Assembly (NCBI GenBank): GCA_964580075.1
Contig: CAZOJL010000004.1
Span: 262 to 64,261, forward strand
Direction: 5' to 3'
DNA from: an uncultured Akkermansia sp.
GTDB lineage: Bacteria > Verrucomicrobiota > Kiritimatiellia > RFP12 > JAAYNR01
Length of the DNA: 64,000 nucleotides
Below are positions 1 through 64,000 of this stretch, piece by piece. Made by a program: the position numbers and the translations under genes. The notes below the pieces were generated by a model. The model saw nothing but the letters and a program-made list of their open reading frames with translations. It did no database searches and was not told the DNA's origin. How positions within the stretch are numbered: position 1 is the first letter of the stretch; each line of letters starts with the position of its first letter.

Positions 1-862
1 TCTCGACATGCGCCATGACGGCCCGAGTCATCCGCAGGAGGTCGGCGTCCCGGTCGGTCGTCGGATCTGGAAAGACGGGGTCGTGGGAGACGACGCTGTG
101 GTGGAACCAGCCGACGCGGCTGAGGATCACCGGAAAAATGGGAACGTTCGCGGTGCGCGCAAACTGAGCCATGCCGCGCCCCAGATTGGCCTCCGAGCCG
201 AGAAACGGGACCTGCAGATCGGGCATCGGCATCCGCACGTCGGGGAGGATGGCAAACGCCCCGTGGGCGTGCAGCCGCCGCAGGATGACGCGCAACGCCG
301 ACGATCCCCGTTCCAGCACATCCATGCTGTGACTGCGGATGCGGTTGATCCACCCGTTGACATGGGGGTTCTTCTGCTTTCCGGCGATCGAGAAGACGTC
401 AATGCCGGCCTGCTTGCCGGCGACCCCGGCCAAGTCCCAATTGCCCATGTGGGGGACGGCGATGATGATGCCGCCGTGCGTCTCGATCAGCACGCGCATG
501 CGGCCAAGGACATCGTCCAACCCGAACACATGGCCGCGCAGCCACGCCGGCTCAATCCGGCTCACCCGCATCATTTCTGCCGCGTTGAAACAGAGGTTGC
601 GCAAGGAGATCCACGCGATCCGCTCGGCTTGCCGGGGGGGAATCGCGTCGCCAAACACGCTGCGAATGCGCCGCACCGCCTCCGTCCGGCGGAACCGGAC
701 GACATGGAAGACGATTCCGGCCGCGCCCCATGCCAGCGTCAACGCGACACGGTGGGGAAGTACCTGACACACACAGGCGGTCAGACGCAGGAATGCATAT
801 TCAATGAGGTGCCGGATGCGTCGCAGGCGGAGGTTGACCCGGTCGGGATGTGGCAAAAACAT
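1..862 (-). CDS. Kdo2-lipid IVA acyltransferase family protein (LpxL/HtrB-like), C-terminus beyond left edge
   Basis: I translated the minus strand myself because the ORF track omits it (it runs off the window edge). It reads MFLPHPDRVNLRLRRIRHLIEYAFLRL...VPHMGNWDLAG...WFHHSVVSHDPVF, with the H-x4-D acyltransferase motif (HMGNWD) of the lipid A lauroyl/myristoyl acyltransferase family. The only + ORF here (8..1084) is antisense and low-complexity. Confidence 0.6.
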   Translation of the reverse strand, partial: MFLPHPDRVNLRLRRIRHLIEYAFLRLTACVCQVLPHRVALTLAWGAAGIVFHVVRFRRTEAVRRIRSVFGDAIPPRQAERIAWISLRNLCFNAAEMMRVSRIEPAWLRGHVFGLDDVLGRMRVLIETHGGIIIAVPHMGNWDLAGVAGKQAGIDVFSIAGKQKNPHVNGWINRIRSHSMDVLERGSSALRVILRRLHAHGAFAILPDVRMPMPDLQVPFLGSEANLGRGMAQFARTANVPIFPVILSRVGWFHHSVVSHDPVFPDPTTDRDADLLRMTRAVMAHVE

Positions 863-868
863 CCGCAC

Positions 869-1159
869 CTACTTATCGGAATCGCAGACGAAGACGATCT
901 CGTTGGGCCGGATGCGGCGGTTCTGCCGGGCCACCTGCTCCGCGAACGCGGGGTCTGTTTGCAGACGCTGCTGGCGCACACGGATATCCTTGATCTCTTG
1001 CTGCCTGGCATCGATGCGGCGTTGCATCTCAGCGCAGCGTGTCTCACGACTCTTCAGCTCCTGATATTTTGGCAGGAAAAATAAAAACGCGCCCACCAAA
1101 GCCAAAGCCACGGCGGTAACGCAGGTTGTTTTACAGAAAATTCGCAGGAATTCGGCCAT
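869..1159 (-). CDS. FtsB/DivIC-like septum formation initiator (TM helix plus coiled coil)
   Basis: Inside ORF 869..1336, starting at the internal Met MAEFLRIF: TM segment AVALALVGAFLFFL, then coiled-coil QELKSRETRCAEMQRRIDARQQEIKDIRVRQQRL and a C-terminus DPAFAEQVARQNRRIRPNEIVFV typical of FtsB. Its stop TAG (869-871) is 6 nt from the downstream ATG. Confidence 0.55.
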   Translation of the reverse strand: MAEFLRIFCKTTCVTAVALALVGAFLFFLPKYQELKSRETRCAEMQRRIDARQQEIKDIRVRQQRLQTDPAFAEQVARQNRRIRPNEIVFVCDSDK

Positions 1160-1316
1160 TTTCGTGTCCCACAAGGTAAAGCGGGAAAAAGATTTACCAG
1201 ATGTTGGTCCGATTAAATCATCATTCACCCGTGCGGTCAACAGAAAAATTGAATTTTTTTTTGCGGGTCGATTGATAAAAAAATGCGCCCCCTTTTTCAG
1301 GGGTGTTGCGTCACGT

Positions 1317-2276
1317 TCACGACGCCGGTCGGTCATCGCCTGATCGGAGGGCCGGGGGGAGATGGAAGTGGGTCGTTTCGGAGACGGTTTCGAGATGTTC
1401 GGTGCGGTCGAAACCGCCCGCGACGAGGTGTTTGAGGACGAGGGTGATGAAGGGTTCGGGGGTCGAGGCGCCGGCGGTGATGCCGATGTCTCCCTGGCTG
1501 TCGAGTACGGCTGCGGGAATATCCTCGAGGCGGCTGACCAGAATCGCCTCCACGCCGGCGGCGCTGGCGACTTCGGCCAGACGCCGGGTGTTGGAGCTGT
1601 TTTGCGAACCCAGAACCAGGATCAGGCGGACCCGCTCCGCGAGCGCCTTGACCGCCTGCTGCCGGTTGGTCGTCGCATAGCAGATATCGTCCGACGCCGG
1701 CGTGCGCAAACCGGGGAAGCGACGCCGCAGCACCGCACGGATCCGATCGGCCTCTTCCGAGCTCAGCGTGGTCTGGGTCACCACGGCCACACGCGCGGGG
1801 TCCGCCGGAAGGAACGCCTCTGCATCGGCGACGCTTTCGATGATCGTCACCCGGTCGGGCGCCTCGCCCGCCACGCCGATCACCTCGTCGTGATTACGAT
1901 GCCCGACCAGGGCGATGGAACAGCCCTGGCGGGCGAAGCGAATGACCTCGGCATGAACCTTGAGAACGAACGGACAGGTGGCGTCGATGACCTCCACGCG
2001 ACGGGCAACGGCGGCGGCGCGCACCGACGGCGCGACGCCGTGGGCGCTGAAGAGCACGACGCTCCCCGCAGGGACCGCGTCAAGGGTGCTGACGAAGCGG
2101 ACGCCCCGGCGCTCGAACGATTCGACAACCTGGCGGTTGTGGACGATCTCGTGAAGCGCGTAAAGGGGGTGTGGCCGCAGACGCAAGGCCGCATCGGCGA
2201 CTTCGACCGCGTGCCGAACGCCCGCGCAAAAGCCGCGGGGACTCGCGAGGATGACGGTTTTATGTGGCATGGACAT
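1317..2276 (-). CDS. ispH: 4-hydroxy-3-methylbut-2-enyl diphosphate reductase
   Basis: 319-aa ORF with ILASPRGFCAGVRHAV, the HNRQVV region and three conserved Cys regions characteristic of IspH/LytB. Confidence 0.85.
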   Translation of the reverse strand: MSMPHKTVILASPRGFCAGVRHAVEVADAALRLRPHPLYALHEIVHNRQVVESFERRGVRFVSTLDAVPAGSVVLFSAHGVAPSVRAAAVARRVEVIDATCPFVLKVHAEVIRFARQGCSIALVGHRNHDEVIGVAGEAPDRVTIIESVADAEAFLPADPARVAVVTQTTLSSEEADRIRAVLRRRFPGLRTPASDDICYATTNRQQAVKALAERVRLILVLGSQNSSNTRRLAEVASAAGVEAILVSRLEDIPAAVLDSQGDIGITAGASTPEPFITLVLKHLVAGGFDRTEHLETVSETTHFHLPPALRSGDDRPAS

Positions 2277-2338
2277 CGTGAAGAGGTCGTGAGTTTATCG
2301 CAGTTCCCCGCCACCGGTCAAGGCGCCTGTCAGGAGCA

Positions 2339-2478
2339 GCAATTCTCATTTTGGAGATGGGGCCATCGGCGTCGGGGTCGGGATCGGGATCGGTATCGAT
2401 AAAACCAACGGAAATTCGACCCCGATTCCGATACCGACCCCGACCCCGATGACCCAATAGCCTTATATTGAGAATTGC
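2339..2478. mobile_element. MITE-like element, family A (TIR cagcaattctca / tgagaattgctg; internal GATCGG-type palindrome), intact copy
   Basis: 140-bp non-coding element between ispH and the AEC transporter. It has perfect about 12-bp terminal inverted repeats and an internal hairpin (atcggcgtcggggtcgggatcggg ... cccgattccgataccgaccccgaccccgat). A perfect 9-bp direct duplication tgtcaggag sits on both flanks (2330-2338 and 2479-2487). Confidence 0.7.
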
Positions 2479-2494
2479 TGTGTCAGGAGATGCG

Positions 2495-3448
2495 TCACCG
2501 GGCGCAGAGGGTGAGAATCGCGGCGAGCGGAAACAACGCGAGCAAGGTGCTCACCACCACGGCATCCCGGGCCATGACGCTGTCGCATCCCATCTTATCG
2601 GCCATGACGTAGCTGGTGATCGCCGTCGGGCACGCCAGGAAAATCAGAATGACGAGGGTTTCGAGCGGCGACAGGCCGAATCCGCGACAGAGGAACAGGC
2701 CGAGCAGCGGCGCGGCGCCCACCTTGAGGATCGCGGCAGCCAGCACCCCCGGCAGGGGACGCCGTTCCCCGGATCGTGTGAAGGTGGCCCCCATTGAAAG
2801 CAGCGCCAGCGGCAGCGCCATTTGACCCAGCGGACGCAGGGTGCGATCGAGCAGCGTGGGCAATCCGATGCCCGTCAACGCGAGCATCAGCCCGAGCAGG
2901 CAGGCGATCAGCAAGGGGTTGGACACCACCTTGCACGTCACGGAGCCGACGGACGGTCTCGTGCCCGCTGCGCCGGACCCGTGCTCCAGAATCACGATGC
3001 TGGCGATGTTATAGAGCGGAACGGCGTTCGCGAGCACCAGCATGGCGGCGGCACGCACCCCGGGGGCATCCGGTGTCACGGGCATCCCGTCCATCGCATA
3101 GAAAACCAACGGCAGACCGATATAGGCGATATTGCCGCGCATCGCCGCCTGCACGAAGGAGGCGGCGCTCGGCGGCTCGAGTTTGAACAGCCGGGCGAGC
3201 GGATAGGCGAGCAGTGTCACGCCCGCGGTGGCCGCCACAAGCACGTAGAACATCCGCAATACCGGGCCGGCCGCAAGGGGGGCTGTGGCGATGCCGACCA
3301 GCAACAGTGCCGGAAGACCGATGTAAAAGGTCAGCGTGTTGAGGCCGGAAAAGAATCCTTCCGGCAGAATGCGGCGGGTGTGCAGCCACCAGCCAAGGGC
3401 GATGATCAGGAATATCGGCGCCAGCGTGGGAAGGGTGATCTCAAACAT
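2495..3448 (-). CDS. AEC family (auxin efflux carrier-like) membrane transporter
   Basis: 317 aa, about 10 hydrophobic helices, two-repeat architecture typical of the PF03547 membrane transport family. Confidence 0.65.
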   Translation of the reverse strand: MFEITLPTLAPIFLIIALGWWLHTRRILPEGFFSGLNTLTFYIGLPALLLVGIATAPLAAGPVLRMFYVLVAATAGVTLLAYPLARLFKLEPPSAASFVQAAMRGNIAYIGLPLVFYAMDGMPVTPDAPGVRAAAMLVLANAVPLYNIASIVILEHGSGAAGTRPSVGSVTCKVVSNPLLIACLLGLMLALTGIGLPTLLDRTLRPLGQMALPLALLSMGATFTRSGERRPLPGVLAAAILKVGAAPLLGLFLCRGFGLSPLETLVILIFLACPTAITSYVMADKMGCDSVMARDAVVVSTLLALFPLAAILTLCAR

Positions 3449-3528
3449 GACGTGTGATCCGGTTTGGGCTGATGCTCAGGAGCGGACGGGGACAATTATC
3501 AACGTGACAACGGGGCGATTGTGGCATA

Positions 3529-4710
3529 TCAGGAGTGTCGTGTGCTTAAGAGGGTTTCAATCACCGCCGCGGCACTCCCCAGGGCGTCGCCGGGACCCAG
3601 GGTGCGGTTGACTGCGTCGTAGGCGGCGCAGGCGCGGGCGTGGGCGGCCGGATCGGTGAGGTAGGGGCGCACGGCCGCCACAACCCGATCAGGGGTGAAG
3701 TCGCGCTGCAGGAGTTCCGGCATCACCGGCTCGTGCGACAGGCCGCACCGCGTGGCCAGAATGTTGGCGAGCCCGGCGCAACGCTCGCCTCTGACCAACA
3801 GCCGAAAAATGGATGCGGTGAGGGGGTGCATGCAGTAGACGAGGACGGTCGGACACCGCATGAGGCACGCTTCGAGGGTGGCGGTTCCGGAGGCGACGAT
3901 GGCGGCATGCGCCTGCAGCAGGACCTGGCGGGCGAGGCCGTCGACAAAGGTCAGGTCAGGAGGACGCTCCGGTGCGGCGGCAGCGACCTGTTCGGCGTAG
4001 GCACGGAGCGCGGGGGAGGGGCATGGAACCACGCACGCGCATCCGCCGGGAAGTCCGGCATGGAGCCGCGCCGCCGCAGCGAGCATCCCCGGAAAGATTC
4101 GCGCGATTTCGTTCCGGCGGCTTCCGGGCAGAAGGGCGAGGCGGTGCGTCCCGCCATCCCACGGGAGCGGGGCTTCGGGTTCGGCAAAGGTTTCTGCGGC
4201 GCGATCAACCAGGGGATGGCCGACGAAGGTGACGGGGAGGGACGTCCCGGCGAAGCAGTCGGGTTCGAAGGGGAGGAAGACCAGCAGGTGGTCGAAAATG
4301 CGCGCGAGCCTGGGAATGCGCGACTGGTGCCAGGCCCAGACCTGCGGGCAGATCAGGTGGACGGTGGGATAGCCCTTGCCGTGCGCGGCGGCGGCGAAAC
4401 GGGTGTTGAAGCCGGGGTAGTCCACGGTCAGGACCAGATCGGGCCGCCAGGCCTCCAGCTCGGCCAGCAAGCGCCGCATCATGCCGCGGAAAAACCGGAT
4501 CTGCTTGAGAACCTCGACAAAGCCCATCACGGCGGTCTGGTCGGTGTGGTAGAGCAATTCGGCGCCGGCCGCGCGCATGGCGTCACCGCCGCAGCCCCGG
4601 AAGGTGACGGGGACGGCGAGCCGCTTCCGCAGCGCCGCCATCAGGGAGGCGGCGTACATGTCGCCCGATGGCTCGCCGGCGAGGATCAGGATTCGCAGGG
4701 GACTGTTCAT
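3529..4710 (-). CDS. lpxB: lipid-A-disaccharide synthase
   Basis: 393 aa starting [27 protein letters not shown] (the LpxB N-terminal signature), with GT-B fold motifs. Its start overlaps the stop of the upstream lpxI by 4 bp. Confidence 0.8.
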   Translation of the reverse strand: MNSPLRILILAGEPSGDMYAASLMAALRKRLAVPVTFRGCGGDAMRAAGAELLYHTDQTAVMGFVEVLKQIRFFRGMMRRLLAELEAWRPDLVLTVDYPGFNTRFAAAAHGKGYPTVHLICPQVWAWHQSRIPRLARIFDHLLVFLPFEPDCFAGTSLPVTFVGHPLVDRAAETFAEPEAPLPWDGGTHRLALLPGSRRNEIARIFPGMLAAAARLHAGLPGGCACVVPCPSPALRAYAEQVAAAAPERPPDLTFVDGLARQVLLQAHAAIVASGTATLEACLMRCPTVLVYCMHPLTASIFRLLVRGERCAGLANILATRCGLSHEPVMPELLQRDFTPDRVVAAVRPYLTDPAAHARACAAYDAVNRTLGPGDALGSAAAVIETLLSTRHS

Positions 4711-5579
4711 AAGGCGGACCTGGATGAGGCAGACGCCTCCGGCAATCCCGACGGGACGGAGACGATGGCCATGTTGAGGCGGTCGGCCGCGCGGATGACG
4801 GCGTCGCGGTCGAGGAGGAGGGTGCGTCCGGCTTGGATGGCGAGGGCGGAGACGCGGGCCTTGCGCAGGACGGAGAGGGTTTCGGCGCCGATGACGGGAA
4901 TGTCGAAACGCATGTCGTGGCCATTCTTGGCGACCTTGACGACGACGGCGCCCGCGCCGCCCAGCCTGCCGGCGCGGCGGATGGCGCGGTTGGTGCCTTC
5001 AAAGGACTCGACGGCGAGAATCATGCCATCCTTGATCACCACCGTCTGGCCGATATCGAGGTCGCACACACGCATGCCGACGTCGATACCGAAGCGGATG
5101 TCATGCCATTCGCGCGGGTCGGGTTCACGCCGGGTAAGCGTGCCCGGGGGCGGCAGATGGGCGTCCATGAAACTCGATGCGGGTAGGACGGTGATGTTGC
5201 GGGAGGTGAGTTGTTCGGCGAGCGCGCCGAAAATCGTGTGCGCATTTTTGACCCTGAGCGACCGAAGGATGGCCCGGGAAAAGGGGTCGAAGCGGGTGCA
5301 GAAGAGGGCGGCTGGGGTGATCTGACCCGCCATCAGGGCGTAGCGGATGCCCGTCTGTTCGGCCCACGCGAGCATCCGGCCGGCCTCGCCGACGCCGAAC
5401 ACGACGCAGGCATCGGCGAACGAACGGAGTTCCCTGGAGGTCATGCCGCGCACAGCGGCGACCGTGATGCGGGCGACACCGGCTTCCCGTGCGCCGCGGG
5501 CGAGCAACAGGGGGTAGGTTCCCCGGCCCGCGATGATCAGGAGATGGTCGGGTAGGGTGGTGGACATAACGGGTTCCAC
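4707..5579 (-). CDS. lpxI: UDP-2,3-diacylglucosamine diphosphatase LpxI (DUF1009 family)
   Basis: 290 aa with [23 protein letters not shown] at the N-terminus and [21 protein letters not shown] at the C-terminus, matching LpxI. It sits immediately upstream of lpxB. Confidence 0.6.
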
Positions 5580-5582
5580 AGG

Positions 5583-5671
5583 TTGGCGGAGGGAGAGGGA
5601 TTCGAACCCCCGGTACCTTGCGGCACGTCGGTTTTCAAGACCGATGCTTTAAACCACTCAGCCATCCCTCC
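5583..5671 (-). tRNA. tRNA-Ser (anticodon TGA)
   Basis: Reverse complement is GGAGGGATGGCTGAGTGGTTTAAAGCATCGGTCTTGAAAACCGACGTGCCGCAAGGTACCGGGGGTTCGAATCCCTCTCCCTCCGCCA. It has a 7-bp acceptor stem, a long variable arm, anticodon loop CTTGAAA, a GGTTCGAATCC T-loop and an encoded CCA. Confidence 0.85.
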
Positions 5672-6045
5672 GGAACGGTCGATGCGGGGTTGGAGCGGGT
5701 GAAGGGAGACGAATCCTCGTCTTTACCGTCCAATTAGAAAACAAAACAAACTGTTAAACAACTGAATAAGAGAAACTTATGGCTTTTACTTTTTCGCCGT
5801 TACGTGCCCTCCAATGGGTTAAAGGCACCCAAAGGGGGTAAGCAAGTGCCACAAATCTTGGCGAAAAACCGGCGATAAGGCAAGCTCCAATTAATCGGAG
5901 GTGACATCCGACCGTCCGTCTGCTGTTCTCCAATTTCGGCCACGAGGTTATTACCCCGCGTTTGAAATGCGATGGTTCTGTATTCCCTTCGACAGGATTA
6001 CAGAATTCGCATGATTGGGAGACCGGCCGATATCCGCGGTGCGGG

Positions 6046-9000
6046 CTACTCATCCAAAACAAATCGCGGATATGACGCGAGATCGCGTCTTCCCGCCAGA
6101 CCCTTGGCCAACTGCATCCAATAGCGCTGTCCGTTGCCGTCGTCATCGTCCAGAAAAACGATGTTGAACCCGAACGGTTCACCGGGTTTCAAGCCGATGT
6201 CGGCCAGCGGCAAACGGAGCTCGTAGCGGGTGGTTTTGGCGGCGTCGTCGCGAACCACGGCGTATTGTGCGGACTGCGTCAGGGAGTCGCCGTTGCCGAC
6301 AAACGGGTGGAAGACGAGGCCATTCGCGGTCAGGGCTAGACCGACATTCCACTCGACGCCATTCGTCATGGCCACCCCCACCTGCAGGGCGTCGCCATTC
6401 CAGATCATGCCGCCGGTCTGCCGGTTGAAGTGCTTGTCGTCCGTCACCTCCGCCGCCAGGCAGAGGGCATCGCCGTCCGATCCCCACCACGCCCTGACCC
6501 CCAGGTCTTCAGGTCCCTCCCACAACAGTTGGCGTCCCGGCGGCCGACGGCGGTCCTCCGGGTAGACCTGGAAGAGACTCCGGCGGACCAGCGACGGCCT
6601 GCCCGGTAGTGTATCGAATGCCTCCTGCGGAGCCTTGGGTGCCTTACCCCATTCGTCCAAGTCGCCGTCGATACGCACGGCCTGGGTCAGGCGCGGCATT
6701 CGGCGGGGGGTCTCGACGGCAACGGGAGGCTCAGCCGCGCTTCCCGCGACGGCGTCGGGAGCCGTGCGCGCGCCGCGCCAGCCGTTCGCTTCCGAGCGGG
6801 ATTCCCGGCTGAAGGATGCCTCCCGATGTTTGAAGACCGCGCGGCTGCGGTCCGATGTGCGCAGGGGAGAGTTGAGGTCGCCGAAGAATCCGCCGCGATA
6901 GCCGGTGCCGCTGGCGAGGTCGCTGCCGGAGATGGGCGGCCAATCGGCCGGCACATTCACCGTTCCCGCGCCGTGGGAGCCTTCAAACCGGCGGCCCCGT
7001 GCATTTCCGACCGTCACCACCTGTTCGCGCACGTTACCGCTCAGATCGAGTATCCCCCAGTACGAGGCCCCTGCGGCGACGCGTCCGCTTTCCGATGTTG
7101 CAAAGACCCCCGCGCGCATCGGGCTGCCTGGAATCGCGCTCACGCCGCCGCGCGTCGGGCCACCGAAGTAGGCAGGCATGGTCAGCTCGTAGTGGGCGTT
7201 GCCGATCCCCGGATCGTCATTACCTGCCATCCGCTCGGCGGACGTTCCTTCTCCGGTCGCGGTGTATTCCGTCCGCGCGATGGCGGTCGTACCCCAGGCG
7301 AACGCATTGGGTGCCGGTTGGCGCGGCCCGCGGCTGGCCTTCTCGTACTCCAGTTCTGTCATCGGCCGCAATCCCGACCACGCCGCGAACTGGGCGCTGT
7401 CCCACCACGAGAGGAGGTTGCAGGCCTGGTAGGGCTTGGCCGCCGTGAAATTCGGCCAGACACCGGAGAGGGCGTACCGCCCGACAGCGGTATAGGTGGC
7501 GCCGGCATGCGAGCTGTCACCGCTCGAGGTGGCTGCGAATGCCGCGCTCGACAGCGTGTTCAGAAACGCGGTGAACTGTCCGCGCGTCACCTCGTAGCGC
7601 ATGCAGTAGAAGGGCTCATAGCCGGTGGGATAGCCGTTGACGAGGGCGCCCTCCGGGCCGATGGTGTCGGGTCCGAATTCGCTCACACCCCAGAGCCGGC
7701 CAGGCGCGCCGCCGATGCGCCGGGCAGTGGAGCCTTCCGCCACCGGGCCGCTCCAGTCGGCGTCCACCCGGAAAGGAATCGTGTCGCCGTCGGTCCAGGA
7801 GCCGTCGGTAAAGCTGCCGCTCTCCGCTCCGCCAGACCCCACCGTGAACGCGCCTCGCGGTACGTAGACCATCTCGATGGCAAAGACCTTCAGGTCGGCT
7901 TCGGCGGGGTTGGTCACGCCGTCGGCGCCGGAAAGCCAGCTCAGGCTGACGTCCGTGAGGTCGAGCGGGCCTTGCCCGGAGCCGGCTCGGTAGATGAACG
8001 CGCCCATCCCCTTACCGCCGGTGAGCCCGACATCCAGCGCCGCCTCTTCGGGCGCGGTGTGGGCGGCGCGATCCGACGCGAGTGTCGCAGGGAAGTACCC
8101 GTCCTTTTCCCGGCCGGGGAGACGGTACTTGGCGAACACCCACGCCGCGCTCCAGCTCTCGACCGGCATCTCCTGGCCGGTCACGCCGGTCGCCGCCGGT
8201 TCCTTCCAGTCCGCCCGCCAGGTGTCGCCCCAGGCCAGATCGAATCGCACCGTGCTCTGCTCCTCGGCGGTGCCTTTCTCCACGCGGACGCGGTCGATCC
8301 GGATCTGGTTGTTTTCGGCCGGTCCGCCCCGGAAGCGCGCGGTGGCGGCCTCTTCGACGGATGTTGTGGCGGCGGCGGCATCCGGTTGCGGCGTCGTGTC
8401 GTCAAGGGAATCGGCGTATGCGACGAAGGCGTCGAACGACCACGTCCAGTAGAGAAACGCCCGTCTGGCGGCGGTATTGTCGGATCGCTCGATGTCTTCC
8501 AGCGCCTGATCGCGCAGCTCCTTCATCCGGGCCACGACATCTGCCGGCCAGATCTCCCGGAACAACTTCGGGGGGACGCGCTGCTCGGCGAGCCGCAACG
8601 GGCGCGACAGGGCGGTCTTCTGCCAGCGGTCGCACTCGAGGCGCAGGAGCTCGCGAGCGCTGGCGGCGCCCGCGCCGAAGAGCCGCTTACACATTTCATC
8701 CAGCGTCGCATCCACATCCAGGTCCGGGTTCCACAGCGCGCGGTTCCAAACGTAGTAGGTGGGGGCAGCGGTGACAAAGCAGGCGGCGCCATACGAGAGC
8801 ACCATGCCGCCATCGAGCCGGTTGCGGTTCGTCTGATAGAACTCCTTGACCAGATGGGGGAACTGGACCGGGCCGTACGTCCAGTCGCCGGGGCCGGCGA
8901 AGTCGATCCACATGGTGACCGGCCTTCCCGATTTCTCAGCCCAGGCGCGCAGGAGGCCTTCCTGCTCCTGGCGGATGACCGGCTGGTGCAGCAACCCCAT

Positions 9001-10242
9001 CGTGCCCAGATCAAGGGATGCCACCACGAGGTTGTCCGGAAAGTTCAATTCTTCCGGGCACTTCAAGATACCCCAGGGCACGTAGATCACTTTCTTGTCG
9101 GGCCAGCGCTGCTTGACCTCCTCGCACAATCGCCTCACGAAATCGCCCATGATCAGCGCATCGCCGCCCTTGGCGGACATCTTCCGGCAGGTTTCGCAAC
9201 AGCAGGCGGAGACCAGCGAGTTATTGCCCAGATCCATGCAGGGCCAGAGGGTGACGCTGGAGCGTGTGATGCCGCCGATATACGTGCCTTTGCCGCCCTT
9301 GTCCCCCCACGCCCGTTCCAGATTATCGACATAGCAGGCGATCAACTCCGGCGCGCTGTAGCAGAACGTCTCGAAATTCCGGCTTTCGTCTTCACGGATC
9401 GCAAACAGGGCCTCGTGGGTTCGCAGCGTGGTGTTCATGAATTCGTAGATGCGCGCGCCTTGTTGCACGGCCTCATACGGCCAACTGTTGCCCTGGCGGA
9501 GCAGCCGGAAGTGATCGCCCAGCCAGAGCGTCTCCGAGCCCTCGGCGCCGGCGCCGGGAGGCATCTGGAGAATTTGTTCGTCGCACGAGCGCGCCTGCAG
9601 CCAGTACCAGTCCTGGTACATTCGCCGATAGGAAAACACAGGCTGATCGTGGTAGTGAAGCGGAGGAATGGCGAGCGAGGTGTAGGGCAGGATGGAGCGT
9701 CCGCCGTAGGGCGTTGGCCAGTACCAGCGGACCCCTGCAAACCGCTCCAGGAAATCCGCCACAGCCCAGGCCAGCCCGTCGCCGCCCCGCGTGCTTCCCA
9801 CGAGATAAATGCGGTTGGGGGCGGTCTTGATGACAAACCCCTCGACCGGGATCTGGGTGGCGTCGATGCCGGCCTGACGCGCCTCCTCGCAATCCCCGAT
9901 CACAATGGCCGGCTGGTCCGCTGCGGGAAGGTTCGTCACGATGGACAGGTCTGCCCCGGTGGCGATTTTGATCGTGTCGACCAGTTGGTCGACCAGTTGC
10001 TTGAGCACGGGCGGGTGATCCCCGGATCTTCTGGGTGTCCAGTTCCAGAGCGCCGTTGCCTGGGGGTTGGCCATGCAGACCACGGTCTTCGCAACCCCAT
10101 CGCGCACAATCTCGACGGGCGGATGCTTCGGCGCCTTCAGCCACGTCACGGGAGTCAGGTCGCGCGGTTTGAGATCCACTTCAGCCACAGTCTGGAGCGC
10201 CATCGCAGCCGTCAATGATGTAACCACAACGAGTCTTTTCAT
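6046..10242 (-). CDS. secreted multidomain protein: N-terminal DUF4838-like domain, FGE/SUMF1-like domain lacking catalytic Cys, C-terminal CBM9-like domain
   Basis: 1398 aa with a signal peptide. The first roughly 600 aa are paralogous to ORF 36040..37539 (LKPRDLTPVTWL...PAIVIGDCEE.RQAGIDA...VADFLERF.GVRWYWPT). The middle has FGE-sulfatase-like motifs (YCMRYEVTRGQFTAFLN; YWGILDLSGNVREQVV; YRGGFFGDLNSPLRTSDRS) but not the FGE cysteine pair. The C-terminus has AVRIDGDLDEWGKAP...WNGDALQVG...GFNIVFLDDDDG, resembling CBM9/DOMON-type binding domains. Confidence 0.65.
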   Translation of the reverse strand: MKRLVVVTSLTAAMALQTVAEVDLKPRDLTPVTWLKAPKHPPVEIVRDGVAKTVVCMANPQATALWNWTPRRSGDHPPVLKQLVDQLVDTIKIATGADLSIVTNLPAADQPAIVIGDCEEARQAGIDATQIPVEGFVIKTAPNRIYLVGSTRGGDGLAWAVADFLERFAGVRWYWPTPYGGRSILPYTSLAIPPLHYHDQPVFSYRRMYQDWYWLQARSCDEQILQMPPGAGAEGSETLWLGDHFRLLRQGNSWPYEAVQQGARIYEFMNTTLRTHEALFAIREDESRNFETFCYSAPELIACYVDNLERAWGDKGGKGTYIGGITRSSVTLWPCMDLGNNSLVSACCCETCRKMSAKGGDALIMGDFVRRLCEEVKQRWPDKKVIYVPWGILKCPEELNFPDNLVVASLDLGTMGLLHQPVIRQEQEGLLRAWAEKSGRPVTMWIDFAGPGDWTYGPVQFPHLVKEFYQTNRNRLDGGMVLSYGAACFVTAAPTYYVWNRALWNPDLDVDATLDEMCKRLFGAGAASARELLRLECDRWQKTALSRPLRLAEQRVPPKLFREIWPADVVARMKELRDQALEDIERSDNTAARRAFLYWTWSFDAFVAYADSLDDTTPQPDAAAATTSVEEAATARFRGGPAENNQIRIDRVRVEKGTAEEQSTVRFDLAWGDTWRADWKEPAATGVTGQEMPVESWSAAWVFAKYRLPGREKDGYFPATLASDRAAHTAPEEAALDVGLTGGKGMGAFIYRAGSGQGPLDLTDVSLSWLSGADGVTNPAEADLKVFAIEMVYVPRGAFTVGSGGAESGSFTDGSWTDGDTIPFRVDADWSGPVAEGSTARRIGGAPGRLWGVSEFGPDTIGPEGALVNGYPTGYEPFYCMRYEVTRGQFTAFLNTLSSAAFAATSSGDSSHAGATYTAVGRYALSGVWPNFTAAKPYQACNLLSWWDSAQFAAWSGLRPMTELEYEKASRGPRQPAPNAFAWGTTAIARTEYTATGEGTSAERMAGNDDPGIGNAHYELTMPAYFGGPTRGGVSAIPGSPMRAGVFATSESGRVAAGASYWGILDLSGNVREQVVTVGNARGRRFEGSHGAGTVNVPADWPPISGSDLASGTGYRGGFFGDLNSPLRTSDRSRAVFKHREASFSRESRSEANGWRGARTAPDAVAGSAAEPPVAVETPRRMPRLTQAVRIDGDLDEWGKAPKAPQEAFDTLPGRPSLVRRSLFQVYPEDRRRPPGRQLLWEGPEDLGVRAWWGSDGDALCLAAEVTDDKHFNRQTGGMIWNGDALQVGVAMTNGVEWNVGLALTANGLVFHPFVGNGDSLTQSAQYAVVRDDAAKTTRYELRLPLADIGLKPGEPFGFNIVFLDDDDGNGQRYWMQLAKGLAGRRDLASYPRFVLDE

Positions 10243-10307
10243 GATTGGCCTCCGGAGGGTAATAACACTTACTTAAGGGACTTTTGCCTGAGAATTGCTG
10301 AAGCCGA

Positions 10308-11729
10308 TTACGCTGTTCCCGACGGCACCTCAACCAGTTCACAGTCGTCGAACCAGGCATCGCCTGTTCCGTCGACGCAGAGCTTGACCAGCAGGAACGG
10401 ATTATCCGGGGCGGGCTGGAATTCGATCGTCAGTTTCGTCCAGCCGGTCGTGCCGCTGATGCCCGCGCTGCGCCGCGTGGCCCGCACGTCGTTCCAATTC
10501 AACAGACAATCGTCCACGGCAACCGAGGCTTCGCCATCGGTCAGCTCTGTTTTGACCCAGGCGCTGAGACGGTAGCGTTTGGCCGTCTCGCCGTAGGTTG
10601 CGGTGCCGGACCGATTGGGCGTTCCCGCGACGGGCTGGCCGCGCCCCATACCCGAGACTTTTAACGAAACGGTCCCCGAATGCCCTTGCGTGCGATCCAC
10701 GATCACGTTCCTCCAGGTGGACCCATTGTAGACTTCGTCACCATTGATTCCATGCTCGAAATCGTTCACGACGCCAAGCCGGAACCCGGGCTGGTTGCTG
10801 GGGCCGGCATTCTGCGATGCTGCCCGGCCCTCCAGCGCCTCCGCCACAGCGGCGGGAATCGAGAGAAAACGGTAGCGGGCGCGGAGGTGGTGGTGACCGT
10901 CGGCTTCCGGCGTCGCGGGCACCTTGGCTTGAATGCCCAGGTCATACCACAAGTCACAGGTTGCCATCCGCACGGCGCCGTTTACCTCTTCCAGCGCCAC
11001 AAACGGGTTCATATCCGGCTCGCGCACGAATCCGGTGAATCCGTTGGAGGCCAGAGGCACACGCGGGTAGTTCAATGGATTGTGATAAAACCACGTGATC
11101 GTGTCGCCCCCTGCGCCGTTCAGCACCTTCTGCCAGCGCTTGCGGCTGTCGTGGGAGACCGACACCCCGCCCGCCAGCAGGTTGCAGAACTCAACCCAAT
11201 TCGGTTTCGTCATGACGCAATGCATCGCGCAGTGCCACACATAACCGAGTGTGGCGTCCCATACCAGGCGAAACGAGCCCTCGCCCGTCGCGCCGCAGGC
11301 GAGTTCCGTGGTGGTGTTGAAGGCGAGCACGGGCCCTTCTCGCGTCACGAAATCAAGCCGGGAAACCGCATTCGGTGATTGCCAGAGCGGCGCGTTGATG
11401 GAAATCTTGGCGCCCACGAGCGTCGCCCAGTGGTGGAAAGGCGGGATCGTGTAATCACCCGTCGGCTCACCCTCCGCGGGCGGCGCGAAGCGGAACATTT
11501 CGATCTCCTTGTTCCAACTCTGGATCAAACCGATCTTATGAGCTCCGTCGAAAATCCAGTACCATTCGGTCCCCTCGGCATGCGGTGCGGGAGGAAATGA
11601 CACGAGATGGAAATGGGGTTGGTACGCCCGTTCCGGAAGCTGCCGCCACGCGGGCACCGTTTCGAGGACCTGCTGAAGCTGTCCGCCGGGTGTCCCCGGG
11701 CCGGTGTCGTGAGGGGAAGATGAGATCAT
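10308..11729 (-). CDS. hypothetical protein with C-terminal CBM_4_9-like carbohydrate-binding domain
   Basis: I placed the start at MISSSPH (11729), which has an AGGAG 9 nt upstream. The listed upstream extension lies in an AT-rich promoter-like stretch. The C-terminal beta-sandwich motifs (GWTKLTIEF...GDAWFDDCELVEV) resemble CBM4/9/22 modules. No signal peptide. I do not recognise the N-terminal domain. Confidence 0.5.
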   Translation of the reverse strand: MISSSPHDTGPGTPGGQLQQVLETVPAWRQLPERAYQPHFHLVSFPPAPHAEGTEWYWIFDGAHKIGLIQSWNKEIEMFRFAPPAEGEPTGDYTIPPFHHWATLVGAKISINAPLWQSPNAVSRLDFVTREGPVLAFNTTTELACGATGEGSFRLVWDATLGYVWHCAMHCVMTKPNWVEFCNLLAGGVSVSHDSRKRWQKVLNGAGGDTITWFYHNPLNYPRVPLASNGFTGFVREPDMNPFVALEEVNGAVRMATCDLWYDLGIQAKVPATPEADGHHHLRARYRFLSIPAAVAEALEGRAASQNAGPSNQPGFRLGVVNDFEHGINGDEVYNGSTWRNVIVDRTQGHSGTVSLKVSGMGRGQPVAGTPNRSGTATYGETAKRYRLSAWVKTELTDGEASVAVDDCLLNWNDVRATRRSAGISGTTGWTKLTIEFQPAPDNPFLLVKLCVDGTGDAWFDDCELVEVPSGTA

Positions 11730-11880
11730 TCCGTTTGGCTCCTGAAAAAATGCGTGCGCGACCCTGCGCCCCGCAAAAAATTTAACACCAGCATCCCATA
11801 GGCTCACCCGGAAACGTTCCAGTTCCCGCAGTTGGTATCTATTATACGGGTGGGGTGACAAAGATCAACCCCAAAAACCA

Positions 11881-12002
11881 GCAATTCTAACACTGGCAGC
11901 CGCTATCGGGATCCAAATCGGGATCGGGACCGAAATCGACGAGAAAACAAGGAATTCGACCCCGAACCCGATAGCGATTTCGATTTCGACTGGTCGGATG
12001 TG
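11881..12002. mobile_element. MITE-like element, family B (cagcaattctaacac...), right end truncated
   Basis: Near-identical over about 120 bp to the 23955..24091 copy (gcaattctaacac[t/g]ggcagccgctatcgggatccaaatcgg[g/a]atcgggaccgaaatcgacgagaaa...gatttcgactggtcggatgtg), but it lacks the right-hand TIR (tagaattgctg). Confidence 0.6.
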
Positions 12003-12042
12003 ATACTATTCCCCTGTCCCCGCTGCTGTTCTAACCGTGATG

Positions 12043-13509
12043 CTACCAGGTGCAGAGGCCGGTGGCCTCTTGGAGGCGATAGCGGAACACGCGCCAGCGG
12101 GAGTCATCCCGGAATGCTTCATAGTCGGTCGTGAGAGCGCAGCCGTCGGCGTTCGTCCACAGCCGGTCGACATAGGCGGCTGCTTCGGTCAGCGCTGGCG
12201 TGGCCCCAGGGCCCGAGACCCGCACGTCGGTCTCCAGATTGTAGTTCCGCACGTTCCGGCGCGTGAAGTTGGCCGAACCGGTCAGCAGGTCGGCGGTGCC
12301 GTCGCGCTTCTTGACCAGCAGCATCTTGGCGTGCATCTGCTCGCCGCGGGTCACCGCCCAGCGGACGGAAACGCCCGCAGCGGTCAGTTCGCGTGCCGCC
12401 TGCCGGTTCGGCATGCCGTTCTTCTCCCGGCCGAAGGCGTCCTTATTCGGGTCGAGCACCACGCGCATCGCCACGTCGCGACGCGCCGCCGCTTTCAGGG
12501 CACGGAGGATCGGTCGGTCGGCGAGATAGAACATCACCAGGTCCAGGGAGTCCCCCTTTCCCGCCGTTCTGATCATGGCTTCGGCCGCGTCGGCGATCGC
12601 TTCCTCCGTGATCACCTGCACCCGCACGGCGTTTGTCGGCACCGGGTCCGGTCCTGCGCCGGCCGGGTTGGTCGGCACCGCGCTCAACAACGAAACCCGG
12701 CTGCCGCTCATGTTCAGGACCGCCTGCTCCGACTCCAGGACCGACCGCGCGGCCGGACCGTTGAAGACGACCCCAACGTTCGAGTGGACGCTGCTGCCGT
12801 CGTGCGGGTTGGCCGACGTGACCAAGGCGTACAACGCGTCGCCCGCGTCGGCGACCACCACCTTGCGGTGGTTAGCCTTGAAGTTGAGCAGCGCCAGCCA
12901 ACTGCGCACGGTTACCTCGCCCTCGCCGAACGGGTTGGCCACCCAGCCGCCCGTGCTGCTGTTGCCCCACGGTTTGAAGAACAGCCGCCACACGCTCGAC
13001 CACGCCGTGTTGCTGTCGCGCAGCCGGCCCAAGCGGGTGATGACGACCTCGACGCCGGCCTCTTGCAGACGTAGCAGGTGGCCGGCCTCGAGCCCGCCGT
13101 AGACCGTGTTCACCGGATCCGTGATCAGCACGGCCAGAAATTCAGGCGCCGCGCGCTTGCGGGCGATCAGGGCGGAGGTCAGCTCCTCGCACAAATGCCG
13201 ATTCGGCGGCGGGCCTTCGCCGATAAACGCGTTGAAGAGGAACATGTCGACCACCGCCAGATGGTCGGCCTTGCCGATCATAGCGAAGGCCTCGTCGAAA
13301 ATATGCTGGTCGATCTGACGCGTGCCCGCGTCGTCAAGACAAGTCTGGTCGTACAGGAAGCGGACATCCGAAGCGGGCAGGAGGTCGCTGCTGTAGGAGA
13401 GTCCCTTGGGCAGGGGCTTCACCGCGTGGTAACAGCAGCCCGGCACAGCCGCCAGCCAGGCCAACGCCACACCGATGTTTAACAAGAGCCGCACGCGGAT
13501 GTCGGACAT
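12043..13509 (-). CDS. phospholipase D superfamily lipoprotein (two HKD motifs)
   Basis: 488 aa with a lipoprotein-type signal (LAWLAAVPGCC). First HKD motif HRKVVVAD; second HAKMLLV...GSANFTRRN. This is the cardiolipin-synthase / PLD-like family. Confidence 0.65.
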   Translation of the reverse strand: MSDIRVRLLLNIGVALAWLAAVPGCCYHAVKPLPKGLSYSSDLLPASDVRFLYDQTCLDDAGTRQIDQHIFDEAFAMIGKADHLAVVDMFLFNAFIGEGPPPNRHLCEELTSALIARKRAAPEFLAVLITDPVNTVYGGLEAGHLLRLQEAGVEVVITRLGRLRDSNTAWSSVWRLFFKPWGNSSTGGWVANPFGEGEVTVRSWLALLNFKANHRKVVVADAGDALYALVTSANPHDGSSVHSNVGVVFNGPAARSVLESEQAVLNMSGSRVSLLSAVPTNPAGAGPDPVPTNAVRVQVITEEAIADAAEAMIRTAGKGDSLDLVMFYLADRPILRALKAAARRDVAMRVVLDPNKDAFGREKNGMPNRQAARELTAAGVSVRWAVTRGEQMHAKMLLVKKRDGTADLLTGSANFTRRNVRNYNLETDVRVSGPGATPALTEAAAYVDRLWTNADGCALTTDYEAFRDDSRWRVFRYRLQEATGLCTW

Positions 13510-13607
13510 GAAACAATTCTCATGAGTTAGAGATTCTAATAATTGATGATACCCTTTTTCTGTCCCTCAGTTTTTGCAGGCAGTTTATCAGAGATCGCGG
13601 CTGGCGT

Positions 13608-13735
13608 CAGCAATTCTAATTATGGGGCGATTGAGTCATCGGGGTCGGTATCGGAATCGGGGTCGAATTTCCGTTTGTTTTATTGATACCGATACCGACG
13701 CCGATGGTCCCCTCTCCAAAATGAGCCAGACAAGG
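13608..13735. mobile_element. MITE-like element, family A, 3-prime truncated copy
   Basis: Reads cagcaattctaattatggggcgattgagtcatcggggtcggtatcggaatcggggtcgaatttccg...ccgataccgacgccgatggtcccctctccaaaatgag, then diverges before the terminal aattgc. It is the same family as the 2339 and 28014 copies, in the 28014 orientation. Confidence 0.6.
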
Positions 13736-13928
13736 GGAGGGCCTTCTGTCAAACCTGCTTCACACGAAGTCACGAAGGCAGAATGCCGATGGAAGGGGAT
13801 GGGCGATTTGGGGTTGGAAGAGAAGATTTCTCGCCAAGACGCAGAGCGCGCAAAGAATCAGTTTTGTATCCCGTGAAATGGGCGATCTTGGCGAGAAAGA
13901 ATGTCCCCGATCAGGACTGACGGAAGGT

Positions 13929-14078
13929 CCGTCCCGAATGGCGCTAAATTAAGGGGCTATTGCCATCTTAATCGTAATCCTAATCTTGATCTTAATCTTC
14001 TGGTGGAGAACGGATTACGATTACGATTACGATTATGATCGGAAGCATCGCTTAACTTAGGGCCATTCGGGCCCGTCC
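13929..14078. mobile_element. MITE-like element, family C (TIR ccgtcccgaatggcgctaaattaag / cttaacttagggccattcgggcccgtcc; GATTAC-type minisatellite core)
   Basis: Roughly 25-bp terminal inverted repeats enclose an (aatcgt/gattac)n core. It is the reverse complement of the 15748..15953 copy. Confidence 0.6.
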
Positions 14079-14089
14079 CTTGTCTACCC

Positions 14090-14290
14090 AGTTGAGCGTC
14101 TCTATCGTTGTCGCAATCTTTGTCGCAATGATCGAGACAACGATTATGACAACGATGGGAGAACGACAACGATTGGGACAACGATTATGACAACGATGGA
14201 AGACCGGTGGACGATTACGGGCGACGATTACGGGCGATGCGTTGTCCCGATCATTGTCGCGATCATTGTAGAGGCTGAGGGAATGCCCGT
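14090..14290. repeat. minisatellite (gacaacgattatgacaacgatggga / cgttgtcgcaatc units)
   Basis: Tandem and interspersed units (cgttgtc / gacaacg) also recur at 15410-15500 and 19228-19330. ORFs here (for example 14052..14447) translate to RDNDRDN-type low complexity. Confidence 0.6.
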
Positions 14291-14357
14291 CCCTTGCGGG
14301 GTTTTGCGGGGTTCCTTTGTGCCCCCTGTGCCTCTGTGAGAGCTCTTTCTGGAGGCC

Positions 14358-15210
14358 CTGGCGATAGGCGCACGGCGATACGCCTACGACGCGTTTGAAG
14401 GTCGCGGCCAGATGGGCGGCGTCGTAGAAGCCCGGTGGCTTCTGCAATGACGGCGAGTTTCTGTCCGCCCAGGAGCAGCATCTTGGCCCGGTCCATCCGC
14501 AGCCGCATCCGGCGGGTCATGGGCGTCTCGCCGGTCTCCGCGTGGTAGCGGTGGGAGAGGGTCGAGATCGCGACGTTCACGTGCTTGGCCAGGTCCGCGC
14601 GCCCGACCGGACCGGCCAGGTGTTCTGACAGGTACGCGTCCGTCTCCCGAACCAGGTCGGACGGTGAAGCGGCCGGGGCGGGATGACCGATGAGCCGGGT
14701 CTCGGCCTCTTCGGTCGGCGTACTCTTGCGCAACAGGTCAATCAATCGGCAAAACGCCGCCTGAGCCTGCCAGAAGCCGTCATCCCCGCTTTGTTGCCCG
14801 ATGCGCGCGATTTCTTCGATCAACGGCCCGGCGAGCCCCTCCGGATCCAGAAACCGGGCATAGCCGGCGCGCGGAGCGATCAGCCGGTCCAGCCCGGCTG
14901 CCTCGCCGCCCTGGAAGAATACAAAGGAGAAGTCGCACAGCGCCTGGCCGCCCGTGGAGTAATCCTCCCAATAGACGGTGCCCGGCGGATAGAGGTGCAG
15001 CGTCTGGGACAAACGCGGCCGCCAGGGGCGGGAAGGCGACGCCACGCGGACGCGGCCTGCCGTGTTGGCAGCATAATCCACCACCCAGTGGGAATGGCGG
15101 AAACGACTCAGCCCGGTCAACTGCAGGATCATGCGCATGGCCGTGATCAGCGCGGGGGGGGCATCCTTCCCCAACACGACCCAATGGTGTCCGTACATGA
15201 TGGACTTCAT
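14358..15210 (-). pseudogene. AraC-family transcriptional regulator, frameshifted near 14440-14460 with the 3-prime end fused into repeat DNA
   Basis: The N-terminal sensor and first HTH half (ADLAKHVNVAISTLSHRYHAETGETPMTRRMRLRMDRAKMLLLGGQKLAVIAEATG) are in ORF 14263..15249. The second half of the HTH (FYDAAHLAATFKRVVGVSPCAYRQ) is in a different frame (ORF 14052..14447). After YRQ the reading frame runs about 100 more codons into minisatellite sequence rather than stopping. Confidence 0.55.
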
Positions 15211-15747
15211 GACGGACAGTTTACCAGAGATCGCGGCCGGCGTCAGCAATGCAAATTTTCTGAACCATTCACCTTCGGCGCGGCGGGACGCCGCTGCCCT
15301 ACCCGATTGCTTCGCGCTGATGGAACAGGGAATGCGCGCAGCGGGTAGGGCAGCGGCGTCCCGCCGCGCCGCAGGCCAATGGAGAGGAGAAGGGTTTAGG
15401 GTTCAGGGTTCAGATCGTTGTCGTAATCGTTGTCGAATGGATCGTTGTCGCAATCGTTGTCGACAATGATTATGACAACGATGGGAGGCTGAGGCATGGC
15501 CCGTCCCTTGCGGGGTATATTCGTACTCGTCTTCGTCCTCGTCCTCGATTTCACGATTCGAGGACGAGGACGACGACGAGGACGACGACGACGAGGACGA
15601 GATGGACGCCGCTGCCCTACCCGATTGCTTCGCGCCTAATCGTAGACCGTACTCGCGTGCCACGGCGTAGCGCGTAGCGCGAAGACGGGTCGCCCGTAAT
15701 CGTCAACCGAAACGGAGCAAAAGGAGAGGCAGATGAGGCGGATTCGG

Positions 15748-15953
15748 GACGGGTCTGAATGGCGCTAAGTTAAGCGATGCTTCCGATCATAATCATAATC
15801 GTAATCGTAATCCGTTCTCCACCAGGAGATTAAGATTAAGATTATGATTACGATTATGATTAAGATTAGGATTAGGATTAGGATTAAGATTACGATTAGG
15901 ATTAGGATTAAGATGGCAGTAGCCCCTTAACTTAGCGCCATTCCAGACGGGCC
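15748..15953. mobile_element. MITE-like element, family C, inverted copy
   Basis: Reads ggacgggtctgaatggcgctaagttaag...(cgtaatc/gattaagattagg)n...cttaacttagcgccattccagacgggcc. Same TIRs as 13929..14078, in opposite orientation; together the two bracket the AraC pseudogene. Confidence 0.6.
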
Positions 15954-16114
15954 TTGGCCCTTTGCACTATTTTGCAATAAGTCTGCACTCCTATCAAACG
16001 ACAGCCCGGCGGGAATGTGCCATACTATGCCCATGTTGATGGGATTGGTACGCGAAGGCCATCGATTTTCACATTCGACAAAGGCCGGGCAACCGGCCGG
16101 ATGGACAGCGAGGA

Positions 16115-16225
16115 CAAAAGCTGAAATGCTGAAAACTGAAAGCTGAAAAGCTGAAGGCTGAAGGAGAAAAGCTGAAAACTGAAAGCTGAAAAGCTGAAGG
16201 TTAAAGGCTGAAAGCTGAAGGCTGG
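16115..16225. repeat. tandem hexamer-type satellite (RCTGAA)n
   Basis: About 17 imperfect tandem units (gaaaagctgaag / gctgaaa). It is followed by an inverted repeat ccacgaaggacacgaag ... cttcgtgttcttcgtgg (16240-16395), whose right arm recurs at 23890-23925. Confidence 0.6.
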
Positions 16226-16444
16226 ATGCGGGAGTTGAAATCACCACGAAGGACACGAAGTGCACGAAGAAAGAAATGAGGAGTGAAAGGTAATGAGGAA
16301 CTGACGCCATCGGGTGAACCCGTTCCTGGCAAGGCCCATGTAGCCATCCCTTCCAAAAATATTCCTTCGTGTTCTTCGTGGTGAAAACTGCCGTTGCAGA
16401 CTAAAGAGACCACACAAACAAAACCCAAACAGGAGACGAAAGTC

Positions 16445-17077
16445 ATGAGAAAGCAAACAGGAAGCAGGAATCGAGGATGGTTGCCGGCGATCGTAAATCG
16501 GTTGTCGGTGGCGGCTGGCGTTGCGCTGGCCGCGGGGATGATGGCCGCATTCGCGCCGCGGGCGGAGGCCGCGTGGACCAAGGCCACAAGTACAGGTTCG
16601 ACCGTGACGAACTATTCGACAGGAACGACGAACTGGACCGCCCACATTTTCAAGACGACGGTGGGGACCAAAACGTTTACGGTCACAAGCGCCGGCAACG
16701 TGGAATACTTGATTGTCGCCGGCGGCGGCAGCGCGGGCGGAGATTGTGGCGGTGGCGGCGGTGCCGGCGGGGTGTTGACCGGCTCGGACTACTTCTTAGC
16801 GGCCGACGTCTACACGATCACCGTCGGCGCTGGCGGCAACAATTCCACGGCCTTCGGCCAGACCGCTCTTGCCGGTGGCAACGGTGGTACATGGGGGGGG
16901 CCAGCAATCGGGACGTCAGGCGGTTCCGGCGGCGGTGCCGGTGGCTGGAGCACTGCCCCCGGCGTTTTCGGCGCAGGGACGCCAGGCCCGCCACGGCAGG
17001 GGTATGACGGAGCTAACGGTGTTGGAAACACAGGCGGCGGTGGTGGCGGGGCCGGAGGGAATGGATACTCGGGTTAA
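16445..17077 (+). CDS. secreted glycine-rich protein, N-terminal part (paralog of 37536..38324); the frame is interrupted near 17050-17075
   Basis: Start at VMRKQTG (AGGAG 8 nt upstream). Signal peptide ending AEA, then T..T...GT....S.G..EYLIVAGGGS.GG..GGGGGAGGVLTG...YTITVGAGG and a glycine-rich tract. Residue for residue it is paralogous to ORF 37536..38324. Confidence 0.6.
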   Translation: MRKQTGSRNRGWLPAIVNRLSVAAGVALAAGMMAAFAPRAEAAWTKATSTGSTVTNYSTGTTNWTAHIFKTTVGTKTFTVTSAGNVEYLIVAGGGSAGGDCGGGGGAGGVLTGSDYFLAADVYTITVGAGGNNSTAFGQTALAGGNGGTWGGPAIGTSGGSGGGAGGWSTAPGVFGAGTPGPPRQGYDGANGVGNTGGGGGGAGGNGYSG

Positions 17078-18896
17078 CGGCGGACCCGGTATCTACTCGG
17101 CCATCTCCGGCACCAACACTGCTTACGGCGGCGGCGGCGCTGGCAATGGCACCGGTGGCGGCGGAACTGGCGGGGTGGGCGGTGGCGGAGGACCCCTTTC
17201 TGGGCAGACGAATGCCGGCGGCGGTTCTGGGCAGCCGAATACCGGCGGCGGTGGCGGCGCCAACTGGGGCTCAGGCGGCTCCGGCATCGTGATCGTGCGG
17301 TACGAGATCCCCCCGGTGCCGTCCGTGACGCTCACCGCGCCGACGAACAACCAGGTACTCGCCTGGAACTACGCCTCGATTGCGGCCACGGCCACGGTCA
17401 CTAACGCCACGGTAACATCGGTGGACTTCTATACCAACACGGCCTCGGCCGCCTATGGGTTGGCGGGCTCCGACAGCGACCCGACTGGCGGTTACACGCT
17501 TTCGCTCGCCGGCGGGTCCTTGCCCGCGGGCACGAACCACATCTACGCCGTGATGACCGCCACCGCAGGCGTGTTCACTTCCGCAGGCGTGTTCACTTCC
17601 GCAGTGAACGCCATCATCGTCGAAACGCTGCCGATCGTGACGGTGTCCTTCCCGACGGACGGGCAGTCGTTCGCCAATCTCTCCTCGATCACGGCCACGG
17701 CCACGGTCAGCCACGGCATCTCGCCCTATACGGTGACCTTCTACACCAACAACGAAACGTCGGTCGGCACCGATAGCTCGGCGCCCTACGCGTCGTCTTC
17801 GCTCGGCCCTCTGACGGCGGCGGGCTCGTACCAGATCTATGCGAAGGTGACCGACAGCAACCCCAACGGGGCCGCCACGGTCTACTCCACGACGAACACC
17901 TTCACGATTCTGCCGCCGGCGCTGGCCGTGAGTGTCGCCGGACCGACCGAGTATCCGTATAACGGCATGATCGCTTCCACGGCCACGGTCGTCTTTGCCA
18001 CAGGCTCTTATACGGTGAAGGTGTGGACCAGCAGCGTTCCGGCCACGGTATGGGGGCAGGCGGGCGCGGACGGCATCAGTACTTCCCCGTACGGGGTCTC
18101 ATTCGGTCCTCTGGCGCCGGGCCCATACAGCATTCGCGCCACGGTTGCCGACTCGTCCCTCGCCTCGGCGACTTCCTCGACTTACACTGTCACCGTCCTG
18201 CAGGCGCCGACCGTGACCCTCAACACGCCGACGCCCAGTCAGCAGTTCGCCTTGAACTCGTCGGTTACGGGCACGGCCACGTGCGCCTCCGGCAAGACGC
18301 CGTACACGGTGACGTTCTATACCAACAAGAACGGAAGCGCCTATGGGCCGGCAGGCGCCGTCGCGGGCGCAGCGTCGCAGACCTCGTTCACCAACGTGCT
18401 GAGTTCCCAGGGCGCCGGTACGTATGGCGTCTATACCATGGTCGGCGGCGGTTATGGTGTCGGTGGAGATACTCCATCCAGCTCCGGTGGGTCCGGCGGG
18501 GGCGGCGGGCGGGCTTCGGTTGGCGGCGCGGGCACGGCCAGTCAAGGCTGGGCGGGCGGCACAGGATCAAGAGACGACGTAGGCAGCGGCGGCGGCGGTG
18601 CCGGGAATGTCGAGGGAGCTAATAGCGGCTTGACCGCCGGTAATGGAGGCCCTGGCCTCCAGAGTTCCATCACCGGCAGCAGTATGTGGTATGCGGGTGG
18701 CGGCGGCGGCAAAAACGAAAACAGTGGCGGCGGCAGCGGCACCGGAGGTAGTGACGTCGGCGGGAACGGCGGTTCCCCAGGGGCCTCTAGCAGGGGCGGC
18801 GGCGGCGGCGGGAGGGCCGCCGGCGGCTCGGGCATCGTGATTGTGCGGTACGACATCACGACGCCGCCGAAGGGCACCGTGTTCCTGATGCGGTAG
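17061..18896 (+). CDS. probable continuation of the glycine-rich protein in the other frame: GSGIVIVRY motif, three or four Ig-like (...TVTFYTN...) repeats, a second glycine-rich block, C-terminal GSGIVIVRYDITTPPKG
   Basis: The second frame becomes glycine-rich exactly where the first frame stops. Within it: GGSGIVIVRYEIPPVPSVTLTAP; three repeats of the type ITATATVSHGISPYTVTFYTN; GGSGIVIVRYDITTPPKGTVFLMR at the end. There is an 18-bp in-frame tandem duplication at 17565-17600 (AGVFTSAGVFTS). Confidence 0.5.
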   Translation: MDTRVNGGPGIYSAISGTNTAYGGGGAGNGTGGGGTGGVGGGGGPLSGQTNAGGGSGQPNTGGGGGANWGSGGSGIVIVRYEIPPVPSVTLTAPTNNQVLAWNYASIAATATVTNATVTSVDFYTNTASAAYGLAGSDSDPTGGYTLSLAGGSLPAGTNHIYAVMTATAGVFTSAGVFTSAVNAIIVETLPIVTVSFPTDGQSFANLSSITATATVSHGISPYTVTFYTNNETSVGTDSSAPYASSSLGPLTAAGSYQIYAKVTDSNPNGAATVYSTTNTFTILPPALAVSVAGPTEYPYNGMIASTATVVFATGSYTVKVWTSSVPATVWGQAGADGISTSPYGVSFGPLAPGPYSIRATVADSSLASATSSTYTVTVLQAPTVTLNTPTPSQQFALNSSVTGTATCASGKTPYTVTFYTNKNGSAYGPAGAVAGAASQTSFTNVLSSQGAGTYGVYTMVGGGYGVGGDTPSSSGGSGGGGGRASVGGAGTASQGWAGGTGSRDDVGSGGGGAGNVEGANSGLTAGNGGPGLQSSITGSSMWYAGGGGGKNENSGGGSGTGGSDVGGNGGSPGASSRGGGGGGRAAGGSGIVIVRYDITTPPKGTVFLMR

Positions 18897-18905
18897 GCGC
18901 CTTCG

Positions 18906-18931
18906 CCCCGACTCCCGCTTGGGAGTCGGGG
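18906..18931 (+). terminator. perfect 11-bp GC-rich hairpin (ccccgactccc-gctt-gggagtcgggg), 10 nt after the stop of the glycine-rich gene
   Basis: Seen directly in the sequence. There is no U-tract, so it may act as an intrinsic terminator or as a processing/stability stem. Confidence 0.4.
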
Positions 18932-19413
18932 CTACGGCGCGCCAGGGGCCGCTTCGCGCAGGAGGCTACGGCGCGCCAAGGGCGCGGGGTGCCAGGAGTC
19001 AGGGGACAGGAGTCAGGAATCAGTGTGTCGTTGTCTTGAGTCTTAATCTCCGGTCCTAATCTCCAGTCTTAATCTTTCCGCGGAAAGACAAAGACCCGAG
19101 ACGAAGACCGGAGTTTAAGACCGGAGAAGGAAGCGACGCAGGGCGGGTCTGGCGATAACGGGCCCGCCTTGTGTGTTTGTCCGCAGATGACGCAGATTAA
19201 GAGGTAGGGGAAGCAGGGTTCGGGGTTCAGGGTTCAGATCGTTGTCGCAATCGTTGTCGACAACGGTCGGAACGATGATCGGGCCAATGATGTGGGGCGA
19301 CAACGATAGAGACAACGATGGGAGATCGGTTGACGATTACGGGGAGATGCCGCACAATCGTCCACCGTTGTCGTCGCCGTAGTCGTCCACCGGGATTCAG
19401 AAAGGAACATGAA

Positions 19414-22400
19414 ATGAAACGATTCGACATTGCGCCCTTTGCCCTGCCCAACGCGTTGGCGGGGGAGTTGAAGTTCGAGGAACTGAGGGACATCGAGACC
19501 GTCGCGGTGGATTTCGACGGCCCGGCGCCCAAGACGGTCAGCTTGCAGTACCTGCGCAAGCACTGGCCCGGCGTGCGTATCGAGCGCACGATGGAGATGG
19601 ACCAGCAGCGGCCCATGTCCGTCGGTTGGTTCCGGATGGATGATCCCTTCACGCCGGAATGGGTGCCGGCCGCGACCCGCGTTGTCCGGCGCGGAAAGAA
19701 GACGTTGGTCTTCTCGTTCCATCCGCTAACTGCGGAACTCCCGGACGTGACGGACTACGCGGTGGGCTTCCGGCGCACCCTCGGCGTACGCGTGGCGGAG
19801 AGCGCGGTGGGCGTCAAGGCGATACGGGTCTTTACCCGGTCGCAGCCGGCGCGCAGCAAACTGCGCGTCGAACTGCACGCCGGCCGGAGGACCGCCGCGA
19901 AGACCATCGGGGTGAGCGGCTACAACGCGGTTGTGCGCGCGGTGCAGGCCGGTGGCGGCACGCGCGTGACGGCCACAGACATCCATGTCGGCGCGGGCCG
20001 GCAGGCGGCCTTTGAGATTGAACTCGATCACATGGAGCCTGTGCACCGTTACGCCAACGACGGCGCACACGTCCGCTTCGATCTGGGCCGGGACGCCTTC
20101 ACGATCGCGTTGGCCGCGCTGGACGCGCAAGGTCCGATCTGGTTTGCCGACGCCGGCATCTTCATTGTCCGCGCCGCGAATCCGGAGACCTTTGCCGCCT
20201 ACCGGGAGCGCATCCAAGGGTGCCGCACGGTGGCGACCGAGATTGCGGCGCTGCCGGAACAGTCCCTCGCCGGCGCCATGAACGGTCAACCGCGGCCGCA
20301 CCCCATTGCCTATGTCTGCGGCTGCCGGCACGCCCGCCAGAAATTCTGGATCGAGCCCTGTGGCGATATCGAGCTGACAGGATGTCTGGTGAAGCGCAAC
20401 TCGAACTCGTGGTTGGGGACACCCGAGGGGCGCGATACGCCCAAGTGGAAGAACGCAGGAATGGCACGCATCTTCTTCGGTCTCGACCTGTGGGCGGCGG
20501 AAGCCCGGCATAACGCCCCCTGGCCGGTCATGGCCTACAACCAGCAATTCCGGCGCGATGCCGTGCGTGTCCGGCAAAAGTGCTTCGCTGTGCCGCTGAC
20601 GCAATCCATTCTGGCCGGCGAACCGGCGCCGGATGCGACAATGGTGGCACTGGTTCGCTTCTCCTTCGAGAATACGGGTGACGCTCCCGCCGTGGCAGAG
20701 TTGCCGGTGTCCTACAGCCATCTCTCACATCGTGTCCATAACCGCCGGGTCCTGCGCGACCAGAACTGGACGCACGTAACCGACTCGTTGGTTCCGAAAT
20801 GCGAGCGGGAGAAACTGGTTGTGGACGGCGACCTCATCCGCGGTTCCTATCAGAATGAACTGGTCCCGCGCCTCATGTTCCAGACGGACATGACGGCCGA
20901 GACGACCGCTGCGGGTGTGCACTTCCGCAAGAAGCTTCAACCCGGCGAAACCTGCGAGTTTCTGGCGCGCATTCCGTTTGTCGCTGTCGAGTCGGAGGAT
21001 GAACTCGCGGCGCTGCGCGGGTTGGATTTCGGCCGGTGCTATGACGAGATGGCGCGCTACTGGCGCGAGGAAAGCCGGAAGAGCGCCCAGATCCAGACGC
21101 CGGATCCCCATCTGAACGCGGTTTACACCGGGCATCTGCCGATGGTGGTGATGAGCGACTTCGGCCACACGGACCATCCGTATATCGTCAGCACGTCGGT
21201 GGGCGCCTGTACTTACGGCAACTTCACCAACGAGTCGGTGATGATCGTCGAGGAACTCCAGCAGCGCGGCATGACGGACGACGTTCGGCGGCGCCTGGCT
21301 GCCTGGGTGAAGTATCAGGGAACGGTCGGCTTGAACGGCCGGTTCACGGACCACGACGGGGTGTTCTACGGTAGCGGCGGTTGGGAGTCGGGGCAGAGCT
21401 ACAACCAGCATCACGGCTGGGCTTTGTGGGCGCTGGCGCGGCATTTCCTGCACACGGGCGATCGCGCGTGGTTCGCCAGCGTGGCAGACAGTGTCATCAA
21501 AGGCGCCGAATGGATCGCGCGCCAACGTCGCGAGACGCTCAAGACCTTGCCGCACTCGCGCGGCTGGGAGCGCGGTTTTCTGCCGGCCGGCGCGCTCGAG
21601 GACGTGGAGGACTTCTTTTACTGGTTGAGCACCAACTGCCTGACCTGGCGCGGGCTGGACAGTGCGGCCGCCGCGCTGGAAAAATTCGGCCATGCCGAGG
21701 CCGCGCGCTACCGCAAGGAGGCAAACGCCTATGGCCGCGATCTGCGCCGCGGTTACGAGGAGGCGCGCCGGCATAGTCCGCTCGTCCGCCTGCGCGATGG
21801 ACGCTGGGTTCCGCACTATCCGTCCCGCCTCTATTGCCGCGGTCGAGACTACGGCTGGATTCGCGAAACGCTGGAAGGCTCGGTCTATCTGCTGATCTCA
21901 GGACTCTATTCGCCCGAGAGCAAACAGGGCGGCTGGATTCTGGACGACTACCAGGATACCCGGTACATGAGCCCGCCCTACAGTTATCCGATCCACGATC
22001 CTCAGACCGAATGGTTCGACTGCGGCGGCATCTGCCCGCAGCCGGCGCTGCTGGCCGGCCTGCTGCCGCACCTCGACCGCGACGAGATCGAAGTGTACCT
22101 GTGGATGTTCTTCAATGTCTGGGCCGCGTGCTATCGCCCCGAAGTGCAGGCCTTTGTGGAGCATCCCCAGCCGGTGCTGGGCTTTGGCAACTGCGCGCCA
22201 TTCAAGACCAGCGACCAGTCCAACGCCATGAAGTGGCTGGCCTATCTGTTCGTTTACGAGCGGGATGGACTGCTGCACCTTGGCCGGGCGATACCGCGCG
22301 CCTGGTTTGCGCAGGAACAGGCTTTTAGTGCCACGCGGCTGAGCACACCGGCCGGCATCGTTTCGGTCGAGTACCGTCCGCAGTTGGCGGCCGAGAAGAT

Positions 22401-22590
22401 TGAGACCGAGGTCGAACTGGAACTCCGCGCGAAGCCCGAGCGGTTGCTGCTGCGCTTCCGGCATCCGGAGAAGAAGCCGATCCGGTCGGTTACGATCAAC
22501 GGGCGCGCGTCGCAGGCTTTTGATGCCACGAACGGCGATGTGGAATTACCGACTGTTAGTGGCAAGGTGTGCGTGACGGTCAGCTATTGA
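19414..22590 (+). CDS. large hypothetical protein (about 1058 aa), possibly an (alpha/alpha)6-barrel glycoside hydrolase
   Basis: Start at MKRFDIAPF (the upstream part of the listed ORF lies in minisatellite DNA). No signal peptide. Coding-like composition throughout; GSGGWESGQSYNQHHGWALWALARHF is reminiscent of six-hairpin glycosidases. I do not recognise the family. Confidence 0.45.
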   Translation: MKRFDIAPFALPNALAGELKFEELRDIETVAVDFDGPAPKTVSLQYLRKHWPGVRIERTMEMDQQRPMSVGWFRMDDPFTPEWVPAATRVVRRGKKTLVFSFHPLTAELPDVTDYAVGFRRTLGVRVAESAVGVKAIRVFTRSQPARSKLRVELHAGRRTAAKTIGVSGYNAVVRAVQAGGGTRVTATDIHVGAGRQAAFEIELDHMEPVHRYANDGAHVRFDLGRDAFTIALAALDAQGPIWFADAGIFIVRAANPETFAAYRERIQGCRTVATEIAALPEQSLAGAMNGQPRPHPIAYVCGCRHARQKFWIEPCGDIELTGCLVKRNSNSWLGTPEGRDTPKWKNAGMARIFFGLDLWAAEARHNAPWPVMAYNQQFRRDAVRVRQKCFAVPLTQSILAGEPAPDATMVALVRFSFENTGDAPAVAELPVSYSHLSHRVHNRRVLRDQNWTHVTDSLVPKCEREKLVVDGDLIRGSYQNELVPRLMFQTDMTAETTAAGVHFRKKLQPGETCEFLARIPFVAVESEDELAALRGLDFGRCYDEMARYWREESRKSAQIQTPDPHLNAVYTGHLPMVVMSDFGHTDHPYIVSTSVGACTYGNFTNESVMIVEELQQRGMTDDVRRRLAAWVKYQGTVGLNGRFTDHDGVFYGSGGWESGQSYNQHHGWALWALARHFLHTGDRAWFASVADSVIKGAEWIARQRRETLKTLPHSRGWERGFLPAGALEDVEDFFYWLSTNCLTWRGLDSAAAALEKFGHAEAARYRKEANAYGRDLRRGYEEARRHSPLVRLRDGRWVPHYPSRLYCRGRDYGWIRETLEGSVYLLISGLYSPESKQGGWILDDYQDTRYMSPPYSYPIHDPQTEWFDCGGICPQPALLAGLLPHLDRDEIEVYLWMFFNVWAACYRPEVQAFVEHPQPVLGFGNCAPFKTSDQSNAMKWLAYLFVYERDGLLHLGRAIPRAWFAQEQAFSATRLSTPAGIVSVEYRPQLAAEKIETEVELELRAKPERLLLRFRHPEKKPIRSVTINGRASQAFDATNGDVELPTVSGKVCVTVSY

Positions 22591-23092
22591 TGTGTGGTGA
22601 CGCAATGCGGAGGGGATGGCGTATGCGAATGGGTGCGTGCATCGAGGCGGGACGGGGCTGTCAGAATGTCGCGTGCTTCCCAAAGCGGGCGCGACTCCCG
22701 CGCTCCCAGGAAAGCACCGAAACGAGGATGCGCCCGGATTGACTTTGATCCCCACTTCTGCCATGCTTTTCCCCACGAGGTCGTTGCGTCAGACCGATTC
22801 CGGCCTGTTTTCGGCCCGTACGGGCCGAGGCCGATCAGGGTGTGCCGAAAAGCGATTTCGAGTCAATGGTTGGGCATCTCCTGACGCCACCGGAACTGAT
22901 CGAGCGCCGTGAGAGTTGGATCGGCGCAGCCGCACGCACGACCAGATGGTGCAGGCCGCACAGAGCGACGCGCAGAACCTGCAGGAAGGCGGGTTCACGG
23001 AACGACTCTATCGCATTCGAAGCGAGCGGCAAAAACAGGGATGCGACAATGGTGGCACTGGTTTGCGCCGCTGGCGCATCGCTTGGTTCGGC

Positions 23093-23365
23093 TCAGATTT
23101 TCAGAAGTTCGGAATGCGACCCGGTGCGCTCGAAAATCACGGTATTGCCTTCGAGTTTGTAGATCAGCAACCAGTCCCCATCCAAGTGGCAAACGCGACG
23201 GCCCTGATAGTTTCCAACCAGCTTGTGATCGCGAAGTTCTGCAGGCAATTCCTGCTCACAGGCAATCCATGTCATGACCCGTTTCAACCGAGTCAAATCC
23301 CGTCCCGACTTGAGCGCCTTCTTGTAGTCTTTTTCAAACCGGGTGGTTGTCTTCAGCTTCCTCAT
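23093..23365 (-). CDS. yafQ: type II toxin, YafQ/RelE family
   Basis: 90 aa with KDYKKALKSGRDLTRLKRVMTWI...KLVGNYQGRRVCHLDGDWLLIYKLEGNTVIFERTGSHSEL, the YafQ-family signature. Confidence 0.75.
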   Translation of the reverse strand: MRKLKTTTRFEKDYKKALKSGRDLTRLKRVMTWIACEQELPAELRDHKLVGNYQGRRVCHLDGDWLLIYKLEGNTVIFERTGSHSELLKI

Positions 23366-23622
23366 TTGTCGAGTGCCTTGAACATCTCATCCAGGTTTTT
23401 GTAGGCATAAAGTTCTTCACCACGGTCGGTGGTCTCGAAAGTCCGGCGAGTGATATTGTTTGGCATATCGATGGGAAAAGGAATGCCCTTACGCAGTCGA
23501 ATCTGGCTAAAGAACATAGTGATGGCGTCGGTTGTCGTGACGCCTAGTTGCTTTAATAGTGCCTCCACCTCGGACTTCAACCCCGACGCCATTCGCGCCC
23601 TCACGGTTACTGTGCGACTCAT
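23362..23622 (-). CDS. dinJ: type II antitoxin, DinJ/RelB family
   Basis: MSRTVTVRARMASGLKSEVEALLKQLGVTTTDAITMFFSQI is a ribbon-helix-helix RelB/DinJ antitoxin. Its stop overlaps the toxin start (ATGA). Confidence 0.7.
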   Translation of the reverse strand: MSRTVTVRARMASGLKSEVEALLKQLGVTTTDAITMFFSQIRLRKGIPFPIDMPNNITRRTFETTDRGEELYAYKNLDEMFKALDK

Positions 23623-23954
23623 ACTGTTTGCCCCCTTTGACAGCATCAATGTAGCGCAATTGGGCTACGAAGTCAAGACGGCTGAAATGAATATTTGAGG
23701 CGCTGGCAAAACCCTTGGAAGCGCCGGGAATCAGGTTTCAGGATGCCATGTTCAGGCCGGAAACGCCTCCGGAACCCCGAACCCTGAACCCTCCGCTTGC
23801 ACAAACCGGAGGTTTTGCAAGCGCCTCATTTAGTGAACTCGATTCTTACGAACTCCTTGGACTCATCACTTTTCATTCCAAATATTGCCTTCGGGCTCTT
23901 CGTGTTCTTCGTGGTGTGAACTGCCGGTTTTAGGATAATTTGAATTGCTGAACG

Positions 23955-24091
23955 CAGCAATTCTAACACGGGCAGCCGCTATCGGGATCCAAATCGGAAT
24001 CGGGACCGAAATCGACGAGAAAGCGAGGATTTCGACACCGATAGCGATAGCGATTTCGACTGGTCGGATGTGCTCAAAATTAGAATTGCTG
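23955..24091. mobile_element. MITE-like element, family B, intact (TIR cagcaattcta / tagaattgctg)
   Basis: 137 bp with perfect 11-bp TIRs. It is preceded by an extra solo TIR fragment (tgaattgctg, 23941-23950) and followed by a G10 homopolymer (24091-24100). Confidence 0.65.
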
Positions 24092-24252
24092 GGGGGGGGG
24101 TTGACTTTATCCACCCCTCCTGCATAATGAAGACGCTCGTGCGCATGGGTTCATGCACGTTACACGCTCCGCGAGTGCGGCGCGAGCGCGGAACTCCGAC
24201 GCCGGGAGAGACCGAGATATCGGCACGCTCACGTGACGCTGAGAACGCTATT

Positions 24253-26961
24253 ATGACTGTCGAACTCTGCCTTTCGCCGGGCGGTCGTTTCTATCTCGCT
24301 GAGTTGGAAGCGAGCGACGCCGCACAGCATGAAGCCGCTGTCGCCCGCTGGCGTCACGCGTTTGAATCGTCCGCAGCCGAAGGCTGCCTGTTGCTGGCCG
24401 CCTGCAATGATCCGCTGCCGTCCTCACTCGCCTTTGGCCGCGCCTTCGCCCGCCTCTATTTGACCGCCCTTTGCCATGCCCCGCGCGAGGAGGGCGCCAC
24501 GTTCCCCGAAATCGCCTCGCTCGCAGACCATGACTGGAAGGCGTGGCTTGAAATCGCGCCTCCTTTCCGCGGCATGGAGTTTTTTGACTCGGATCGCGCC
24601 ACCGCCCTCTGGCGGGAAATCCATGAGACGGCTCGGACGCGTGCCGGTACTGAGGCAGGCGGCGCGGATGCGTTCCTGCACGCGCTCAATCCCGCATGGC
24701 GGGCCGTTGGACGCGTCACGTTCCATCTTGCCGAAAACAAACGGAATTCCGACCGGCCTTTCGCGTTCATGGTCACCTATGCCAGCCGGCTCTCGGATAT
24801 CGGCCGGGTCCAGCACCTGCCGCTGAAACGAGCGTTGAGCGATTACGCGGGCGCAAAAAACCGTGACGCCCTGCTCCGTCTGCTCGCGCCCATTCAGCAG
24901 GCGGTCGCGAAAAGCGGGTTCGTCAAAGAGTTGTTTGAATCAGGCAGGATCTACCAGCCGTCCGCGTGGACTGCGCATGAGGCTTACCGCCTGCTGCGCG
25001 ATATCCCGGCGCTCGAAACCGCCGGGGTCATCGTCCGCGTCCCCGACTGGTGGAACCCCCGCAAGCCGCCGCGGCCGACGGTCAGCGTGCACCTGGGCGA
25101 CCGCCAGCCGTCGCGCCTGGGCACGGACGCGCTGCTGGACTTCAACCTGTCGGTGACGCTCGGCGACGAAACGCTCTCGCACGACGACATCCACGCGTTG
25201 CTGAGCGCTGAAACCGGCCTGGTCTCGTTACGCGGAAAATGGGTGGAAGTCAACCCCGGGCAGCTCCAGGAGGTGCTTGATCACTGGACGTCATTCGAAC
25301 AGGCCGCAGCCCGGGATGGCGTGTCATTCGCCGCGGCGATGCGGCTCATTTCCGGGGTGGCGCTCGGTGGCGACGCGGCCTCCCCCGAGGCCGAGCGGAT
25401 CAGCGCGTGGTCCGGGGTGCAGGCTGGCCGCTGGTTCTGCGAAACCCTGGCGCGCCTGCGCCAGCCGGAGTCGGCTGATGGCCCGCTCCCGTGTGCCGCA
25501 GAGCTGCAGGCGACGCTGCGGCCCTATCAGGAGACCGGCGTTCGCTGGCTCCATTTTATGATGAGCCTCGGCTTGGGCGGCTGTTTGGCCGACGACATGG
25601 GCCTCGGCAAAACGATCCAGACGCTCGCGCTCCTGCTGTGGCTCAAACGCGAAGCTCCCGCACACGCGCCGGCGCTGCTCGTGGCGCCCGCCTCGCTGCT
25701 GGCGAACTGGAAGGACGAGGCGCGGCGTTTCGCCCCATCCCTGCGCATCCTGATCGCCCACCCCTCGGGCGCCGATCCGCTGCTGCTGAAACGGTGTGAG
25801 GCCGCTCCGGCGGCGGCGCTCGCCTCGGTCGACCTCGTGGTCACGACCTACGGCATGGTCGCCCGCACCGACTGGCTCTCCCGCGTTTCCTGGCGGCTGG
25901 TTGTTCTGGACGAGGCGCAGGCCATCAAGAACGCCGGTACGCGGCAGGCGCGGGCCGTCAAAAACGTGAAGTCCTCCGGACGCCTTGCGCTCACCGGAAC
26001 GCCGGTCGAAAACCGGATCGGCGACCTCTGGTCGCTCTTCGACTTCATCAACCCGGGCCTGCTCGGCAGCGCAAAACGCTTTGAGTCGTTTCTCCGCGGC
26101 CGCGAAGACCTTCCCGACGCCTATGCGCCGATCCGGCGCCTGACGCGCCCCTACATCCTGCGCCGCCTCAAGACCGACCGTCGCGTCATTGCCGACCTTC
26201 CTGAAAAAACCGTGATGCCCGCGTACTGCGGCCTCACGCCGGCGCAGGCCGCACTCTATGCCGACCACGTGCGCCAGCTCAAACAGGCGCTGGAAGACGA
26301 GGCGGCGGCGGACCCCCTGAAGCGCCGCGCCCTGATCCTCACCGCGCTCATGCGCTTCAAGCAGATTTGCAACCATCCCGCGCAAGTGACCGGCGACGGC
26401 GATTTCGCCGAAGCGCGCAGCGGCAAGTTCGCCCGCCTGCGGGCGCTGTGCGAGGAGCTTGCCGAACGCCAGGACAAGGCGCTCGTCTTTACCCAGTACC
26501 GGGAGATGACCGAACCGCTCGCCGCATTTCTGGCCGGCCTCTTCCGGCGGCAGGGACTGATCCTCCACGGGGGAACGCCGGTCGGCCGCCGCCGCGCGCT
26601 GGTCGATTCGTTCCAGCGGGACGACGGCCCTCCCTTCTTCGTCCTCTCACTCAAGGCCGGCGGCACGGGCCTGAACCTCACGCAGGCCTCGCATGTGATC
26701 CATTTTGACCGGTGGTGGAATCCGGCCGTGGAGAACCAGGCCACGGACCGCGCCTTCCGCATCGGCCAAAAGAAAAACGTGATGGTCCACACCTTCATCT
26801 GCCGCGGCACGGTGGAGGATAAGATCCACGCGCTGCTCGAAGACAAGCGCGCGCTGGCCGATGAGATTCTGCAGGGCGGCGGCGAGAAGCTGCTGACCGA
26901 GATGAAAAACGAGGAACTGCTGAACTTTGTGGCGCTGGACCTCCACGCCGCAAGCGAATGA
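24253..26961 (+). CDS. SNF2-family helicase (DEAD-like N lobe plus helicase C) with a roughly 450-aa N-terminal domain
   Basis: Helicase motifs LADDMGLGKT, VLDEAQAIKN, LALTGTPVENRIGDLWSLFDFINPGLLG, GGTGLNLTQASHVIHFDRWWNPAVENQATDRAFRIGQKKNV. I placed the start at MTVELCL; the listed upstream extension runs through the MITE and the poly-G. Confidence 0.8.
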   Translation: MTVELCLSPGGRFYLAELEASDAAQHEAAVARWRHAFESSAAEGCLLLAACNDPLPSSLAFGRAFARLYLTALCHAPREEGATFPEIASLADHDWKAWLEIAPPFRGMEFFDSDRATALWREIHETARTRAGTEAGGADAFLHALNPAWRAVGRVTFHLAENKRNSDRPFAFMVTYASRLSDIGRVQHLPLKRALSDYAGAKNRDALLRLLAPIQQAVAKSGFVKELFESGRIYQPSAWTAHEAYRLLRDIPALETAGVIVRVPDWWNPRKPPRPTVSVHLGDRQPSRLGTDALLDFNLSVTLGDETLSHDDIHALLSAETGLVSLRGKWVEVNPGQLQEVLDHWTSFEQAAARDGVSFAAAMRLISGVALGGDAASPEAERISAWSGVQAGRWFCETLARLRQPESADGPLPCAAELQATLRPYQETGVRWLHFMMSLGLGGCLADDMGLGKTIQTLALLLWLKREAPAHAPALLVAPASLLANWKDEARRFAPSLRILIAHPSGADPLLLKRCEAAPAAALASVDLVVTTYGMVARTDWLSRVSWRLVVLDEAQAIKNAGTRQARAVKNVKSSGRLALTGTPVENRIGDLWSLFDFINPGLLGSAKRFESFLRGREDLPDAYAPIRRLTRPYILRRLKTDRRVIADLPEKTVMPAYCGLTPAQAALYADHVRQLKQALEDEAAADPLKRRALILTALMRFKQICNHPAQVTGDGDFAEARSGKFARLRALCEELAERQDKALVFTQYREMTEPLAAFLAGLFRRQGLILHGGTPVGRRRALVDSFQRDDGPPFFVLSLKAGGTGLNLTQASHVIHFDRWWNPAVENQATDRAFRIGQKKNVMVHTFICRGTVEDKIHALLEDKRALADEILQGGGEKLLTEMKNEELLNFVALDLHAASE

Positions 26962-27028
26962 ACCTAAAGGGAGCAGTTGATTCACCCAAAAAGAGCGCAA
27001 AAACAAACAACGCAACAAGGACGCAGCC

Positions 27029-27997
27029 ATGAGCCGTTACAGCCGAAGCCACCGCTATGATCGCTACAGCCATTTCTTCCCGGTCAAGAGCAAAGGCGAG
27101 CGCATCGCCGACGCCGCCAGGAAGCAACAGGCGCTGGAGAAAAAGGGGGCGCTACTTTCACCGGTCGTCCTGAAAGGCTTTGCCATCGCCTCAACCTTTT
27201 GGGGCAAGGCGTGGGGCAAAAACATCGAGTCGTACCACGATTATGCGAATCGCCTGCCGCGGGGCCGTTCGTATGTGCGCAGCAACAGCGTCATTGATCT
27301 GCAGATTGCGCCCGGCGTGGTGCGGGCCCAGGTGATGGGATCATCGCTCTACCGCATCGAGATCGGAATCAAGCGGGTCACCCCGGCCCACTGGAGGGCG
27401 ATCTGCGCGGCCTGCGCAGGCAAGATCGGCTCGCTGGTCGAGCTGCTGCAGGGGCGTATCTCGGGAGAGGTCATGGAAGTCATGACGCGTCCAGGCGAGG
27501 GGCTCTTTCCGAAACCCGCCGAGATCACGTTCAAATGCTCCTGCCCGGATATCGCCGGCATGTGCAAACACATCGCGGCGGTGATGTATGGCATCGGCAA
27601 CCGCCTCGACACCCAGCCGGAACTCCTCTTCCTGTTGCGCGGTGCGGACACCGCCGACTTGATCGCCTCCGCCGCCGACGCGCCGGCAACAGCCGCAGCC
27701 GCCGGCGAGTCTCTGGCCGCGGATGAGCTGGCCGATGTCTTCGGTGTTGAAATTGAAACATCCGCCACGCCCGCGCCGGCCACAATAGTGCAAAAAAATG
27801 CCGCCGTTTTTGCCGACGTCTCCGCCATTGCAAAACCGCGCGGCCGACCGCGGAAAGCCCCTGCGCCCGAAGCGGCGCCCGCCGCCCCAGCCCCGATACA
27901 CGAACTCAAGAAACCGCGCGGGCGACCGAAGAAACAGGCGCCGCTCCCGCCGCCCGTCAAACGCCCTCGCGGCCGCCCGCGCAAAACAGGCGTATGA
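27029..27997 (+). CDS. SWIM zinc-finger protein with three C-terminal AT-hook motifs
   Basis: SWIM CxC..CxH core (FKCSCPDIAGMCKHIAAV). The C-terminal 55 aa contain KPRGRPRKAP, KKPRGRPKKQAP and KRPRGRPRKTG, all with the (R)GRP AT-hook core. It lies directly downstream of the SNF2 gene. Confidence 0.7.
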   Translation: MSRYSRSHRYDRYSHFFPVKSKGERIADAARKQQALEKKGALLSPVVLKGFAIASTFWGKAWGKNIESYHDYANRLPRGRSYVRSNSVIDLQIAPGVVRAQVMGSSLYRIEIGIKRVTPAHWRAICAACAGKIGSLVELLQGRISGEVMEVMTRPGEGLFPKPAEITFKCSCPDIAGMCKHIAAVMYGIGNRLDTQPELLFLLRGADTADLIASAADAPATAAAAGESLAADELADVFGVEIETSATPAPATIVQKNAAVFADVSAIAKPRGRPRKAPAPEAAPAAPAPIHELKKPRGRPKKQAPLPPPVKRPRGRPRKTGV

Positions 27998-28013
27998 TCC
28001 CGGATATTGCCCC

Positions 28014-28159
28014 GCAATTCTCATTATGAGGCTATTGGGTCATCGGGGTCGGGGTCGGGGTCGGTATCGGAATCGGGGTCGAATTTCCGTTGGTTTTATC
28101 GATACCGATACCGATACCGACCCCGATGCCGATGGGCCCATCTCCAAAATGAGAATTGC
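28014..28159. mobile_element. MITE-like element, family A, intact copy in inverse orientation
   Basis: Reads gcaattctcattatgaggctattgggtcatcggggtcggggtcggggtcggtatcgg...gatgggcccatctccaaaatgagaattgc. A 9-bp direct duplication tattgcccc sits on both flanks (28005-28013 and 28164-28172; extended flanks cggatattgcccc / cgggtattgcccc). Confidence 0.7.
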
Positions 28160-28248
28160 CGGGTATTGCCCCGCTGCCCCGCTGATGGTATCATCTATCC
28201 TTCGAGTCGGCGGATGGTCCGCCTAGCGGAACCTTTTATGAGTCCCAC

Positions 28249-29928
28249 ATGATGAAACTTGTCATAGCAGCAGACCATGGCGGCCTTTCCCTGAAATCCG
28301 CTCTTCTCGCCCGTTTGTCGGCCCGCTCGATGAATGCCGAAGATCTCGGTTCGTGCTGTGCGGGTCCTGTCGATTATCCCGATATGGCCGTCCGGCTTGC
28401 CGAGCGGATTGTCGAGGGCCAGGCCGACCGCGGTGTGCTGATCTGCACCACCGGCATCGGCATGTCGATCGCGGCGAACCGCTTCAGCGGCGTCCGCGCC
28501 GCCCTGTGTGCCACAGCGGAGCAGGCGTGCTGCGCGCGCAGCCACAACGACGCGAATGTGCTGGTGCTCAACGGGCAGATGGACGCAGACACGTGTGCCG
28601 CCGTTCTGGACGCCTGGCTCGACACCCCGTTCTCCGGGGAGGTTCGTCATGTCCGCCGCATCGCCAAGCTCGAACGGTCCGGTCGGCTTGCCGAGGTTTC
28701 ACATTTGGCCCAGGCCGATCCCGAAATCCACGCAGCGGTGGTCGCACAGATCGAGCAGGAAGATTCGACCATCAACCTGATCGCCTCCGAAAACACCGTC
28801 AGCCGCGCCGTGCGCGAAGCGACGGGGAGCGTGCTCACCAACAAATACGCCGAAGGGTACCCCGCCAAGCGCTGGTACGGCGGATGCGGCCCCGTCGATC
28901 AAGCCGAGACGCTGGCCATCGAGCGGGCCAAGGCCCTGTTCGGCGCCGATCACGCCAATGTCCAGCCCCACTGCGGGAGTTCCGCCAACATGGCGGTCTA
29001 TTTCTCCGTGTTGAACCCCGGCGACACGATCCTCGCCATGTCGCTCGACCAGGGCGGACACCTCACGCACGGCAGTCCCGTAAATTTCTCGGGCAGACTC
29101 TTCAACATCGCCGCCTACACCGTCTCGCCCGAAACCGAGGTGCTGGACTACGATATCATCGCCGAACAGGCGCGCGTCTGCCGTCCGAAACTGATCGTCG
29201 CGGGCGCCAGCGCCTATCCGCGCATCCTCGATTTCGCCCGGTTCCGCGCCATTGCGGACGCCTGTGGCGCCCTGCTGATGGTGGATATGGCGCATATCGC
29301 CGGTCTGGTCGCGGGCGGCGCCCATCCGTCGCCCGTGCCGTTTTCCGATTTTGTCACCACCACCACCCACAAGACCCTCCGCGGTCCACGCAGCGGCATG
29401 GTCCTCTGCAAGGCCGCCTATGCCCACGTGATCGACAAGACCGTTTTTCCCGGTCTTCAGGGCGGGCCGCTGCAGAGCATCACGGCCGCCAAGGCGGTCT
29501 GCTTCGCCGAGGCGATGCGCCCCGAATTCAAAGCCTACGCCGGACAGGTGATCGCCAACGCGCGCGCCCTCGCCGCCACCCTCGCCGCGCGCGGCTTCCG
29601 CCTCGTCTCGGGCGGCACCGACAACCACCTGATGCTGGTCAACGTCGCGGCCCGCGGCCTCACCGGAAAAGCGGCGTCCGCCGCGCTCGATGCCGCCGGG
29701 ATCATCTGCAATAAGAATGCGATCCCGTTCGACACCCAGAGCCCCTTCGTCACCTCGGGCGTCCGCATCGGCACCGCCGCCGTCACCACACGCGGCATGG
29801 GCGAGGCCGAGATGACGCGCATCGGCGGCTGGATCGCCGATATTCTCTCGGACATCGACAATACCGACGTGCAGGCGCGCGTCCGGGGCGAAGTCGCCGA
29901 CTGCGCCAGCCGGTTTTCCGTACCGTGA
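28249..29928 (+). CDS. glyA: in-frame fusion of ribose-5-phosphate isomerase B (RpiB/LacAB, N-terminal about 150 aa) and serine hydroxymethyltransferase
   Basis: N-terminus [18 protein letters not shown]...[17 protein letters not shown]...[12 protein letters not shown]...[10 protein letters not shown] is RpiB. It then continues without a stop or frame change into [53 protein letters not shown]...HKTLRGPR (SHMT with the PLP lysine region). Confidence 0.8.
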
Positions 29929-29947
29929 ACTCCATGAAAGGACGCCT

Positions 29948-30793
29948 ATGAGACATCTGACCCCCGTTGCTGTTATGCTGGCCGCCGGTTTTTTGGCGGG
30001 ATGCTTCGACCACCGCGAGGCGCCCCGCCGCCTCGTCACCTGCGACACGCTTGAGGCCGCGATCGCCCAGCGCGACACGGTCGGCGAGCTGCTGCTGCAG
30101 GGGCAGACGTTCGACGCGTTTCCCGCCGCAATTGCCACCTTCGGCAAGCTGGAGCGCTTGATTCTTCGCAACGCCCGCATCGAAGGGGGATTTGAGGCGC
30201 TTGCCGGCGCGAGCAGCCTCCGCATGCTCGATCTTTCGGGAATGCAACTCGCGGAGATTCCGCCCGCCGTGTTCGACCTCTCCGGCCTTGAACACCTCTA
30301 TTTCGCCAACAACGCCGCGACCAACCTCGTCGTCGATTTTGCCCGTCTGCCGGCGCTCACGTACCTCAACCTGGATCGAACCCCGCTCGAAGCGCTGCCT
30401 GATTCCGTGGGCGCCCTCTCCTCGCTCCGCTGGCTCCGCCTGAACAACACCCGCCTGACGGGCCTCCCCGACAGCATCGGCCGTCTCGAGTCCCTCCAAC
30501 GGCTCTACCTGCGCGCCGCCCAGTTGCAGGAGATACCGGCCTCCCTCGTCAAACTCACCCGCCTGGAAGACCTCAGCCTCAGCGGCAACCCGATCACGGT
30601 TTTTCCCGACTGGCTGACCGCCCTGCCGTGTTTGAGCAATCTCGATCTTAACGACACCCGCATCGCCGCGCTGCCCGCTGACCTCGCGGCGATGAAAGCC
30701 CTGCGAACCCTCTCCCTTTCGCGCTGTCCCATACCCGACGCCGAGCGGGCTCGAATCCGCGCGGCGCTCCCCGCATGTCATGTCGTCTTCTGA
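29948..30793 (+). CDS. leucine-rich-repeat lipoprotein
   Basis: Lipobox LAGC, then about 10 LRR units (L..L.L..N.L..LP.S.G.L). Confidence 0.6.
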   Translation: MRHLTPVAVMLAAGFLAGCFDHREAPRRLVTCDTLEAAIAQRDTVGELLLQGQTFDAFPAAIATFGKLERLILRNARIEGGFEALAGASSLRMLDLSGMQLAEIPPAVFDLSGLEHLYFANNAATNLVVDFARLPALTYLNLDRTPLEALPDSVGALSSLRWLRLNNTRLTGLPDSIGRLESLQRLYLRAAQLQEIPASLVKLTRLEDLSLSGNPITVFPDWLTALPCLSNLDLNDTRIAALPADLAAMKALRTLSLSRCPIPDAERARIRAALPACHVVF

Positions 30794-30836
30794 CCTCAAA
30801 CACCGCTGACCCCCACGTTATTCAGGATGTCCGTTC

Positions 30837-33617
30837 ATGAAAAAGTCGACCCGTCCGCACACGCTGCATGTGATCAATGCCACCCACTGGGACCGCGAAT
30901 GGTTGCTCTCCTTCGTCGGGTACCGACGCCATCTGTTGCACCACAATGACCGCCTGATCGCGCTCATGGAGCAGAATCCGGCGTTCAAACATTACCAGAT
31001 GGACGGCCAGTCCATCTGCATGGAGGATTACCTCCGCCTGCGGCCCGAGATGACCGCGCGGCTGCGCAGCCTGATCCGCGCCGGGCGGATCTTGGTCGGC
31101 CCGTGGTATACGTTGCCGGATATGCCGCTGCTGCATGGCGAAGCCGTGGCGCGCAACCTGCTGGTGGGCATCGGCGTTTCCGAGGCCTTGGGCGGAGCCA
31201 TGCGCGAGGGGTATACCGCCTGTTCAAACGGCCAGATTGCGCAATTGCCCCAGATCTACAACGGCTTCGATATCCGTTCGGCGGTGATCTACAAGGGCAT
31301 CGGCGACACGCGCGCCCCGCGCGAATTCCGCTGGCAGAGTCCCGATGGGTCGGAAGTGTTGACGCTTCACCTCGGCGCACGCTACGGTCGCACCAATTTC
31401 TACAGCCTGCTCTACCACGAAGTCATTGTCAATGTGATCCACGACACACCGGACCAGAATTGGGAATACGCGTTTACGGACAATTGGTATCCCTATCGTG
31501 TGGACGGTCTGCTACATCATGATCCCTACTCGTATCCCTGCCTCAACAGTCAGGAAGGGTGGCACCCCCGGCACCTCAAGCCCTATCTGGCCAAGCTTCG
31601 GGATACCACGGCGCGCGACGCGGCCACGTCGCACCTGGTCGGCTTCAATTGCATGGACCACACCCTGCCGTTTCCGGCGACTCCGAAGTTGATCGCGGCC
31701 GCAGACAAGGTCTTTGCCGATCTGCGTGTGCGGGACAGTTCCTTGCCCGAGGCCATGGCCGCCATCCGCCGCGAAGCCGGCACGAACCTGCCGGTCCACA
31801 GGGGTGAATTGCGCGATAGCAGGGTCTCGGAGCGGGATCGCGATGTCTGGTGGGCGACTCTGTCGGCGCGCATGGGTTTGAAAATTGCCAACCGCCTGAC
31901 CGAGCACATGCTCATTGATGTTGCCGAGCCGATCAGTACCTGGGCCTGGTTGAAAGGCGCGGAGTATCCCGCGGCGTCCCTCACCGAAGCCTGGAAGCTC
32001 CTGCTTGCCAGTCATGCCCACGACTCCATTGACGGCTGCAGCCTGACCAAAGTGGCCGATGACATCCTAGGGCGGCTCATCGACGTGCAATCCATGAGCG
32101 AAGGAATGCTCGAAGATGCCTGCCGCAGCCTCGTCCATTCCGCCCTGCTGCCGACGCGCGCCAGGAATAACCCGCCGGAGCCGCATCTGGTCATTTTCAA
32201 TCTGGACGCCCGCCCGCGCGGCGGTCTCTGCCAGATGGAGGTCGATCTCCCCGGCGCGACACCGGTCAAAACCTTGCGCCTGATCTCCGAAACCGGACTG
32301 GAAATCGAGCCCCACAGTCAGTTTCTGCACCCGTCGGGGTCGTCGGTCTTAGGTCTGGTGGGGCGCCCGATGACCACACGACGCTACCGGATCCAGTTCG
32401 AAGCGCCTGTCATTCCGCCGTTCAGTTGGGTGACCCTGAAGGTCGTGCCGGCGCCGGCGGCCGCGAAGCCCACGTCCCTGGTGCGCGGACACGTGCTGGA
32501 AAACGACGCGCTCAAGGCGGTTGTCCGCGCCGATGGCCGGATAGACTTGACGCACAAGGAGACGGGGGAGACCTACACCGGGCTGCACGCCTTCGAGGCC
32601 GTGGGCGACGTGGGCGACCCCTGGCTCTTCAAACCCGTCGGTCCGTCCGTCACGCCCTCCGGCGCGGCCGCTATTCGCGTGGTGGAGAACACGGCGTGGC
32701 GCGCCACGATCGAGGTCAAGACGCGTCTGGTTTTGCCGCTGGCACGTCCTGCCTCGGCGCGCGCGGGGACGCCGGAAACGGGCGAGGTGCTGCTGACCTC
32801 GCGCGTGTCGCTGACCCGCTCGGGCCGCCGGCTCGACATCGAAACTACGATCGACAACGCGTGCCGCGACCACCGCGTGAGGGTCTGCTTCCCCACCGGA
32901 ATTGCGACCGACACCACCTACGCCGGCGGTCAGTTCAGCGTTGACGAGCGGCCCACGAAACAGCCGGACATGTCCACCTGGATCGAACCGGTGGACGGCT
33001 ACCCGAATTTCGGCTTTGCCGGCCTGTCCGACGGCCGGCGGGGACTGGCGATCCTCAACCTCGGCCTTCCGGAATACTTTGTCACGGGCGAAAAATGCGA
33101 TACCCTGACCCTGACGTTATTGCGCGCCATGCAGCTCCGGCGCTGGCCGGAGGGAACAGGCGAGGCGCAATGGGCCGGGGCCCAAAACCTGGGCCGGATA
33201 ACGGCGCGCTACGCGCTTTATCCGCATGCGGGGGGCTGGCAGGACGGAAAACTGTGGCAGGCGTATCGCGACTTCTCCCGGCCGCTGATCTGCTCGGAGA
33301 TGGTCGGCGCGGTACGTTCCGGCAAGGGGAGCCTGCTGGCGATCGACGCGGCGGACATCGAGGTGGCCTGTGTGAAGAAGGCCGAGCGCGAAGACGGGCT
33401 GGTCGTGCGGATCTGGAACCCGACGGCCGCCGCGCAGGACTGCAAGCTGGCCTTGGGGATTCCCTTCACATCGGTGGTCACCACCAACCTGAACGAAGAT
33501 CCGCGGCCCGATGCGTCGGGCGCCCTGCGGATCCGTGGAAAGCGCGCCGTGCGAGTAACCGTGAGCGCGAGAAAGATTATGACATTGTTGTTTCGGTTTC
33601 GAGATGGGAATAAGTGA
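30837..33617 (+). CDS. glycoside hydrolase family 38 alpha-mannosidase
   Basis: N-terminal HVINATHWDREW plus LVGPWYTLPDM, typical of the GH38 catalytic domain; size 926 aa; no signal peptide. Confidence 0.75.
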   Translation: MKKSTRPHTLHVINATHWDREWLLSFVGYRRHLLHHNDRLIALMEQNPAFKHYQMDGQSICMEDYLRLRPEMTARLRSLIRAGRILVGPWYTLPDMPLLHGEAVARNLLVGIGVSEALGGAMREGYTACSNGQIAQLPQIYNGFDIRSAVIYKGIGDTRAPREFRWQSPDGSEVLTLHLGARYGRTNFYSLLYHEVIVNVIHDTPDQNWEYAFTDNWYPYRVDGLLHHDPYSYPCLNSQEGWHPRHLKPYLAKLRDTTARDAATSHLVGFNCMDHTLPFPATPKLIAAADKVFADLRVRDSSLPEAMAAIRREAGTNLPVHRGELRDSRVSERDRDVWWATLSARMGLKIANRLTEHMLIDVAEPISTWAWLKGAEYPAASLTEAWKLLLASHAHDSIDGCSLTKVADDILGRLIDVQSMSEGMLEDACRSLVHSALLPTRARNNPPEPHLVIFNLDARPRGGLCQMEVDLPGATPVKTLRLISETGLEIEPHSQFLHPSGSSVLGLVGRPMTTRRYRIQFEAPVIPPFSWVTLKVVPAPAAAKPTSLVRGHVLENDALKAVVRADGRIDLTHKETGETYTGLHAFEAVGDVGDPWLFKPVGPSVTPSGAAAIRVVENTAWRATIEVKTRLVLPLARPASARAGTPETGEVLLTSRVSLTRSGRRLDIETTIDNACRDHRVRVCFPTGIATDTTYAGGQFSVDERPTKQPDMSTWIEPVDGYPNFGFAGLSDGRRGLAILNLGLPEYFVTGEKCDTLTLTLLRAMQLRRWPEGTGEAQWAGAQNLGRITARYALYPHAGGWQDGKLWQAYRDFSRPLICSEMVGAVRSGKGSLLAIDAADIEVACVKKAEREDGLVVRIWNPTAAAQDCKLALGIPFTSVVTTNLNEDPRPDASGALRIRGKRAVRVTVSARKIMTLLFRFRDGNK

Positions 33618-33638
33618 TTCACACGTCTAGGAGGAAGA

Positions 33639-34853
33639 ATGGCACGCACGTATGATGTAATGGCCGCAGGGCATTTGTGTTTCGATGTGATTCCGAATTT
33701 CCCGGATACGGGGGCGCGTCTGATCAGCGAGGTGCTGCGTCCGGGCAAACTGGTGCATGTGGACGATGCGGCGCTGAGCACCGGCGGGCCGGTTTCCAAT
33801 ACCGGCATCGGGCTCAAGATCCTCGGCAGTCGGGTGGTCTTTACCGCGCGTGTCGGCGCCGACGATTTTGGCCGCATGACCATGGAGCGCCTGCGCCAGA
33901 GCGGCAATGCGGACGGCATCCGCATCATCAAGGGCGCTTCCAGTTCCTACACGGTGGCCCTGGCGCCCCCCGGAATCGATCGCATCTTCCTGCACAACCC
34001 GGGTACGAATGACGTGTTCTGCGCCGATGATCTGAAGCCGAAGCTGATTGCGCAGTGCCGGCATTTCCATTTCGGCTATCCCCCCCTCATGCGGCGGATG
34101 TATTCGGACGAAGGCCGCGAGTTGGCGAAGATTTTCAAGATCGCCAAGGAGGCCGGTGCGACGACGTCGTGTGACATGGCCCTGCCCGATCCGGCCTCAC
34201 CGGCCGGCAAGGCGCCCTGGAAAAAGATTCTGGCGCGGATTCTGCCCTACGTCGACATCTTCATGCCGTCGGTCGAGGAAGTGCTCTTCATGCTGGAGCG
34301 CGACACGTTCCTGAAGCTGAAGGAAGCCAACGGGGGGTCGGATCTGCTGGATGTGCTCAAGGCCGGGGACTACACACGGTTGTCGGGCAAGTTGTTGAAA
34401 CTGGGATCGAAAATGACGTCGCTCAAGGCCGGCCGGCGCGGCTTTTACTTCCGGACGCAGTCGAAGGACGCCTTCAGCGGGTTGGGCGCCTCCAAGCCCG
34501 GGAATCCCGATAACTGGTCCAACCGCGAGTTGTGGTGCCCGGCCTTCTTCTGCAAGAAGGTGGCCAGTGCAACCGGTTCGGGGGATTCCTCCATTGCCGG
34601 TTTCCTCCACGCCTATCTCACGGGCCTCGATCTCGAGGTCAGCCTCAAGGCCGCCAATGCGCTGGGCTGGCAGAATATCCAGGTGCTCGATGCCGTCAGC
34701 GGCATCAAGAATTGGAAAGAGACGCAGGCCTTCTTGCGCCGCTCCCCCAAGCTGGAGGATCTGGCGCTGGACCAGGCGCCGGGCTGGACATGGGATCGGA
34801 CCTTCAAATTGTGGCACGGGCCGAATGACGCCTGCGCGACAAAAAAACCGTGA
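33639..34853 (+). CDS. PfkB-family (ribokinase-like) sugar kinase
   Basis: GSGDSSIAGFL anion-hole/ATP motif near the C-terminus and an N-terminal GG dipeptide region; 404 aa; 21 bp downstream of GH38. Confidence 0.7.
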   Translation: MARTYDVMAAGHLCFDVIPNFPDTGARLISEVLRPGKLVHVDDAALSTGGPVSNTGIGLKILGSRVVFTARVGADDFGRMTMERLRQSGNADGIRIIKGASSSYTVALAPPGIDRIFLHNPGTNDVFCADDLKPKLIAQCRHFHFGYPPLMRRMYSDEGRELAKIFKIAKEAGATTSCDMALPDPASPAGKAPWKKILARILPYVDIFMPSVEEVLFMLERDTFLKLKEANGGSDLLDVLKAGDYTRLSGKLLKLGSKMTSLKAGRRGFYFRTQSKDAFSGLGASKPGNPDNWSNRELWCPAFFCKKVASATGSGDSSIAGFLHAYLTGLDLEVSLKAANALGWQNIQVLDAVSGIKNWKETQAFLRRSPKLEDLALDQAPGWTWDRTFKLWHGPNDACATKKP

Positions 34854-34933
34854 CGGAGGTGGGGCCATCGGCTGGCGAATACCGGGACGTCGGCTCCGGT
34901 GCCGGCTCCGCGTGGCGCTTGACGGGAACAACT

Positions 34934-36017
34934 TCATTGCGCGACCTCCTCATACATCGCGACAATGTTGGCCGATGGCGAGTCGGGCTGCATGACGTGC
35001 GAGGGAGCCAGGATGTAGCCGCCGGGGCCGAGGGTGTCGATGCGATCTCTGACCTCGGCGCGCACCTCGTCCGGGGTGCCCGTCACAAGCGTCTGCTGGA
35101 TGTCGATGGCCCCGTGGAAACAGAGTTGGCGTCCGAATTCGCGCTTGAGGCGCGCCGGATCCATGCCGGCCGCAGAGGTCTGAATGGGGTTGAGCACCTG
35201 CACGCCGGCCTCGATCAGCGCCGGAATGATGCCGAAAATTGCGCCGCATGAATGGTGATAGCCCATCGCCCCGTGCGCCCGCGCCAGGTCGTAATGCCGG
35301 CTTCAGGCTCGGCATGAACAGGTGGCGTATCGGTTCCGGTCCCAGCAGAAGGCCGTTCTGGGTTCCGTAGTCATCGCCGCAGCCAACCGCATCGACCGCG
35401 CCAGGATAGCGGCGAAAGATCTCGCGCAGGCAGCCGAGGGTGAACGCCTCGACCTTCGCCACCGCCGCCTCCATCAGTTCCGGTGCGAGCACGATGTTCG
35501 TCAACGCCCGCTCGAGGCCGAACATCTGCCATGTGATGCCGAAGGGGCCGATGCAGGACATGTCGAGGATGACCACGTCCTGCTGCCGCTTCCACGCGGC
35601 CCAGTCGCGATCCACCGGCGTCTCGGGCCAGACCATCTCCTCCACGCGCGGCCAGTCATACGCTTCGACATCGGCCACGGTCTCCGCCTCGGTGAGCGGG
35701 GCCTGCGTGATCTCAAAGTAGTGGGCGTCTCCGGCGGTGACCCGCTCGCGGCGCACGCCCCAGTAGTCGATCTGGACTGTAGGATCGGACCGGGCATTGT
35801 GGGCCTTCCGCTCGGGCATGGACGGCCCGCGCCCGACCGCCGCCCACAACGATTCGAAGCGGCTTGCGCCGAAGCGCTGCCACAGCTTCTCTTCCGGCCG
35901 CGCGCCGAGATAGGCACGCAGCTTCGCTTCCGTCTCCGGCAGGGCCTCGTACGTGTACGGGATGCGGTCGGGCACTTCGCCGCGCATCGCGGCCAGCATT
36001 TCATCGCGGCGGGGCAT
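34934..36017 (-). pseudogene. uroporphyrinogen-decarboxylase (URO-D/MtaA-like) family protein, frameshifted near 35270-35295
   Basis: The N-terminal roughly 240 aa (MPRRDEMLAAMRGEVPDRIPYTYEA...GCGDDYGTQNGLLLGPEPIRHLFMPSLKP) are in one frame. The C-terminal part (YDLARAHGAMGYHHSCGAIFGIIPALIEAGVQVLNPIQ...GGYILAPSHVMQPDSPSANIVAMYEE) is in another, with a stop between them in the downstream frame. RBS AGGAG 7 nt before the ATG at 36017. Confidence 0.55.
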
Positions 36018-36039
36018 GCGGAATCTCCTTGCGATCATG

Positions 36040-37539
36040 CTATTGGCCGGCGGGCGTCCATTCGCCATCCGCGGGTTGATTGGTTTCGCTCCCCTTCGCT
36101 TCGGCGAGAAACCCGTCAAACGTCCACGTCCAATAGAGGAAGCGCTGCCGCCCGACCGGATCATCGGCCAGTTCGACCCGCGCCTTGTCCCGCAACGCCA
36201 TCATCTGGACCACCACATCGGGAGGCCAGATCTTCTGGTACATGGCCGGCGGGATGCGCCCTTGATCCGCCAAGCCGCCCTTCACGGTGTCCCAGCGGGC
36301 GCACTGCAGCCGGATCAGTTCCCGCACGGTGCCGCCGGCCTGGCCGTAGAGCCGACGGCACATCGCGTCGAGCACGGCGTCCACGTCCAGTTCCGGATTC
36401 CAGAGCGCCTTCATCCAGACATAGAGCGTCGGCGCGGAAGTCGTCCAGTCGGCCATGATGCCGCCGTTGATGAACGTCCCGGCGAGCACCGTGCGGTTCG
36501 TCCGGTAGAATTCGCACACGAGGTGTGGGTACTGCACGGGGCCATACGTCCAGCCGCTGCCGCGGTCCCAGGCGTCCTCACACCCCTGGAGGAGATAGGC
36601 CAGCGTGTTCGTGGAGCTGTAACAGAGCATGCTCAGATGCGGTGTTCCGTCAGCCTTCTGCTGAAACATGTCGTGCAGCTCGGGATGCTTGGACCACTTG
36701 CTCTCCCACTGCTTCCAGAGTTTCTGCGGCTCGTGAACCTTCACCTGGTAGGGCCAACTGTTGCCCTCGCGCACCAGCGGCAAATAGTCAGCCATGTCCA
36801 CCTTCGCCACGTCATCGGGAATGGCGCCCGGCGCGAAGGGGAGAGGCTCCTTGTCGAACCAGCGTGCGTTCTGCGGCAGCGGCCATCCGGCTTTCGGATG
36901 GAACAGGCGCTGGCGGAAAACGGGCTGATCCTGATAGGCAACCGGGGGGATGACGAGCGAGGCGTGGGTGACGAGGGTTCTCCCGCCGAGGTCCGTCGGC
37001 CAGTACCAGCGCACGCCGACAAAGCGCTCCAGGAAGTCCGCCACGGCCCAGGCCGTGCCTTCGCTGGCCCAGTAAGCCCAGCGATTGCTCCCTGTCGGCA
37101 GCGCCTGCGTGCTCCCCACGAGATAGACGCGGTTGGGGGCGGTCTTAACAACAAACCCCTCGAACGGCAATGTCGCCGCGTCGATGCCGGCCTGGCGCGT
37201 CTCCTCGCAATCGCCAATCACGATGGCGGGCTGGTCCACCGCCGGCGGCTCGAACACGCGTTCGAACGTGGCGCCGGTGCTCAGGCGAACGACCTCCAGC
37301 AGCTCGTCCACCAAACGCGTGAGCGTCGCGCTGGGTTTGGGGTCGGCAACGAAGATCACGGCCCGTGCCGTGCCGTTGCGCGCCAGCTCGACCGGCGCAT
37401 GCACTGGCGCCGTGAGCCACGTCACGGGCGTCAGGTCGCGCGGTTTGAGTTCGTCGCCGGCCAGCGTCGGCAGCACCAGCGCGGCCGAAAAGGCCACGAG
37501 TTGCACCATCTGCAGTCTGTATAGTCTTGTTTTTCTCAT
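36040..37539 (-). CDS. secreted DUF4838-family protein (putative glycoside-hydrolase-like)
   Basis: 499 aa with a signal peptide. It is strongly paralogous to the N-terminal 600 aa of ORF 6046..10242. Its start overlaps the stop of the upstream glycine-rich gene (ccATGa). Confidence 0.6.
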   Translation of the reverse strand: MRKTRLYRLQMVQLVAFSAALVLPTLAGDELKPRDLTPVTWLTAPVHAPVELARNGTARAVIFVADPKPSATLTRLVDELLEVVRLSTGATFERVFEPPAVDQPAIVIGDCEETRQAGIDAATLPFEGFVVKTAPNRVYLVGSTQALPTGSNRWAYWASEGTAWAVADFLERFVGVRWYWPTDLGGRTLVTHASLVIPPVAYQDQPVFRQRLFHPKAGWPLPQNARWFDKEPLPFAPGAIPDDVAKVDMADYLPLVREGNSWPYQVKVHEPQKLWKQWESKWSKHPELHDMFQQKADGTPHLSMLCYSSTNTLAYLLQGCEDAWDRGSGWTYGPVQYPHLVCEFYRTNRTVLAGTFINGGIMADWTTSAPTLYVWMKALWNPELDVDAVLDAMCRRLYGQAGGTVRELIRLQCARWDTVKGGLADQGRIPPAMYQKIWPPDVVVQMMALRDKARVELADDPVGRQRFLYWTWTFDGFLAEAKGSETNQPADGEWTPAGQ

Positions 37540-38324
37540 GGCCTTCCTCTGTTTGCGCCGGGACCATCATACCCGCCGCCGCCGCCGCCGCCGCCATAAT
37601 AGTTGCCCGAACTTGTGGGCCATTCTACACCGTCGCCGCCGTAACCACCATTGCTGCCGTCATCGAGAGAGGCGTGACCATCCTCGCCCGGCGCGCTCGC
37701 ACCGCCACCGCCAGCGCCGGAGTCATGGGTACTGTCAGTGTAATTGCAGCCGCCACCGGCATACCCCTGACCTGGCGTTCCTGCCCCACCATCATCAGTG
37801 AGATACCGACAACCGGCGCCACCCCCGGAGCCGCCGTCTTTGGCCGGGTTAACGAGATTTTGGGCTGCGGTTGTTGCGCTCGAGCCGCCACCGCCGCCGA
37901 TTGCCGGACCAACCAGCCCGACGATCGCGCTGTTCTCTCCATTCTCACCCGCAAGAAGCCCGGATAGCACTCCGCTGCCGCCGTTGCCTACTGTGACGGT
38001 GTAAGACTGCTTCGCGACCTGCACCGCTCCCGTCAGGACGCCACCCGCGCCACCACCGCCGCCGATGTTGTAGCCGCCGCCACCACCGCCGGCCACGATG
38101 AGGTGTTCGATTTTGCCCGGTGACGTGACATCGAGCGTGCCGCCCGGGTACGTGAAGGTGTGATACACCATGCCATTGGTGATCGTCGTGGTGCCGCCCG
38201 TGGCATGCACCGCTTCTGCCTGCGGCGCCAGCACGCCAAGCGTCACCGCAGCCAGCGCCAGGCCGACTGCCCCGCGCGCGAACCCGCGCGCTGTCTTGAT
38301 TGTGCATAGGCTTATTATTCTCAT
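37536..38324 (-). CDS. secreted glycine-rich protein (paralog of 16445..)
   Basis: Start at VMRIISL (GAGGAGG RBS). Signal peptide ...APQAEA. The ...GKIEHLIVAGGGGGGYNIGGGGGAGGVLTG...YTVTVGNGG architecture matches 16445..17077. Glycine-rich C-terminus. Confidence 0.55.
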   Translation of the reverse strand: MRIISLCTIKTARGFARGAVGLALAAVTLGVLAPQAEAVHATGGTTTITNGMVYHTFTYPGGTLDVTSPGKIEHLIVAGGGGGGYNIGGGGGAGGVLTGAVQVAKQSYTVTVGNGGSGVLSGLLAGENGENSAIVGLVGPAIGGGGGSSATTAAQNLVNPAKDGGSGGGAGCRYLTDDGGAGTPGQGYAGGGCNYTDSTHDSGAGGGGASAPGEDGHASLDDGSNGGYGGDGVEWPTSSGNYYGGGGGGGGYDGPGANRGRP

Positions 38325-38465
38325 GACCCTCCTCTTTTCTGTTGGTGACCGACCGACCGACCCGCCGAGGCCGATCACTGTTCACTGATTACTGTTCACT
38401 GATCTACACCCCGCCACGCTCACCTTTATTGCGCGTCGTTTTCGTCATCTCTTCTGGCTCAGAAA

Positions 38466-39473
38466 CTAGGCAGGCCGAACCGTATCGCCCTCCACCAGCG
38501 GCGCGGTCAGCATCAGGCGCCGCACCGGTGATGTGGGATAATCCAATCGCCAGTACAGCATCCGCATCGCCTCGACGCCGATGTTTTCCAGCGGCATGGC
38601 GGCGGTCATCAACTGGAAGTCTCGGCCGATGGCCGTTGTCGTGCCGTCAAATCCGGTCACACTGATGTCATCCGGAACCCGGAACCCGCGGGACCGCAGG
38701 TGCGCAATGCCCGTGAGCGCCATGTCGTCGTTGTAGAATGCAATCACGGTAAAGCGCCGGCGCAGATTCGCCGGCGTGGTGCCGGGCGGGATCAACGTAT
38801 CCAGTTGGGACACCACCGAATCCCGGGAGGCGTGTTTCGCCATGTGAATGTTGGCAGGCTCCAGCCGGCCGCCCCCTTGCTGCAGGCCGAACGTGAGTCC
38901 CATCAACCGCTCTTGCGCCAGGGAACTCGTCGGCCCCACAAAGGCCACGCGCCGATGCCCCATGCGGACGAGGTACTCGCCGATCGCTCTCGAGGCGTCG
39001 GCGTCGTTGACGGTGATCCAGTCGCTGACCTCGTCGATGGGGCAGAACACCGACACATGCGGTATCGGGCAGGTGCGCGGCGGACGACTGGCCGGATCGC
39101 CTCCGAACACGTGCACCACTCCGTCCACCTGCCGCCGGTTCACGAGCAGCGGCCACTGTCCGCGCCACTTTTCGGGAAAATTCATCACCTCGCAGCCAAG
39201 CTCGCGACCCCCGTTCAGAATGCCTTGCAGCAAACGGGTCTGAAAATCCGACCGATCCGCCGGATGCGTAACGGAGACCATCGCACACACGACCTGCGTG
39301 CGTGCGTTTTTTCCCCGTTGCCGGAATTCCGGCACGAGGAAACCGGCCTCCTGCGCCAGCGCCACAATTTGCGTTCGTAAGCGCGGGCTCACGCCGTCCT
39401 CACCTCGCAGAACGCGCGAGACGGTCATCTGCGAAATCCCGAGCTTCGCCGCCAAATCTTTCTGTGACCCAAT
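38466..39473 (-). CDS. LacI-family transcriptional regulator
   Basis: N-terminal HTH (MIGSQKDLAAKLGISQMTVSRVLRG) plus a periplasmic-binding-protein-like sugar-binding domain. GGAG RBS. Confidence 0.8.
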   Translation of the reverse strand: MGSQKDLAAKLGISQMTVSRVLRGEDGVSPRLRTQIVALAQEAGFLVPEFRQRGKNARTQVVCAMVSVTHPADRSDFQTRLLQGILNGGRELGCEVMNFPEKWRGQWPLLVNRRQVDGVVHVFGGDPASRPPRTCPIPHVSVFCPIDEVSDWITVNDADASRAIGEYLVRMGHRRVAFVGPTSSLAQERLMGLTFGLQQGGGRLEPANIHMAKHASRDSVVSQLDTLIPPGTTPANLRRRFTVIAFYNDDMALTGIAHLRSRGFRVPDDISVTGFDGTTTAIGRDFQLMTAAMPLENIGVEAMRMLYWRLDYPTSPVRRLMLTAPLVEGDTVRPA

Positions 39474-39621
39474 CATGAGCACTCCGCCCGTCGAAACACC
39501 CGCCCAATCGTACACATCGGAGTAACTATATCATACTTGTAGAATACGCGCAAGTGGGGAAATAAAAATGCAAGAAACACCTGCATTTTAACCATTTAAT
39601 TGGCAAAATGCCTTATGTTTA

Positions 39622-39633
39622 GGTAACGTTACC
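39622..39633. promoter_or_regulatory. candidate LacI-family operator (perfect palindrome ggtAACGTTacc)
   Basis: It lies in the AT-rich divergent intergenic region between the LacI gene and the GH28 gene, and matches the CG-centred palindromic operators of LacI/CcpA-type regulators. Confidence 0.4.
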
Positions 39634-40153
39634 CATGAACCTAAATAAGGCAATAGGCTGAAAGACAGTAAGGCACTAAGGTTGAGCATGAACAGGTTAC
39701 AGATTTGTTCGCACGCACCCAATGGTGACCAGACCTCATTTGCATAACCGACCGCCTCTCAATCGTTACAGCCTCACAGTCTCACAGTCTTCTGCCCTTT
39801 TGAGTGTGCATGAGCAGGGAGCCGTCTACGCGTCGGATCGGCGAGGTTTGGGGGATTACGATTACGATTACGATTAAGACAAGCTATAACCAGGAGTAAC
39901 CCTCATCAGAACTGCCATGCGCCCGGAATATCCCGCTGGGATCAAATTGGATTGCGATGACGGGGAGAGTCGGATATGGTATTGCGCGTCGTGCAGGAAG
40001 GGGGTTGATGAACCCGTTTTTCGATTAGCCCCTCGCATGAACCGGACGCCGCTCAACAACATGTCTCCCGCACACCATACGCCGGATGCAAAGATGCGCT
40101 GTTCGGGGGTTCCCGAACGGCCGCGCGCCGTTGCTGCCGTTGCGGGCACTGGA

Positions 40154-41584
40154 ATGCGTATCATGAAACAAGCTGCATCCGTCACAGTGTATCCCGCGCC
40201 GGTAGAGGAAATTCCCGCTGCGGATTATTCGGTCACGATCAACGGGCAACCCCTTTTTGTGTATCAGGCGCGGGTTTCCGCGCAACCGATCAACCAGGTC
40301 TGGCCGGGATATCAACGGCCGATGGAACAGACCGAGCAGGCTGCTTTCGCCGCGTGGGACATGAGCGGTCCGGTCGAGGTCGCCGTCATGAGCGCGCGCC
40401 CGATCCGTGAGGTGAAGGTGCGCCCCTCTTCACGCGCCATCACGCCCCGGTGTGACGGGCAGACCATCCGTTTCACGCTTGACCGTCCAGGGCAGATCAC
40501 GGTCGAGGTCAACGGGATGCATCGGGCCTTGCATCTGTTCGCCAATCCGCCCGAGGTCGCTATTCCGGATTCCTCCGATCCGTGTGTCCGCTTCTTCGGG
40601 CCGGGTGTGCATTGTCCCGGCCTGATCAACATGACGAGCGGCCAGACGGTCTATCTTGCCGGCGGGGCCGTTGTGTACGGCGCGATCCTGGCCGAGAACG
40701 CAGAGCATCTCGTGATCCGCGGCCGGGGGATTCTGGACGCCAGCCGTTTCGCCCGTGGCCAGGTGTCCGGCATGATCAATGCGGTTCGCTGCAGCGATGT
40801 GACGATCGACGGGATTACCCTGCGCGATGCCCCCGGCTGGACCCTCATTCCGGCGGTTTGCCGGAACGTGCAGATTCGCAACATCAAGCTGATCGGCATG
40901 TGGCGGTACAACTCCGACGGCATTGACTTTGTCAACAGCCGGCAGTGCAGCGTTGAAGACAGCTTCATTCGCACGTACGACGACTGCCTCGTGTATAAGG
41001 GGCTTGCGGGATGGCGGGGCACGGACTGCAATCAGGAACCGGTCACCGACATCCAGGCGCGCCGCTGTGTGCTGTGGTGCGACTGGGGGCGGGCGATGGA
41101 AATCGGCGCCGAAACGGTTGCGCGCGAGGTCAGCAACCTGCTCTTCGAGGATTGTGACATCATCCATAGTCTGGATGTCGCCATGGATGTGCAGAACGGC
41201 GACCGGGCACGTTGCCACGCCATTCTGTTCAGGAACATCCGGGTGGAGCTCGACGATGACCAGACCCGGCAGGTCTACCAGCAGGCGAAAGGGGAGGTGT
41301 ATGACCAGACGGATCGGCATCTCTCACAAGTGATCGTGGTGGTGACCGCGGCAAATATGTGGAGCCGTGACACCGTCCGCGGCAGCATCGACGACATCCG
41401 CTTCGAGAATATCGAGGTGACGGCCTGGGCCGAGCCGGAATGTTATTTCGCCGGTCTTGACGCGGAACATCGGGTCCGGAACATTGCGATTGAGAATCTG
41501 CGCATCAACGGCCGGCGCGTGCGCGCGCTGGAGGATGCCCGGTTTACCATCAAACCGTTTGTTGAGGAGATACGCGTGGGGTAG
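40154..41584 (+). CDS. glycoside hydrolase family 28-like (pectin-lyase-fold) protein
   Basis: Beta-helix motifs NSDGIDFVNSRQCSVEDSFIRTYDDCLVYKG (the GH28 NTDGID / DDC pattern). The start is uncertain: 40154 MRIM, 40163, or further upstream at 39917. Confidence 0.65.
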   Translation: MRIMKQAASVTVYPAPVEEIPAADYSVTINGQPLFVYQARVSAQPINQVWPGYQRPMEQTEQAAFAAWDMSGPVEVAVMSARPIREVKVRPSSRAITPRCDGQTIRFTLDRPGQITVEVNGMHRALHLFANPPEVAIPDSSDPCVRFFGPGVHCPGLINMTSGQTVYLAGGAVVYGAILAENAEHLVIRGRGILDASRFARGQVSGMINAVRCSDVTIDGITLRDAPGWTLIPAVCRNVQIRNIKLIGMWRYNSDGIDFVNSRQCSVEDSFIRTYDDCLVYKGLAGWRGTDCNQEPVTDIQARRCVLWCDWGRAMEIGAETVAREVSNLLFEDCDIIHSLDVAMDVQNGDRARCHAILFRNIRVELDDDQTRQVYQQAKGEVYDQTDRHLSQVIVVVTAANMWSRDTVRGSIDDIRFENIEVTAWAEPECYFAGLDAEHRVRNIAIENLRINGRRVRALEDARFTIKPFVEEIRVG

Positions 41585-41614
41585 CGTCACGCATCGGGGG
41601 GGGCCGGAGTTGTT

Positions 41615-42811
41615 ATGAGGACAGGCATTATCGCAAACGGATGTGTGATCAATCCGGGGTGCCGTCAACCAGGCGCATCGGTCGTGGTGCAGGGAGATAC
41701 GGTGGTGCAGGTGGTGGCTGCGGGCGGCGCGTTGCCCGGGGCCGACTGGATTTACGATGCCGTTGGGCGGTATGTGGTTCCCGGTTTTATCGACATCCAC
41801 ACACACGGCGCGGCCGGATATGACATCACCGACGAGTCTCCGGAAGCGGTGTCGGCCGTGGCCCGGGCCAAGCTGGCCGAGGGCGTAACGCGCTTTTGTC
41901 CGACAACCCTCACCCTCTCTGAGAAACGGCTGGCTGCCACGATGCGCCGGATTGCGGCGTACCGTGAGGACGCGCGGTTCAGCCAGGTGGTGGGGGTTCA
42001 TCTGGAGGGCCCGTTCATCAACCCCTCCTGCCTGGGGGCTCAGAACCCGGCCCATGTGCGTCCGCCCGATCTGGCCGAAGTGCTGCGGCTGCACGCGATC
42101 TCGCCGGTGACGCAGGTGACGTTTGCGGTCGAGATGGACGGCGGGGTGGCATTCGCAGCCGCGCTGCGTGAACACGGAATCATTCCGGCATGCGGTCACA
42201 GCCGGTGCGGGTGCAAACAGTTTCAGAAAGCGTATGCCGCGGGACTGCGGCATCTGGCCCATTATTGCAACCAGATGTCGCCCCTGCACCACCGGGACAT
42301 CGGGTTGGTGGGGGCGGGGCTGCTCTATCCCGACGTCACGTTGGAGCTGATTTGTGACACGGTGCACGTGTGTCCCGAGATGCTGGCGCTGATATTCGCG
42401 CACAAGCCGCGTGAGTCGCTTCTGCTGATCACCGACTCGATTCGCGCGAGCCACCTGCCCGATGGGCCGTCGTCGCTGGGCGGACTGGACGTGGTCGTGC
42501 GTGACGGTGAAGCGCGATTGGTTCAGACCGGCGCACTGGCCGGTTCGACGCTGCGGATGAACGTCGCGCTCCGACAGGCGGCGCGTATTAGTGGGCTGCC
42601 GCTGGAGGCGGTCATCGGCATGACCGCGCACAACCAGGCAAACGAATTGGGCCTCGCCAGCCGGTTCGGCCGGCTGGCGCCGGGGTGTGCGGCCGACGCG
42701 GTCGTGCTCGATCCGGAAACGTGCGACGTCGAGGCGGTTTACGTAGACGGGGAACAGCGGTTCCCCCTGACGGGTACCGGGGTTAACAGGTCAATGCCGC
42801 CGCGGGCATGA
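41615..42811 (+). CDS. nagA: N-acetylglucosamine-6-phosphate deacetylase
   Basis: GFIDIHTHGAAG metal site and VHLEGPFI, about 398 aa, amidohydrolase fold. Confidence 0.8.
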   Translation: MRTGIIANGCVINPGCRQPGASVVVQGDTVVQVVAAGGALPGADWIYDAVGRYVVPGFIDIHTHGAAGYDITDESPEAVSAVARAKLAEGVTRFCPTTLTLSEKRLAATMRRIAAYREDARFSQVVGVHLEGPFINPSCLGAQNPAHVRPPDLAEVLRLHAISPVTQVTFAVEMDGGVAFAAALREHGIIPACGHSRCGCKQFQKAYAAGLRHLAHYCNQMSPLHHRDIGLVGAGLLYPDVTLELICDTVHVCPEMLALIFAHKPRESLLLITDSIRASHLPDGPSSLGGLDVVVRDGEARLVQTGALAGSTLRMNVALRQAARISGLPLEAVIGMTAHNQANELGLASRFGRLAPGCAADAVVLDPETCDVEAVYVDGEQRFPLTGTGVNRSMPPRA

Positions 42812-42875
42812 GCGAGCGGTCGCATGTGCGGATGGTGAAGCCGTCCTTTGGGGTGACGATCGGGGAGACGAGACG

Positions 42876-44723
42876 ATGGCGCAACAATCGAATGGGGGCG
42901 CGGACGCAGACGCGTGTAAGCCGCGGATGGACGTGCATGAATATCACTGGCGGGACATTCGCCAGCGTTTCCGTCCGTTCATGAAACGGTATCGCAGCCG
43001 ACTGCTGGGCGCAATGGCGATGGTGGCGGTGGTCGGCATCACCGTGGCGGTGATGCCGCTTTTCCCGAAATACATCATCGATGTCGCCATTCCCGAGAAC
43101 CGGATCGACAAAGCCGTCGTCGCCGGGGGGATCTTTCTGTTGGCCATGTGTGTGCGCATGGGGCTGTGGTTTGCGGCGATGCGGCACATCTACTATGTCG
43201 AGCAGTCCATCGTCCGCGAGTTGCGCAAGATCAGCTTTCTCCACTTGCAGCACCTGTCCCTGAATTTCCACAACCAGTATCCCAGCGGCTTTCTGTATGA
43301 ACGGGTCTTCGGAAATTCGATCAACGTGCTGGGCGGATTTCTACGAACGATCTTTCAGCAGTTGGCGACCTATGTGGTGGGGCTCTTTTTCAGTCTGGTT
43401 TTTTGCTTCTACCTCAGCCCCCGTCTGACGCTGGTGATCGTGTTCGGCGCCATCGGCTATATCGCCGCCGCGCACAAGCTCTCCCGGACGATTTATCAGA
43501 AGACGCGCGCGGCCAACGAGGCCGGCACGCACGTGGTCGAGATCATCATGGACAAGTTGCGCGGGGTGAAGACCGTCCAGGCCTCTGCCATGGAGCAGGT
43601 GATGCAGCAGGAGTTCGAAGGCCAGTTGTGGCCGACCATGCGCAAGTGGATGGATGCCGTGCTGGCCGGCATGAAGCTGAGTTTCGTGACCGAAGGGTTG
43701 AGCTATCTGATCACGGCGGTCGTGATCGTGGGCGGCGCGGTGCTGGTGATTCATGGCGGTGGAGCCATCGGGATCGGCACGCTCGTGGCCTTCATGGGGT
43801 ACCAGGGAACCCTGATCGGAATGATGCAGACGCTGACGAACCTGTACGGTCAGTTCATGTCGGCCAAGTCCGCTTTCGACCAGCTTTATACGGTGCTCGA
43901 CACGATGCCCGCCGTGTCCGATACGCCGCACGCGCAGATGCCGGCGGCGCTGCGTGGCGATCTGGCTTTCGAGCATGTTGGGTTCGCCTACGAAAACGGC
44001 AAACAGGTCCTCCATGACGTGTGCGTTCGCGTCCCCTACGGTCAGTCAGTGGCGCTGGTCGGACGCAGTGGAAGCGGTAAAACGACGATGGTTAATCTAC
44101 TGATGCGCTTCCACGACCCCCAATCCGGATGCATCACCCTCGACGGCAGTAACATCCGGGCTCTCCCGTTGCGACCGTACCGGTCGCAGTACGGCGTGGT
44201 GCTGCAAGATCCCTACCTGTTCGACACGACCATCGCCGCGAACTTGCGCTATGCGGCGCCCGGCGCGACCGACGCGGAGATCCGGGAGGTGCTCTCGCGG
44301 GCGCGGGCGTGGGATTTTGTAAGCGAATTTCCCGAGGGCATCAACCAGGCGGTGGGCGAGGCGGGCGGGCAGATCTCGGGTGGCCAGCGGCAGCGTCTGG
44401 CCATCGCGCGCTGCATGATCATGAACCGGCGATTCGTCTTGCTTGACGAGGCCACCTCGGCGCTCGATGTCGAGGCGGAGGGCCAGGTTCAGGAATCGAT
44501 GAATGCGCTCTTCGCGGGCCGGACGGTCTTTGTGATCGCCCACCGCCTCTCCACGATCCGCCGCGTAGACCGGATCCTGGTCATGGATCATGGGCGCGTG
44601 GTGGAGGATGGGTCGTTCGAGTCACTGCTGGCACAACCGGGATTGTTTCACCGGCTTTATACCCTGGCGACCTCGCACAACCGGAAAGATCTCGATCTGG
44701 ATGCCCCGACAAGCGTGATCTAA
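42876..44723 (+). CDS. ABC transporter, fused permease and ATPase (type I exporter, MsbA-like)
   Basis: Six N-terminal TM helices, Walker A GRSGSGKTT, signature LSGGQRQRLAIARC, Walker B LLDEATSALD. Confidence 0.8.
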   Translation: MAQQSNGGADADACKPRMDVHEYHWRDIRQRFRPFMKRYRSRLLGAMAMVAVVGITVAVMPLFPKYIIDVAIPENRIDKAVVAGGIFLLAMCVRMGLWFAAMRHIYYVEQSIVRELRKISFLHLQHLSLNFHNQYPSGFLYERVFGNSINVLGGFLRTIFQQLATYVVGLFFSLVFCFYLSPRLTLVIVFGAIGYIAAAHKLSRTIYQKTRAANEAGTHVVEIIMDKLRGVKTVQASAMEQVMQQEFEGQLWPTMRKWMDAVLAGMKLSFVTEGLSYLITAVVIVGGAVLVIHGGGAIGIGTLVAFMGYQGTLIGMMQTLTNLYGQFMSAKSAFDQLYTVLDTMPAVSDTPHAQMPAALRGDLAFEHVGFAYENGKQVLHDVCVRVPYGQSVALVGRSGSGKTTMVNLLMRFHDPQSGCITLDGSNIRALPLRPYRSQYGVVLQDPYLFDTTIAANLRYAAPGATDAEIREVLSRARAWDFVSEFPEGINQAVGEAGGQISGGQRQRLAIARCMIMNRRFVLLDEATSALDVEAEGQVQESMNALFAGRTVFVIAHRLSTIRRVDRILVMDHGRVVEDGSFESLLAQPGLFHRLYTLATSHNRKDLDLDAPTSVI

Positions 44724-44762
44724 ACGTCACCGGATAGCGCCCGGCGATACAGCGCCACGGAA

Positions 44763-46758
<1,996 letters not shown>

Positions 46759-46772
<14 letters not shown>

Positions 46773-46821
46773 GTGTGGCTGTGTGTGAGTGTGGCTGTGT
46801 GTGAGTGTGTGGGTGTGTGTC
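46759..46821. repeat. GT-rich tandem repeat (about 17-bp unit gtgtgtgagtgtggct, 3 units) overlapping the uvrB stop
   Basis: gtgagtgtgtgtgagtgtggctgtgtgtgagtgtggctgtgtgtgagtgtgtgggtgtgtgtca. Confidence 0.6.
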
Positions 46822-46837
46822 ACGACGAGCGGGGGGC

Positions 46838-47986
46838 TTACTTCGCCCATGAAAATGCGCGCGCCGCCTCGATGACCCGATCGTACGCATCCGGCTCGAT
46901 ATTGGAAGGCAGCGGGCTTCCGGTGCAAAGAATGAAGGGCGCCCCCGGCCCGGACTGCCGAATTTGCCGCTCGACTTCCCGTTTGATTGCATCCGGCTGA
47001 TTCCGCATCAGCAGCAATTCGGAATCGAGATTTCCGAAAAGACAGCGGTTTGGACCAAAGACGTGCCGGACTTTCTGAACCGTGAGGTCTATGCCTTTCC
47101 GAGGCTGTTCAAAAGCAAAAGCGTCCACGGGAACAGTGGCCTGCTGTTTCAGCACCGGCAGAATATCCCCTTCGTTCCAGAGGATTGTTTTAAGACCGGC
47201 CGCCCGGGCTGCGGCCACAATCGACACCTGACACGGCAACGCGAAGCGTTCGAACAGTTCCGGCGAGATGATGTCGCATGAAGCCCATCCATCAGCGATG
47301 AACACCGCCTCTGCCCCGGCTTCCTTCAGTTGCCGCATCCGGGTGTTGTGATCGGCACCCATCAGGGCACAGACATACGTGAACAACGCGGGGTTTTCCA
47401 TCATCATGAGCATGGATTCTTCGAAGCCGAGAGCATAGCAACTATAGACATACGCCGGCGAATAGTGCGGAAGTATCAGCGTACGATCGCCGGCCTCGCG
47501 GATCAGCCTGGTCAGACCGGACAAATAGGCATCCCCCCAGCCGGCAAAGGTTGGGATCAACCGGTCGGTTCGAAAGGTTGGGATCAGCCGGTCGGCATCC
47601 GCAAAGGTTTCGACACGGCCAACCGATCCGCACCCCTTCGCCCCGGTCTGCAGTTCGTACAAAGAAAGGCTGTCTTTGGTTAACCCGAAAACCATGCCGG
47701 TGTTGTCATTTCTGATGACCCATTTCGTCGCGTCTTCATCCAGCAATGTCGGTTCCAGCGGGCCCTCGATCGCTCCGGTATAGAAGATCACGTCCACCGC
47801 ATGCCGATCCAGCAAAGCCCGATGCGCCTTGTGCCACGTATCACTCCCGCCGACCGCGAGCTGCCAAGGTTCAATACCCGCCACTTTCCAGGTGTAATCG
47901 AATTCCCAGTTGAACAACGCGACCGGTACCCGATCCGTCGCGACACCCGATAGCGCCTGCAGCGCAATCTGTTTTCCATTTTCCAT
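46838..47986 (-). CDS. uroporphyrinogen-decarboxylase (URO-D/MtaA-like) family protein, second paralog, intact
   Basis: 382 aa; C-terminal GAPFILCTGSPLPSNIEPDAYDRVIEAAR typical of the URO-D/methyltransferase family. It contains an in-frame 27-bp tandem duplication (47546-47599; DRLIPTF-RT-DRLIPTF). Confidence 0.6.
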   Translation of the reverse strand: MENGKQIALQALSGVATDRVPVALFNWEFDYTWKVAGIEPWQLAVGGSDTWHKAHRALLDRHAVDVIFYTGAIEGPLEPTLLDEDATKWVIRNDNTGMVFGLTKDSLSLYELQTGAKGCGSVGRVETFADADRLIPTFRTDRLIPTFAGWGDAYLSGLTRLIREAGDRTLILPHYSPAYVYSCYALGFEESMLMMMENPALFTYVCALMGADHNTRMRQLKEAGAEAVFIADGWASCDIISPELFERFALPCQVSIVAAARAAGLKTILWNEGDILPVLKQQATVPVDAFAFEQPRKGIDLTVQKVRHVFGPNRCLFGNLDSELLLMRNQPDAIKREVERQIRQSGPGAPFILCTGSPLPSNIEPDAYDRVIEAARAFSWAK

Positions 47987-48280
47987 ATCAGTACAACGGG
48001 ACCTTCTGCGGAACCGTCTCCTTTTGTGAATTTAGTGTGGCAGAAACGGGAATCCGTGTCAATTTTCCAAGCATTTCTAATTTTGTCCTGATCATCGCGG
48101 TACTGGTGTTGCTGTTCGTCCGGCCCAAAGCCGCTGGATGATGTGTTTCTGTGTTGATCTTGACGTTTCCACCGGCTTCTGTCACGCTTCACACCATGAA
48201 TTCGCTATGCAAGACCGGTCCGGCATGATTACTGGCTCTGTGGGCCGGTGTCGGACGAAAAGCGATTTCTTATCACTTAT

Positions 48281-50632
48281 ATGAAAAAACACTCATTTGA
48301 CAACGATTGGCTTTTCGACTTAGGCGATGTGGGTCAGGCCGCGAAAGCCTACGAGGACGCGTCCTGGCGCAAGCTGGATCTGCCGCACGACTGGAGCATC
48401 GAACTGCCGCGCAGCAAGGACAACCCCAGCGGGGCGTCAGGCGGGTACGTGAGCGAAGGTGTGGGTTGGTATCGGAAGCATTTTCACGCGCCGCGCGAGT
48501 GGAGCGGTCAATGCGTGATGATCGAGCTCGAGGGTGTGTACCGCGATGCGGAGGTCTGGCTGAACGGCTATGCGCTCGGCGTGCACCCCTACGGCTACAC
48601 CACCTTCGCGCTGGACCTGACACCGTACCTGGAACTTGATGCAGAGAACGTCCTGGCGGTGCGCGTGAGCAACGCGCCGCACGGGCACACGCGCTGGTAT
48701 TCCGGATCAGGCATCTATCGGCACGTCTGGCTGCTGACCGCGCCTCGCGTTCATGTGGCACACCGGGGCCTGGTGGTCACGACGCCTGAAGTCGCCGTCA
48801 AGGCGGCGGTCGTAGAGGTGCGCACGACGGTGGAGAACCGGACGGACGCGGACCGTGCGGTGGTGGTGCGATGGCGGGCCATCGGACCGTCGGGGAAGAC
48901 GATAGCCAAGGGCGAGAGTCGTGGAAAGGTCCAGGCGGCGGCGACCACGGAATTCCTGCAACGGCTGGCCGTGCGTGCGCCCACGCTCTGGTCGCCCGAT
49001 ACGCCCCAACTCTACCGGATGGAGACGGAGGTACGTGACGGCCGGAACCGGCTCGATGGTGATTCGACGACCTTCGGCATCCGCTCGATCGCCTTCAATG
49101 CCGAGCAGGGGTTCGTGCTGAACGGGCAGCCGCTGAAAATGCGCGGTGGTTGCGTGCACCACGATTGCGGGCCTCTCGGCGCCGTATCGATCGACCGGGC
49201 CGAGGAGCGCAAGGTCGAACTGCTCAAGGCCAGCGGCTTCAACGCCGTGCGTTGCGCGCACAATCCGCCGGCCTCCGCCTTCCTCGACGCCTGTGATCGA
49301 CTGGGTATGCTCGTGATGGACGAGGTCTTCGACGGTTGGCGCATGAACAAAGAGCGGAATTTCCACGACTACCACCGCTTCTTCGACATGTGGTGGCAGG
49401 AAGATCTGGACAGCATGGTCCTGCGCGACCGTAATCACCCGTCGATCGTGGTCTGGAGCATCGGTAACGAGGTGGAGGAACGCAGCCTGCCGGAAGGCGC
49501 CGCCATTGCGGCCAAGCTCGCCGCCCGTGTGCGTGAGCTGGACCCGACGCGGCCGGTCACAGCCGGGATCTGTGCCATCTGGGGCGACCCCGCCTGGAAT
49601 AAAACGGATGCGCTGTTCGCGCATCTCGATGTCTGCGGCTACAACTACCTCGTCGATGTGTACCGCCCGGATCATCAGCGGTTCCCGAAGCGTGTCATCC
49701 TGTCGACGGAATCCTTTCCGTCGCCGCAGTACGTCTTCGATTACTGGAAGGCGGTCGAGGATTTGCCGTGGGTGGCCGGTGATTTCGTCTGGACGGCGCT
49801 CGACTACCTCGGCGAGGCGGGAATCGGACACGACTTTCTGGAAGGCGATCAGTTGCCCTTGAAAATCGGCTGGCCCTACACGGTCGCCAACTGCGGCGAT
49901 ATCGACATCTGCGGCGGCAAGCGCCCGCAGTCCTACTACCGGGACGTGCTCTGGAAACGCATGGAGACGCCCTATATCGGCGTGCGTGCGCCGGTGGCCG
50001 AGGGCCGCAAGGCCGTGGCCTCCATGTGGGGCTGGGTTGACTTGCAGACAAGCTGGAACTGGCCGGGGTGCGAGGGGAAGCCGTTGGCGGTGGAGGTCTA
50101 CTTCGACTGCGACGAGATCGAGCTGTTCCTCAACGGCCGGTCGATCGGCAAGGCGCCGGCCGGTCTGGAGGCGAAGCACCGGGCGCTCTTCAACGTGGCG
50201 TTCGAACCCGGCGAACTGAAGGCCGTGGCCAAACGCGCCGGCAAACCGGTGGCGAAGGCTGCGCTGACCACGGCAGGTGCTCCCCACGCCATACGGCTGA
50301 AGGCGGACCGGTCCCGCATCCGGGCCGATCGCAACGACCTGGCGTACATCACGGTTGAGCTTTGCGACAGCAACGGGCACCTCGTGCCTGACTCCGCCGA
50401 TACGATCCGGTTCGCGCTCGATGGGCCTGGCGAGATCGTCGCCGTGGCCAATGCCGATCCTTACAACACGGCGCCGTTCCGCGGTCGGGAGCACCGCCTG
50501 TGGCGGGGGCGCGGCCTGGTCGTCCTGCGTCCGAAGGGCCCGGTCGGGGACATGGTGCTGCATGCCATTGCGGATGGGGTGCAGCCCGGCAAGGTTGCAG
50601 TGTCCACGTCCGACACGAGGGCATCCCTTTGA
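48281..50632 (+). CDS. glycoside hydrolase family 2 (beta-glucuronidase/beta-galactosidase-like)
   Basis: DLPHDWSIE in the sugar-binding domain; NAVRCAHNPP and WSIGNEV in the TIM barrel. Start at MKKHSF. No signal peptide. Confidence 0.75.
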   Translation: MKKHSFDNDWLFDLGDVGQAAKAYEDASWRKLDLPHDWSIELPRSKDNPSGASGGYVSEGVGWYRKHFHAPREWSGQCVMIELEGVYRDAEVWLNGYALGVHPYGYTTFALDLTPYLELDAENVLAVRVSNAPHGHTRWYSGSGIYRHVWLLTAPRVHVAHRGLVVTTPEVAVKAAVVEVRTTVENRTDADRAVVVRWRAIGPSGKTIAKGESRGKVQAAATTEFLQRLAVRAPTLWSPDTPQLYRMETEVRDGRNRLDGDSTTFGIRSIAFNAEQGFVLNGQPLKMRGGCVHHDCGPLGAVSIDRAEERKVELLKASGFNAVRCAHNPPASAFLDACDRLGMLVMDEVFDGWRMNKERNFHDYHRFFDMWWQEDLDSMVLRDRNHPSIVVWSIGNEVEERSLPEGAAIAAKLAARVRELDPTRPVTAGICAIWGDPAWNKTDALFAHLDVCGYNYLVDVYRPDHQRFPKRVILSTESFPSPQYVFDYWKAVEDLPWVAGDFVWTALDYLGEAGIGHDFLEGDQLPLKIGWPYTVANCGDIDICGGKRPQSYYRDVLWKRMETPYIGVRAPVAEGRKAVASMWGWVDLQTSWNWPGCEGKPLAVEVYFDCDEIELFLNGRSIGKAPAGLEAKHRALFNVAFEPGELKAVAKRAGKPVAKAALTTAGAPHAIRLKADRSRIRADRNDLAYITVELCDSNGHLVPDSADTIRFALDGPGEIVAVANADPYNTAPFRGREHRLWRGRGLVVLRPKGPVGDMVLHAIADGVQPGKVAVSTSDTRASL

Positions 50633-50674
50633 TGGGACACCCCGCGGTCGGTCCGGTTACACTTACCACGTTAC

Positions 50675-51595
50675 TCAGCTTCCTTTCTTGACGGGCACAT
50701 GCGTGGCGGCGGCGACCGCCGCCTCCCATGCAGCGACAGTGACGGCCTCGGGGAAGGCGGAGTCGTCCATGGGAGCGGGCTTGCCGATGCGCTCGCTCTT
50801 CGACTGGCCGAGCGGATGGTACGGCATGAGGTTGACCTCGAGAATATGGTGAAGTCGGTTCGCCAAGGCTGCGATCCCGGCAAAATGGTCATCCCTGGCG
50901 TTGAGCCCGGGGATGATCGGGCAGCGCAAGATGGTCTTCGCCCCGAGCTGGTCGAGGCGGATCAGGTTGTCGACGATGACCTCCCGCAGCGCACCGGTAT
51001 ACTCCTGATGACGGGCGGGATCGGTCTCTTTGTAATCGTAGAGGAAGAGATCGACCAGGGGCATGATCTGTTCCAGCCGGTCGAATGGGGCAAAGCCGGA
51101 GGTCTCGATGCAGGTGTGGAGTCTGCGCCGCTTGGCCTCCTGGAGCAAGGCAAGGGTGAATTCGAATTGGAAGAGCGGTTCACCGCCCGAGATGGTCATG
51201 CCGCCGCCCGAGGTCTCATAAAATGGCTTGTCCTTCTCGACCTCCGCGATCACTTCCGCGACGGTCATCTCCCGTCCGATGAGTTCGAGGGCCTTGGCGT
51301 AGCACTTCTCGGTGCAGACGCCGCAGCGCTGGCAAAGCTCCCGGCGGAAGGTGCGGTTCCCGTCCTCGCCCATGACGTGTCCGCCATGCGGACAGGCCTG
51401 GAAGCAGTGTCCGCAGCCGATGCACTTGGAGGGGATGAGCGAGATTTCGGCGGCTCTTTCCTGCGACTCCGGGTTGTGACACCAGAGGCAACGCAGGGGG
51501 CACCCCTTCAGGAAGACGGTCGTCCGTATGCCGGGTCCGTCGTGGATAGAGAACTTCTGGATGTCAAAGACGATGCCGTTCATGTCTATAATCAT
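50675..51595 (-). CDS. glycyl-radical enzyme activating enzyme (radical SAM)
   Basis: CPLRCLWCHNPES (CxxxCxxC) plus ferredoxin-like CIGCGHCFQACP ... CQRCGVCTEKC clusters. 306 aa. Its start overlaps the stop of the glycyl-radical enzyme gene by 4 bp. Confidence 0.8.
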   Translation of the reverse strand: MIIDMNGIVFDIQKFSIHDGPGIRTTVFLKGCPLRCLWCHNPESQERAAEISLIPSKCIGCGHCFQACPHGGHVMGEDGNRTFRRELCQRCGVCTEKCYAKALELIGREMTVAEVIAEVEKDKPFYETSGGGMTISGGEPLFQFEFTLALLQEAKRRRLHTCIETSGFAPFDRLEQIMPLVDLFLYDYKETDPARHQEYTGALREVIVDNLIRLDQLGAKTILRCPIIPGLNARDDHFAGIAALANRLHHILEVNLMPYHPLGQSKSERIGKPAPMDDSAFPEAVTVAAWEAAVAAATHVPVKKGS

Positions 51596-53940
51596 GACGT
51601 GTGCTTGGTGCGGGCGATGATGTGCTCCTGAAGATCGGGGGGAACCAGTTTGAACTTCTGGGAGAAGCCGGCGACACGCACCGGGATGTCCCCGTAGTGT
51701 TCCGGATCTCTTTGCGCCTGGCGGAGTTTATCGACCGTGACGATGTTGAACTGAAGCTGGCCGATGTCCATCGCCAGGGCCGCACGTATGAGCGTGGTCA
51801 AGCGTTCGACACCCGCCTCCCCCTCGACCACGGCCGGATCGAGCTCGATGATCGCCGCCGACGCCCCCGCCGCCCGGTCGTGTGGCAGGCGCGCGAGAGA
51901 CTTGAGCATGGCGGTGGCGCCGCGCTCGTCGCGCCCCTGTTGTGCCGACAACGAATAGGCAATGGGTTCTCCGGCCTTGCGACCGTCCGGGGTGGCGCCC
52001 AGGCATTTTCCGAAATGCAGGTTGCAGAGAAAGGAGAAGAGATGAACGAAGTAGCGGCCGCCGAGGGGGCTGCGCAGGGTGTCCATCAGGTCGATGAAAT
52101 GGTCGTCGACGCGTTTCGCGAGCAGGTCCACCTCCTCGGTGTCGTTGCCGTACTTCGGCGCGTCCCGCAGCAGTCTCTGCCGCAGCTCTTCCTTACCGGC
52201 GAAATCGGTTCGCAAGGCGTCCAGCAACTCAGCGGTGCCGAGCTGCTTCTCGTCGTAGACCAGCTTCTTGATCGCCATCAGGGAATCGGCGGTGTTGGCC
52301 GTGCCGAGGAGGCAGATGGAGTGGTAGTTGTAGACGGCGCCTCCGTCGGTAATGTCGCGCCCGCGGGCGATGCAATCGTCGGTCATGACCGACCAGCAGG
52401 GGAGGGGGCCGCGCTCACGCTGAAGCAGCTCGCCGCGGTTACAGTGATAGGCCATGCGCCTGGCGAAGAATTCGACCTGCGCCTGGTAGGCGTCGAAGAG
52501 GCTTTCGAACGTCGGATGGCTGCCGAGCGCGCCGGTCTTCGGCCCCAGTTGGACGCCGGTCCGCGGATCGGCGCCGTCGAACAAGGCCAGCTCGAGACAC
52601 TTGGCGGCGTTGAACCAGCCCGACACGGCGTGCGGGTTGGCCTTGCCGGGGATGGTCAACTCGATGCAGCCAATGGGGGCGTAGTTCCGTGCGTCCTCGA
52701 CGGCAATGCCACGGTCGGTCAAGGCCTTGATGAAGCAGGCGTCATTAAAGAGGAAGGGGATGCCGCCGCCCTCGACGATCAGTTCGGCGGCGAGACGGAG
52801 GAAGCGGGCCGGCGAGTTTTTGCTGACGCGGATGGAGACGTCGCGGATGAACCCCACGTTCCGGGTGGCCTCAAGGATAAGGTAACTCAAGTCGTTGACG
52901 GCGCAGTTGCCGTTCCGGTCCACGCCGCCCAGCGTGATGGCCTGCACGTCGTAATCGAGATAGAGCTTGCAGGCCAGTTCCTCCATCAGTTCGAGCGCCG
53001 CGGCCCGCGTGAGCGAGCCGTCCGCGAGACCGGCCTGGCAGTAGGGGAAGAGGATCTGGTCGAGGCGACCGATCGAGTTGGCGTTGATGTGGTCCTCGCC
53101 GCAGGTGAGAATGTGCGCGAACCACAGCGCCTGGACCGCCTCATGGAAGTTGCGGGCGCCGCGGGCCGGCACCTGCGCGCAGACTTCGGCCATCCGCTCC
53201 AGCCGTGCCTTGTCTTTCGCATCGGCCGTAGCGGCCGCCCGCTCCGCCGCCAGTTCCGCATAGCGCTTGCCAAGGAGGATGCCCGCCTCGCAGACGCTCC
53301 GCGCCCCACGCCAGAAGTTCTCTTTCCGCGGAAAATCGGGGTCAATCAGGTCGCCGGACGCCAGAGCCGCATCAATCTCCTCCAGGATTCCGGCGAAACC
53401 GATGCGTATGACTTTGGCAATGTCGCGAACGCTATGGTTTTCAACCCACCCAATGGACCAAAAGACGTCCATGCCTGTGGCTCCACCCCAGCCACCCTTG
53501 CCGGACTCGCTGCCTGGCGCGGGGATCCCGACGTCTACCCGGAACGACCCCCTCGGCACTGCGGTGTCGGCGTCACTATTCCAAGCCCCGGCGCAGCGCC
53601 GGACCTTCTCCGCCTCCGCCGCGTCGATCCCGAACTCGGCAAAACGCACGGCGTACGCGGGGTTGTTTGAAGCGCCCAACCCGGTCTCCCAACTAACCGA
53701 TGGCCGCAGGTGCTCGCCGGCCAAGGTCCAGTGCGGGCCGATGTCGACGGGCGCCAGAACAACCAGTTCGCGCAAGAACGCCGCCCGCCGCTGGACGCGC
53801 GATTGCTCCGCCGCGAACGACCGCCACAGGGCCACATCACACAGCAGCGGATTGGCATTTCCCACGAAAGCGCCCTGCCGTGCCATGGCATCGGCCCGCA
53901 GGGTGGCGATGCGCGTTGAGAGATGATCGGATGCGATCAT
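51592..53940 (-). CDS. glycyl radical enzyme, eliminase/dehydratase class (C-x-E active-site motif)
   Basis: 782 aa. C-terminal glycyl-radical motif IPVRVAGFSQKF; thiyl-radical loop APIGCIELT (Cys-x-Glu, as in choline TMA-lyase, glycerol/propanediol dehydratase, HypD and IslA, and unlike the CC of pyruvate formate-lyase). Confidence 0.75.
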   Translation of the reverse strand: MIASDHLSTRIATLRADAMARQGAFVGNANPLLCDVALWRSFAAEQSRVQRRAAFLRELVVLAPVDIGPHWTLAGEHLRPSVSWETGLGASNNPAYAVRFAEFGIDAAEAEKVRRCAGAWNSDADTAVPRGSFRVDVGIPAPGSESGKGGWGGATGMDVFWSIGWVENHSVRDIAKVIRIGFAGILEEIDAALASGDLIDPDFPRKENFWRGARSVCEAGILLGKRYAELAAERAAATADAKDKARLERMAEVCAQVPARGARNFHEAVQALWFAHILTCGEDHINANSIGRLDQILFPYCQAGLADGSLTRAAALELMEELACKLYLDYDVQAITLGGVDRNGNCAVNDLSYLILEATRNVGFIRDVSIRVSKNSPARFLRLAAELIVEGGGIPFLFNDACFIKALTDRGIAVEDARNYAPIGCIELTIPGKANPHAVSGWFNAAKCLELALFDGADPRTGVQLGPKTGALGSHPTFESLFDAYQAQVEFFARRMAYHCNRGELLQRERGPLPCWSVMTDDCIARGRDITDGGAVYNYHSICLLGTANTADSLMAIKKLVYDEKQLGTAELLDALRTDFAGKEELRQRLLRDAPKYGNDTEEVDLLAKRVDDHFIDLMDTLRSPLGGRYFVHLFSFLCNLHFGKCLGATPDGRKAGEPIAYSLSAQQGRDERGATAMLKSLARLPHDRAAGASAAIIELDPAVVEGEAGVERLTTLIRAALAMDIGQLQFNIVTVDKLRQAQRDPEHYGDIPVRVAGFSQKFKLVPPDLQEHIIARTKHTS

Positions 53941-54026
53941 AAGCTCTTATGCTCCTTTGCGAACGCGGGCTTCGCCCGCAACCCAAGTTTGTGCGTGTGT
54001 GGGTATGTGCGTATGTGCGACCCTTT

Positions 54027-57230
<3,204 letters not shown>

Positions 57231-57450
57231 TTAACAGATCAGGGGGAAGATGTCGCGGGGAAAGTCTTGTTGTAACAAAGTTCCGACACGCGCGTCAGAG
57301 GGATAAAGATGAAGGAAGTTGCCAATGCGGTCGTTCGATCCGCTCAGGTCTCCCAGTCGGAAATCCACCACGGCCAGTCGCGCTTCACAGGAGATCTTGC
57401 CGTTGGGCGTCTTCTGATGCGGCAGCGCTTGAACGGGGTCGTATTTGCGG

Positions 57451-59145
57451 TCACCGCACCTGCACGATCGTATTCGGCTCGACCGTGTGCATGATCCCGT
57501 TCACGGCGCTTCGCACGGGAGCATCGGTGGGGTTGTAGAGGAATGCTCGGCCGCTTTCAAAAACAACACCGCATACGCCGTCAATCTCGGTGCAGACCGC
57601 GGGAATCGGCGCCTTCCCACAGGGCGGCTCGACATAAAACCACTTGCGCAGAAGCGCGAGCGTGTCATCTTCGCCGGTGGCGCTCACGCCGTACAGAAGT
57701 CCTGCTTTGCGGAACTCTGGGCCCCTGTTCCCGAATAGGAGCGCCCCTTCGACGGACTCGATGCTGCCGGTGTAGAGGAATATGCCGCCTTCTTCCACCC
57801 AGCTCCAGATCTTCTCCGCGGTGGAGGCTTCCATGACATTGCCCTCCAGATGGATGAGATAGTCGTACACCTCGAGCGCACCGTCGGAGATCAAGCGCTC
57901 GTCGGCCAGGTCGAAGTGCACGAGATGGCGCAGCTTGCCGCCGATGCGCATCATCTCGCGCGCCAGGCCCTGCGTGTAATTCAAGCGCAGCCAGGTGGAC
58001 GGCAGCAGCACGCACGCCTTGACGACCGGCTTGTCCTGCATCATGAACGATTCATATTTCACAAGCTGTGCCGCATTGTCCGGCTGCACGGGATTACTGT
58101 GCCAATCCCAGAAGCCTTCGAGCCCCGTGCACAATGCCTCAAACACGCGTGCGCAGTAGCGCTTGGCGTCGATGCCCGAAGGGGGCTCGCTCCACATGGG
58201 CACACCGTAGAACTTGCACGCCGTGGAGATCTGGACAAGCTGCCCGCAGGCGTTGCCGAGATAATCCATGAAGCCGCCGTGCGTCGAGCGCACCCTGACG
58301 CCTTCCTGTGCGGCAAGCTTCACCAGCGCGGTGTTGTCCTGGCAGATGCGCAGGTCCATGTCGGCGCCGCCGAGGGGCAGGAGCTTGTACGGGGTGTCGA
58401 AATGCCGGTTTGCGCTTCGCAGCCATTCGCGCGTGTAGCGGACCATTCCGTCGTAGTACCATTCGACGAAATCAAGGAAGTGCCGCCGGGCTGCCGGAGT
58501 GGCGGGATAGACAACATCCTCATCAGACGCCAGGGTTGTGCCCCAGCGCGCGTTGAGCCCGTGGATTCCGCCGAATGTGGCGAGCATGGTCCGGCGAAAA
58601 TCGGCACGTGCCTTCGGCTCGGCGCACCAGAACCCGTAATGGTTGTGCGTATTGCCGAAGCGCTTCTGCCAATCCGCCCGCTGGCCGGGATCGTTTACAC
58701 GGCAGCCCGCCATGACCATGCACTCGCCGTAGTCGCCGTGAATCCCCGTGAACATCGCGGCGATAGTATCTGTGCCGCGGCCGTAGTGGCTTTCCAGGGC
58801 GGCCATCCCGTATTCCAGGAACTCCAGCGCCAACGGTTCCCACAGTGAAAAAGCCTCGACCGATTCGTTGTCCTCGAGACAGGTCATGCGGTCGTATCGA
58901 TGTGCCGTGCGGTACCACACGGGCGGGAACGCGAAATGCGGGAAGAAGATCCAGTGTGCCCCGGCGTCCTTCACCTGCTTGAGTTTTGCATCGAACGCCG
59001 CCCAGTCCCAGATGCCCGGGGCGGTCTCGTTCGTACTGATGTGGTCGCTGTCGGTCTGAAAGAAGGTAAAGCCAAGCTCCAGACAGCGCTTGAAGTTGTC
59101 CGGTTCGCCTGCGTAAGTGCCACGGATCATCGGCTTTAATGACAT
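57451..59145 (-). CDS. putative TIM-barrel glycoside hydrolase (GH42/GH35-like); family uncertain
   Basis: 564 aa cytoplasmic protein. Coding-like composition, immediately upstream of the GH2 gene in the same orientation. The N-terminal region (GIWDWAAFDAKLKQVKDAGAHWIFF...PPVW) resembles GH42-type beta-galactosidase N-terminal domains. Confidence 0.4.
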   Translation of the reverse strand: MSLKPMIRGTYAGEPDNFKRCLELGFTFFQTDSDHISTNETAPGIWDWAAFDAKLKQVKDAGAHWIFFPHFAFPPVWYRTAHRYDRMTCLEDNESVEAFSLWEPLALEFLEYGMAALESHYGRGTDTIAAMFTGIHGDYGECMVMAGCRVNDPGQRADWQKRFGNTHNHYGFWCAEPKARADFRRTMLATFGGIHGLNARWGTTLASDEDVVYPATPAARRHFLDFVEWYYDGMVRYTREWLRSANRHFDTPYKLLPLGGADMDLRICQDNTALVKLAAQEGVRVRSTHGGFMDYLGNACGQLVQISTACKFYGVPMWSEPPSGIDAKRYCARVFEALCTGLEGFWDWHSNPVQPDNAAQLVKYESFMMQDKPVVKACVLLPSTWLRLNYTQGLAREMMRIGGKLRHLVHFDLADERLISDGALEVYDYLIHLEGNVMEASTAEKIWSWVEEGGIFLYTGSIESVEGALLFGNRGPEFRKAGLLYGVSATGEDDTLALLRKWFYVEPPCGKAPIPAVCTEIDGVCGVVFESGRAFLYNPTDAPVRSAVNGIMHTVEPNTIVQVR

Positions 59146-59682
59146 GTTTTAGCCCTCTTGTCTTCACCTGACGATCTGTCCATGTTTTATCGCATTTCGG
59201 CTGGTGCCGGCCCGCGCGGAACAAAAAATGCCAAATTGAGAATTGTTGGACGTCAGGCGAGGAGCTTGACAGAAGCGGGGACGACCGTCAAGATTCTATC
59301 GACTCTAAGAACTGCCGGATTTGGAAGGGTGGAAGATCGGACGAACATGTGACATAGCCCTAAGGAGGCGCTTGCAAAACCTCCTTCGTCGGTTCTCCAA
59401 GAGCCTCTGACGGGTTCTCGCAGGTTCTCGGGGACAGGGCATCTATGCCTAGGATCGGCGCGTCCAGCCCCAGGCTCATCTCCATGGACTCAATCGCCCT
59501 CAGCCGGTCCGCCGCGTTCCGCGCGTGCAGAATCCAGCCGCCCGGTCGCGGTGCCAGCCTTGCTTCGACAGGCCCGCCGGCCGTAAGGATCAAAGAATAG
59601 CCCCGCGGGTGAATATTTTCAGGAAGAAAATGGAACGGAAGGTCCGTTCCTTGGGATTCCTATATTTTGATGGTCTTTTAAG

Positions 59683-59758
59683 TGGTAGGCCGCGCGGGGA
59701 TCGAACCCGCGACCACATGATTAAAAGTCATGTGCTCTACCAACTGAGCTAGCGGCCT
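59683..59758 (-). tRNA. tRNA-Lys (anticodon TTT)
   Basis: Reverse complement is AGGCCGCTAGCTCAGTTGGTAGAGCACATGACTTTTAATCATGTGGTCGCGGGTTCGATCCCCGCGCGGCCTACCA: cloverleaf with anticodon loop CTTTTAA and a GGTTCGATCC T-loop. A downstream hairpin ggaacgg-accttc-ccgttcc followed by attttcttcc (59625-59655) is a plausible terminator. Confidence 0.85.
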
Positions 59759-59799
59759 TCAGAAAACGGGCTAGATGAAAACAGAATTGAGGGATTCTG

Positions 59800-61413
59800 T
59801 CAAGTTCGGTCTAAAATGATGCCGTTTCGACGGCCCGTAAAAAGACCGTTGTCATACGTGACCGTGCCGTTGACCACTACCTGTCGCATGCCGGTGGCAA
59901 GCCGGTGGGGGGCGCTGTAGGAGGCCGTGGCCGTGAAGGTGGCGGCGTCCCACACCGCCACATCGGCGCAGTAGCCCGGCGCAATCCGTCCCCGTTCGGT
60001 GAGTCCGAACGCCTCGGCGGCGAGTCCGGTCATGCGGTGGATCGCCTCGGTCACATCCATCAGCCGCTCGTCCACCGCCAACCTGAAGAATCGCGGCATG
60101 GTGCCGTAGGCGCGCGGATGGGGATGATCCTCGCCGAGCACGCCGTGCGGCGCGCGCAATGAGGCGTCACTTCCAACCATCACCCAGGGCTGACGATAGA
60201 TCCGCCGCAGATTATCTTCCGACAGTCCACCGAAAAACGCGCCTGTCTTGGCCCGTCCTTCGCGAATCAACCACACCGCCGTGGCGCCGGGTGATTCCCC
60301 ACGCTGTCGTGCGGCGTCTGTGAGGGTCATGCCGCAATAGGCTTTGCTGGCGTCGGAATAGCAGCCGCCGACGATCACACCCGACCAGTCGGTGTCGGAT
60401 GCATCGAGCTCGGAAACAACCTGCGCCCGCGCCGTGGGATCGTCCAGGGAGCGCAAAATCACCTCTGAGCCGCCGTCCGAGGCCCAGCCCGGCAAGATGA
60501 TGTCGAGTTCGGTGGCGCCGAACGTGTAGGGATAGCGGTCGGCATGGATGAACAGACCGGCGGCGCGCGCGCATTCAATCCGCTCCAGAACCGCGTCGAG
60601 CTTGTGCCAGTTGCGCGGGTGCGCGGTCTTGAGATGTGAAATCTGCGTGCGGATGCCGGTCGCGCGGGCCAGATCGAGAACCTCGTCGAGCGCCTCCAGC
60701 AGCCCGTCGCCCTCGCTACGCATGTGGGTGGCGTAGCCGACGCCCCTGGCCGCCGCCGCAGCGGCAAGCGCCAACACTTCGCCGGGCGTCGAGAATTTCC
60801 CCGGCTGGTAGACCAACCCGGTGCTCAGCCCCGACGCTCCCTCGTCGAGCGCCTGCTCGAGATTGCGCACCATGCGCGCCGTCTCGTCTGCGTCGGCCGG
60901 ACGCGGCGCATAACCCATGACCCCTTTGCGGAGGGTGTTGTGGCCCACGTAGAGCTTGGCGTTGATGGCGGGGCGGACTTGCTCCCACAGCGCCCGATAC
61001 TCGGCGACCGTGCGCCAGGTCGGCCCCGGTTCGCCGCACGGGCGGCGGCGGCCGCCGCCGCCGGCCAGTTGCGGATAGACCCTGCCCGCCCAGTCCGAGG
61101 CGAGGCAGATATCGTCCAGTGCCGGCACGCCGCTGCCGCCGCACTGGCCGACCACTTCGGTGGTGATCCCTTGCGCGACCTTGCTCGGCGCGTCGGGCTC
61201 CAGCAGAAGATAAGTGTCGGAGTGCGAGTGGGCGTCGATGAAGCCCGGCGTGACCAGGCAGCCCGTGGCATCGATGCATTCGACCGCCTCGGCCGCGCCG
61301 AGGTCGCAGACCGCCGTGATGCGGCCGCCGTTCACGCCGACGTCGGTTCGGACGGGCCGCGCCCCGCGCGTACCGTCGATCACCGTCCCGCCCACTAGGA
61401 TGAGGTCAAACAT
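59800..61413 (-). CDS. amidohydrolase-family protein (N-acyl-D-amino-acid deacylase / D-aminoacylase-like)
   Basis: Start at MFDLILVGGTVIDG; PGFIDAHSHSD metal-binding motif; about 537 aa. Confidence 0.7.
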   Translation of the reverse strand: MFDLILVGGTVIDGTRGARPVRTDVGVNGGRITAVCDLGAAEAVECIDATGCLVTPGFIDAHSHSDTYLLLEPDAPSKVAQGITTEVVGQCGGSGVPALDDICLASDWAGRVYPQLAGGGGRRRPCGEPGPTWRTVAEYRALWEQVRPAINAKLYVGHNTLRKGVMGYAPRPADADETARMVRNLEQALDEGASGLSTGLVYQPGKFSTPGEVLALAAAAAARGVGYATHMRSEGDGLLEALDEVLDLARATGIRTQISHLKTAHPRNWHKLDAVLERIECARAAGLFIHADRYPYTFGATELDIILPGWASDGGSEVILRSLDDPTARAQVVSELDASDTDWSGVIVGGCYSDASKAYCGMTLTDAARQRGESPGATAVWLIREGRAKTGAFFGGLSEDNLRRIYRQPWVMVGSDASLRAPHGVLGEDHPHPRAYGTMPRFFRLAVDERLMDVTEAIHRMTGLAAEAFGLTERGRIAPGYCADVAVWDAATFTATASYSAPHRLATGMRQVVVNGTVTYDNGLFTGRRNGIILDRT

Positions 61414-61711
61414 GCGTGGGATCAGTGTAGCCGAGCGGTGGACGGGAGACAATGCCGAAGTAATGGGCTGTCGTAGTCATGGGCCCACGATGTCCAAACG
61501 GGGAATCATGGTAGTGTCGGGGGATTAGGGTAGTTGACTCCTCATCGAAGGCATCCTATGTTACACCCCAGTATTGTTTTTGAGAGGTGCTCGCGACTGG
61601 CTGTTGCACAGGATCTGAGCACGATATGTTTACCAATAGCATTCACGGAGTCTGTGACCGGACGCAAACAGCGGCCGGCATGGGCTCATCGATTAGAAGA
61701 AGGAATACACC

Positions 61712-63276
61712 ATGAACAAGCCCAATATCGTCTATTTTTTGTCGATGACATGGGTTATGGTGACGCCTCGTGCCTGAACCCTGCCGGGAAGATCCGGACG
61801 CCGAACATCGATCGACTGGCCAGCGAAAGGATGGTCTTCACCGATGCGCATGCCAGCTCGGCGGTCTGCTCGCCGTCACGCTATAGCGTTCTCACGGGGC
61901 GCTACAACTGGCGGTCGTCCTTGCAGCAGGGGATCGTCGGCCTATACGGCCAGCCCCTCATCGCCGCCGATCGCCTGACCGTCCCGGGATTCCTGAAGCA
62001 GCACGGCTATCATACCGCCTGCATCGGCAAGTGGCATCTGGGCCTGGGGTGGGATTTTGAGCCAGATGCCGAGAATTTCTACCCCGGAGGATTCCAGCGT
62101 GATCGCGCGGGTGTCGCCGGCGTGACGGACTTGGAAGCCACGCCCGAACAACAGGCTTGCTGGCGGGAGGCGTTCTCCAAGCCCACCACCGGCGGCCCGA
62201 CCACGCGCGGCTTCGATTACTACTTCGGGGTCGATGTCCCCAACTGGCCACCCTACTGCTTCATCGAGAACGACCGAACCGTCGGTATCCCGTCGGAACT
62301 CCTCCCGTCACGCCTGGTTGGCAACAACCTGGCGAGCTTTTCCGGCCCGGCGATGCCCTACTGGCACTTCGAACAACTGCTTCCCACCTGGGCGGCGTAG
62401 GCGGACCGCTACATCCGGGAGCGCTCGGCGACGGGCGAGCCCTTCTTCCTGTGTTTGCCGATGACCTCACCCCATACGCCGCTGTCCGTCAATAAGCCCT
62501 GGATTGGGAAGAGCGGCTTGAACAACCTCTATGCCGACCTTGTGATCGAGACCGACGACGTTCTCGGACGAGTTCTTGCCTCCCTGGAAGCGCACGGGGT
62601 TGCCGACAACACATTGGTCATCTTTGCCAGCGACAATGGTTGCGCACACTACATTGGCGCAAAGGAAATGGAGGCGCAGGGGCACTTCCCCAGCGGCGGC
62701 TATCGCGGCTACAAATCCGACGCCTGGGACGGTGGTCATCGCATCCCCTGCATTGCACGCTGGCCGGGCATGATCAAACCCGGAACGGAGTCTGGCGCGC
62801 TCGTCTGCCTTTCGGACCTGATGGCGACTTGCGCCGACATTCTTGGTCAGGATCTGCCGGACCCTGCCGGGGAGGACAGCATCAGCATGATGCCTCTGTT
62901 CAGGGGCTCCTGCCCGTCCGGGCGGACCACCGTGGCGCATCATTCCATTGAAGGCAAGTTCGCGATCCACGACGGCCGCTGGAAGCTCGTCCTCTGCCCC
63001 GGCTCGGGCGGATGGACCTACACCGATGCCGCCGCCGCCAAGGCCGGCCTGCCCCTGATCCAGCTTTACGATATGCAGGCCGATCCCGGCGAGAGGCACA
63101 ACCTGCAGGGCGAACACCGCGACAGGGTTAAGGAACTCGTCGCCCTGCTGAAGAAGCAGGTTGCTGACGGGCGCAGTACTCCTGGCACGAGGCAGCACAA
63201 CGATGTGCCGGTGGACATCTGGAAGCTCGACACGATGCCCGGGGCGAACCCGGCGTTACTGGATGACTACGGATAA
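61712..63276 (+). pseudogene. Cys-type sulfatase disrupted by a 1-nt frameshift in a T6 run (61735-61740) and an in-frame TAG (62398-62400)
   Basis: ATG at 61712 (RBS gaagga) reads MNKPNIVYF, then shifts frame at tattttttg. The downstream frame carries FFVDDMGYGD and the formylglycine signature CSPSR (SAVCSPSRYSVLTGR). ORFs 61534..62400 and 62455..63276 are in the same frame, separated only by the TAG (..PTWAA*ADRYIRERSATGEPFFLCLPMTSPHTP..). Confidence 0.6.
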
Positions 63277-63288
63277 GAACCCTTTCTT

Positions 63289-64000
63289 TCAGGCTCTTTG
63301 AAACGCCGGTGCCATCTCGTCCTGCTCGGGCTTTGAGATCCGCTTTCGTGCGGCCACCTGTCGCCATCGCCCGACCGCGGCGCGGATCACCGCCATCTGT
63401 GCCTGGGCATCCGAGAGGGTCAGGCGGAATAAGTCCGTCACCTCCATGGCCAAAGCCAGGTCGAGACGGTTGTCGTTTCCGGCAATATTCAACGTCAAGC
63501 CTGAGCCCTGCGGGTTCGGATTCATGTCGTAAGCAGGCGCCAGTGTCCACCCCTCGTTGGGAGCCAACAGAAAACCATGATTCCGCAAATGGTCGTCGGT
63601 ATTGCTCACGCAGATGTTGAAGACGATTCTTCGCCACAGTTCAGCGAGATCTTCAGCCACCGCCACGCCATTTCGCATGATGAATTCGGCCAGTTCCAGA
63701 TAGCTGACCCCTGCGGCCGCGTCAGTTCCATCCGCATATCCCAAAAGGGTCATGGCCGAGGCAAAGTGAATCCGCTCGCCCGTCGGAAGTCGGTCGAATC
63801 GCCGCGACAGATAGGTGTGCCTGCGCTGCGTAAGCCTCTGTGACTTCACCTCAGGGACCCGCAGTCCGGCCAAGCGGGCCAGTTCATTGACAACGACCTC
63901 CCATGCGCCGACATCCACCCCGTCCCGTCGGCTCGGAAACTTCGCAATCCAGAGGCTGCCCTGATCGTCCACGACACCCGCTTTGGGCCTGGCACCGCCC
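63289..64000 (-). CDS. hipA: HipA-family Ser/Thr kinase toxin (C-terminal part; N-terminus beyond the right edge)
   Basis: NTDDHLRNHGFL catalytic-loop motif and the surrounding HipA C-terminal domain (LAPAYDMNPN...). Confidence 0.6.
   Translation of the reverse strand, partial: GGARPKAGVVDDQGSLWIAKFPSRRDGVDVGAWEVVVNELARLAGLRVPEVKSQRLTQRRHTYLSRRFDRLPTGERIHFASAMTLLGYADGTDAAAGVSYLELAEFIMRNGVAVAEDLAELWRRIVFNICVSNTDDHLRNHGFLLAPNEGWTLAPAYDMNPNPQGSGLTLNIAGNDNRLDLALAMEVTDLFRLTLSDAQAQMAVIRAAVGRWRQVAARKRISKPEQDEMAPAFQRA

Follow-up and report, generated by a model that had tools for sequence, protein, structure and literature searches.

A 144-bp MITE between an AEC transporter gene and ispH, best read as a non-autonomous derivative of an ISNCY-type IS family

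A complete MITE of 144 bp, without coding capacity, lies at positions 2337–2480 (+ strand) of the window, by which we mean the whole 64-kb stretch of DNA analysed, and is best read as a non-autonomous derivative of an ISNCY-type IS family. Very probably, it has only the 17-bp terminal inverted repeats (TIRs) in common with the ISNCY-labelled IS, was inserted by a transposase acting in trans with a 9-bp stagger, and carries its hairpin as lineage-specific cargo. A preliminary description of this DNA had already proposed the transposase-mediated insertion of a non-autonomous element, and the combination of TIRs and a 9-bp duplication is indeed its hallmark.

Anatomy, copies and setting of the element

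The outer 12 nt of the left TIR, CAGCAATTCTCA (2337–2348), were located by reading the sequence and by pattern search. The full left TIR, CAGCAATTCTCATTTTG (2337–2353, + strand), is an exact match to the 17-bp consensus of the family and its IS, and is identical to the ends of ISNCY-type IS. At the other end, the outer 12 nt, TGAGAATTGCTG (2469–2480), are the exact reverse complement of CAGCAATTCTCA, with 12 of 12 positions complementary, while the inner 5 nt of the 17-bp right TIR (2464–2480, − strand; CAGCAATTCTCAATATA when read inward) have diverged. Read directly, the sequence tgtcaggag stands immediately outside each TIR, at 2328–2336 and at 2481–2489, and the two copies of this target-site duplication agree in nine of nine positions, as had been claimed. 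Because the TIRs and the 9-mers directly outside them fix its ends, the element is 144 bp long and not 140 bp. The preliminary description, which gave a 140-bp element at 2330–2487, was therefore right about its existence, but wrong about its length and off by two bases in its coordinates.

The hairpin core (2357–2458) is a long imperfect palindrome, whose 43-nt arms (2357–2399 and 2416–2458) are 84% complementary and enclose a 16-nt loop. The arms are built from hexamer units, TCGGGN on one and GAYNCC on the other, and the core's self-identity is 0.72–0.81 at a lag of 6 nt, compared to 0.2–0.3 at other lags. Palindromic arms and lag-6 periodicity both bear out the earlier view of the core as an extended palindrome of GATCGG/ATCGGG units. 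RNA folding, which had been suggested as a check, yields one long and stable hairpin on either strand (−85.9 and −88.3 kcal/mol; z about −10 compared to shuffles).

The window holds five copies and about four remnants of this MITE family, here called family A. The TIR motif occurs 14 times when up to two mismatches are allowed, compared to a mean of 3.2 in shuffled sequences, and none of the 100 shuffles reached 14. The copies fall into two subfamilies, with 90–94% identity within and about 73% identity between them: the copies at 2337, 28012 and 13608 form subfamily 1, and those at 11879 and 23955 form subfamily 2. The five related insertions listed in the preliminary description are thus all present. 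Its boundaries stood for the copy at 23955–24091 and are corrected here for the other three, and the 9-bp duplication that it had given for the copy at 28012 is imperfect, matching in eight of nine positions.

The second full-length copy of subfamily 1 (28012–28161, − strand) is 150 bp long and 94% identical to 2337–2480, with one extra hexamer. Its TIRs begin CCGC/CGGC, differing at position 2, its imperfect duplication reads GATATTGCC (28003–28011) and GGTATTGCC (28162–28170), and the copy is found identically in metagenome contig L165. The third member of subfamily 1 (13608–13727, − strand) is truncated: its TIR at 13608 is intact, the opposite TIR has been shortened by its outer 9–10 nt, and each hairpin arm is 12 nt shorter. 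Subfamily 2 comprises a truncated copy (11879 to about 12006, + strand), which has its left TIR, CAGCAATTCTAA, and is missing the right one, and a copy of 137 bp (23955–24091, + strand), which has both TIRs intact and no target-site duplication. The latter is preceded by a degenerate TIR remnant (23939–23950) and followed by a run of nine Gs. When the copies in the window were aligned, all of their length differences were multiples of 6 nt.

Solitary TIRs make up the rest of the family's traces. A perfect 12-nt TIR (10289–10300, − strand), located 47 nt upstream of the start of the minus-strand gene at 6046–10242, is probably what remains of a decayed copy, and CAACAATTCTCA (59237–59248, − strand), with one mismatch, is probably a remnant as well. 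Together with further solo or degenerate TIRs at 23939–23950 and 15246–15262, they look like older remnants.

We weighed whether the element could be a palindrome of chance origin, that is, a hexamer hairpin made by slippage with accidentally matching 9-mers beside it. In favour of this reading, periodic hairpins without recognisable ends abound in the window. However, a perfect 9-mer match directly beside the element would arise by chance at about 4e-6 per site, the window contains the TIR motif 14 times where 3.2 are expected, and more than 100 genomes have the same 17-bp ends. A chance origin is vanishingly improbable.

The MITE at 2337–2480 lies, as had been described, between the stop codon of the Mem_trans/AEC transporter gene (2495–3448, − strand) and the start of the LYTB/IspH gene, ispH (1317–2276, − strand). 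The two genes are co-directional, and the element begins 14 nt past the AEC stop codon and about 60 nt ahead of the ispH start. A promoter-like site for ispH, TTGACC-18-TAAACT, is located outside the element. We found no T run 3′ of the element's hairpin, and the only terminator-like match in the region of the element is a 5-bp stem at the hairpin loop.

The AEC–ispH site is spanned by 10 metagenome contigs, which come from several samples and encode an identical AEC protein. Each of them contains the element with 100% identity; neither an empty site nor an insertion polymorphism appeared among these 10, which represent near-identical strains. Two other contigs break within the element. Contig L148, which encodes an identical IspH, has the same right half and flank together with a different left half and left flank, a chimeric MITE that arose by recombination between copies or through misassembly at the repeat. 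The preliminary description had considered the family recently mobilised and had proposed a check for copies that are polymorphic between strains. At this site, all of the contigs agree, and only near-identical strains are covered. Recent mobilisation is not supported, since no empty site was found, copies within a subfamily have diverged by 6–10%, and of the five copies two are truncated and another has no duplication.

The same observations bear on a reading in which the MITE has been co-opted by its host, so that the hairpin is transcribed with the AEC gene and acts as a structure that stabilises or processes the mRNA, or as an insulator before ispH. Host co-option would account for the fixation of the insertion and for the kept hairpin. 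It draws on the element's start just past the AEC stop codon within a co-directional gene pair, on the fixed insertion, identical in each of the 10 contigs, on the very stable fold, and on the copy at 13608, which has lost 12 nt in both arms with its pairing preserved. The absence of a T run, the lack of any terminator-like match other than the 5-bp stem and the position of the ispH promoter-like site outside the element all count against it. Moreover, the two strands fold equally well, as a DNA palindrome would; the covariation term of the alignment fold is a penalty (+7.33 kcal/mol), with a single compensatory pair, which lies in the TIR; and a single clonal population in which the insertion is fixed says little about selection. 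We therefore consider host co-option unlikely.

The family of ends across genomes

We scanned one genome per species for the TIR pair, using the pattern CAGCAATTCTNA, 100–130 bases, TNAGAATTGCTG, for which about one chance match was estimated, and found at least 116 loci. Among the matches listed, the flanks of 115 elements were compared: the 9-bp duplication is perfect in 61, agrees in eight of nine positions in 20 and in seven of nine in 10, so that 91 of the 115 reach at least 7/9. When the comparison was shifted by nine bases as a control, only three of the 115 reached even 6/9. The preliminary description had put its reading to the test of whether the flanking 9-mers are duplicated at other intact copies, and family-wide they are. 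A metagenome scan with the 17-mer alone, which is an unbiased sample, returned 120 loci with 38 MITE-sized pairs (59–290 bp) and 11 long pairs; 22 of the 38 MITE-sized pairs have flanks that match in at least seven of nine positions.

The conservation of the ends extends beyond the pattern that was used to find them. TIR positions 13–17, which lie outside the query, are 70–97% conserved, with the exception of position 15, where A and T are equally frequent. The 17-bp TIR consensus from 112 elements is CAGCAATTCTMATTWTG = CAGCAATTCT[C/A]ATT[A/T]TG. Going by their record titles, the listed matches belong to Cyanobacteria (about 34), Chloroflexota (about 20), Verrucomicrobiota/Kiritimatiellia/Lentisphaerae (about 19), Gammaproteobacteria (about 15) and Desulfobacterota (about 12), with further ones in Acidobacteriota, Spirochaetota, Zeta- and Alphaproteobacteria, Aminicenantes, Desantisbacteria and one actinobacterial MAG. 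MITEs that have the 17-bp TIR and the 9-bp duplication are found in at least 10 phyla. The same two subfamilies as in the window are present in the Kiritimatiellia MAG ME2006-08-30D12 (loci L030 and L064) and in a MAG labelled Akkermansia (L105), which points to a related freshwater bacterium of the PVC group, probably within Kiritimatiellia, as the likely source of the window.

Between lineages, the interiors of these MITEs are unrelated. Their cores have a median folding z of −3.6, and about a third of the family members have no strong structure. Consequently, it is the TIRs, and not the hairpin, that define mobility and family.

BLAST of the pooled MITEs against plasmids found copies on Oscillatoria and Phormidium plasmids; the only transposase on the Oscillatoria plasmid examined is of the IS630 type. 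Scanning viral contigs (IMG/VR) with the 17-mer gave 27 single hits without a convincing partner TIR, and the few pairs obtained there by relaxed matching have 4–5 mismatches and no duplication. The 17-mer hits in IMG/VR look like chance matches, and the element is not evident in that collection. A literature search for the literal TIR sequence returned unrelated primers only.

These results, together with the fold, also decide how far the element could be a structured non-coding RNA gene or a cis-regulatory RNA, with the 9-mers and inverted ends as part of the RNA. A long, stable, intergenic hairpin is what such an RNA would look like. At gathering thresholds, however, Rfam matches in the whole window consist of two tRNAs only, with none at the element, and a lenient search gave generic miRNA-hairpin matches on both strands (24–31 bits, compared to cut-offs of 78–110). 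A genome contains many copies of the element, the duplicated 9-bp flank differs from one copy to the next, identical ends bound transposase genes, and covariation offers no support. An RNA gene is accordingly very improbable, and the variant raised in the preliminary description, a structured RNA present once per genome, is excluded by the many copies, the lack of an Rfam match and the lack of covariation.

As a MITE, the element has familiar counterparts. Correia/NEMIS of Neisseria, ERIC, MITEAba12 and QMITE2 of Coxiella are likewise about 100–200 bp long, non-coding, intergenic and multi-copy, with TIRs and duplications; they differ in having other TIR sequences and other partner transposases. 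Classical bacterial MITEs fold into long hairpins (PMC10969869), and MITEAba12 also has a 9-bp duplication (PMC6382973). In a census of MITEs, 97% of the clusters were genus-specific (PMC11602168), whereas the group defined here by its TIR spans at least 10 phyla and has exchangeable interiors. BrickBuilt of Porphyromonas gingivalis is reported to be a MITE that contains a minisatellite (PMC4596501). It would resemble the MITE described here in its tandem-repeat interior and in a number of units that varies between copies, and differ from it in that our element has a 6-nt unit and an array mirrored on both hairpin arms.

The partner IS and its transposase

The preliminary description had noted that the window contains no transposase, and tblastn with the ISNCY-type transposase indeed finds none in the 64 kb. 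It had also suggested a search for a transposase whose IS ends match the TIR, and we found one outside the window, in ISNCY-type IS with the same 17-bp TIR and 9-bp duplication. IS-sized elements of 1.4–1.8 kb share the TIR CAGCAATTCTMATTWTG, have 9-bp duplications where their flanks are intact, and encode one protein each of about 445 aa. The ends of the MITEs are thus common to elements that bear a transposase gene.

Among the metagenome loci, the IS in L228 (2283–3724; 1442 bp) has a perfect 9-bp duplication, GCGTACCCG, and one ORF of 441 aa, while those in L184 (1451 bp) and L189 (1474 bp) have ORFs of 458 and 462 aa, respectively. In the 120 metagenome loci, tblastn detected the transposase at full length in at least 10 and cut by a contig end in about nine more. 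Annotated copies are located on plasmids of cultured cyanobacteria: a 1641-bp IS on pNPUN02 of Nostoc punctiforme (one TIR mismatch; a 9–10-bp duplication, its register ambiguous by one base), a 1432-bp IS in Acaryochloris marina S15 (TIR variant CAGCAATTGTAAATTCA; perfect 9-bp duplication CTTCTTTGA) and a 1766-bp IS in Gloeothece verrucosa PCC 7822 (TIR identical to CAGCAATTCTCATTTTG; no duplication). A Microcystis-type metagenome contig contains a further IS of 1837 bp, also with a TIR identical to CAGCAATTCTCATTTTG, and encodes the representative of a 391-member cluster at 90% identity that includes Microcystis aeruginosa proteins. For the ISMae2 group, presumably the group at issue here, ISfinder gives direct repeats of 9 bp. 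ISMae2 of Microcystis is the likely named prototype of the cyanobacterial ISNCY-family IS (PMC11448079).

Relative to these cyanobacterial IS, the MITE at 2337–2480 has the same 17-bp TIR as the Gloeothece and Microcystis-type copies, with one mismatch to the Nostoc copy, and the same length of duplication. It differs in having no transposase gene, in its host, a PVC-group bacterium, and in having nothing in common with them beyond about 20 nt. No ISNCY-type IS from the window's own lineage is present among the recovered copies. In the 116 listed genome loci that bear MITEs, tblastn found no ISNCY-type transposase; nor did we find a TIR-bounded IS in them by pairing TIRs at 250–5000 bp, by examining solo TIRs beside long ORFs or by clustering recurrent ORFs. 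The only recurrent ORFs near the MITEs in those loci encode histidine kinases and ABC ATPases.

The transposase belongs to a family of at least 7900 database proteins. All of the informative NCBI and UniRef names that we saw are 'ISNCY family transposase' or 'transposase'; in other sources, most of the proteins are unnamed or called 'hypothetical protein', and a small number of JGI names suggest something else. The transposase falls short of the Pfam and NCBIfam thresholds: its matches to DDE_Tnp_1_assoc, DDE_Tnp_1, IS701 and IS4 are all too weak (best scores of 21–22 bits, compared to cut-offs of 23 to 170), and it does not pass the NCBIfam ISAs1 model either. In alignments of the family, the invariant positions fit a DDE triad (LALDG..., LGDD..., RWKIENE), and a C-x2-C...H...H segment is conserved between the first and the second of these motifs. 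Profile comparison by hhalign with four ISAs1 transposases points to a distant relationship (E 4.6e-5 at a probability of 69% over 309 columns), in which the three catalytic motifs and a DPR motif near the N-terminus are aligned.

An AlphaFold model based on 30 family members (pLDDT 88.7, pTM 0.88) predicts a Tn5-like DDE fold for the partner transposase. Tn5 transposase is its only strong Foldseek match (five entries; E 2e-10 to 3e-9, probability 1.0, TM up to 0.53), and the next match, piggyBat transposase, is far behind. Tn5 is the textbook cut-and-paste DDE transposase and makes 9-bp duplications; the predicted fold is therefore consistent with the 9-bp stagger observed here.

With Tn5/IS50 and the IS4 family, the partner IS shares the Tn5 fold (E about 1e-10 and TM about 0.5 for the predicted structure), a DDE triad with R-W-x-I-E-N, the 9-bp duplication and short ends (17–19 bp). 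Its transposase, however, has only 15–17% sequence identity with that of Tn5, its ends begin 5′-CAG instead of 5′-CTG, and its N-terminal domain resembles the DDE_Tnp_1_assoc of the ISAs1 type, while Pfam DDE_Tnp_1 and NCBIfam IS4/IS701 stay below threshold. With the ISAs1 family (E. coli H-repeat/ISEc1, ISAzs15, ISAsp2), it shares the order of DDE_Tnp_1_assoc followed by a DDE domain, ends that begin CAG (ISAzs15 starts CAGGGCAAT, compared to CAGCAAT in the MITE family) and duplications in a range of 8–10 bp. In contrast, ISAs1 ends read CAGGG..., and the duplications are 10 bp in ISAzs15, in the Acaryochloris copy and in the DruA-fused relative in L113, the three flanks examined.

Several candidate partners were rejected. 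ISAs1 does not qualify as a direct partner, as the E. coli H-repeat, ISAsp2, ISAzs15 and the Acaryochloris copy all end in CAGGG.... A DruA-fused, ISAs1-like IS is located between two MITE copies in L113 and has TIRs of its own (CAGGGCTATTGCAC...) and a 10-bp duplication, so its adjacency to the MITEs reflects coincidence or a target preference. Within the IS4 subgroup, the Nostoc IS4 ends (GAATGGCACTAAG...) are unlike those of family A, but match those of a second MITE family in the window. The end consensus in a review of the IS4 family (IS4Sa 'CA------T', IS50 'CW------Y---CA') has no clean fit to the family A ends.

The ends and the fold also bear on whether the element could be a REP/REPIN-type palindrome, moved as single-stranded hairpins by a RAYT (IS200/IS605-like, HUH) transposase. 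Its hairpin architecture, intergenic location and multiple copies would suit such an origin, as would the other palindromic repeats that are nested in MITE cores of other phyla. HUH transposition, however, neither duplicates its target site nor requires terminal inverted repeats, whereas the 9-bp duplication here is family-wide, the ends match those of DDE, Tn5-fold IS, and a third of the family members have no strong hairpin. We regard this origin as exceedingly improbable.

Mechanism, hairpin cores and meaning

We infer that an ISNCY-type transposase moved the copy at 2337–2480, presumably by cut-and-paste chemistry. The transposase, made elsewhere in the genome, would bind both TIRs and excise or copy the element, which would then be joined to target DNA whose strands are cut 9 bp apart; repair of this stagger would give rise to the duplicated tgtcaggag. 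The landing site would be a 65-bp spacer between the AEC stop codon and the ispH promoter region, and the insertion would since have become fixed in the population. The hexamer-repeat core would be unnecessary for transposition and would evolve by the gain and loss of 6-nt units.

How the MITE acquired its ends is a separate matter. The MITEs in the window share only 12–22 nt with any recovered IS end; Snowella MITEs have about 25 nt in common with the Nostoc IS end. With only 12–22 nt in common, an origin by internal deletion from a resident IS is not demonstrated in this lineage, and core replacement or the capture of ends around a pre-existing hairpin are equally possible as alternatives to it.

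The window also contains a second MITE family, family B (13926–14078 and 15757–15943), whose core is again a hexamer-repeat hairpin. The ends of family B (GAATGGCGCTAAGTTAAG) resemble annotated ends of the Nostoc IS4 family (GAATGGCACTAAGAAAAGC). The cores of family A, with ISNCY-type ends, and of family B, with IS4-type ends, both consist of 6-nt repeats with GAY at the starts of their units. Several further periodic hairpins in the window have no recognised ends. In other phyla, the TIR chassis of family A carries shared modules, namely CACGAAG-repeat hairpins and ACTACAAAC hairpins.

The hexamer cores may arise from palindrome slippage, from selection for hairpins or from core modules that are independently mobile. 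It is doubtful, and only a minor possibility in our estimate, that the cores are other than passive cargo, being maintained by a host process or selection, such as a hairpin-reading protein or nuclease, or forming a module that moves on its own from one MITE chassis to another. The shared modules on one TIR chassis in other phyla would fit the mobile-module version of this idea. For the element at 2337–2480, we retain the reading of a non-autonomous MITE whose hairpin is cargo.

The MITE at 2337–2480 is ordinary in kind, while the family defined by its TIR spans many phyla and its ISNCY partner is poorly classified. For annotation, the family explains at least five intergenic repeats in the window, and it predicts an ISNCY-type transposase in the genome, either now or in its past. 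Beyond this window, the 17-bp end and the 9-bp duplication are now linked to a very large and almost uncharacterised transposase family, one still labelled 'not classified yet'. They provide a simple signature for finding such elements, which the Pfam and NCBIfam thresholds miss, and the family offers a tractable case for studying how the interiors of MITEs are replaced while their ends stay fixed.

Length changes and flanks of family A copies

When the copy at 13608-13727 was aligned with the copy at 2337-2480, we found that every indel between the two family A elements is a multiple of 6 nt. The former lacks 12 nt from each hairpin arm, and its pairing is thereby kept. At the copy spanning 23955-24091, a run of nine Gs (24092-24100) adjoins the right TIR at the position expected for the target duplication. 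Directly outside a family A TIR, the 27-nt sequence ACGCCRGCCGCGATCTCTGRTAAACTG appears twice (13581-13607 and 15217-15243), both times just upstream of the start of a minus-strand gene (PLD-like, 12043-13509; AraC-like, 14263-15213). This sequence may belong to another repeat or to a promoter region, or may mark a favoured target.

Metagenome contigs were recovered for the insertion beside ispH. One of them, L148, encodes an IspH identical to the window's and carries a chimeric MITE (209-366). This MITE lacks a target duplication and agrees with the window in its right half and right flank, but not in its left half or left flank. The chimera reflects either recombination between MITE copies or a chimeric assembly. 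Contigs L149 and L150 terminate within the MITE element.

Other repeats in the window

A second MITE-like family has two copies, at 13926-14078 and 15757-15943, with the TIR GAATGGCGCTAA(A/G)TTAAG. Nostoc plasmids carry annotated IS4-family elements whose TIR (GAATGGCACTAAGAAAAGC) agrees with it at 16 of 19 positions. The copies have imperfect duplications of about 11 bp at a GGGACGG-type target, and their core is a (TAATCN)n hexamer hairpin with a lag-6 identity, measured after a shift of 6 nt, of 0.80-0.89.

Two long intergenic stretches around an AraC-like gene are densely packed with periodic hairpins. Clustered hairpins that have no recognised terminal repeats are located at 14101-14270, 15388-15600, 19040-19127 and 19212-19360; their units include GACAACGATTAT with a period of 12, (GAGGAC)n with a period of 6, and the GTCTTAATCTCC type, with GAY beginning most units on one arm. 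A tandem heptamer array of AAGCTGA and its variants (16118-16239; lag-7 identity 0.64) has no obvious hairpin partner. Within long ORFs, three collinear direct repeats, 74-82% identical (9635-10211 and 36917-37487), are probably paralogous coding segments that are not related to the MITEs.

Paired and bracketing MITEs in other genomes

Among the loci recovered by our sequence scans, Pseudanabaena sp. 'Roaring Creek' contains two MITEs separated by 9 bp (L057, 6690-6980), and the pair as a whole is flanked by a single perfect duplication, CTTTAATAT. Apparently, the two moved together as a composite unit. On a Pseudomonadales chromosome (OY762824.1; L113, 3196-5773), two identical MITEs of the family A type, each with a separate 9-bp duplication, bracket a frameshifted ISAs1-like IS. 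This IS is bounded by TIRs of its own (CAGGGCTATTGCAC...), and its duplication, CCCATCGCTG, is 10 bp long. Its transposase carries a DruA (DUF4338) domain at the N-terminus, and the insertion point of one of the MITEs is the exact boundary of this IS.

Partner transposase and MITE interiors

The partner transposase, encoded by IS elements that share the family A TIRs, belongs to a family of thousands of members that falls below Pfam and NCBIfam thresholds. Two family alignments show a C-x2-C...H...H segment, conserved between the first two catalytic Asp residues, that is a possible zinc-binding site. Cyanobacterial MITEs at seven loci (L051, L070, L074, L085, L092, L108 and L154) contain an interior palindrome, for example TATTGAGA-nnn-TTCTCAATA, in which the inner TIR sequence recurs. 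It may serve the transposase as an internal binding site.

Hairpin fragments with CACGAAG repeats are present in the window at 16245-16269, 16365-16380 and 23889-23913. In Sedimenticola, Chromatiales, Spirochaetia and Desulfobacterota (L010, L035, L037, L073, L103, L111 and L112), MITEs with family A TIRs have cores built of this motif, which is therefore a core module common to several phyla.

Follow-up and report, generated by a model that had tools for sequence, protein, structure and literature searches.

The open reading frame at 6046..10242 of the window, the whole 64,000-nucleotide stretch of DNA under study, runs from ATG to stop on the minus strand and encodes a 1398-aa protein, which is a real, conserved, secreted fusion of anaerobic PVC-group bacteria and not an assembly chimera. 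The protein combines a DUF4838 unit with a beta-sandwich, an FGE-like domain and a CBM9-like domain, and represents a variant, as yet uncharacterised, that is put together from known building blocks and is not a new kind of system. As the best explanation, to which we give an even chance, it would be a secreted modular glycan processor, in which a hydrolase-type unit is coupled to a non-catalytic recognition cassette.

Conservation and genomic setting of the fusion

The preliminary description of this DNA had proposed a secreted 1398-aa fusion, which is borne out by a reading frame occupying exactly these positions and by a Sec-like N-terminus. Residues 1-21 (10180..10242), read by eye from the sequence as a signal peptide ending at MKRLVVVTSLTAAMALQTVA/EV, have an n-region with K/R, then a hydrophobic core and a cleavage-type site of T-V-A, a layout that by inspection is of the Sec type; using a crude signal-peptide rule, a comparable N-terminus is found in 37/56 orthologues. 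Full-length orthologues (51–99% identity) lie on independent contigs, one of which carries a 99%-identical protein, with more than 14 other full-length clusters besides, and the DUF4838 unit, the cassette and the CBM9-like module are contiguous in a single frame at 10 genomic loci, further loci holding the first two parts only. The gene has a GC3 of 0.81, similar to that of its neighbours, and a search for a composition break along the reading frame found none. A chimera or mis-join, which had been named beforehand as what would speak against the fusion, finds no support, since at least 15 full-length clusters and 22 genomic loci keep the same junctions across independent assemblies. All three parts are found elsewhere as separate genes, and the long reading frame could be an artefact of assembly or annotation joining separate DUF4838, FGE-like and CBM9-like genes; given the conservation just described, the chance of this is practically negligible.

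The proposed survey of related genomes yielded, besides these full-length clusters, 22 related loci in Kiritimatiellia/Lentisphaerae and Planctomycetota MAGs. The architecture had also been regarded as unrecognised: indeed, a literature search found no paper describing DUF4838+PF03781, but the combination is not rare, occurring in roughly 90/120 clusters listed. The FGE-fused groups form one clade (35/35) in a neighbour-joining tree, which indicates that the FGE-fused DUF4838 clade is monophyletic, with a single origin.

The co-directional upstream gene, p517 (10308..11861, minus strand), is 65 nt from the fusion gene and is a recurrent neighbour, its homologues adjoining or lying near the fusion gene at loci L001, L005, L008, L012 and L013. 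The p517 family is PVC-restricted, and a Pfam domain is found in none of its 21 clusters; the C-terminus is weakly CBM-like, with a weak CBM_4_9 match and a match to the CBM 4d0q. Only p517 accompanies the fusion gene, which is otherwise flanked by lpxI/lpxB and by a PLD-like gene, so this is not the local setting of a polysaccharide-utilisation locus. Elsewhere in the window, 36040..37539 (minus strand) encodes a 499-aa stand-alone DUF4838 protein, of which the N-terminal 600 aa of the fusion had been called a duplicate. It is instead a paralogue with an internal deletion of ~120–130 aa: in BLASTP it is 43% identical to the fusion protein over residues 3-321 and 51% over 454-618, and residues ~322-453 are missing. 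Comparison with its relatives indicates that the deletion is strain-specific, as all 279 are ~610–650 aa long, save its own 100% cluster, and the closest loci have about 122 extra codons.

The DUF4838 unit and its remodelled pocket

Pfam detects DUF4838 at residues 188-529 (46.8 bits, E 2.9e-12, cutoff 26.6), a low score when compared with the 94–120 bits of stand-alone relatives. The AF2 model of the N-terminal unit (md6af9ebee240) has a pLDDT of 92 and gives full-length Foldseek matches to GH115, GH84, GH20 and GH67 structures, GH115 and GH67 being the top ones, which have in common with it the layout of an N-domain followed by a barrel. The alpha/beta N-domain (residues ~30-200, 9643..10155) is of the GH20b/GH67N type, as seen from the model, Foldseek and a weak Pfam match to Glyco_hydro_67N (residues 82-152, E 0.28). 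The (beta/alpha)8 barrel (residues ~201-510, 8713..9642) corresponds to DUF4838 (PF16126; GH163/GH185 superfamily) by Pfam and the model, in which its strands span 205-208, 251-252, 288-293, 329-332, 384-387, 405-407, 442-447 and 476-482; it carries conserved cysteines, C294 and the motif C347-x-C349-x-x-C352. The unit is closed by a helical bundle (residues ~511-615, 8398..8712; modelled helices 510-542, 558-564, 567-587, 590-599 and 603-615), which is 51% identical in the paralogue. An Ala/Thr/Pro-rich linker follows (residues ~616-645, 8308..8397), of low complexity and with pLDDT below 50 at the ends of both models.

The DUF4838 call of the preliminary description thus stands, with a Pfam match above cutoff, but the domain had been treated as being of unknown function, and it is in fact the domain responsible for catalysis in CAZy families GH163 (BT1035, the endo-beta-N-acetylglucosaminidase of Bacteroides thetaiotaomicron) and GH185 (Sp_0475, the exo-6-sulfo-beta-GlcNAcase of Streptococcus pneumoniae), so that the characterised members, built on PF16126 like the unit described here, are beta-N-acetylhexosaminidase-type hydrolases (PMC10570127). 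The fusion protein differs from both families in its appended beta-sandwich, FGE-like and CBM9-like modules.

A further difference resulted from comparing the pocket between 52 stand-alone relatives and 20 orthologues of the fusion protein. In the former, H261, D342, N391, Y392, Y447 and N482 are conserved in 51–52/52, each position being placed by the model at or just past the C-terminal end of a barrel strand, whereas the fusion orthologues have Q, S, variable, variable, D and L, respectively, and the stand-alone E/Q at 207 is replaced by T/R. GH185 needs Q174, H227, D309 and Y436 (PMC10570127). If E/Q207, H261, D342 and Y447 are their counterparts, as may be supposed from the type, order and spacing of the residues and from their position on the strands, then three or four of the needed residues are substituted, the Sp_0475-type E/Q, H, D, Y set becoming T/R, Q, S and D, with D337 close to the S. 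Such substitutions could mean that catalysis was lost. The clade has, on the other hand, a conserved pocket set of its own (Y209, Q210, D211, W212, E267, W333, D337, D447, D453 and Y484, each in 16–20/20), which speaks for a working pocket kept under selection. Among these, D337 (16/20) lies 5 residues after beta4, and the invariant Asp of the stand-alone groups 4 residues after that strand; as the gap placed by MAFFT in the beta4 loop is arbitrary, D337 stands essentially where the stand-alone Asp does. The beta4 loop of the sister 'mid' group has no Asp.

The FGE-like cassette and the CBM9-like module

The middle ~400 aa, previously described as an FGE domain, do contain the corresponding motifs and a PF03781 match but consist of two domains. 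The first is a beta-sandwich with no assigned family (residues ~646-794, 7861..8307), delimited by the model and by alignment to the stand-alone family discussed below. It is modelled entirely as beta-strand (pLDDT mostly 60–91), opens with AENNQIRIDRVRV, and gave no match in Pfam and PDB sequence searches. The second is an FGE-sulfatase-like domain with insertions (residues ~795-1160, 6763..7860), matched by Pfam at residues 876-997 with 25.6 bits in the whole protein and 33.7 on the segment (cutoff 23.3), and carrying RYEVTRGQFTAF at 882-893, GNVRE at 1069-1073 and RGGFF at 1116-1120. Against a canonical PF03781 domain, hhalign gave a probability of 98.6% and E 1.1e-15 over 225 columns, end to end from MVYVP to GWRGART; the PF03781 model is matched by 52/52 family members, P0134 and P0190 spanning HMM positions 34-255. 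The structural model is poor over residues 904-1177 (pLDDT <50), and we assign the domain to the FGE-sulfatase superfamily from these sequence comparisons.

The family profile also matches FGE chains in the PDB (human SUMF1 and bacterial FGEs; 2aft, 1y1e, 6s07, 2q17; best E 2e-9) across MVxIPxGxF, FYxxxYEVT and SWxDAxAYxxWxGxRLPTExEWE, and the GNVxE and RGG motifs of FGE are kept. Unlike FGE, the domain has three sizeable insertions, is always preceded by the dedicated beta-sandwich, is secreted within a glycosidase-like protein of probable anaerobes, and has no Cys pair. Indeed, no cysteine exists between residues 942 and 1260, so the pair cannot be present, in agreement with what had been noted before; CxxxxC follows the RGG motif in 0/58 orthologue and 0/113 relative occurrences, and the pair is equally absent from another PF03781 subtype, closer to the canonical form, that is also joined to DUF4838. 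The loss is not special to the fusion protein and holds across the whole family of relatives checked. The domain would have a non-FGE role, probably in binding or recognition, although to our knowledge no established CBM family is made up of FGE-like domains.

That the domain is a working FGE, or a redox enzyme of the SUMF1/EgtB/PvdO type maturing or modifying sulfatases or other proteins, might be supposed from the PF03781 match, from database names of orthologues ('formylglycine-generating enzyme required for sulfatase activity', 'nonheme iron enzyme') and from the Cys-type sulfatase gene that the preliminary description had pointed out. This gene (61534..63276) is within the window but lies about 52 kb away and is broken by an in-frame TAG, so the argument from context is weak. 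The copper site of FGE consists of its two Cys residues, and the enzyme requires O2, whereas these genomes encode glycyl-radical enzymes, which are typical of anaerobes; also, there is no DinB-type iron domain such as EgtB has. The many PF03781 genes of strictly anaerobic Kiritimatiellales have been called paradoxical (PMC6388578). With the Cys pair absent, FGE activity of the middle domain is effectively refuted, and we consider an enzymatic role of this kind highly improbable.

After a linker of low pLDDT (residues ~1161-1185, 6688..6762), at which orthologues of ~1140–1220 aa stop, a CBM9-like beta-sandwich (residues ~1186-1398, 6049..6687) is defined by the model (pLDDT ~75–92 over 1247-1395) and by Foldseek. 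It matches the CBM9 structures 7nwn (Caldicellulosiruptor), 7nwo and 1i82 (CBM9-2 of Thermotoga maritima Xyn10A), as well as 4jpq, with E 1e-6 to 3e-5, the probability being 1.00 for 7nwn and 1i82. The CBM9-type C-terminus suggested earlier is thus confirmed at the level of the fold (target-normalised TM 0.60–0.68), although identity is 13–14% and Pfam CBM9_1 scores 18.0 bits, under its gathering cutoff of 23.4. As in CBM9 proteins, the module is C-terminal in a modular carbohydrate-active-type protein, but among fusion orthologues it is optional, being missing in ~40 clusters among the matches listed.

The FGE-like segment is matched by 2452 cluster representatives, 784 of them at E<=1e-30, and the best matches listed are mostly ~500 aa long. 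These align over the beta-sandwich, which is their N-terminal ~150 aa, and the FGE-like part, with signal-peptide cleavage directly before ANN(I/L)xVxNV, the motif that starts the mature proteins and opens the beta-sandwich of the fusion. By homology, the two domains, with or without the CBM9-like one, also constitute a large family of secreted stand-alone proteins. Their genes adjoin the fusion gene at L006 (n=3), L012 (n=4) and L013 (n=3), in clusters that also hold DUF4838 paralogues, chondroitinase-B-like beta-helix genes, GFO/IDH/MocA, GH4 and p517 homologues.

Possible roles: glycan processing, capture or scaffolding

In the favoured reading, a modular glycan processor, the protein would be exported by the Sec pathway and the N-domain, barrel and helical bundle (~25-615) would bind, and probably cleave, a glycan. 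Its glycan specificity, and possibly also its mechanism, would not be those of GH163 and GH185; the replacement pocket set includes several further carboxylates besides a beta4-loop Asp. The cassette, made of the beta-sandwich, the FGE-like C-type-lectin-type domain without its Cys pair and the CBM9-like domain, would be non-catalytic and hold the catalytic unit on a polymeric substrate or partner, thereby serving recognition or targeting.

The pocket substitutions may also be read differently, the protein being a double pseudo-enzyme whose DUF4838 barrel is now lectin-like and which, secreted or at the surface, captures glycans and feeds nearby true hydrolases; such a role recalls the surface glycan-binding proteins of Bacteroidota. 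The replacement of near-invariant stand-alone residues of the GH185 type would be consistent with it, as would the lack of a beta4-loop Asp even in the sister 'mid' group, the FGE-like domain without Cys pair, the two further binding-type modules, and the intact stand-alone DUF4838 paralogues that adjoin the fusion gene at L012-L015 and could supply catalysis. We nevertheless find this unlikely, although deserving of consideration: D337 remains next to the position of the stand-alone Asp, the newly conserved D211, E267, D447, D453 and Y484 sit at strand ends as in a re-tooled active site, and GH115 and GH67 use carboxylate-only mechanisms on the same fold.

FGE binds a peptide rather than a sugar, and PorK/GldK and GldJ are FGE-fold lipoproteins that form structural parts of the type IX secretion system (T9SS)/gliding apparatus and are not lectins. 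Together with pFGE/SUMF2 (1y4j) and PvdO, they have the fold without generating formylglycine, as proposed for the fusion, and the family profile weakly matches 1y4j, PorK (9mzu, 9ots) and PvdO; P0066, of the canonical subtype fused to DUF4838, has GldK and PvdO NCBIfam matches well under their cutoffs. The cassette might then be a scaffold whose protein-protein contacts assemble the hydrolase-like unit with the co-encoded stand-alone cassette proteins into a multi-protein complex at the cell surface, which would fit the several paralogous cassette genes in the same co-directional clusters and the PorK/GldK and GldJ matches of both the family profile and the canonical subtype. We regard this as more doubtful still, since the PorK likeness is weak and confined to the C-terminal ~45 residues (E 0.005–0.008), a lipobox is present in just 1/51 sequences checked, and the frequent CBM9-like module points to carbohydrate. 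The fusion differs from pFGE/SUMF2, PorK/GldK, GldJ and PvdO in that these are separate lipoproteins or periplasmic proteins that serve in structure or maturation, and none carries a glycoside-hydrolase-type domain or a CBM9-like module. For the fusion protein and its family, the most informative points are the altered pocket and the co-clustering stand-alone cassette family, both of which the preliminary description had missed.

Integrity and distribution of the fusion gene

The fusion protein, in which a DUF4838 unit is followed by a cassette of beta-sandwich, FGE-like (PF03781) and CBM9-like parts, is encoded by an uninterrupted ATG-to-stop reading frame of 1398 codons that occupies exactly 6046..10242 on the minus strand, as stated in the preliminary description, and whose GC3 (0.81) is like that of the neighbouring genes. 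Its N-terminus (MKRLVVVTSLTAAMALQTVA/EV) reads, by inspection, as a Sec signal peptide, in agreement with the secretion that had been proposed. We have considered whether the frame could be an assembly artefact, a mis-join having been raised as a concern, and found no break in base composition along 6046..10242. Full-length relatives come from independent assemblies: one protein is 99% identical, and at least 14 further clusters, of 1380-1470 aa, have identities of 51-81%. The proposed survey of related genomes, in which a single genome was scanned for each species, yielded 22 loci, and at ten of these the DUF4838, cassette and CBM9-like parts are contiguous in a single reading frame. On account of these independent relatives and contiguous frames an assembly chimera is rejected, and we give an artefactual origin practically no credence. 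A scan for promoters and terminators around the gene gave counts at chance level.

The architecture had not been recognised as one already described. Indeed, a literature search retrieved no paper on the fusion, on the cassette family or on the remodelled DUF4838 clade presented below, but the fusion turns up frequently in metagenome databases, where its names are uninformative or misleading, and its building blocks are all of known kinds. A search of NCBIfam found no model for the fusion protein, its paralogues, the cassette family or the upstream gene p517, the matches being limited to EgtB, SenA, GldK and PvdO, all far under cutoff, and a direct sequence search of the whole fusion protein against the PDB gave no match. 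The closest genomic locus (L001, CAMBQN010000009.1) carries a fusion orthologue 75-82% identical; to judge from the genes it carries and from all the other relatives (Kiritimatiellia, Lentisphaerae), its label 'MAG: Akkermansia muciniphila' appears to be wrong.

A DUF4838 barrel with a remodelled pocket

The assignment of the N-terminal part to DUF4838 is borne out by Pfam (PF16126, 46.8 bits against a gathering score of 26.6), residues 188-529 aligning to positions 13-319 of the 325 of the HMM, and the structural model of the unit (residues ~25-615) comprises an N-domain and a (beta/alpha)8 barrel with a GH20/GH84/GH115-related fold. TIM-barrel hydrolases have their active site at the C-terminal ends of the barrel strands. 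DUF4838 is the catalytic domain of CAZy families GH163 and GH185, represented by BT1035, which acts on complex N-glycans as an endo-beta-N-acetylglucosaminidase, and by Sp_0475, an exo-6-sulfo-beta-GlcNAcase with substrate-assisted catalysis, in which mutagenesis showed that Q174, H227, D309 and Y436, said to be shared with BT1035, matter (PMC10570127).

We have compared four groups of sequences, namely the orthologues of the fusion protein (L, n=20), DUF4838 proteins whose fusion partner is an FGE-sulfatase domain of a more canonical type (M, n=14), the stand-alone family of ~620 aa that includes the paralogue in the window (P, n=29), and stand-alone or CBM9-bearing proteins of ~800 aa (S, n=23). 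Of the 52 sequences of P and S taken together, 51-52 have each of H261, D342, N391, Y392, Y447 and N482 (fusion-protein numbering), and most have E, D or Q at position 207; in the model each of these positions lies at or just past the C-terminal end of a different barrel strand. On the sole basis of the type, order and spacing of the residues and of their strand positions, E/Q207, H261, D342 and Y447 of P and S may correspond to Q174, H227, D309 and Y436 of Sp_0475. For assignment to a CAZy family, sequence similarity to a founding member has to be significant.

At positions 207, 261, 342, 391, 392, 447 and 482 group L has T/R, Q, S, variable, variable, D and L, respectively, and the same pocket positions are similarly replaced in M. 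L and M form a single clade (35/35) in a neighbour-joining tree of the DUF4838 domain, which indicates that FGE-like fusion and pocket remodelling go together. Judged from the alignment, the L pocket is not decaying; L has a strand-end set of its own (Y209, Q210, D211, W212, E267, W333, D337, D447, D453 and Y484), each residue being kept in 16-20 of the 20 sequences. D337 lies 5 residues past beta4, versus 4 for the invariant Asp of P and S, so that the separation of the two Asp by MAFFT is probably a gap-placement artefact; a literal reading of this beta4-loop gap, as loss of the catalytic Asp, was rejected on the same offset. From these patterns of conservation we conclude that the L barrel is probably under selection for a pocket function unlike that of its stand-alone relatives, which is predicted to be either binding alone or a catalysis that differs in specificity or mechanism.

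A further set of residues, C294 and a CxCxxC motif (C347, C349, C352), encoded within 8713..9642 (-), is nearly invariant in all four groups, fused or stand-alone, and looks like a structural metal site of the zinc type. A comparable zinc site made of four Cys occurs in GH42 beta-galactosidases. The word zinc is absent from the GH185 paper (PMC10570127).

The M group (P0058-P0095, ~930-1080 aa) is a sister clade with DUF4838 fused directly to PF03781, a domain that in P0066, for example, is canonical (174.8 bits). These fusions show that the DUF4838 barrel clade has been joined to two different FGE-like subtypes. Among related proteins, P0076 has a sulfatase domain in place of the FGE-like one, and P0080 has PA14 together with an FGE-like domain.

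The N-terminal 600 residues had been described as a duplicate of the stand-alone DUF4838 protein at 36040..37539 (-); this does not hold, as the two are paralogues with 43% and 51% identity in two blocks. From the stand-alone protein (499 aa) barrel strands beta4-beta7 are missing, a segment of ~120-130 residues (~322-453). All its 279 relatives have ~610-650 aa, the length of 499 aa being found only in its own 100% cluster, and the closest loci have about 122 extra codons at the junction, the segment being present in the orthologues encoded by adjacent genes in L012, L014 and L015. From these comparisons the paralogue is probably a strain-specific in-frame deletion or pseudogene, and non-functional. 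Its start is overlapped by 4 nt by a gene for a glycine-rich-domain protein (37536..38378).

A beta-sandwich, an FGE-like domain lacking the catalytic Cys pair and a CBM9-like module

The middle ~400 residues had been taken as one segment carrying motifs of the FGE fold. The family assignment stands, since PF03781 is matched above its gathering score of 23.3 (25.6 bits with the whole protein, 33.7 with the segment), but two domains are present: residues 646-794 are confidently modelled as a beta-sandwich, for which no Pfam or PDB sequence match was found, and are followed by the FGE-like domain (795-1160). The Pfam match covers only positions 35-146 of the HMM, and the C-terminal half of the domain, searched alone against the PDB, gave no sequence match. 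In the AF2 model of residues 620-1398, based on an alignment of 56 close orthologues, residues 904-1177 have pLDDT <50, which leaves the FGE-like part unmodelled.

FGE structures were reached solely by family profiles and not by direct sequence search. An exhaustive search with the FGE-like segment returned 2452 cluster representatives, of which 784 have E<=1e-30, and the best matches listed are mostly proteins of ~500 aa, which align to residues 640-1165, that is, to beta-sandwich and FGE-like domain together. PF03781 is matched by all 52 stand-alone members sampled, in two of them over HMM positions 34-255. The profile of this stand-alone family finds human and bacterial FGE structures in the PDB (E 2e-9) and also matches CalU17, EgtB, PorK/GldK and pFGE, and hhalign aligns the family with the canonical PF03781 domain of P0066 in 225 columns that begin at the first strand and reach the C-terminal GFR motif (probability 98.6%, E 1.1e-15). 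This profile evidence argues strongly that residues 795-1160 are homologous to PF03781 over the whole domain.

FGE has two catalytic cysteines (C336 and C341 in the human enzyme) after an RGGS motif. Around its RGG motif the fusion protein reads RGGFFGDLNSPLRTSDRSRA / RGGFFGDLNSPLRTSDR, with no Cys at all in residues 942-1260, and a CxxxxC is found after this motif in none of 58 occurrences in orthologues and none of 113 in relatives; the PF03781 domains of the M group also lack the pair. The missing Cys pair excludes formylglycine generation by the fusion protein, confirming what had been noticed at the outset. In spite of the family relationship, that the middle domain is a true FGE or a redox enzyme is thus highly improbable, as the pair is missing in the fusion protein, its orthologues, its relatives and the M group alike.

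The C-terminus (residues ~1186-1398), described as of the CBM9/DOMON type, remains under the gathering score of Pfam CBM9_1 (18.0 bits, cutoff 23.4, E 0.0028), but its fold is that of a CBM9 beta-sandwich: with the confident C-terminal model Foldseek retrieved the CBM9 structures 7nwn (E 1.2e-6), 7nwo (6e-6) and 1i82 (2.5e-5), with target-normalised TM scores of 0.60-0.68, and the putative carbohydrate-binding protein 4jpq, all matches having E 1e-6 to 3e-5 and probability 1.00. About 40 orthologue clusters (1140-1220 aa) stop before this module, which is therefore optional. In CBM9, the reducing-end sugar is bound by an aromatic pair and polar residues.

In the stand-alone ~500-aa proteins, whose database entries are all environmental and without recorded names, Sec signal peptides end directly before ANN(I/L)xVxNV, and the cassette of the fusion starts with the same motif (AENNQIRIDRVRV, residues 642-654), which indicates that the DUF4838 unit has been extended by an entire secreted protein.

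Gene neighbourhoods and proposed function

Related loci have the fusion gene within clusters of co-directional genes, among them stand-alone cassette genes (L006 and L013 with three each, L012 with four); CBM9-like modules follow some of these cassettes (L013, L014, L016), and further intact DUF4838 paralogues occur in the clusters of L012-L015. Large clusters, from Planctomycetota and Lentisphaerae MAGs (L012, 936..21253; L006, 7413..20975; also L013, L014 and L015), hold 2-3 DUF4838 genes, 3-4 genes for beta-sandwich plus FGE-like proteins, chondroitinase-B-like beta-helix proteins, a GFO/IDH/MocA oxidoreductase, a GH4 enzyme and p517 homologues, a gene content that makes them a candidate polysaccharide-utilisation locus of PVC type. 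The presence of fused and separate forms of both families in the same neighbourhoods argues, in the manner of a Rosetta stone, that DUF4838 barrel and cassette are functional partners.

The gene p517 (10308..11861, -) lies 65 nt upstream of the fusion gene on the same strand, and five loci have a homologue of it adjacent to the fusion gene or close by. The family (21 clusters) is PVC-restricted, coming only from Lentisphaerae and Planctomycetes MAGs, and a Pfam search of it found no domain; the C-terminal ~100 residues have a weak likeness to CBM4/9 and to a hyaluronate-lyase CBM (4d0q, E 0.002). As the homologues have ~470 aa, translation of p517 probably begins ~45 codons after the TTG listed as its start. 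Elsewhere in the window, 28249..29928 (+) is a single 559-aa reading frame joining ribose-5-phosphate isomerase B (LacAB_rpiB, 5-141) to a complete serine hydroxymethyltransferase (153-529), and 19318..22590 (+) is a 1090-aa frame with coding-like GC3 (0.80) and no Pfam match at E<=0.1.

A Cys-type sulfatase had also been invoked as context. An S1 sulfatase gene is indeed present at 61534..63276 (+), with CSPSR near 61867, but it is 52 kb from the fusion gene and interrupted by an in-frame TAG at 62398-62400, for which reasons we reject it as support. The halves are in the same frame (288 N-terminal codons, with CSPSR, and ~292 C-terminal codons), and the gene is a pseudogene, a sequencing error or a case of read-through.

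We propose, in a reading that we place about midway between doubtful and likely, that the fusion is a secreted modular glycan-processing protein, in which the re-tooled DUF4838-type barrel would supply the pocket and probably catalysis, and the cassette of beta-sandwich, FGE-like and CBM9-like parts would supply recognition or targeting. Were the remodelled pocket, like the FGE-like domain without its Cys pair, devoid of catalysis, the fusion would be a double pseudo-enzyme serving glycan capture only, which we consider unlikely. By analogy with the FGE-fold proteins PorK/GldK, the former reached by the family profile, and GldJ, the cassette might instead serve protein-protein assembly, which appears more unlikely still. 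Beyond the glycan-processing reading, a broader joint proposition can be put forward tentatively: the cassette may be a new widespread secreted carbohydrate-recognition family or an unrecognised enzyme, an obligate partner of DUF4838-type barrels, with the barrel of the fused clade re-tooled to another catalytic mechanism or to a lectin.

The PVC group (Kiritimatiellia, Lentisphaerae, Planctomycetota) comprises major degraders of complex and sulfated glycans with many PF03781 'FGE' genes. The window encodes a glycyl-radical enzyme and its radical-SAM activase (50675..53940, -), and three PFL-like glycyl-radical enzymes are found downstream of the fusion orthologue in L001 (13205..22301), suggesting that the source organisms are anaerobic. 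This lifestyle fits a published puzzle: strictly anaerobic Kiritimatiellales have 11-20 PF03781 genes, called paradoxical in strict anaerobes because true FGE needs oxygen, and an 'alternate function' has been proposed for them (PMC6388578). The fusion locus offers a concrete, testable alternative, namely secreted PF03781 domains without the catalytic cysteines, fused to and repeatedly clustered with DUF4838 genes, and calls for caution with automatic names such as 'formylglycine-generating enzyme required for sulfatase activity' and 'nonheme iron enzyme'. If the cassette binds glycans, it would be a new type of carbohydrate-binding module, and should the remodelled barrel prove active, CAZy would probably gain a new family or subfamily beside GH163 and GH185. 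In this sense the predicted functions are a lead towards new CAZymes and CBMs and towards an explanation of the PF03781 paradox of anaerobes: were the joint proposition true, the 'paradoxical' PF03781 genes of strictly anaerobic PVC bacteria would be glycan-degrading machinery rather than sulfatase maturases.

Follow-up and report, generated by a model that had tools for sequence, protein, structure and literature searches.

A UroD-superfamily gene in the probable remnant of a recently inactivated, LacI-linked operon for glycan utilisation in a Lentisphaerota bacterium

Among the UroD-superfamily proteins outside haem synthesis, MtaA-type methyltransferases have a His-Cys-Cys zinc site, one or both cysteines of which are replaced in the O-methyltransferases of the superfamily (PMC10418091). 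Corrinoid methyltransferases are usually co-located with their corrinoid protein and activase components (PMC10418091). Enzymes of the OdmB/VdmB type, the methyltransferases I of corrinoid O-demethylases, use aryl methyl ethers as substrates, and their genes are accompanied by those for a corrinoid protein, methyltransferase II and activase. The sole sugar demethylation found described is O2-dependent, catalyzed by the cytochrome P450 6-O-methyl-D-galactose demethylase of marine Bacteroidota (PMC6292453). DUF4838 is no longer a domain of unknown function, being the catalytic domain of GH163 and GH185 (PMC10570127), of which BT1035 (endo-beta-N-acetylglucosaminidase) and Sp_0475 (6-sulfo-beta-GlcNAcase) are respective examples. 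Literature searches for uroporphyrinogen decarboxylase together with polysaccharide utilisation, Kiritimatiellales, Planctomycetes or sulfatases, and for methylated sugars with corrinoid demethylation, gave no paper that links the UroD term to such contexts, and none that characterises the UroD1-like family described below. A sequence-only reading of the DNA analyzed here had put forward, as one hypothesis, that a DUF4838 gene and two UroD-superfamily genes belong to an anaerobic module for O-demethylation of sugars, and had named loss of the three-gene adjacency in relatives as evidence against it.

The window, the 64,000-nucleotide stretch of DNA that was analyzed, includes three adjoining, co-directional genes on the minus strand, which encode a Gly_rich_2 protein (37536..38324, 262 aa), a DUF4838 protein homologous to GH163/GH185-type glycosidases (36040..37539, 499 aa) and the UroD-superfamily protein UroD1 (34934..36017). 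The ATG of the first gene (38324) is preceded by a strong Shine-Dalgarno sequence, AAGAGGAGGG; the TGA of this gene shares bases with the start codon, ATG, of the DUF4838 gene (ccATGAg), and 22 nt with an AGGAG lie between the TAG of the latter (36042-36040) and the ATG of UroD1 (36017). The gene-family calls and the overlapping arrangement given by the sequence-only reading, including the short gap with its AGGAG, are borne out. The Gly_rich_2 product matches PF21722 over residues 87-276 (39.3 bits versus a gathering threshold of 24.3) and begins with a hydrophobic segment that is signal-like as judged by eye; apart from itself (P0241) it has no homolog over its full length, the closest other match having 48% identity over 38% of the query, and by this comparison the gene is a lineage-specific orphan. 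Upstream of the three genes and co-directional with them is a gene for a LacI-family transcriptional regulator (38466..39515, minus strand, with matches to PF00356 and PF13377), the likely regulator of the cassette; the order LacI-GlyRich-DUF4838-UroD is also seen in contig L003. The LacI/Gly-rich intergenic region, as read from the sequence, contains a tandem 14-bp direct repeat, two copies of TCAGTGAACAGT(A/G)A (38375..38402, minus strand), which might possibly be an operator. Near the LacI gene and in this intergenic region, a search for inverted repeats gave no candidate operator, and a promoter and terminator scan stayed at background level (0 promoters; 4 terminators versus 3.7 expected).

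Two of the three genes are damaged. UroD1 is, as had been noted, frameshifted, and is a pseudogene by a +1 insertion: its frame breaks at approximately 35300, after codon 238, by an extra C in CTGAAG-C-CGGCATTAC. With one C removed, the gene encodes a predicted cytoplasmic protein of 360 aa that aligns end to end with full-length homologs at 50-84% identity, matches PF01208 over residues 147-359 only (77.4 bits, gathering threshold 23.9) and has the UroD/MtaA fold in an AlphaFold2 model (pLDDT 94.7). The DUF4838 gene has an in-frame internal deletion of 381 bp (127 codons) with a clean junction at approximately 36565-36567. Residues 321-443 of an 81%-identical, 634-aa ortholog (L009/L001) are absent from the window protein, which removes 123 of the 270 residues (46%) that the ortholog aligns to PF16126; the intact ortholog scores 96.2 bits over profile positions 61-322, and the incomplete domain of the window protein 28.3 bits (cut-off 26.6) over positions 273-322 of 325 only. 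The 499-aa product is probably inactive because the deletion falls within the catalytic domain. A protein bearing such a deletion could retain a binding role. PF16126 and a signal-like N-terminus (by eye) are common to the window gene and to BT1035 and Sp_0475, and its neighbours in the window include sulfatases, GH38, GH2 and NagA; the likeness is at the level of the Pfam domain, and unlike those enzymes the window copy has lost nearly half of its domain-aligned residues. An intact 1398-aa DUF4838 paralog in the same window (6046..10242) keeps the region that is missing from the shorter copy. A sulfatase gene, likewise glycan-related and within the window, contains an in-frame TAG, which fits with paralogs that are still decaying; its truncated fragment, looked up as an exact protein, had no match. 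The region is probably what remains of a LacI-linked operon for glycan utilisation that was inactivated recently in a Lentisphaerota bacterium.

Among about 150 related loci, in which open reading frames were called crudely, the adjacency of the Gly_rich_2, DUF4838 and UroD genes is not conserved in any relative. Only the DUF4838-UroD pairing recurs, once, in a Lentisphaerales MAG (84% identical); the order in this nearest relative is DUF4838, UroD (with a 17-nt overlap), sulfatase and beta-helix protein. In seven Victivallales MAGs, UroD1 orthologs occur in the order Regulator-GH2-(SGNH-like)-UroD, and other orthologs are found with GH116, GH28, sugar ABC transporters or a fru-type PTS operon. 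The UroD1 family comprises at least 2,656 clusters at 50% identity (E<=1e-30) and is spread through glycan and sugar-uptake loci of Lentisphaerota, Planctomycetota, Chloroflexota, Armatimonadota, Acidobacteriota and Clostridia, its hosts being mostly of anaerobic lineages. Outside Lentisphaerota its neighbourhoods are heterogeneous, with 156 Pfam families among 124 immediate neighbours.

UroD1 has the (beta/alpha)8 UroD fold in common with the MtaA/MtbA/MtsA methyltransferases (PDB 4AY7), which come first among its PDB matches both by profile (E 1e-10) and, with its model, by Foldseek (E 4e-13, TM 0.61-0.65). A PDB search with the single repaired UroD1 sequence gave no relevant match; MtaA and HemE were reached by the family profile only, among whose PDB matches OdmB, VdmB, MtvB and MtoB do not occur. 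H255 and C257 of UroD1 align exactly with the His-x-Cys zinc-ligand motif of these enzymes ('HICG' in MtaA), but identity is only 16%, the N-terminal half is not alignable, and H340 takes the place of the third ligand, the Cys of 'PGCG'. At this putative metal site, counted across 251 diverse members of the family, H255 is present in 100%, C257 in 91% (Asp in 8%) and H340 in 88% (Gln in 9%); the MtaA-type His-Cys-Cys coordination is not found in the family, of which the third ligand column is His or Gln instead of Cys. Compared by description, OdmB/VdmB-type enzymes and UroD1 belong to one superfamily, and the putative metal site of UroD1 may be akin to the partly Cys-replaced zinc site of O-methyltransferases (PMC10418091), but the described pattern is replacement of Cys by a carboxylate or a non-ligand, with which the His of UroD1 at the third position and the occasional Asp at C257 are compatible, not identical. 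The NCBIfam MtaA/CmuA models (TIGR01463, NF040654 and NF004889) give UroD1 36-49.8 bits versus cut-offs of 235-400, and TIGR01464 (HemE, equivalog cut-off 302.95 bits) does not match it at E<=0.01. By these scores UroD1 fits neither HemE nor MtaA, being closer to MtaA/CmuA and far under all cut-offs, in agreement with the earlier placement of the UroD-family proteins outside haem synthesis.

The second UroD-superfamily gene of the window, UroD2 (46838..47986, minus strand, PF01208 90.7 bits versus a threshold of 23.9), is intact and, as had been noted, near GH2 and glycyl-radical enzyme genes: it is divergent to the GH2 gene (48248..50632), and after another 2.7 kb come the genes for the glycyl-radical enzyme and the activase of that enzyme. 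UroD2 is distant from UroD1 (18% identity) and is not part of the cassette. It scores 34.9 bits with TIGR01464 and 44-58 bits with the MtaA/CmuA models (cut-offs 235-400), and has Trp, Glu and Ser at the three zinc-ligand columns; the complete absence of zinc ligands tells against its proposed part as a methyltransferase partner in the module.

The search for corrinoid-binding proteins was negative in the window, as the sequence-only reading had stated, and in the approximately 150 related loci. The window annotation contains no B12-binding family, and among the Pfam families listed for 361 genes close to members of the UroD1 and UroD2 families none is a corrinoid family. A regular expression for corrinoid proteins (DxHxxG...SxL...GG), which has limited sensitivity, was run with no positive control and would miss a non-canonical corrinoid protein, had 0 matches in 1.38 Mb (the window and the first 95 loci). 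At the Rfam gathering score, the window and the 8 nearest loci contain tRNAs only and no cobalamin riboswitch. Small neighbours of approximately 200-230 aa, considered as candidate corrinoid proteins, are instead RsgA, signal peptidase, small multidrug export protein and similar proteins.

A broader form of the demethylation idea, unlikely on present evidence, is that the window copy is dead and that UroD1-type His-x-Cys...His proteins, perhaps together with the UroD2 type linked to MTTB-family genes, are oxygen-independent sugar demethylases in which zinc would activate a methyl ether or methylamino group, from which the methyl would be handed to a corrinoid supplied in trans or to free cobalamin, paralogs being paired with different glycosidases (GH2, GH36, GH163-like, GH116 and GH28). 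If the sequence-only reading were right, the P450 6-O-methyl-D-galactose demethylase would be an aerobic functional analogue (PMC6292453), although its O2-dependent chemistry differs, the fold of UroD1 is unrelated to it and there is no P450 gene at the cassette. The specific proposal that the cassette and UroD2 together form an anaerobic module, in which UroD/MtaA-like methyltransferases demethylate O-methylated sugars with the help of a corrinoid protein whose gene is elsewhere, is quite improbable. It gains from the closer scores of UroD1 to MtaA/CmuA than to HemE, from a ligand set (His-x-Cys with a third His) that recalls the cysteine replacements of O-methyltransferases (PMC10418091), and from the occurrence of UroD1 orthologs among enzymes that remove decorations (sulfatase, SGNH-like esterase), the recurrence of MTTB-family genes beside UroD2-family genes, the mostly anaerobic lineages of the hosts and the O2-dependence of the P450 route (PMC6292453). 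Against it, UroD1 is frameshifted and its partner glycosidase gutted in the window, UroD2 is without the His and both Cys ligands, and the three-gene adjacency is not conserved. Furthermore, the corrinoid protein and riboswitch searches were negative; in contrast to MtaA/MtbA/MtsA and OdmB/VdmB-type enzymes, no corrinoid protein, activase or methyltransferase II was found near UroD1, the context of which is glycan-related, not methylotrophic; and the compact fru-like PTS operon that encodes one member of its family leaves no space for partner proteins. A working O-demethylation module is unsupported, although O-demethylation by intact orthologs is conceivable: nothing in the window or in the related loci favours a B12-dependent sugar-demethylation module.

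It is very unlikely that the cassette is functional, its lesions being either tolerated or artefacts of assembly or sequencing. The extra C of UroD1, in a non-homopolymer context, is identical in six independent, separately assembled data sets (four SRA runs, one JGI and one ENA) whose contigs are 99.97-100% identical to the window, and the 499-aa DUF4838 product is identical in four of these six, i.e., all four that span the whole gene. Their recurrence in unchanged form across independent metagenome assemblies of the natural population shows that the insertion and the deletion are genuine and not errors. Relative to the orthologs, DUF4838 has a dN/dS of 0.20, and UroD1, versus the 84%-identical ortholog, one of 0.16, or 0.11 for the part downstream of its frameshift, with dS of approximately 0.6 for both genes; therefore, both genes were under purifying selection for most of the divergence, and these ratios of 0.11–0.20 suggest that inactivation is recent. 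Low dN/dS could alternatively mean that the genes still function, for example a split UroD by fragment complementation; the ratio is low even beyond the frameshift, and the C-terminal piece of UroD1 opens with its own ATG at 35266. Against tolerated lesions are the extent of the deletion, which takes 46% of the stretch that the DUF4838 ortholog aligns to the domain model, and the in-frame TAG in the sulfatase, a third damaged glycan gene.

That the UroD-family genes encode true uroporphyrinogen decarboxylases (HemE) for haem synthesis is refuted by residue and score tests, although the fold, the Pfam URO-D match (PF01208) and one histidine are common to UroD1 and HemE. Of the substrate-binding residues of human UROD (Arg37, Arg41, Asp86, Tyr164, Ser219 and His339), UroD1 keeps only the last (H340); Tyr164 is replaced by Ala and Ser219 by the invariant D216, no more than 67% of the family have the Asp86-like D84, and the N-terminal RxPxWxMRQAGR region, including MRQAGR, is absent. 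The Pfam match of UroD1 is limited to the C-terminal half, the TIGR01464 score is nil for UroD1 and far below 302.95 bits for UroD2, and the genes lie in a context of glycan catabolism, not among haem genes. The label 'uroporphyrinogen decarboxylase' that members of the UroD1 family bear in source databases is wrong as regards HemE function. Programmed +1 ribosomal frameshifting that would still yield full-length UroD1 is extremely improbable, having nothing more than the intact downstream frame in its favour: AAG-CCG-G has neither a slippery motif nor a stop-codon-stalled one, the 0-frame continues for approximately 116 codons, and among the full-length homologs listed none needs a frameshift.

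With the region read as the remnant of a glycan-utilisation operon, we infer the biochemical role of the UroD-like enzyme solely from gene context and residue conservation. In intact relatives, an exported GH20-like DUF4838 glycosidase would trim a complex or sulfated glycan, and a tightly coupled, cytoplasmic UroD-superfamily TIM-barrel enzyme with the conserved His-x-Cys...His putative metal site would process the imported sugar product, most likely without a dedicated corrinoid protein; the best guess for its reaction is that a sugar substituent is removed or rearranged with the help of a metal. As for the glycine-rich gene, it would be a lineage-specific addition. For the window itself the result is mainly corrective, in that the cassette appears to be a decaying operon and not a working pathway. 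The wider value lies in the UroD-like family, which is very large, has a putative metal site with a fully conserved H255 and is found in glycan and sugar-uptake loci; its reaction, once solved, would fill a gap that recurs in models of how polysaccharides are degraded anaerobically.

The cassette (34934-38324, minus strand of the window) follows a LacI-family regulator (38466..39515, minus), the first gene of the series, from which 141 nt separate the glycine-rich gene, whose real start is the ATG at 38324 (minus; preceded by the Shine-Dalgarno sequence AAGAGGAGGG). The encoded protein (262 aa; PF21722, Gly_rich_2, 39.3 bits) has a hydrophobic, signal-like N-terminus and is without ortholog, its best non-self match covering 38% of the query at 48% identity. 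The stop codon (TGA) of the glycine-rich gene shares bases with the ATG of the DUF4838 gene (36040..37539, minus) as ccATGAg, and 22 nt including AGGAG lie between the TAG of the latter and the ATG at 36017 of a UroD-superfamily gene (UroD1, minus; frame change at about 35300; 77.4 bits to PF01208). The gene families, the co-directional overlapping order, the frameshift and an intact UroD paralog (UroD2, 46838..47986, minus) are all present as the sequence-only reading described. A tandem 14-bp direct repeat (TCAGTGAACAGT(A/G)A, twice, 38375..38402), directly 5' of the glycine-rich Shine-Dalgarno sequence and ATG, may be a regulator binding site.

Both lesions in the cassette are genuine. Deleting one C from CTGAAG-C-CGGCATTAC, outside any homopolymer, restores a 360-aa UroD1 protein that can be aligned over its whole length to hundreds of full-length homologs. 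Six data sets (four SRA runs, a JGI metagenome and an ENA assembly) record the frameshifted 355-aa product (P0003); their contigs match the window at 99.97-100% identity, all six have the extra C, and the same 499-aa DUF4838 product is called in all four contigs that cover the whole DUF4838 gene. The nearest relative, an uncultured Lentisphaerales MAG (GCA_964417715.1, loci L001 and L009), has a DUF4838 protein of 634 aa (81% identical), of which residues 2-320 align with window residues 1-326 and residues 444-621 with 322-499, so that 381 bp of ortholog DNA (L001 3100-3480) are missing at a clean, in-frame junction (about 36565-36567) with a few bases of microhomology. Coverage of PF16126 is reduced from profile positions 61-322 (96.2 bits) in the ortholog to 273-322 (28.3 bits, scarcely over the 26.6-bit cut-off) in the window copy, which has therefore lost about 46% of the ortholog's aligned stretch. 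A second window DUF4838 protein (6046..10242, 1398 aa) keeps the deleted segment, and the event is therefore a deletion in the window, not an insertion in the relative. The product of this intact paralog (minus) combines an FGE-sulfatase-like domain with a complete DUF4838 domain, the latter sharing 45% identity with the L009 ortholog.

Comparison with the GCA_964417715.1 orthologs (Nei-Gojobori method) put dN/dS at 0.16 in the UroD1 gene (0.11 in the part 3' of the frameshift) and at 0.20 in the DUF4838 gene, with dS of about 0.6. Such values indicate purifying selection on both genes over nearly all of their divergence, and their inactivation is probably recent. The third damaged glycan-related gene of the window, a sulfatase gene (61534..63276, plus), is interrupted by an in-frame TAG at 62398-62400; its N-terminal part matches PF00884 positions 6-139, and its C-terminal part positions 173-300 plus SGSH_C. 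This split gene suggests that further glycan-gene paralogs are decaying in the same genome.

The function of DUF4838 is no longer obscure: it is the GH20-like TIM-barrel catalytic domain of GH163 and GH185, which include the endo-beta-N-acetylglucosaminidase BT1035 (GH163), active on complex N-glycans, and the 6-sulfo-beta-GlcNAcase Sp_0475 (GH185) (PMC10570127). Matching functions in the window are a GH38 alpha-mannosidase, a PfkB kinase, a GH28-like protein, NagA, two GH2 enzymes and sulfatase genes. The window also encodes a ribose-5-phosphate isomerase B (PF02502, 5-141) fused to serine hydroxymethyltransferase (PF00464, 153-529) in one 559-aa ORF (28249..29928, plus), and a glycyl-radical enzyme with its activase (50675..53940, minus), whose top-scoring NCBIfam models are of the HypD and sulfopropanediol-dehydratase types, every score lying far under the equivalog cut-off.

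UroD1 belongs to a very large family (1,815 proteins at E<=1e-5 among 8,000 scored candidates; 2,656 clusters of 50% identity at E<=1e-30 in a representative library). The AlphaFold2 model (pLDDT 94.7, pTM 0.91) matches MtaA (4AY7; E 4e-13, TM 0.61-0.65, 16% identity) and, almost as well, HemE structures, MetE being more distant. NCBIfam scores, nearer to MtaA/CmuA (36-50 bits, far under the cut-offs of 235-400 bits) than to HemE (no match), and residue columns exclude HemE and an MtaA-type thiol methyltransferase; His339 is the only HemE substrate-binding residue kept. In the profile alignment to 4AY7, HHSCG of the family aligns with HICG of MtaA, and APSH with PGCG of MtaA and GHG of HemE. 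Among 251 diverse members, H255, D216, G258, Q279 and G302 are invariant, C257 is conserved in 91% (Asp in 8%) and H340 in 88% (Gln in 9%). UroD-superfamily S-methyltransferases have a His-Cys-Cys zinc site, of which one or both Cys ligands are replaced in O-methyltransferases (PMC10418091); the His-Cys-His set of UroD1 would suit a putative metal site of a harder, oxygen-binding kind.

The surroundings of the UroD1 family were surveyed in 80 genome loci. In the 84% relative, DUF4838 and UroD genes (17-nt overlap) precede a sulfatase and a beta-helix/F5-F8 protein, and none of the other loci has a DUF4838 neighbor; the three-gene adjacency is not conserved in relatives, an outcome that the sequence-only reading had itself named as refuting its hypothesis. 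Seven Victivallales MAGs have the order regulator-GH2-(SGNH-like)-UroD, other loci adjoin GH116, GH28 or PGM, a MalK-type sugar ABC ATPase lies within 10 kb in 15 loci, and Armatimonadota copies are surrounded by housekeeping genes. The commonest Pfam families among 243 neighbors at ±1/±2 are ABC sugar-transport components, GH2, GH42, AP_endonuc_2, GntR and GFO/IDH/MocA. A Lachnospiraceae MAG (L062 6910-11578) has consecutive genes for PfkB, PTS-EIIA, PTS-EIIBC, a UroD-like protein and DeoR in a fru-like PTS operon, an arrangement suggesting that the enzyme acts on a phosphorylated sugar and needs no partner proteins.

UroD2 is 18% identical to UroD1, has Trp/Glu/Ser at the three zinc-ligand columns, and represents a family in which Trp, Tyr, Asp and Glu abound at the conserved positions. 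Members of this family are found next to GH36 (twice in one locus) and GH2, as tandem arrays of up to three URO-D genes, and together with AP_endonuc_2 and GFO oxidoreductases. One such array (L095 8939-12142, on a contig shared with L119) lies 3' of LacI and a DUF6785/DUF6784 protein in a locus with GH36, GH2 and GH20; two of its three genes have His and Cys at the zinc-ligand columns, the middle one being of the Trp-Glu type. An MTTB-family gene (PF06253) is near a UroD2-family gene in four loci (L089 6456-9149, L092 8001-14048, L131 2692-9028 and L142 5571-8098), its stop overlapping the UroD2-family start by 4 nt in L142; L089 and L131 have a common set of AP_endonuc_2, DegT aminotransferase, MTTB and URO-D. 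Directly 3' of the UroD2-family gene in L092 (9136-12546) is a homolog (E 4e-94) of a 1090-aa window ORF (19318..22590, plus) that has no Pfam or NCBIfam match.

These MTTB neighbors are the sole hint of methyl-transfer chemistry; MTTB is absent from the window, and none of the four loci has a B12-binding protein with the MTTB and UroD2-family genes. No corrinoid family appears in the Pfam lists of the 243 UroD1-family neighbors, the canonical corrinoid-binding motif (regular expression) has no match in 1.38 Mb (the window plus 95 loci), and no cobalamin riboswitch (Rfam) was found in the window or the eight closest loci. Small neighboring proteins considered as corrinoid proteins were, on checking, unrelated. 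The earlier proposal of a working corrinoid-dependent module for O-demethylation of methylated sugars finds no positive support, with UroD1 frameshifted, DUF4838 partly deleted and neither corrinoid protein nor riboswitch found in the DNA scanned; such chemistry in intact UroD1 orthologs is unlikely. The locus is best read as a recently inactivated remnant of a LacI-linked glycan-utilization operon, in which an exported GH163/GH185-type glycosidase would formerly have been paired with a UroD-superfamily enzyme, cytoplasmic and probably metal-dependent, whose substrate was a sugar product. The cassette itself is ordinary; what merits more study is the uncharacterized UroD-like families within carbohydrate loci, whose members carry the label "uroporphyrinogen decarboxylase" in source databases.

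Follow-up and report, generated by a model that had tools for sequence, protein, structure and literature searches.

An uncharacterised clade of CXE-type glycyl radical enzymes with a distinctive predicted pocket in glycan-associated loci of uncultured bacteria

The window analysed here (the whole 64-kb stretch of DNA) encodes an oxygen-sensitive glycyl radical enzyme (GRE) that, as judged by sequence comparison, belongs to a discrete, widespread, strongly conserved and uncharacterised clade with a predicted pocket unlike that of every characterised GRE. Since the active site matches that of no known member, the reaction is probably one that has not yet been described. Our leading proposal, which we put forward tentatively, is that the enzyme may be a C–O eliminase of new specificity acting on a small neutral hydroxy compound derived from glycans, with a 1,2-propanediol-like diol originating from a deoxyhexose as the foremost, still unproven, candidate.

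The enzyme, its activase and their genomic setting

The GRE gene (positions 51592–53940, minus strand) encodes a 782-amino-acid protein with matches to the PFL-like (PF02901, 463 bits) and Gly_radical (PF01228, 69.6 bits) Pfam domains of the superfamily. Translation and domain content bear out the sequence-only reading, which had proposed a GRE of this length with the glycyl-radical motif RVAGFS (residues 755–760, radical glycine G758; 51661–51678, minus strand) and a G-C-I-E active-site loop. The latter is located at G424-C425-I426-E427 (52660–52671, minus strand) and provides the thiyl-radical Cys and the general-base Glu; with its single Cys in the Cys-x-Glu arrangement (C425-I426-E427), the enzyme is of the CXE type, a motif defined for the 1,2-eliminase and isomerase classes of GREs (PMC13450708). 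Both radical motifs persist on alignment, the glycine loop in keeping with the superfamily pattern RVxG[FWY]: among the 28 orthologs of alignment A1, R755, V756, A757, G758 and S760 of the glycine loop show no variation, and the Cys loop GCIE, which aligns with GCVE of glycerol dehydratase (GD), 1,2-propanediol dehydratase (PD) and HypD, is invariant. A Foldseek search with the AF2 model (pLDDT 84, pTM 0.88) matched approximately 45 GRE chains at TM 0.79–0.85, as expected for the ten-stranded barrel. The best fold matches are GD and PD, and glycerol dehydratase 1r8w (TM 0.85) is also the top PDB match by sequence (419 bits).

The GRE stop codon overlaps the start codon of the next gene in an ATGA (51592–51595, minus strand), the translational coupling that had been claimed. 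The downstream partner (50675–51595, minus strand) is a radical-SAM GRE-activating enzyme of 306 amino acids with Radical_SAM and Fer4 domains; for TIGR02494, the profile of GRE activating proteins, it reaches 347.9 bits, well above the cut-off of 174. It carries the CX3CX2C cluster motif CPLRCLWC (C32/C36/C39; 51479–51502, minus strand), followed at residues 58 and 88 by two more cysteine motifs, CX2CX2CX3C, of the ferredoxin type. The GRE therefore has its own adjoining, overlapping activase gene, and the pair is predicted to constitute a functional GRE system. While this supports a capacity for anaerobic metabolism, the strict anaerobiosis suggested earlier is an overstatement, because facultative E. 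coli carries the GREs PflD and YbiW.

A LacZ/EbgA-type GH2 β-galactosidase gene (54027–57188, minus strand; 1053 amino acids; Pfam GH2 N/C, LacZ_4 and Bgal_small_N, NCBIfam PRK10340 at 981 bits) precedes the GRE by 86 bp, in the same orientation. Ahead of it lies the gene for a putative clan GH-A glycosidase of 564 amino acids (57451–59145, minus strand) with weak GH42/GH14 similarity: its homologues carry PF02449/PF01373 matches, and the protein itself has just a weak GH14 match and no NCBIfam match. This is probably the first gene of a GH-GH-GRE-activase unit, bounded upstream by tRNA-Lys(TTT) (59683–59758, minus strand) and the terminator-like hairpin that follows it (59650–59632). Neither glycosidase has a signal peptide, as judged by inspection of the N-termini, in agreement with the proposed cytoplasmic glycosidase setting. 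On the other side, a GalA/GalB-type GH2 β-galactosidase gene (48248–50632, plus strand; Pfam, NCBIfam) converges with the activase gene, and beyond it lies the gene for a URO-D-fold protein (46838–47986, minus strand; Pfam URO-D 1.3e-25, weak MtaA/CmuA matches). The window also contains NagA (41615–42811), a second amidohydrolase (59800–61452) and a sulfatase gene (61534–63276, plus strand). Thus, the two GH2 enzymes, the URO-D protein and the sulfatase gene named by the sequence-only reading are indeed present, but the sulfatase gene is interrupted by one in-frame TAG and the GH42-like label of the third glycosidase comes only from weak profile matches. The reported absence of shell and propanol/aldehyde dehydrogenase genes within at least 20 kb extends to the whole window, where we found no homologue of BMC shell proteins, Fe-ADH, ALDH, FucA/I/K or RhaA/D. 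A GRE-associated microcompartment (GRM) locus was rejected on a PduA-seeded jackhmmer search for BMC-H, which was negative both in the 64-kb window and in all 80 related loci.

Separation from characterised glycyl radical enzymes

The GRE scores below every NCBIfam equivalog cut-off for characterised GREs: 462.7 bits against TIGR01774 (PFL2-3 / glycerol dehydratase subfamily; cut-off 678.2), 438.8 against the HypD equivalog HMM (1100), 416 against HpsG NF048011 (1000), 359 against PflD PRK09983 (1109) and 98.5 against pyruvate formate-lyase TIGR01255 (994). The profile score likewise speaks against CutC, the choline TMA-lyase: 355 bits against TIGR04394 (cut-off 1050). The protein is 33–39% identical to GD, PD, HypD, HpzG, IseG, PflD and YbiW and forms a separate branch in the tree. 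Its 39% identity to GD can be set beside GD–PflD (43%) and GD–HypD (41%), two pairs that differ in function. The clade does not appear in a June 2026 list of characterised GREs (PMC13450708).

We assigned the pocket by sequence alignment to solved structures rather than from coordinates; GRE barrels are known for strand shifts between enzymes (PMC8473560), and the β3 alignment is ambiguous. By this assignment the lining comprises W165, H169, N286, A287, V332, A438, V439, W442, H633, F635 and F637, with no Arg or Lys among these positions and with two conserved acidic residues, D283 and D331, close by. On this basis we predict a compact pocket of mostly hydrophobic character. Summed over ten lining positions, side-chain volume is 1485 Å3, as compared to 1433 for PD, 1386 for GD, 1292 for YbiW and 1268 for PflD; this estimate, although crude, favours a small substrate over a hexose.

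GD (Clostridium butyricum DhaB1, 1r8w/1r9d) shares with the GRE the fold, the RVAG[YF]S and GC[VI]E loops, and the general acid His164, which aligns with H169 and is invariant across the clade. As in the window, its activase (DhaB2) is a neighbouring radical-SAM protein that carries two auxiliary clusters, and neither system is tied to a microcompartment. However, the 39% identity applies to the catalytic region, the N-terminal 168 residues having no sequence match, and GD Asp447, His281, Ser282 and Tyr640 are replaced by V439, N286, A287 and F635, as are Gly638 by His and Ser642 by Phe. The four-residue set is common to GD, the Roseburia inulinivorans PD 5i2a and PD 9rco in our alignment. The PDs (5i2a/5i2g; 9rco) have in common with the GRE the fold, the CXE motif, the His, a pocket that is hydrophobic on one side and, through the relatives of the GRE, a plausible link to fucose/rhamnose catabolism, but they retain all four residues that the GRE has lost. 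PDs are moreover encoded in microcompartment loci (PMC5311937), whereas the clade lacks shell genes in the window and the 80 related loci. HypD ranks second by NCBIfam score, its fold match is of similar quality, and its essential Asp339 aligns with D331; its Asp278, Phe340, Tyr450 and Thr645, on the other hand, correspond to N286, V332, W442 and F637, which sets the GRE apart from HypD. In the sulfonate C–S lyases IslA/IseG/HpsG, which we also rejected, the Arg-Gln-Arg triad (IseG R187, Q191, R676; numbering offset of 20, verified on Cys466) is replaced by W165, H169 and H633.

By profile, tree and pocket residues, then, the GRE falls inside none of the characterised clades. The earlier view that this is neither a choline nor a canonical propanediol module holds, with HMM scores far below cut-offs and GD/PD contact residues not kept, and HMM scores and contact residues likewise separate it from the hydroxyproline and sulfonate enzymes. 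The sulfonated or sulfated substrate also suggested earlier is unlikely, given the Trp/His/His in place of the triad and a lining free of Arg and Lys.

Distribution and gene neighbourhoods of the clade

A protein search returned more than 100 relatives at 59–90% identity, and we located orthologs, approximately 50–90% identical, in 80 genome loci, all from MAGs, spanning Lentisphaerota, Kiritimatiellia, Planctomycetota, Hydrogenedentota, Latescibacterota, Armatimonadota and Chloroflexota. A pocket signature of 41 positions is identical in 35 full-length orthologs and near-identical in the rest; 65 full-length orthologs show one of its 12 commonest patterns, and the core signature D283-N286-A287-N288 / D331-V332-Q333 / V439 / F635-F637 reaches approximately 10 further representatives at 50% identity. 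JGI and NCBI name some of the homologues ‘formate C-acetyltransferase’. Related records bear the sample names of freshwater lakes, e.g. Lac Pavin, and the idea of fucoidan as the source glycan received no specific support.

The neighbourhoods are variable, with exo-glycosidases, UroD-like proteins, AraC/IclR regulators, Fe-ADH, ALDH and fucose/rhamnose genes. UroD-like genes are the commonest non-regulatory neighbours (16–17 of the 80 loci, overrepresented in the 4 kb around the GRE). GH2 lies within 10 kb in 4 of the 80 and directly adjoins in 3, so the GH2 flanks are not a conserved feature, although the proposed glycan connection itself is upheld by relatives repeatedly tied to glycan, especially fucose/rhamnose, genes. 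GH95 is found in 3–4 loci (L010, L015, L045), GH29 in one (L016), and GH38 (L013, L063) and GH2 (L039, L044) are each co-oriented with and close to the GRE in two. Raw counts, uncorrected for background frequency, are 5/80 for Fe-ADH, which adjoins orthologs in L007, L008, L022 and L049, and 3/80 for ALDH. A FAH protein resembling 2,4-didehydro-3-deoxy-L-rhamnonate hydrolase is present in 3/80 loci and FGGY-type sugar kinases in 2/80; a true RhaA (L042), a class II aldolase (L040), GlpK beside AraC-GRE (L080) and MttB-like genes (L013, L017) also occur, amine-related neighbours are rare, and the 80 loci yielded no FsaA-type aldolase. We see no single conserved metabolic partner: by raw count, any given fucose/rhamnose-linked family is present in only 1–5 of the 80 loci. 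Members of at least five other GRE families, likewise orphan, are encoded beside the clade.

Candidate reactions and their meaning

By the steps inferred from the GRE family, the activase would use its [4Fe-4S] cluster and S-adenosylmethionine to generate the radical on G758, which would in turn yield the thiyl radical on C425. The thiyl would take a hydrogen atom from a hydroxyl-bearing substrate carbon, E427 would deprotonate the hydroxyl on that carbon and H169 would protonate the vicinal oxygen leaving group, with C–O bond cleavage giving a carbonyl product; in GD, the CXE Glu and His164 are the base and the acid, respectively (PMC13450708). Because the pocket is compact, mostly hydrophobic and devoid of Arg and Lys, the most likely substrate is a vicinal diol or ether that is small and neutral. 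It would be released during cytoplasmic glycan catabolism, and we rank a deoxyhexose-derived diol such as 1,2-propanediol first and glycerol second. Fe-ADH or ALDH enzymes may act next, reducing or oxidising the carbonyl product; their genes adjoin orthologs in other genomes and not in this window. The GRE would in effect work like a B12-independent diol dehydratase without belonging to that family and, with the GD/PD four-residue set replaced, such a mechanism would need other hydrogen-bond partners. Further points against a small diol are that the pocket aromatics could equally stack on a sugar ring, that the neighbourhoods share no one metabolic partner and that the window itself has no Fe-ADH, ALDH or fucose/rhamnose genes.

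A less probable reading is that the GRE acts on a monosaccharide or modified monosaccharide (a 6-deoxyhexose, anhydro-sugar or O-methyl sugar) freed by the co-transcribed cytoplasmic exo-glycosidases, opening the ring or eliminating an ether or hydroxyl, as YbiW and PflD do. These two are the only characterised GREs that act on carbohydrates, isomerising 1,5-anhydroglucitol-6-phosphate and 1,5-anhydromannitol-6-phosphate (PMC13450708), and as enzymes that share the CXE motif and the His with our GRE and cleave a C–O bond they provide a precedent. The co-oriented, close glycosidases here and in the GH2, GH95, GH29 and GH38 loci listed above point the same way, UroD-like and MttB-like neighbours could hint at methylated substrates, and the pocket combines four aromatics with Asn, His and Asp, as sugar-binding sites typically do. 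However, identity to YbiW/PflD is 34%, and the pocket positions of those two hold far smaller, more polar residues; the ten positions of the GRE are bulkier than those of PD and much bulkier than those of YbiW/PflD, and the polar equivalents of Asp447, Ser282 and Tyr640, kept in PflD, are lost. YbiW/PflD loci contain PTS and fructose-6-phosphate aldolase genes, whereas the search of the 80 loci gave no FsaA-type aldolase; FGGY-type kinases occur in only two of them, and the glycosidase partner changes family from locus to locus while the pocket is invariant.

That the GRE is instead a divergent member of the GD/PD family, i.e. a B12-independent glycerol or 1,2-propanediol dehydratase, is improbable: the best PDB and fold matches, the retained His164 equivalent and CXE motif, and the Fe-ADH and GlpK neighbours are all in line with it, but the TIGR01774 score lies well under its cut-off, the four residues common to GD, the R. 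inulinivorans PD and 9rco are all replaced, and identity to GD is lower than that between GD and the functionally different PflD or HypD. We consider still more remote the cleavage, in the manner of CutC/HplG, of a C–N bond in an amino alcohol or amino sugar (ethanolamine, aminopropanol, or hexosamine supplied by neighbouring deacetylases). While conserved D283 and D331 near the pocket, the latter aligned with the essential Asp339 of HypD, as well as NagA and the second amidohydrolase in the window and the MttB-like genes in two loci would fit, the position of the catalytic Asp278 of HypD is Asn, the amidohydrolases lie outside the GRE transcription unit, with the tRNA and hairpin between, and amine-related neighbours are rare. 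Finally, pyruvate formate-lyase, the function implied by the automatic JGI/NCBI names of homologues, is refuted by the sequence and has next to no likelihood: the TIGR01255 score is about a tenth of its cut-off, and the Cys loop shows one Cys and then x-Glu where PFL has its adjacent Cys-Cys pair.

GREs perform chemically hard anaerobic reactions, and every newly assigned clade has opened a new pathway, as seen for choline to TMA, hydroxyproline, isethionate to sulfite and anhydroglycolysis; according to a 2026 review, whole GRE clades still await experimental validation. The present clade is unusually well defined, with a pocket nearly invariant over at least seven phyla and an occurrence restricted to uncultured glycan-degrading anaerobes, and its compact, translationally coupled GRE-activase operon is a construct ready for expression. 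Knowing the substrate of the proposed C–O eliminase would show how these abundant degraders get rid of a glycan-derived intermediate without microcompartments or B12, and would give a foothold on the orphan GRE families encoded alongside. A broader conjecture, speculative and rather doubtful at present, is that the clade performs a reaction new to carbohydrate catabolism. One example would be a radical elimination in which a sugar of the deoxy, anhydro or O-methylated kind, or a polyol derived from a glycan, loses an oxygen substituent (hydroxyl, methyl ether or ring oxygen). If true, anaerobic glycan degraders in the PVC group and in several other phyla would have a cofactor-cheap way past a step that is chemically blocked; the GRE paralog families encoded nearby would in that case make up a broader, as yet unexplored set of radical enzymes for breaking down glycans, with the UroD-fold proteins as functional partners.

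A coupled glycyl radical enzyme and activase within a cytoplasmic glycosidase cluster

The 782-aa ORF at 51592–53940(-) encodes a glycyl radical enzyme (GRE) that matches the Pfam families PFL-like (463 bits) and Gly_radical (69.6 bits), its translation containing the Cys-loop stretch YAPIGCIELT and the C-terminal part IPVRVAGFSQKF. The next ORF (50675–51595(-), 306 aa) overlaps it by ATGA and encodes the radical-SAM activase, with Radical_SAM and 4Fe-4S Pfam domains, a CPLRCLWC motif, two CX2CX2CX3C motifs and a score of 347.9 against TIGR02494, well past the curated cut-off of 174. ORFs, overlap, domains and TIGR02494 thus confirm the translationally coupled GRE–activase pair proposed in the sequence-only reading.

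The pair lies within a cluster of cytoplasmic glycosidases, without a microcompartment. A LacZ/EbgA-type GH2 gene is located 86 bp upstream of the GRE gene on the same strand, and a GalA/GalB-type GH2 gene is convergent; the glycosidases adjoining the GRE lack signal peptides. The neighbours named earlier (two GH2 enzymes, a GH42-like enzyme, a UroD-family protein and a sulfatase) are all present, the GH42-like assignment of the 564-aa protein resting on weak GH42/GH14 matches of its homologues. The URO-D-fold protein is encoded at 46838–47986(-), and the sulfatase gene (61534–63276(+)) carries a single in-frame TAG at 62398–62400 (...LLPTWAA*ADRYIRE...). The sulfatase is also split into two ORFs in an independent assembly (metagenome contig L002). 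The gene may be a pseudogene, or the TAG could be a read-through or recoded stop. The claimed lack of shell and alcohol or aldehyde dehydrogenase genes holds across the 64-kb window: Pfam detected no microcompartment shell protein, Fe-alcohol dehydrogenase (Fe-ADH) or aldehyde dehydrogenase (ALDH) among the larger ORFs, and seeded jackhmmer searches of the whole window found none of these and no FucA/I/K or RhaA/D.

A tRNA-Lys(TTT) gene (59683–59758(-)) and a terminator-like hairpin part the GRE cluster from the upstream amidohydrolase gene, and the likely transcription unit therefore comprises the GH42/14-like, GH2, GRE and activase genes. Since our promoter and terminator scan returned counts no higher than in shuffled sequence, only the post-tRNA hairpin was used, as a weak boundary marker. 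The only Rfam matches in the whole window were the tRNA-Lys gene and a second tRNA gene at 5587–5671(-); a riboswitch, which could have hinted at a ligand, was not among them.

Elsewhere in the window, a single 559-aa ORF (28249–29928(+)) combines a LacAB_rpiB (ribose-5-phosphate isomerase B) domain at residues 5–141 with a full serine hydroxymethyltransferase domain at residues 153–529. In two secreted DUF4838 proteins (6046–10242(-), 1398 aa; 36040–37539(-), 499 aa), the segment immediately following the signal peptide is nearly identical (...LKPRDLTPVTWL.AP.H.PVE...), which suggests that the two are paralogous surface or secreted proteins.

Relation to characterised enzymes and the predicted pocket

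The GRE scored far below the cut-off of every NCBIfam equivalog model: HypD (439, cut-off 1100), HpsG (416, 1000), HpfG (377, 1000), PflD (359, 1109), CutC (355, 1050), indoleacetate decarboxylase (326, 1100) and PFL (98, 994), the last of which rules out a PFL annotation. The broad PFL2-3/glycerol dehydratase subfamily model was also missed (463 versus 678). The best solved relative is the B12-independent glycerol dehydratase of C. butyricum (GD; 419 bits, with the alignment starting only at residue 169). Over 599 aligned columns the GRE is 33–39% identical to GD, the GRE 1,2-propanediol dehydratase (PD; 9rco), HypD, HpzG, IseG, PflD and YbiW; by comparison, GD shows 43% identity to PflD and 41% to HypD. 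Neighbour joining places the GRE and its orthologs on a branch apart from the group that holds all of these enzymes, and the AF2 model (pLDDT 84, pTM 0.88) is about equally similar to GD, PD, HypD, HpzG, CutC and others (TM 0.81–0.85). The profile scores bear out the view that this is not a known choline or propanediol GRE. A June 2026 review (PMC13450708) lists GD, PD, HpfG, HypD, HpyG, HpzG, CutC, IslA/IseG and HpsG as characterised eliminases and HplG, YbiW and PflD as characterised isomerases, and notes that entire GRE clades remain unvalidated; full-text literature searching on glycyl radical enzymes found no paper on this clade.

Residue correspondences were taken from HMMER alignments to solved enzymes, with numbering verified on the catalytic Cys. 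The sulfonate triad of IslA/IseG is missing: W165, H169 and H633/F635/F637 align with IseG Arg187, Gln191 and Arg676/Val678/Phe680, respectively. Also missing are the hydroxyproline residues of HypD, with N286, V332, W442 and F637 at the positions of Asp278, Phe340, Tyr450 and Thr645; D331 aligns with HypD Asp339. Of the residues that GD shares with both PDs (5i2a and 9rco), four are not retained either: N286/A287 replace His281/Ser282, V439 replaces Asp447 (shared also with PflD) and F635 replaces Tyr640. V332 takes the place of the substrate-packing aromatic (GD Tyr339, PD Phe, HypD Phe340; roles from the literature). H633/F635/F637 align with GD Gly638/Tyr640/Ser642, and H169 with GD His164. 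All that the enzyme shares with the C–O-cleaving GREs (GD, PD, HypD, YbiW and PflD) is the Cys-x-Glu motif of the Cys loop and the general-acid His.

As judged by the aligned sequence, the lining positions are mostly hydrophobic or aromatic and include no Arg or Lys. On this and the missing triad, the sulfonated or sulfated substrate entertained in the sequence-only reading is rejected. The side chains at ten lining positions add up to a volume of 1485 Å3 (HypD 1437, PD 1433, GD 1386, YbiW 1292, PflD 1268), suggesting that the cavity is no larger than that of PD, an estimate that presumes an unchanged backbone, which work on IslA warns against assuming between GREs (PMC8473560), and that includes an ambiguous β3 alignment.

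Extent and gene neighbourhoods of the clade

The protein database holds more than 100 relatives with 59–90% identity to the GRE, and the exact protein is found on 12 metagenome contigs. Scanning a single genome for each species yielded 80 ortholog loci (L007–L086; ~50–90% identity), all in MAGs, from Lentisphaerota/Victivallales, Kiritimatiellia, Verrucomicrobiota, Planctomycetota, Phycisphaerae, Hydrogenedentota, Latescibacterota, Armatimonadota, Chloroflexota/Anaerolineae, KSB1 and Sumerlaeia; many of the records have lake-related sample names. A 41-position barrel-strand signature is identical in 35 full-length orthologs and nearly identical in the rest; together, the 12 commonest patterns account for 65 orthologs. 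Exhaustive searching across 1.8 billion representatives added ~10 further 50%-identity clusters (39–61% identity) that share the core D283-N286-A287-N288 / D331-V332-Q333 / V439 / F635-F637(-Y662). Given the near-invariant pocket signature, one conserved substrate for the clade would be the natural reading. The pair is bona fide and belongs to a conserved clade that lacks a characterised member and has a unique pocket.

L007 (CAMBQN010000009.1), the closest genome record with a GRE of 90% identity, bears the title 'Akkermansia muciniphila isolate MiH-14oct19-36'. Another record, also at 90% identity, carries the label uncultured Lentisphaerales, and the species name of L007 looks like a mislabel.

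To survey neighbours, we called and clustered ORFs in the 80 loci, ran seeded searches and recorded, for each family, the number of loci in which it occurs no more than 10 kb from the GRE gene. The neighbourhood is highly variable. An activase is present in only 20 of the 80 loci (directly adjacent in 11), though many of the contigs are short; the translationally coupled pair is thus not typical of the clade. UroD-like genes were found in 16–17 loci (directly adjacent in 5–7), AraC in 14, Gfo/Idh/MocA in 12 and IclR in 6, and BMC-H shell proteins in none of the 80. The commonest theme is 6-deoxyhexose release or catabolism together with aldehyde-reducing or -oxidising enzymes, each such family occurring in only 1–5 of 80 loci, as counts without background frequency: Fe-ADH in 5, GH95 in 3–4, ALDH and FAH (2,4-didehydro-3-deoxy-L-rhamnonate-hydrolase-like) in 3 each and GH29 in 1. 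Sulfatase was found in 5 loci, GH2 in 4 and GH38 in 2 or more. A jackhmmer count of 18 GH38 loci was discarded as an artefact of a seed ORF that ran into the 3′ end of the GRE gene; Pfam supports GH38 only in L013 and L063, directly or via the shared cluster. Individual loci contain a genuine L-rhamnose isomerase (L042), a class II aldolase (L040) or RhaM with two GH95 genes (L010). The order GntR–GRE–ALDH–activase–FAH is seen in two Phycisphaerae loci (L032, L047), and IclR–Fe-ADH–GRE in the closest relatives (L007, L008, L022, L049).

Among non-regulatory neighbours, proteins of the URO-D fold, which fall into several divergent subfamilies, are the most frequent (the window, L013, L014, L016, L017, L030, L054, L056, L063 and others), often encoded on the same strand directly adjacent to the GRE ortholog. 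UroD-like gene density within 4 kb of the GRE gene is about twice that further out. An assignment as MtaA-type methyltransferases was unsupported; as MtaA/CmuA matches are weak and no Cys is conserved, these proteins are probably not Zn-type methyltransferases. In L013 (5983–9650) and L017 (1–2816), MAGs labelled as different phyla, the GRE ortholog has genes for a non-Pyl MttB-family methyltransferase, a UroD-like protein and a Gfo/Idh/MocA oxidoreductase immediately upstream.

A further 26 GRE genes, which represent five or more other CxE subfamilies, are present in the 80 loci, often in tandem with a single activase; those tested fall below every curated NCBIfam cut-off. Five loci (L053, L007, L022, L049, L070) carry tandem arrays of 3–5 GRE genes in all, the window-enzyme ortholog included, with at most one activase; the extra members belong to subfamilies without characterised members, e.g. 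the 'CTEM' and 'CVET...GFWADGGGG' types.

Candidate reaction and substrate

By family knowledge, G758 would carry the radical, C425 would abstract the hydrogen atom, E427 would serve as the base and H169 as the acid for the oxygen leaving group. The enzyme may act in the manner of a diol dehydratase, yet it does not classify with GD or PD. From pocket and gene context we infer a small, neutral substrate derived from glycan catabolism, with 1,2-propanediol from fucose or rhamnose as the leading candidate and glycerol second. That the enzyme acts directly on a modified sugar, with YbiW and PflD as the precedent, seems rather unlikely, and C–N cleavage of an amino alcohol is considerably more doubtful still. 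A possible handle is L080 (7498–12253), from a MAG of Victivallis vadensis, a species with a cultured type strain; here a glycerol kinase (GlpK) gene passing its curated cut-off lies next to, and divergent from, AraC and the GRE ortholog (~48% identity).

The strictly anaerobic physiology read earlier from the pair is too strong a claim, because facultative E. coli carries both PflD and YbiW. The clade is a well-defined orphan among glycyl radical enzymes, and its GRE–activase operon is expression-ready.
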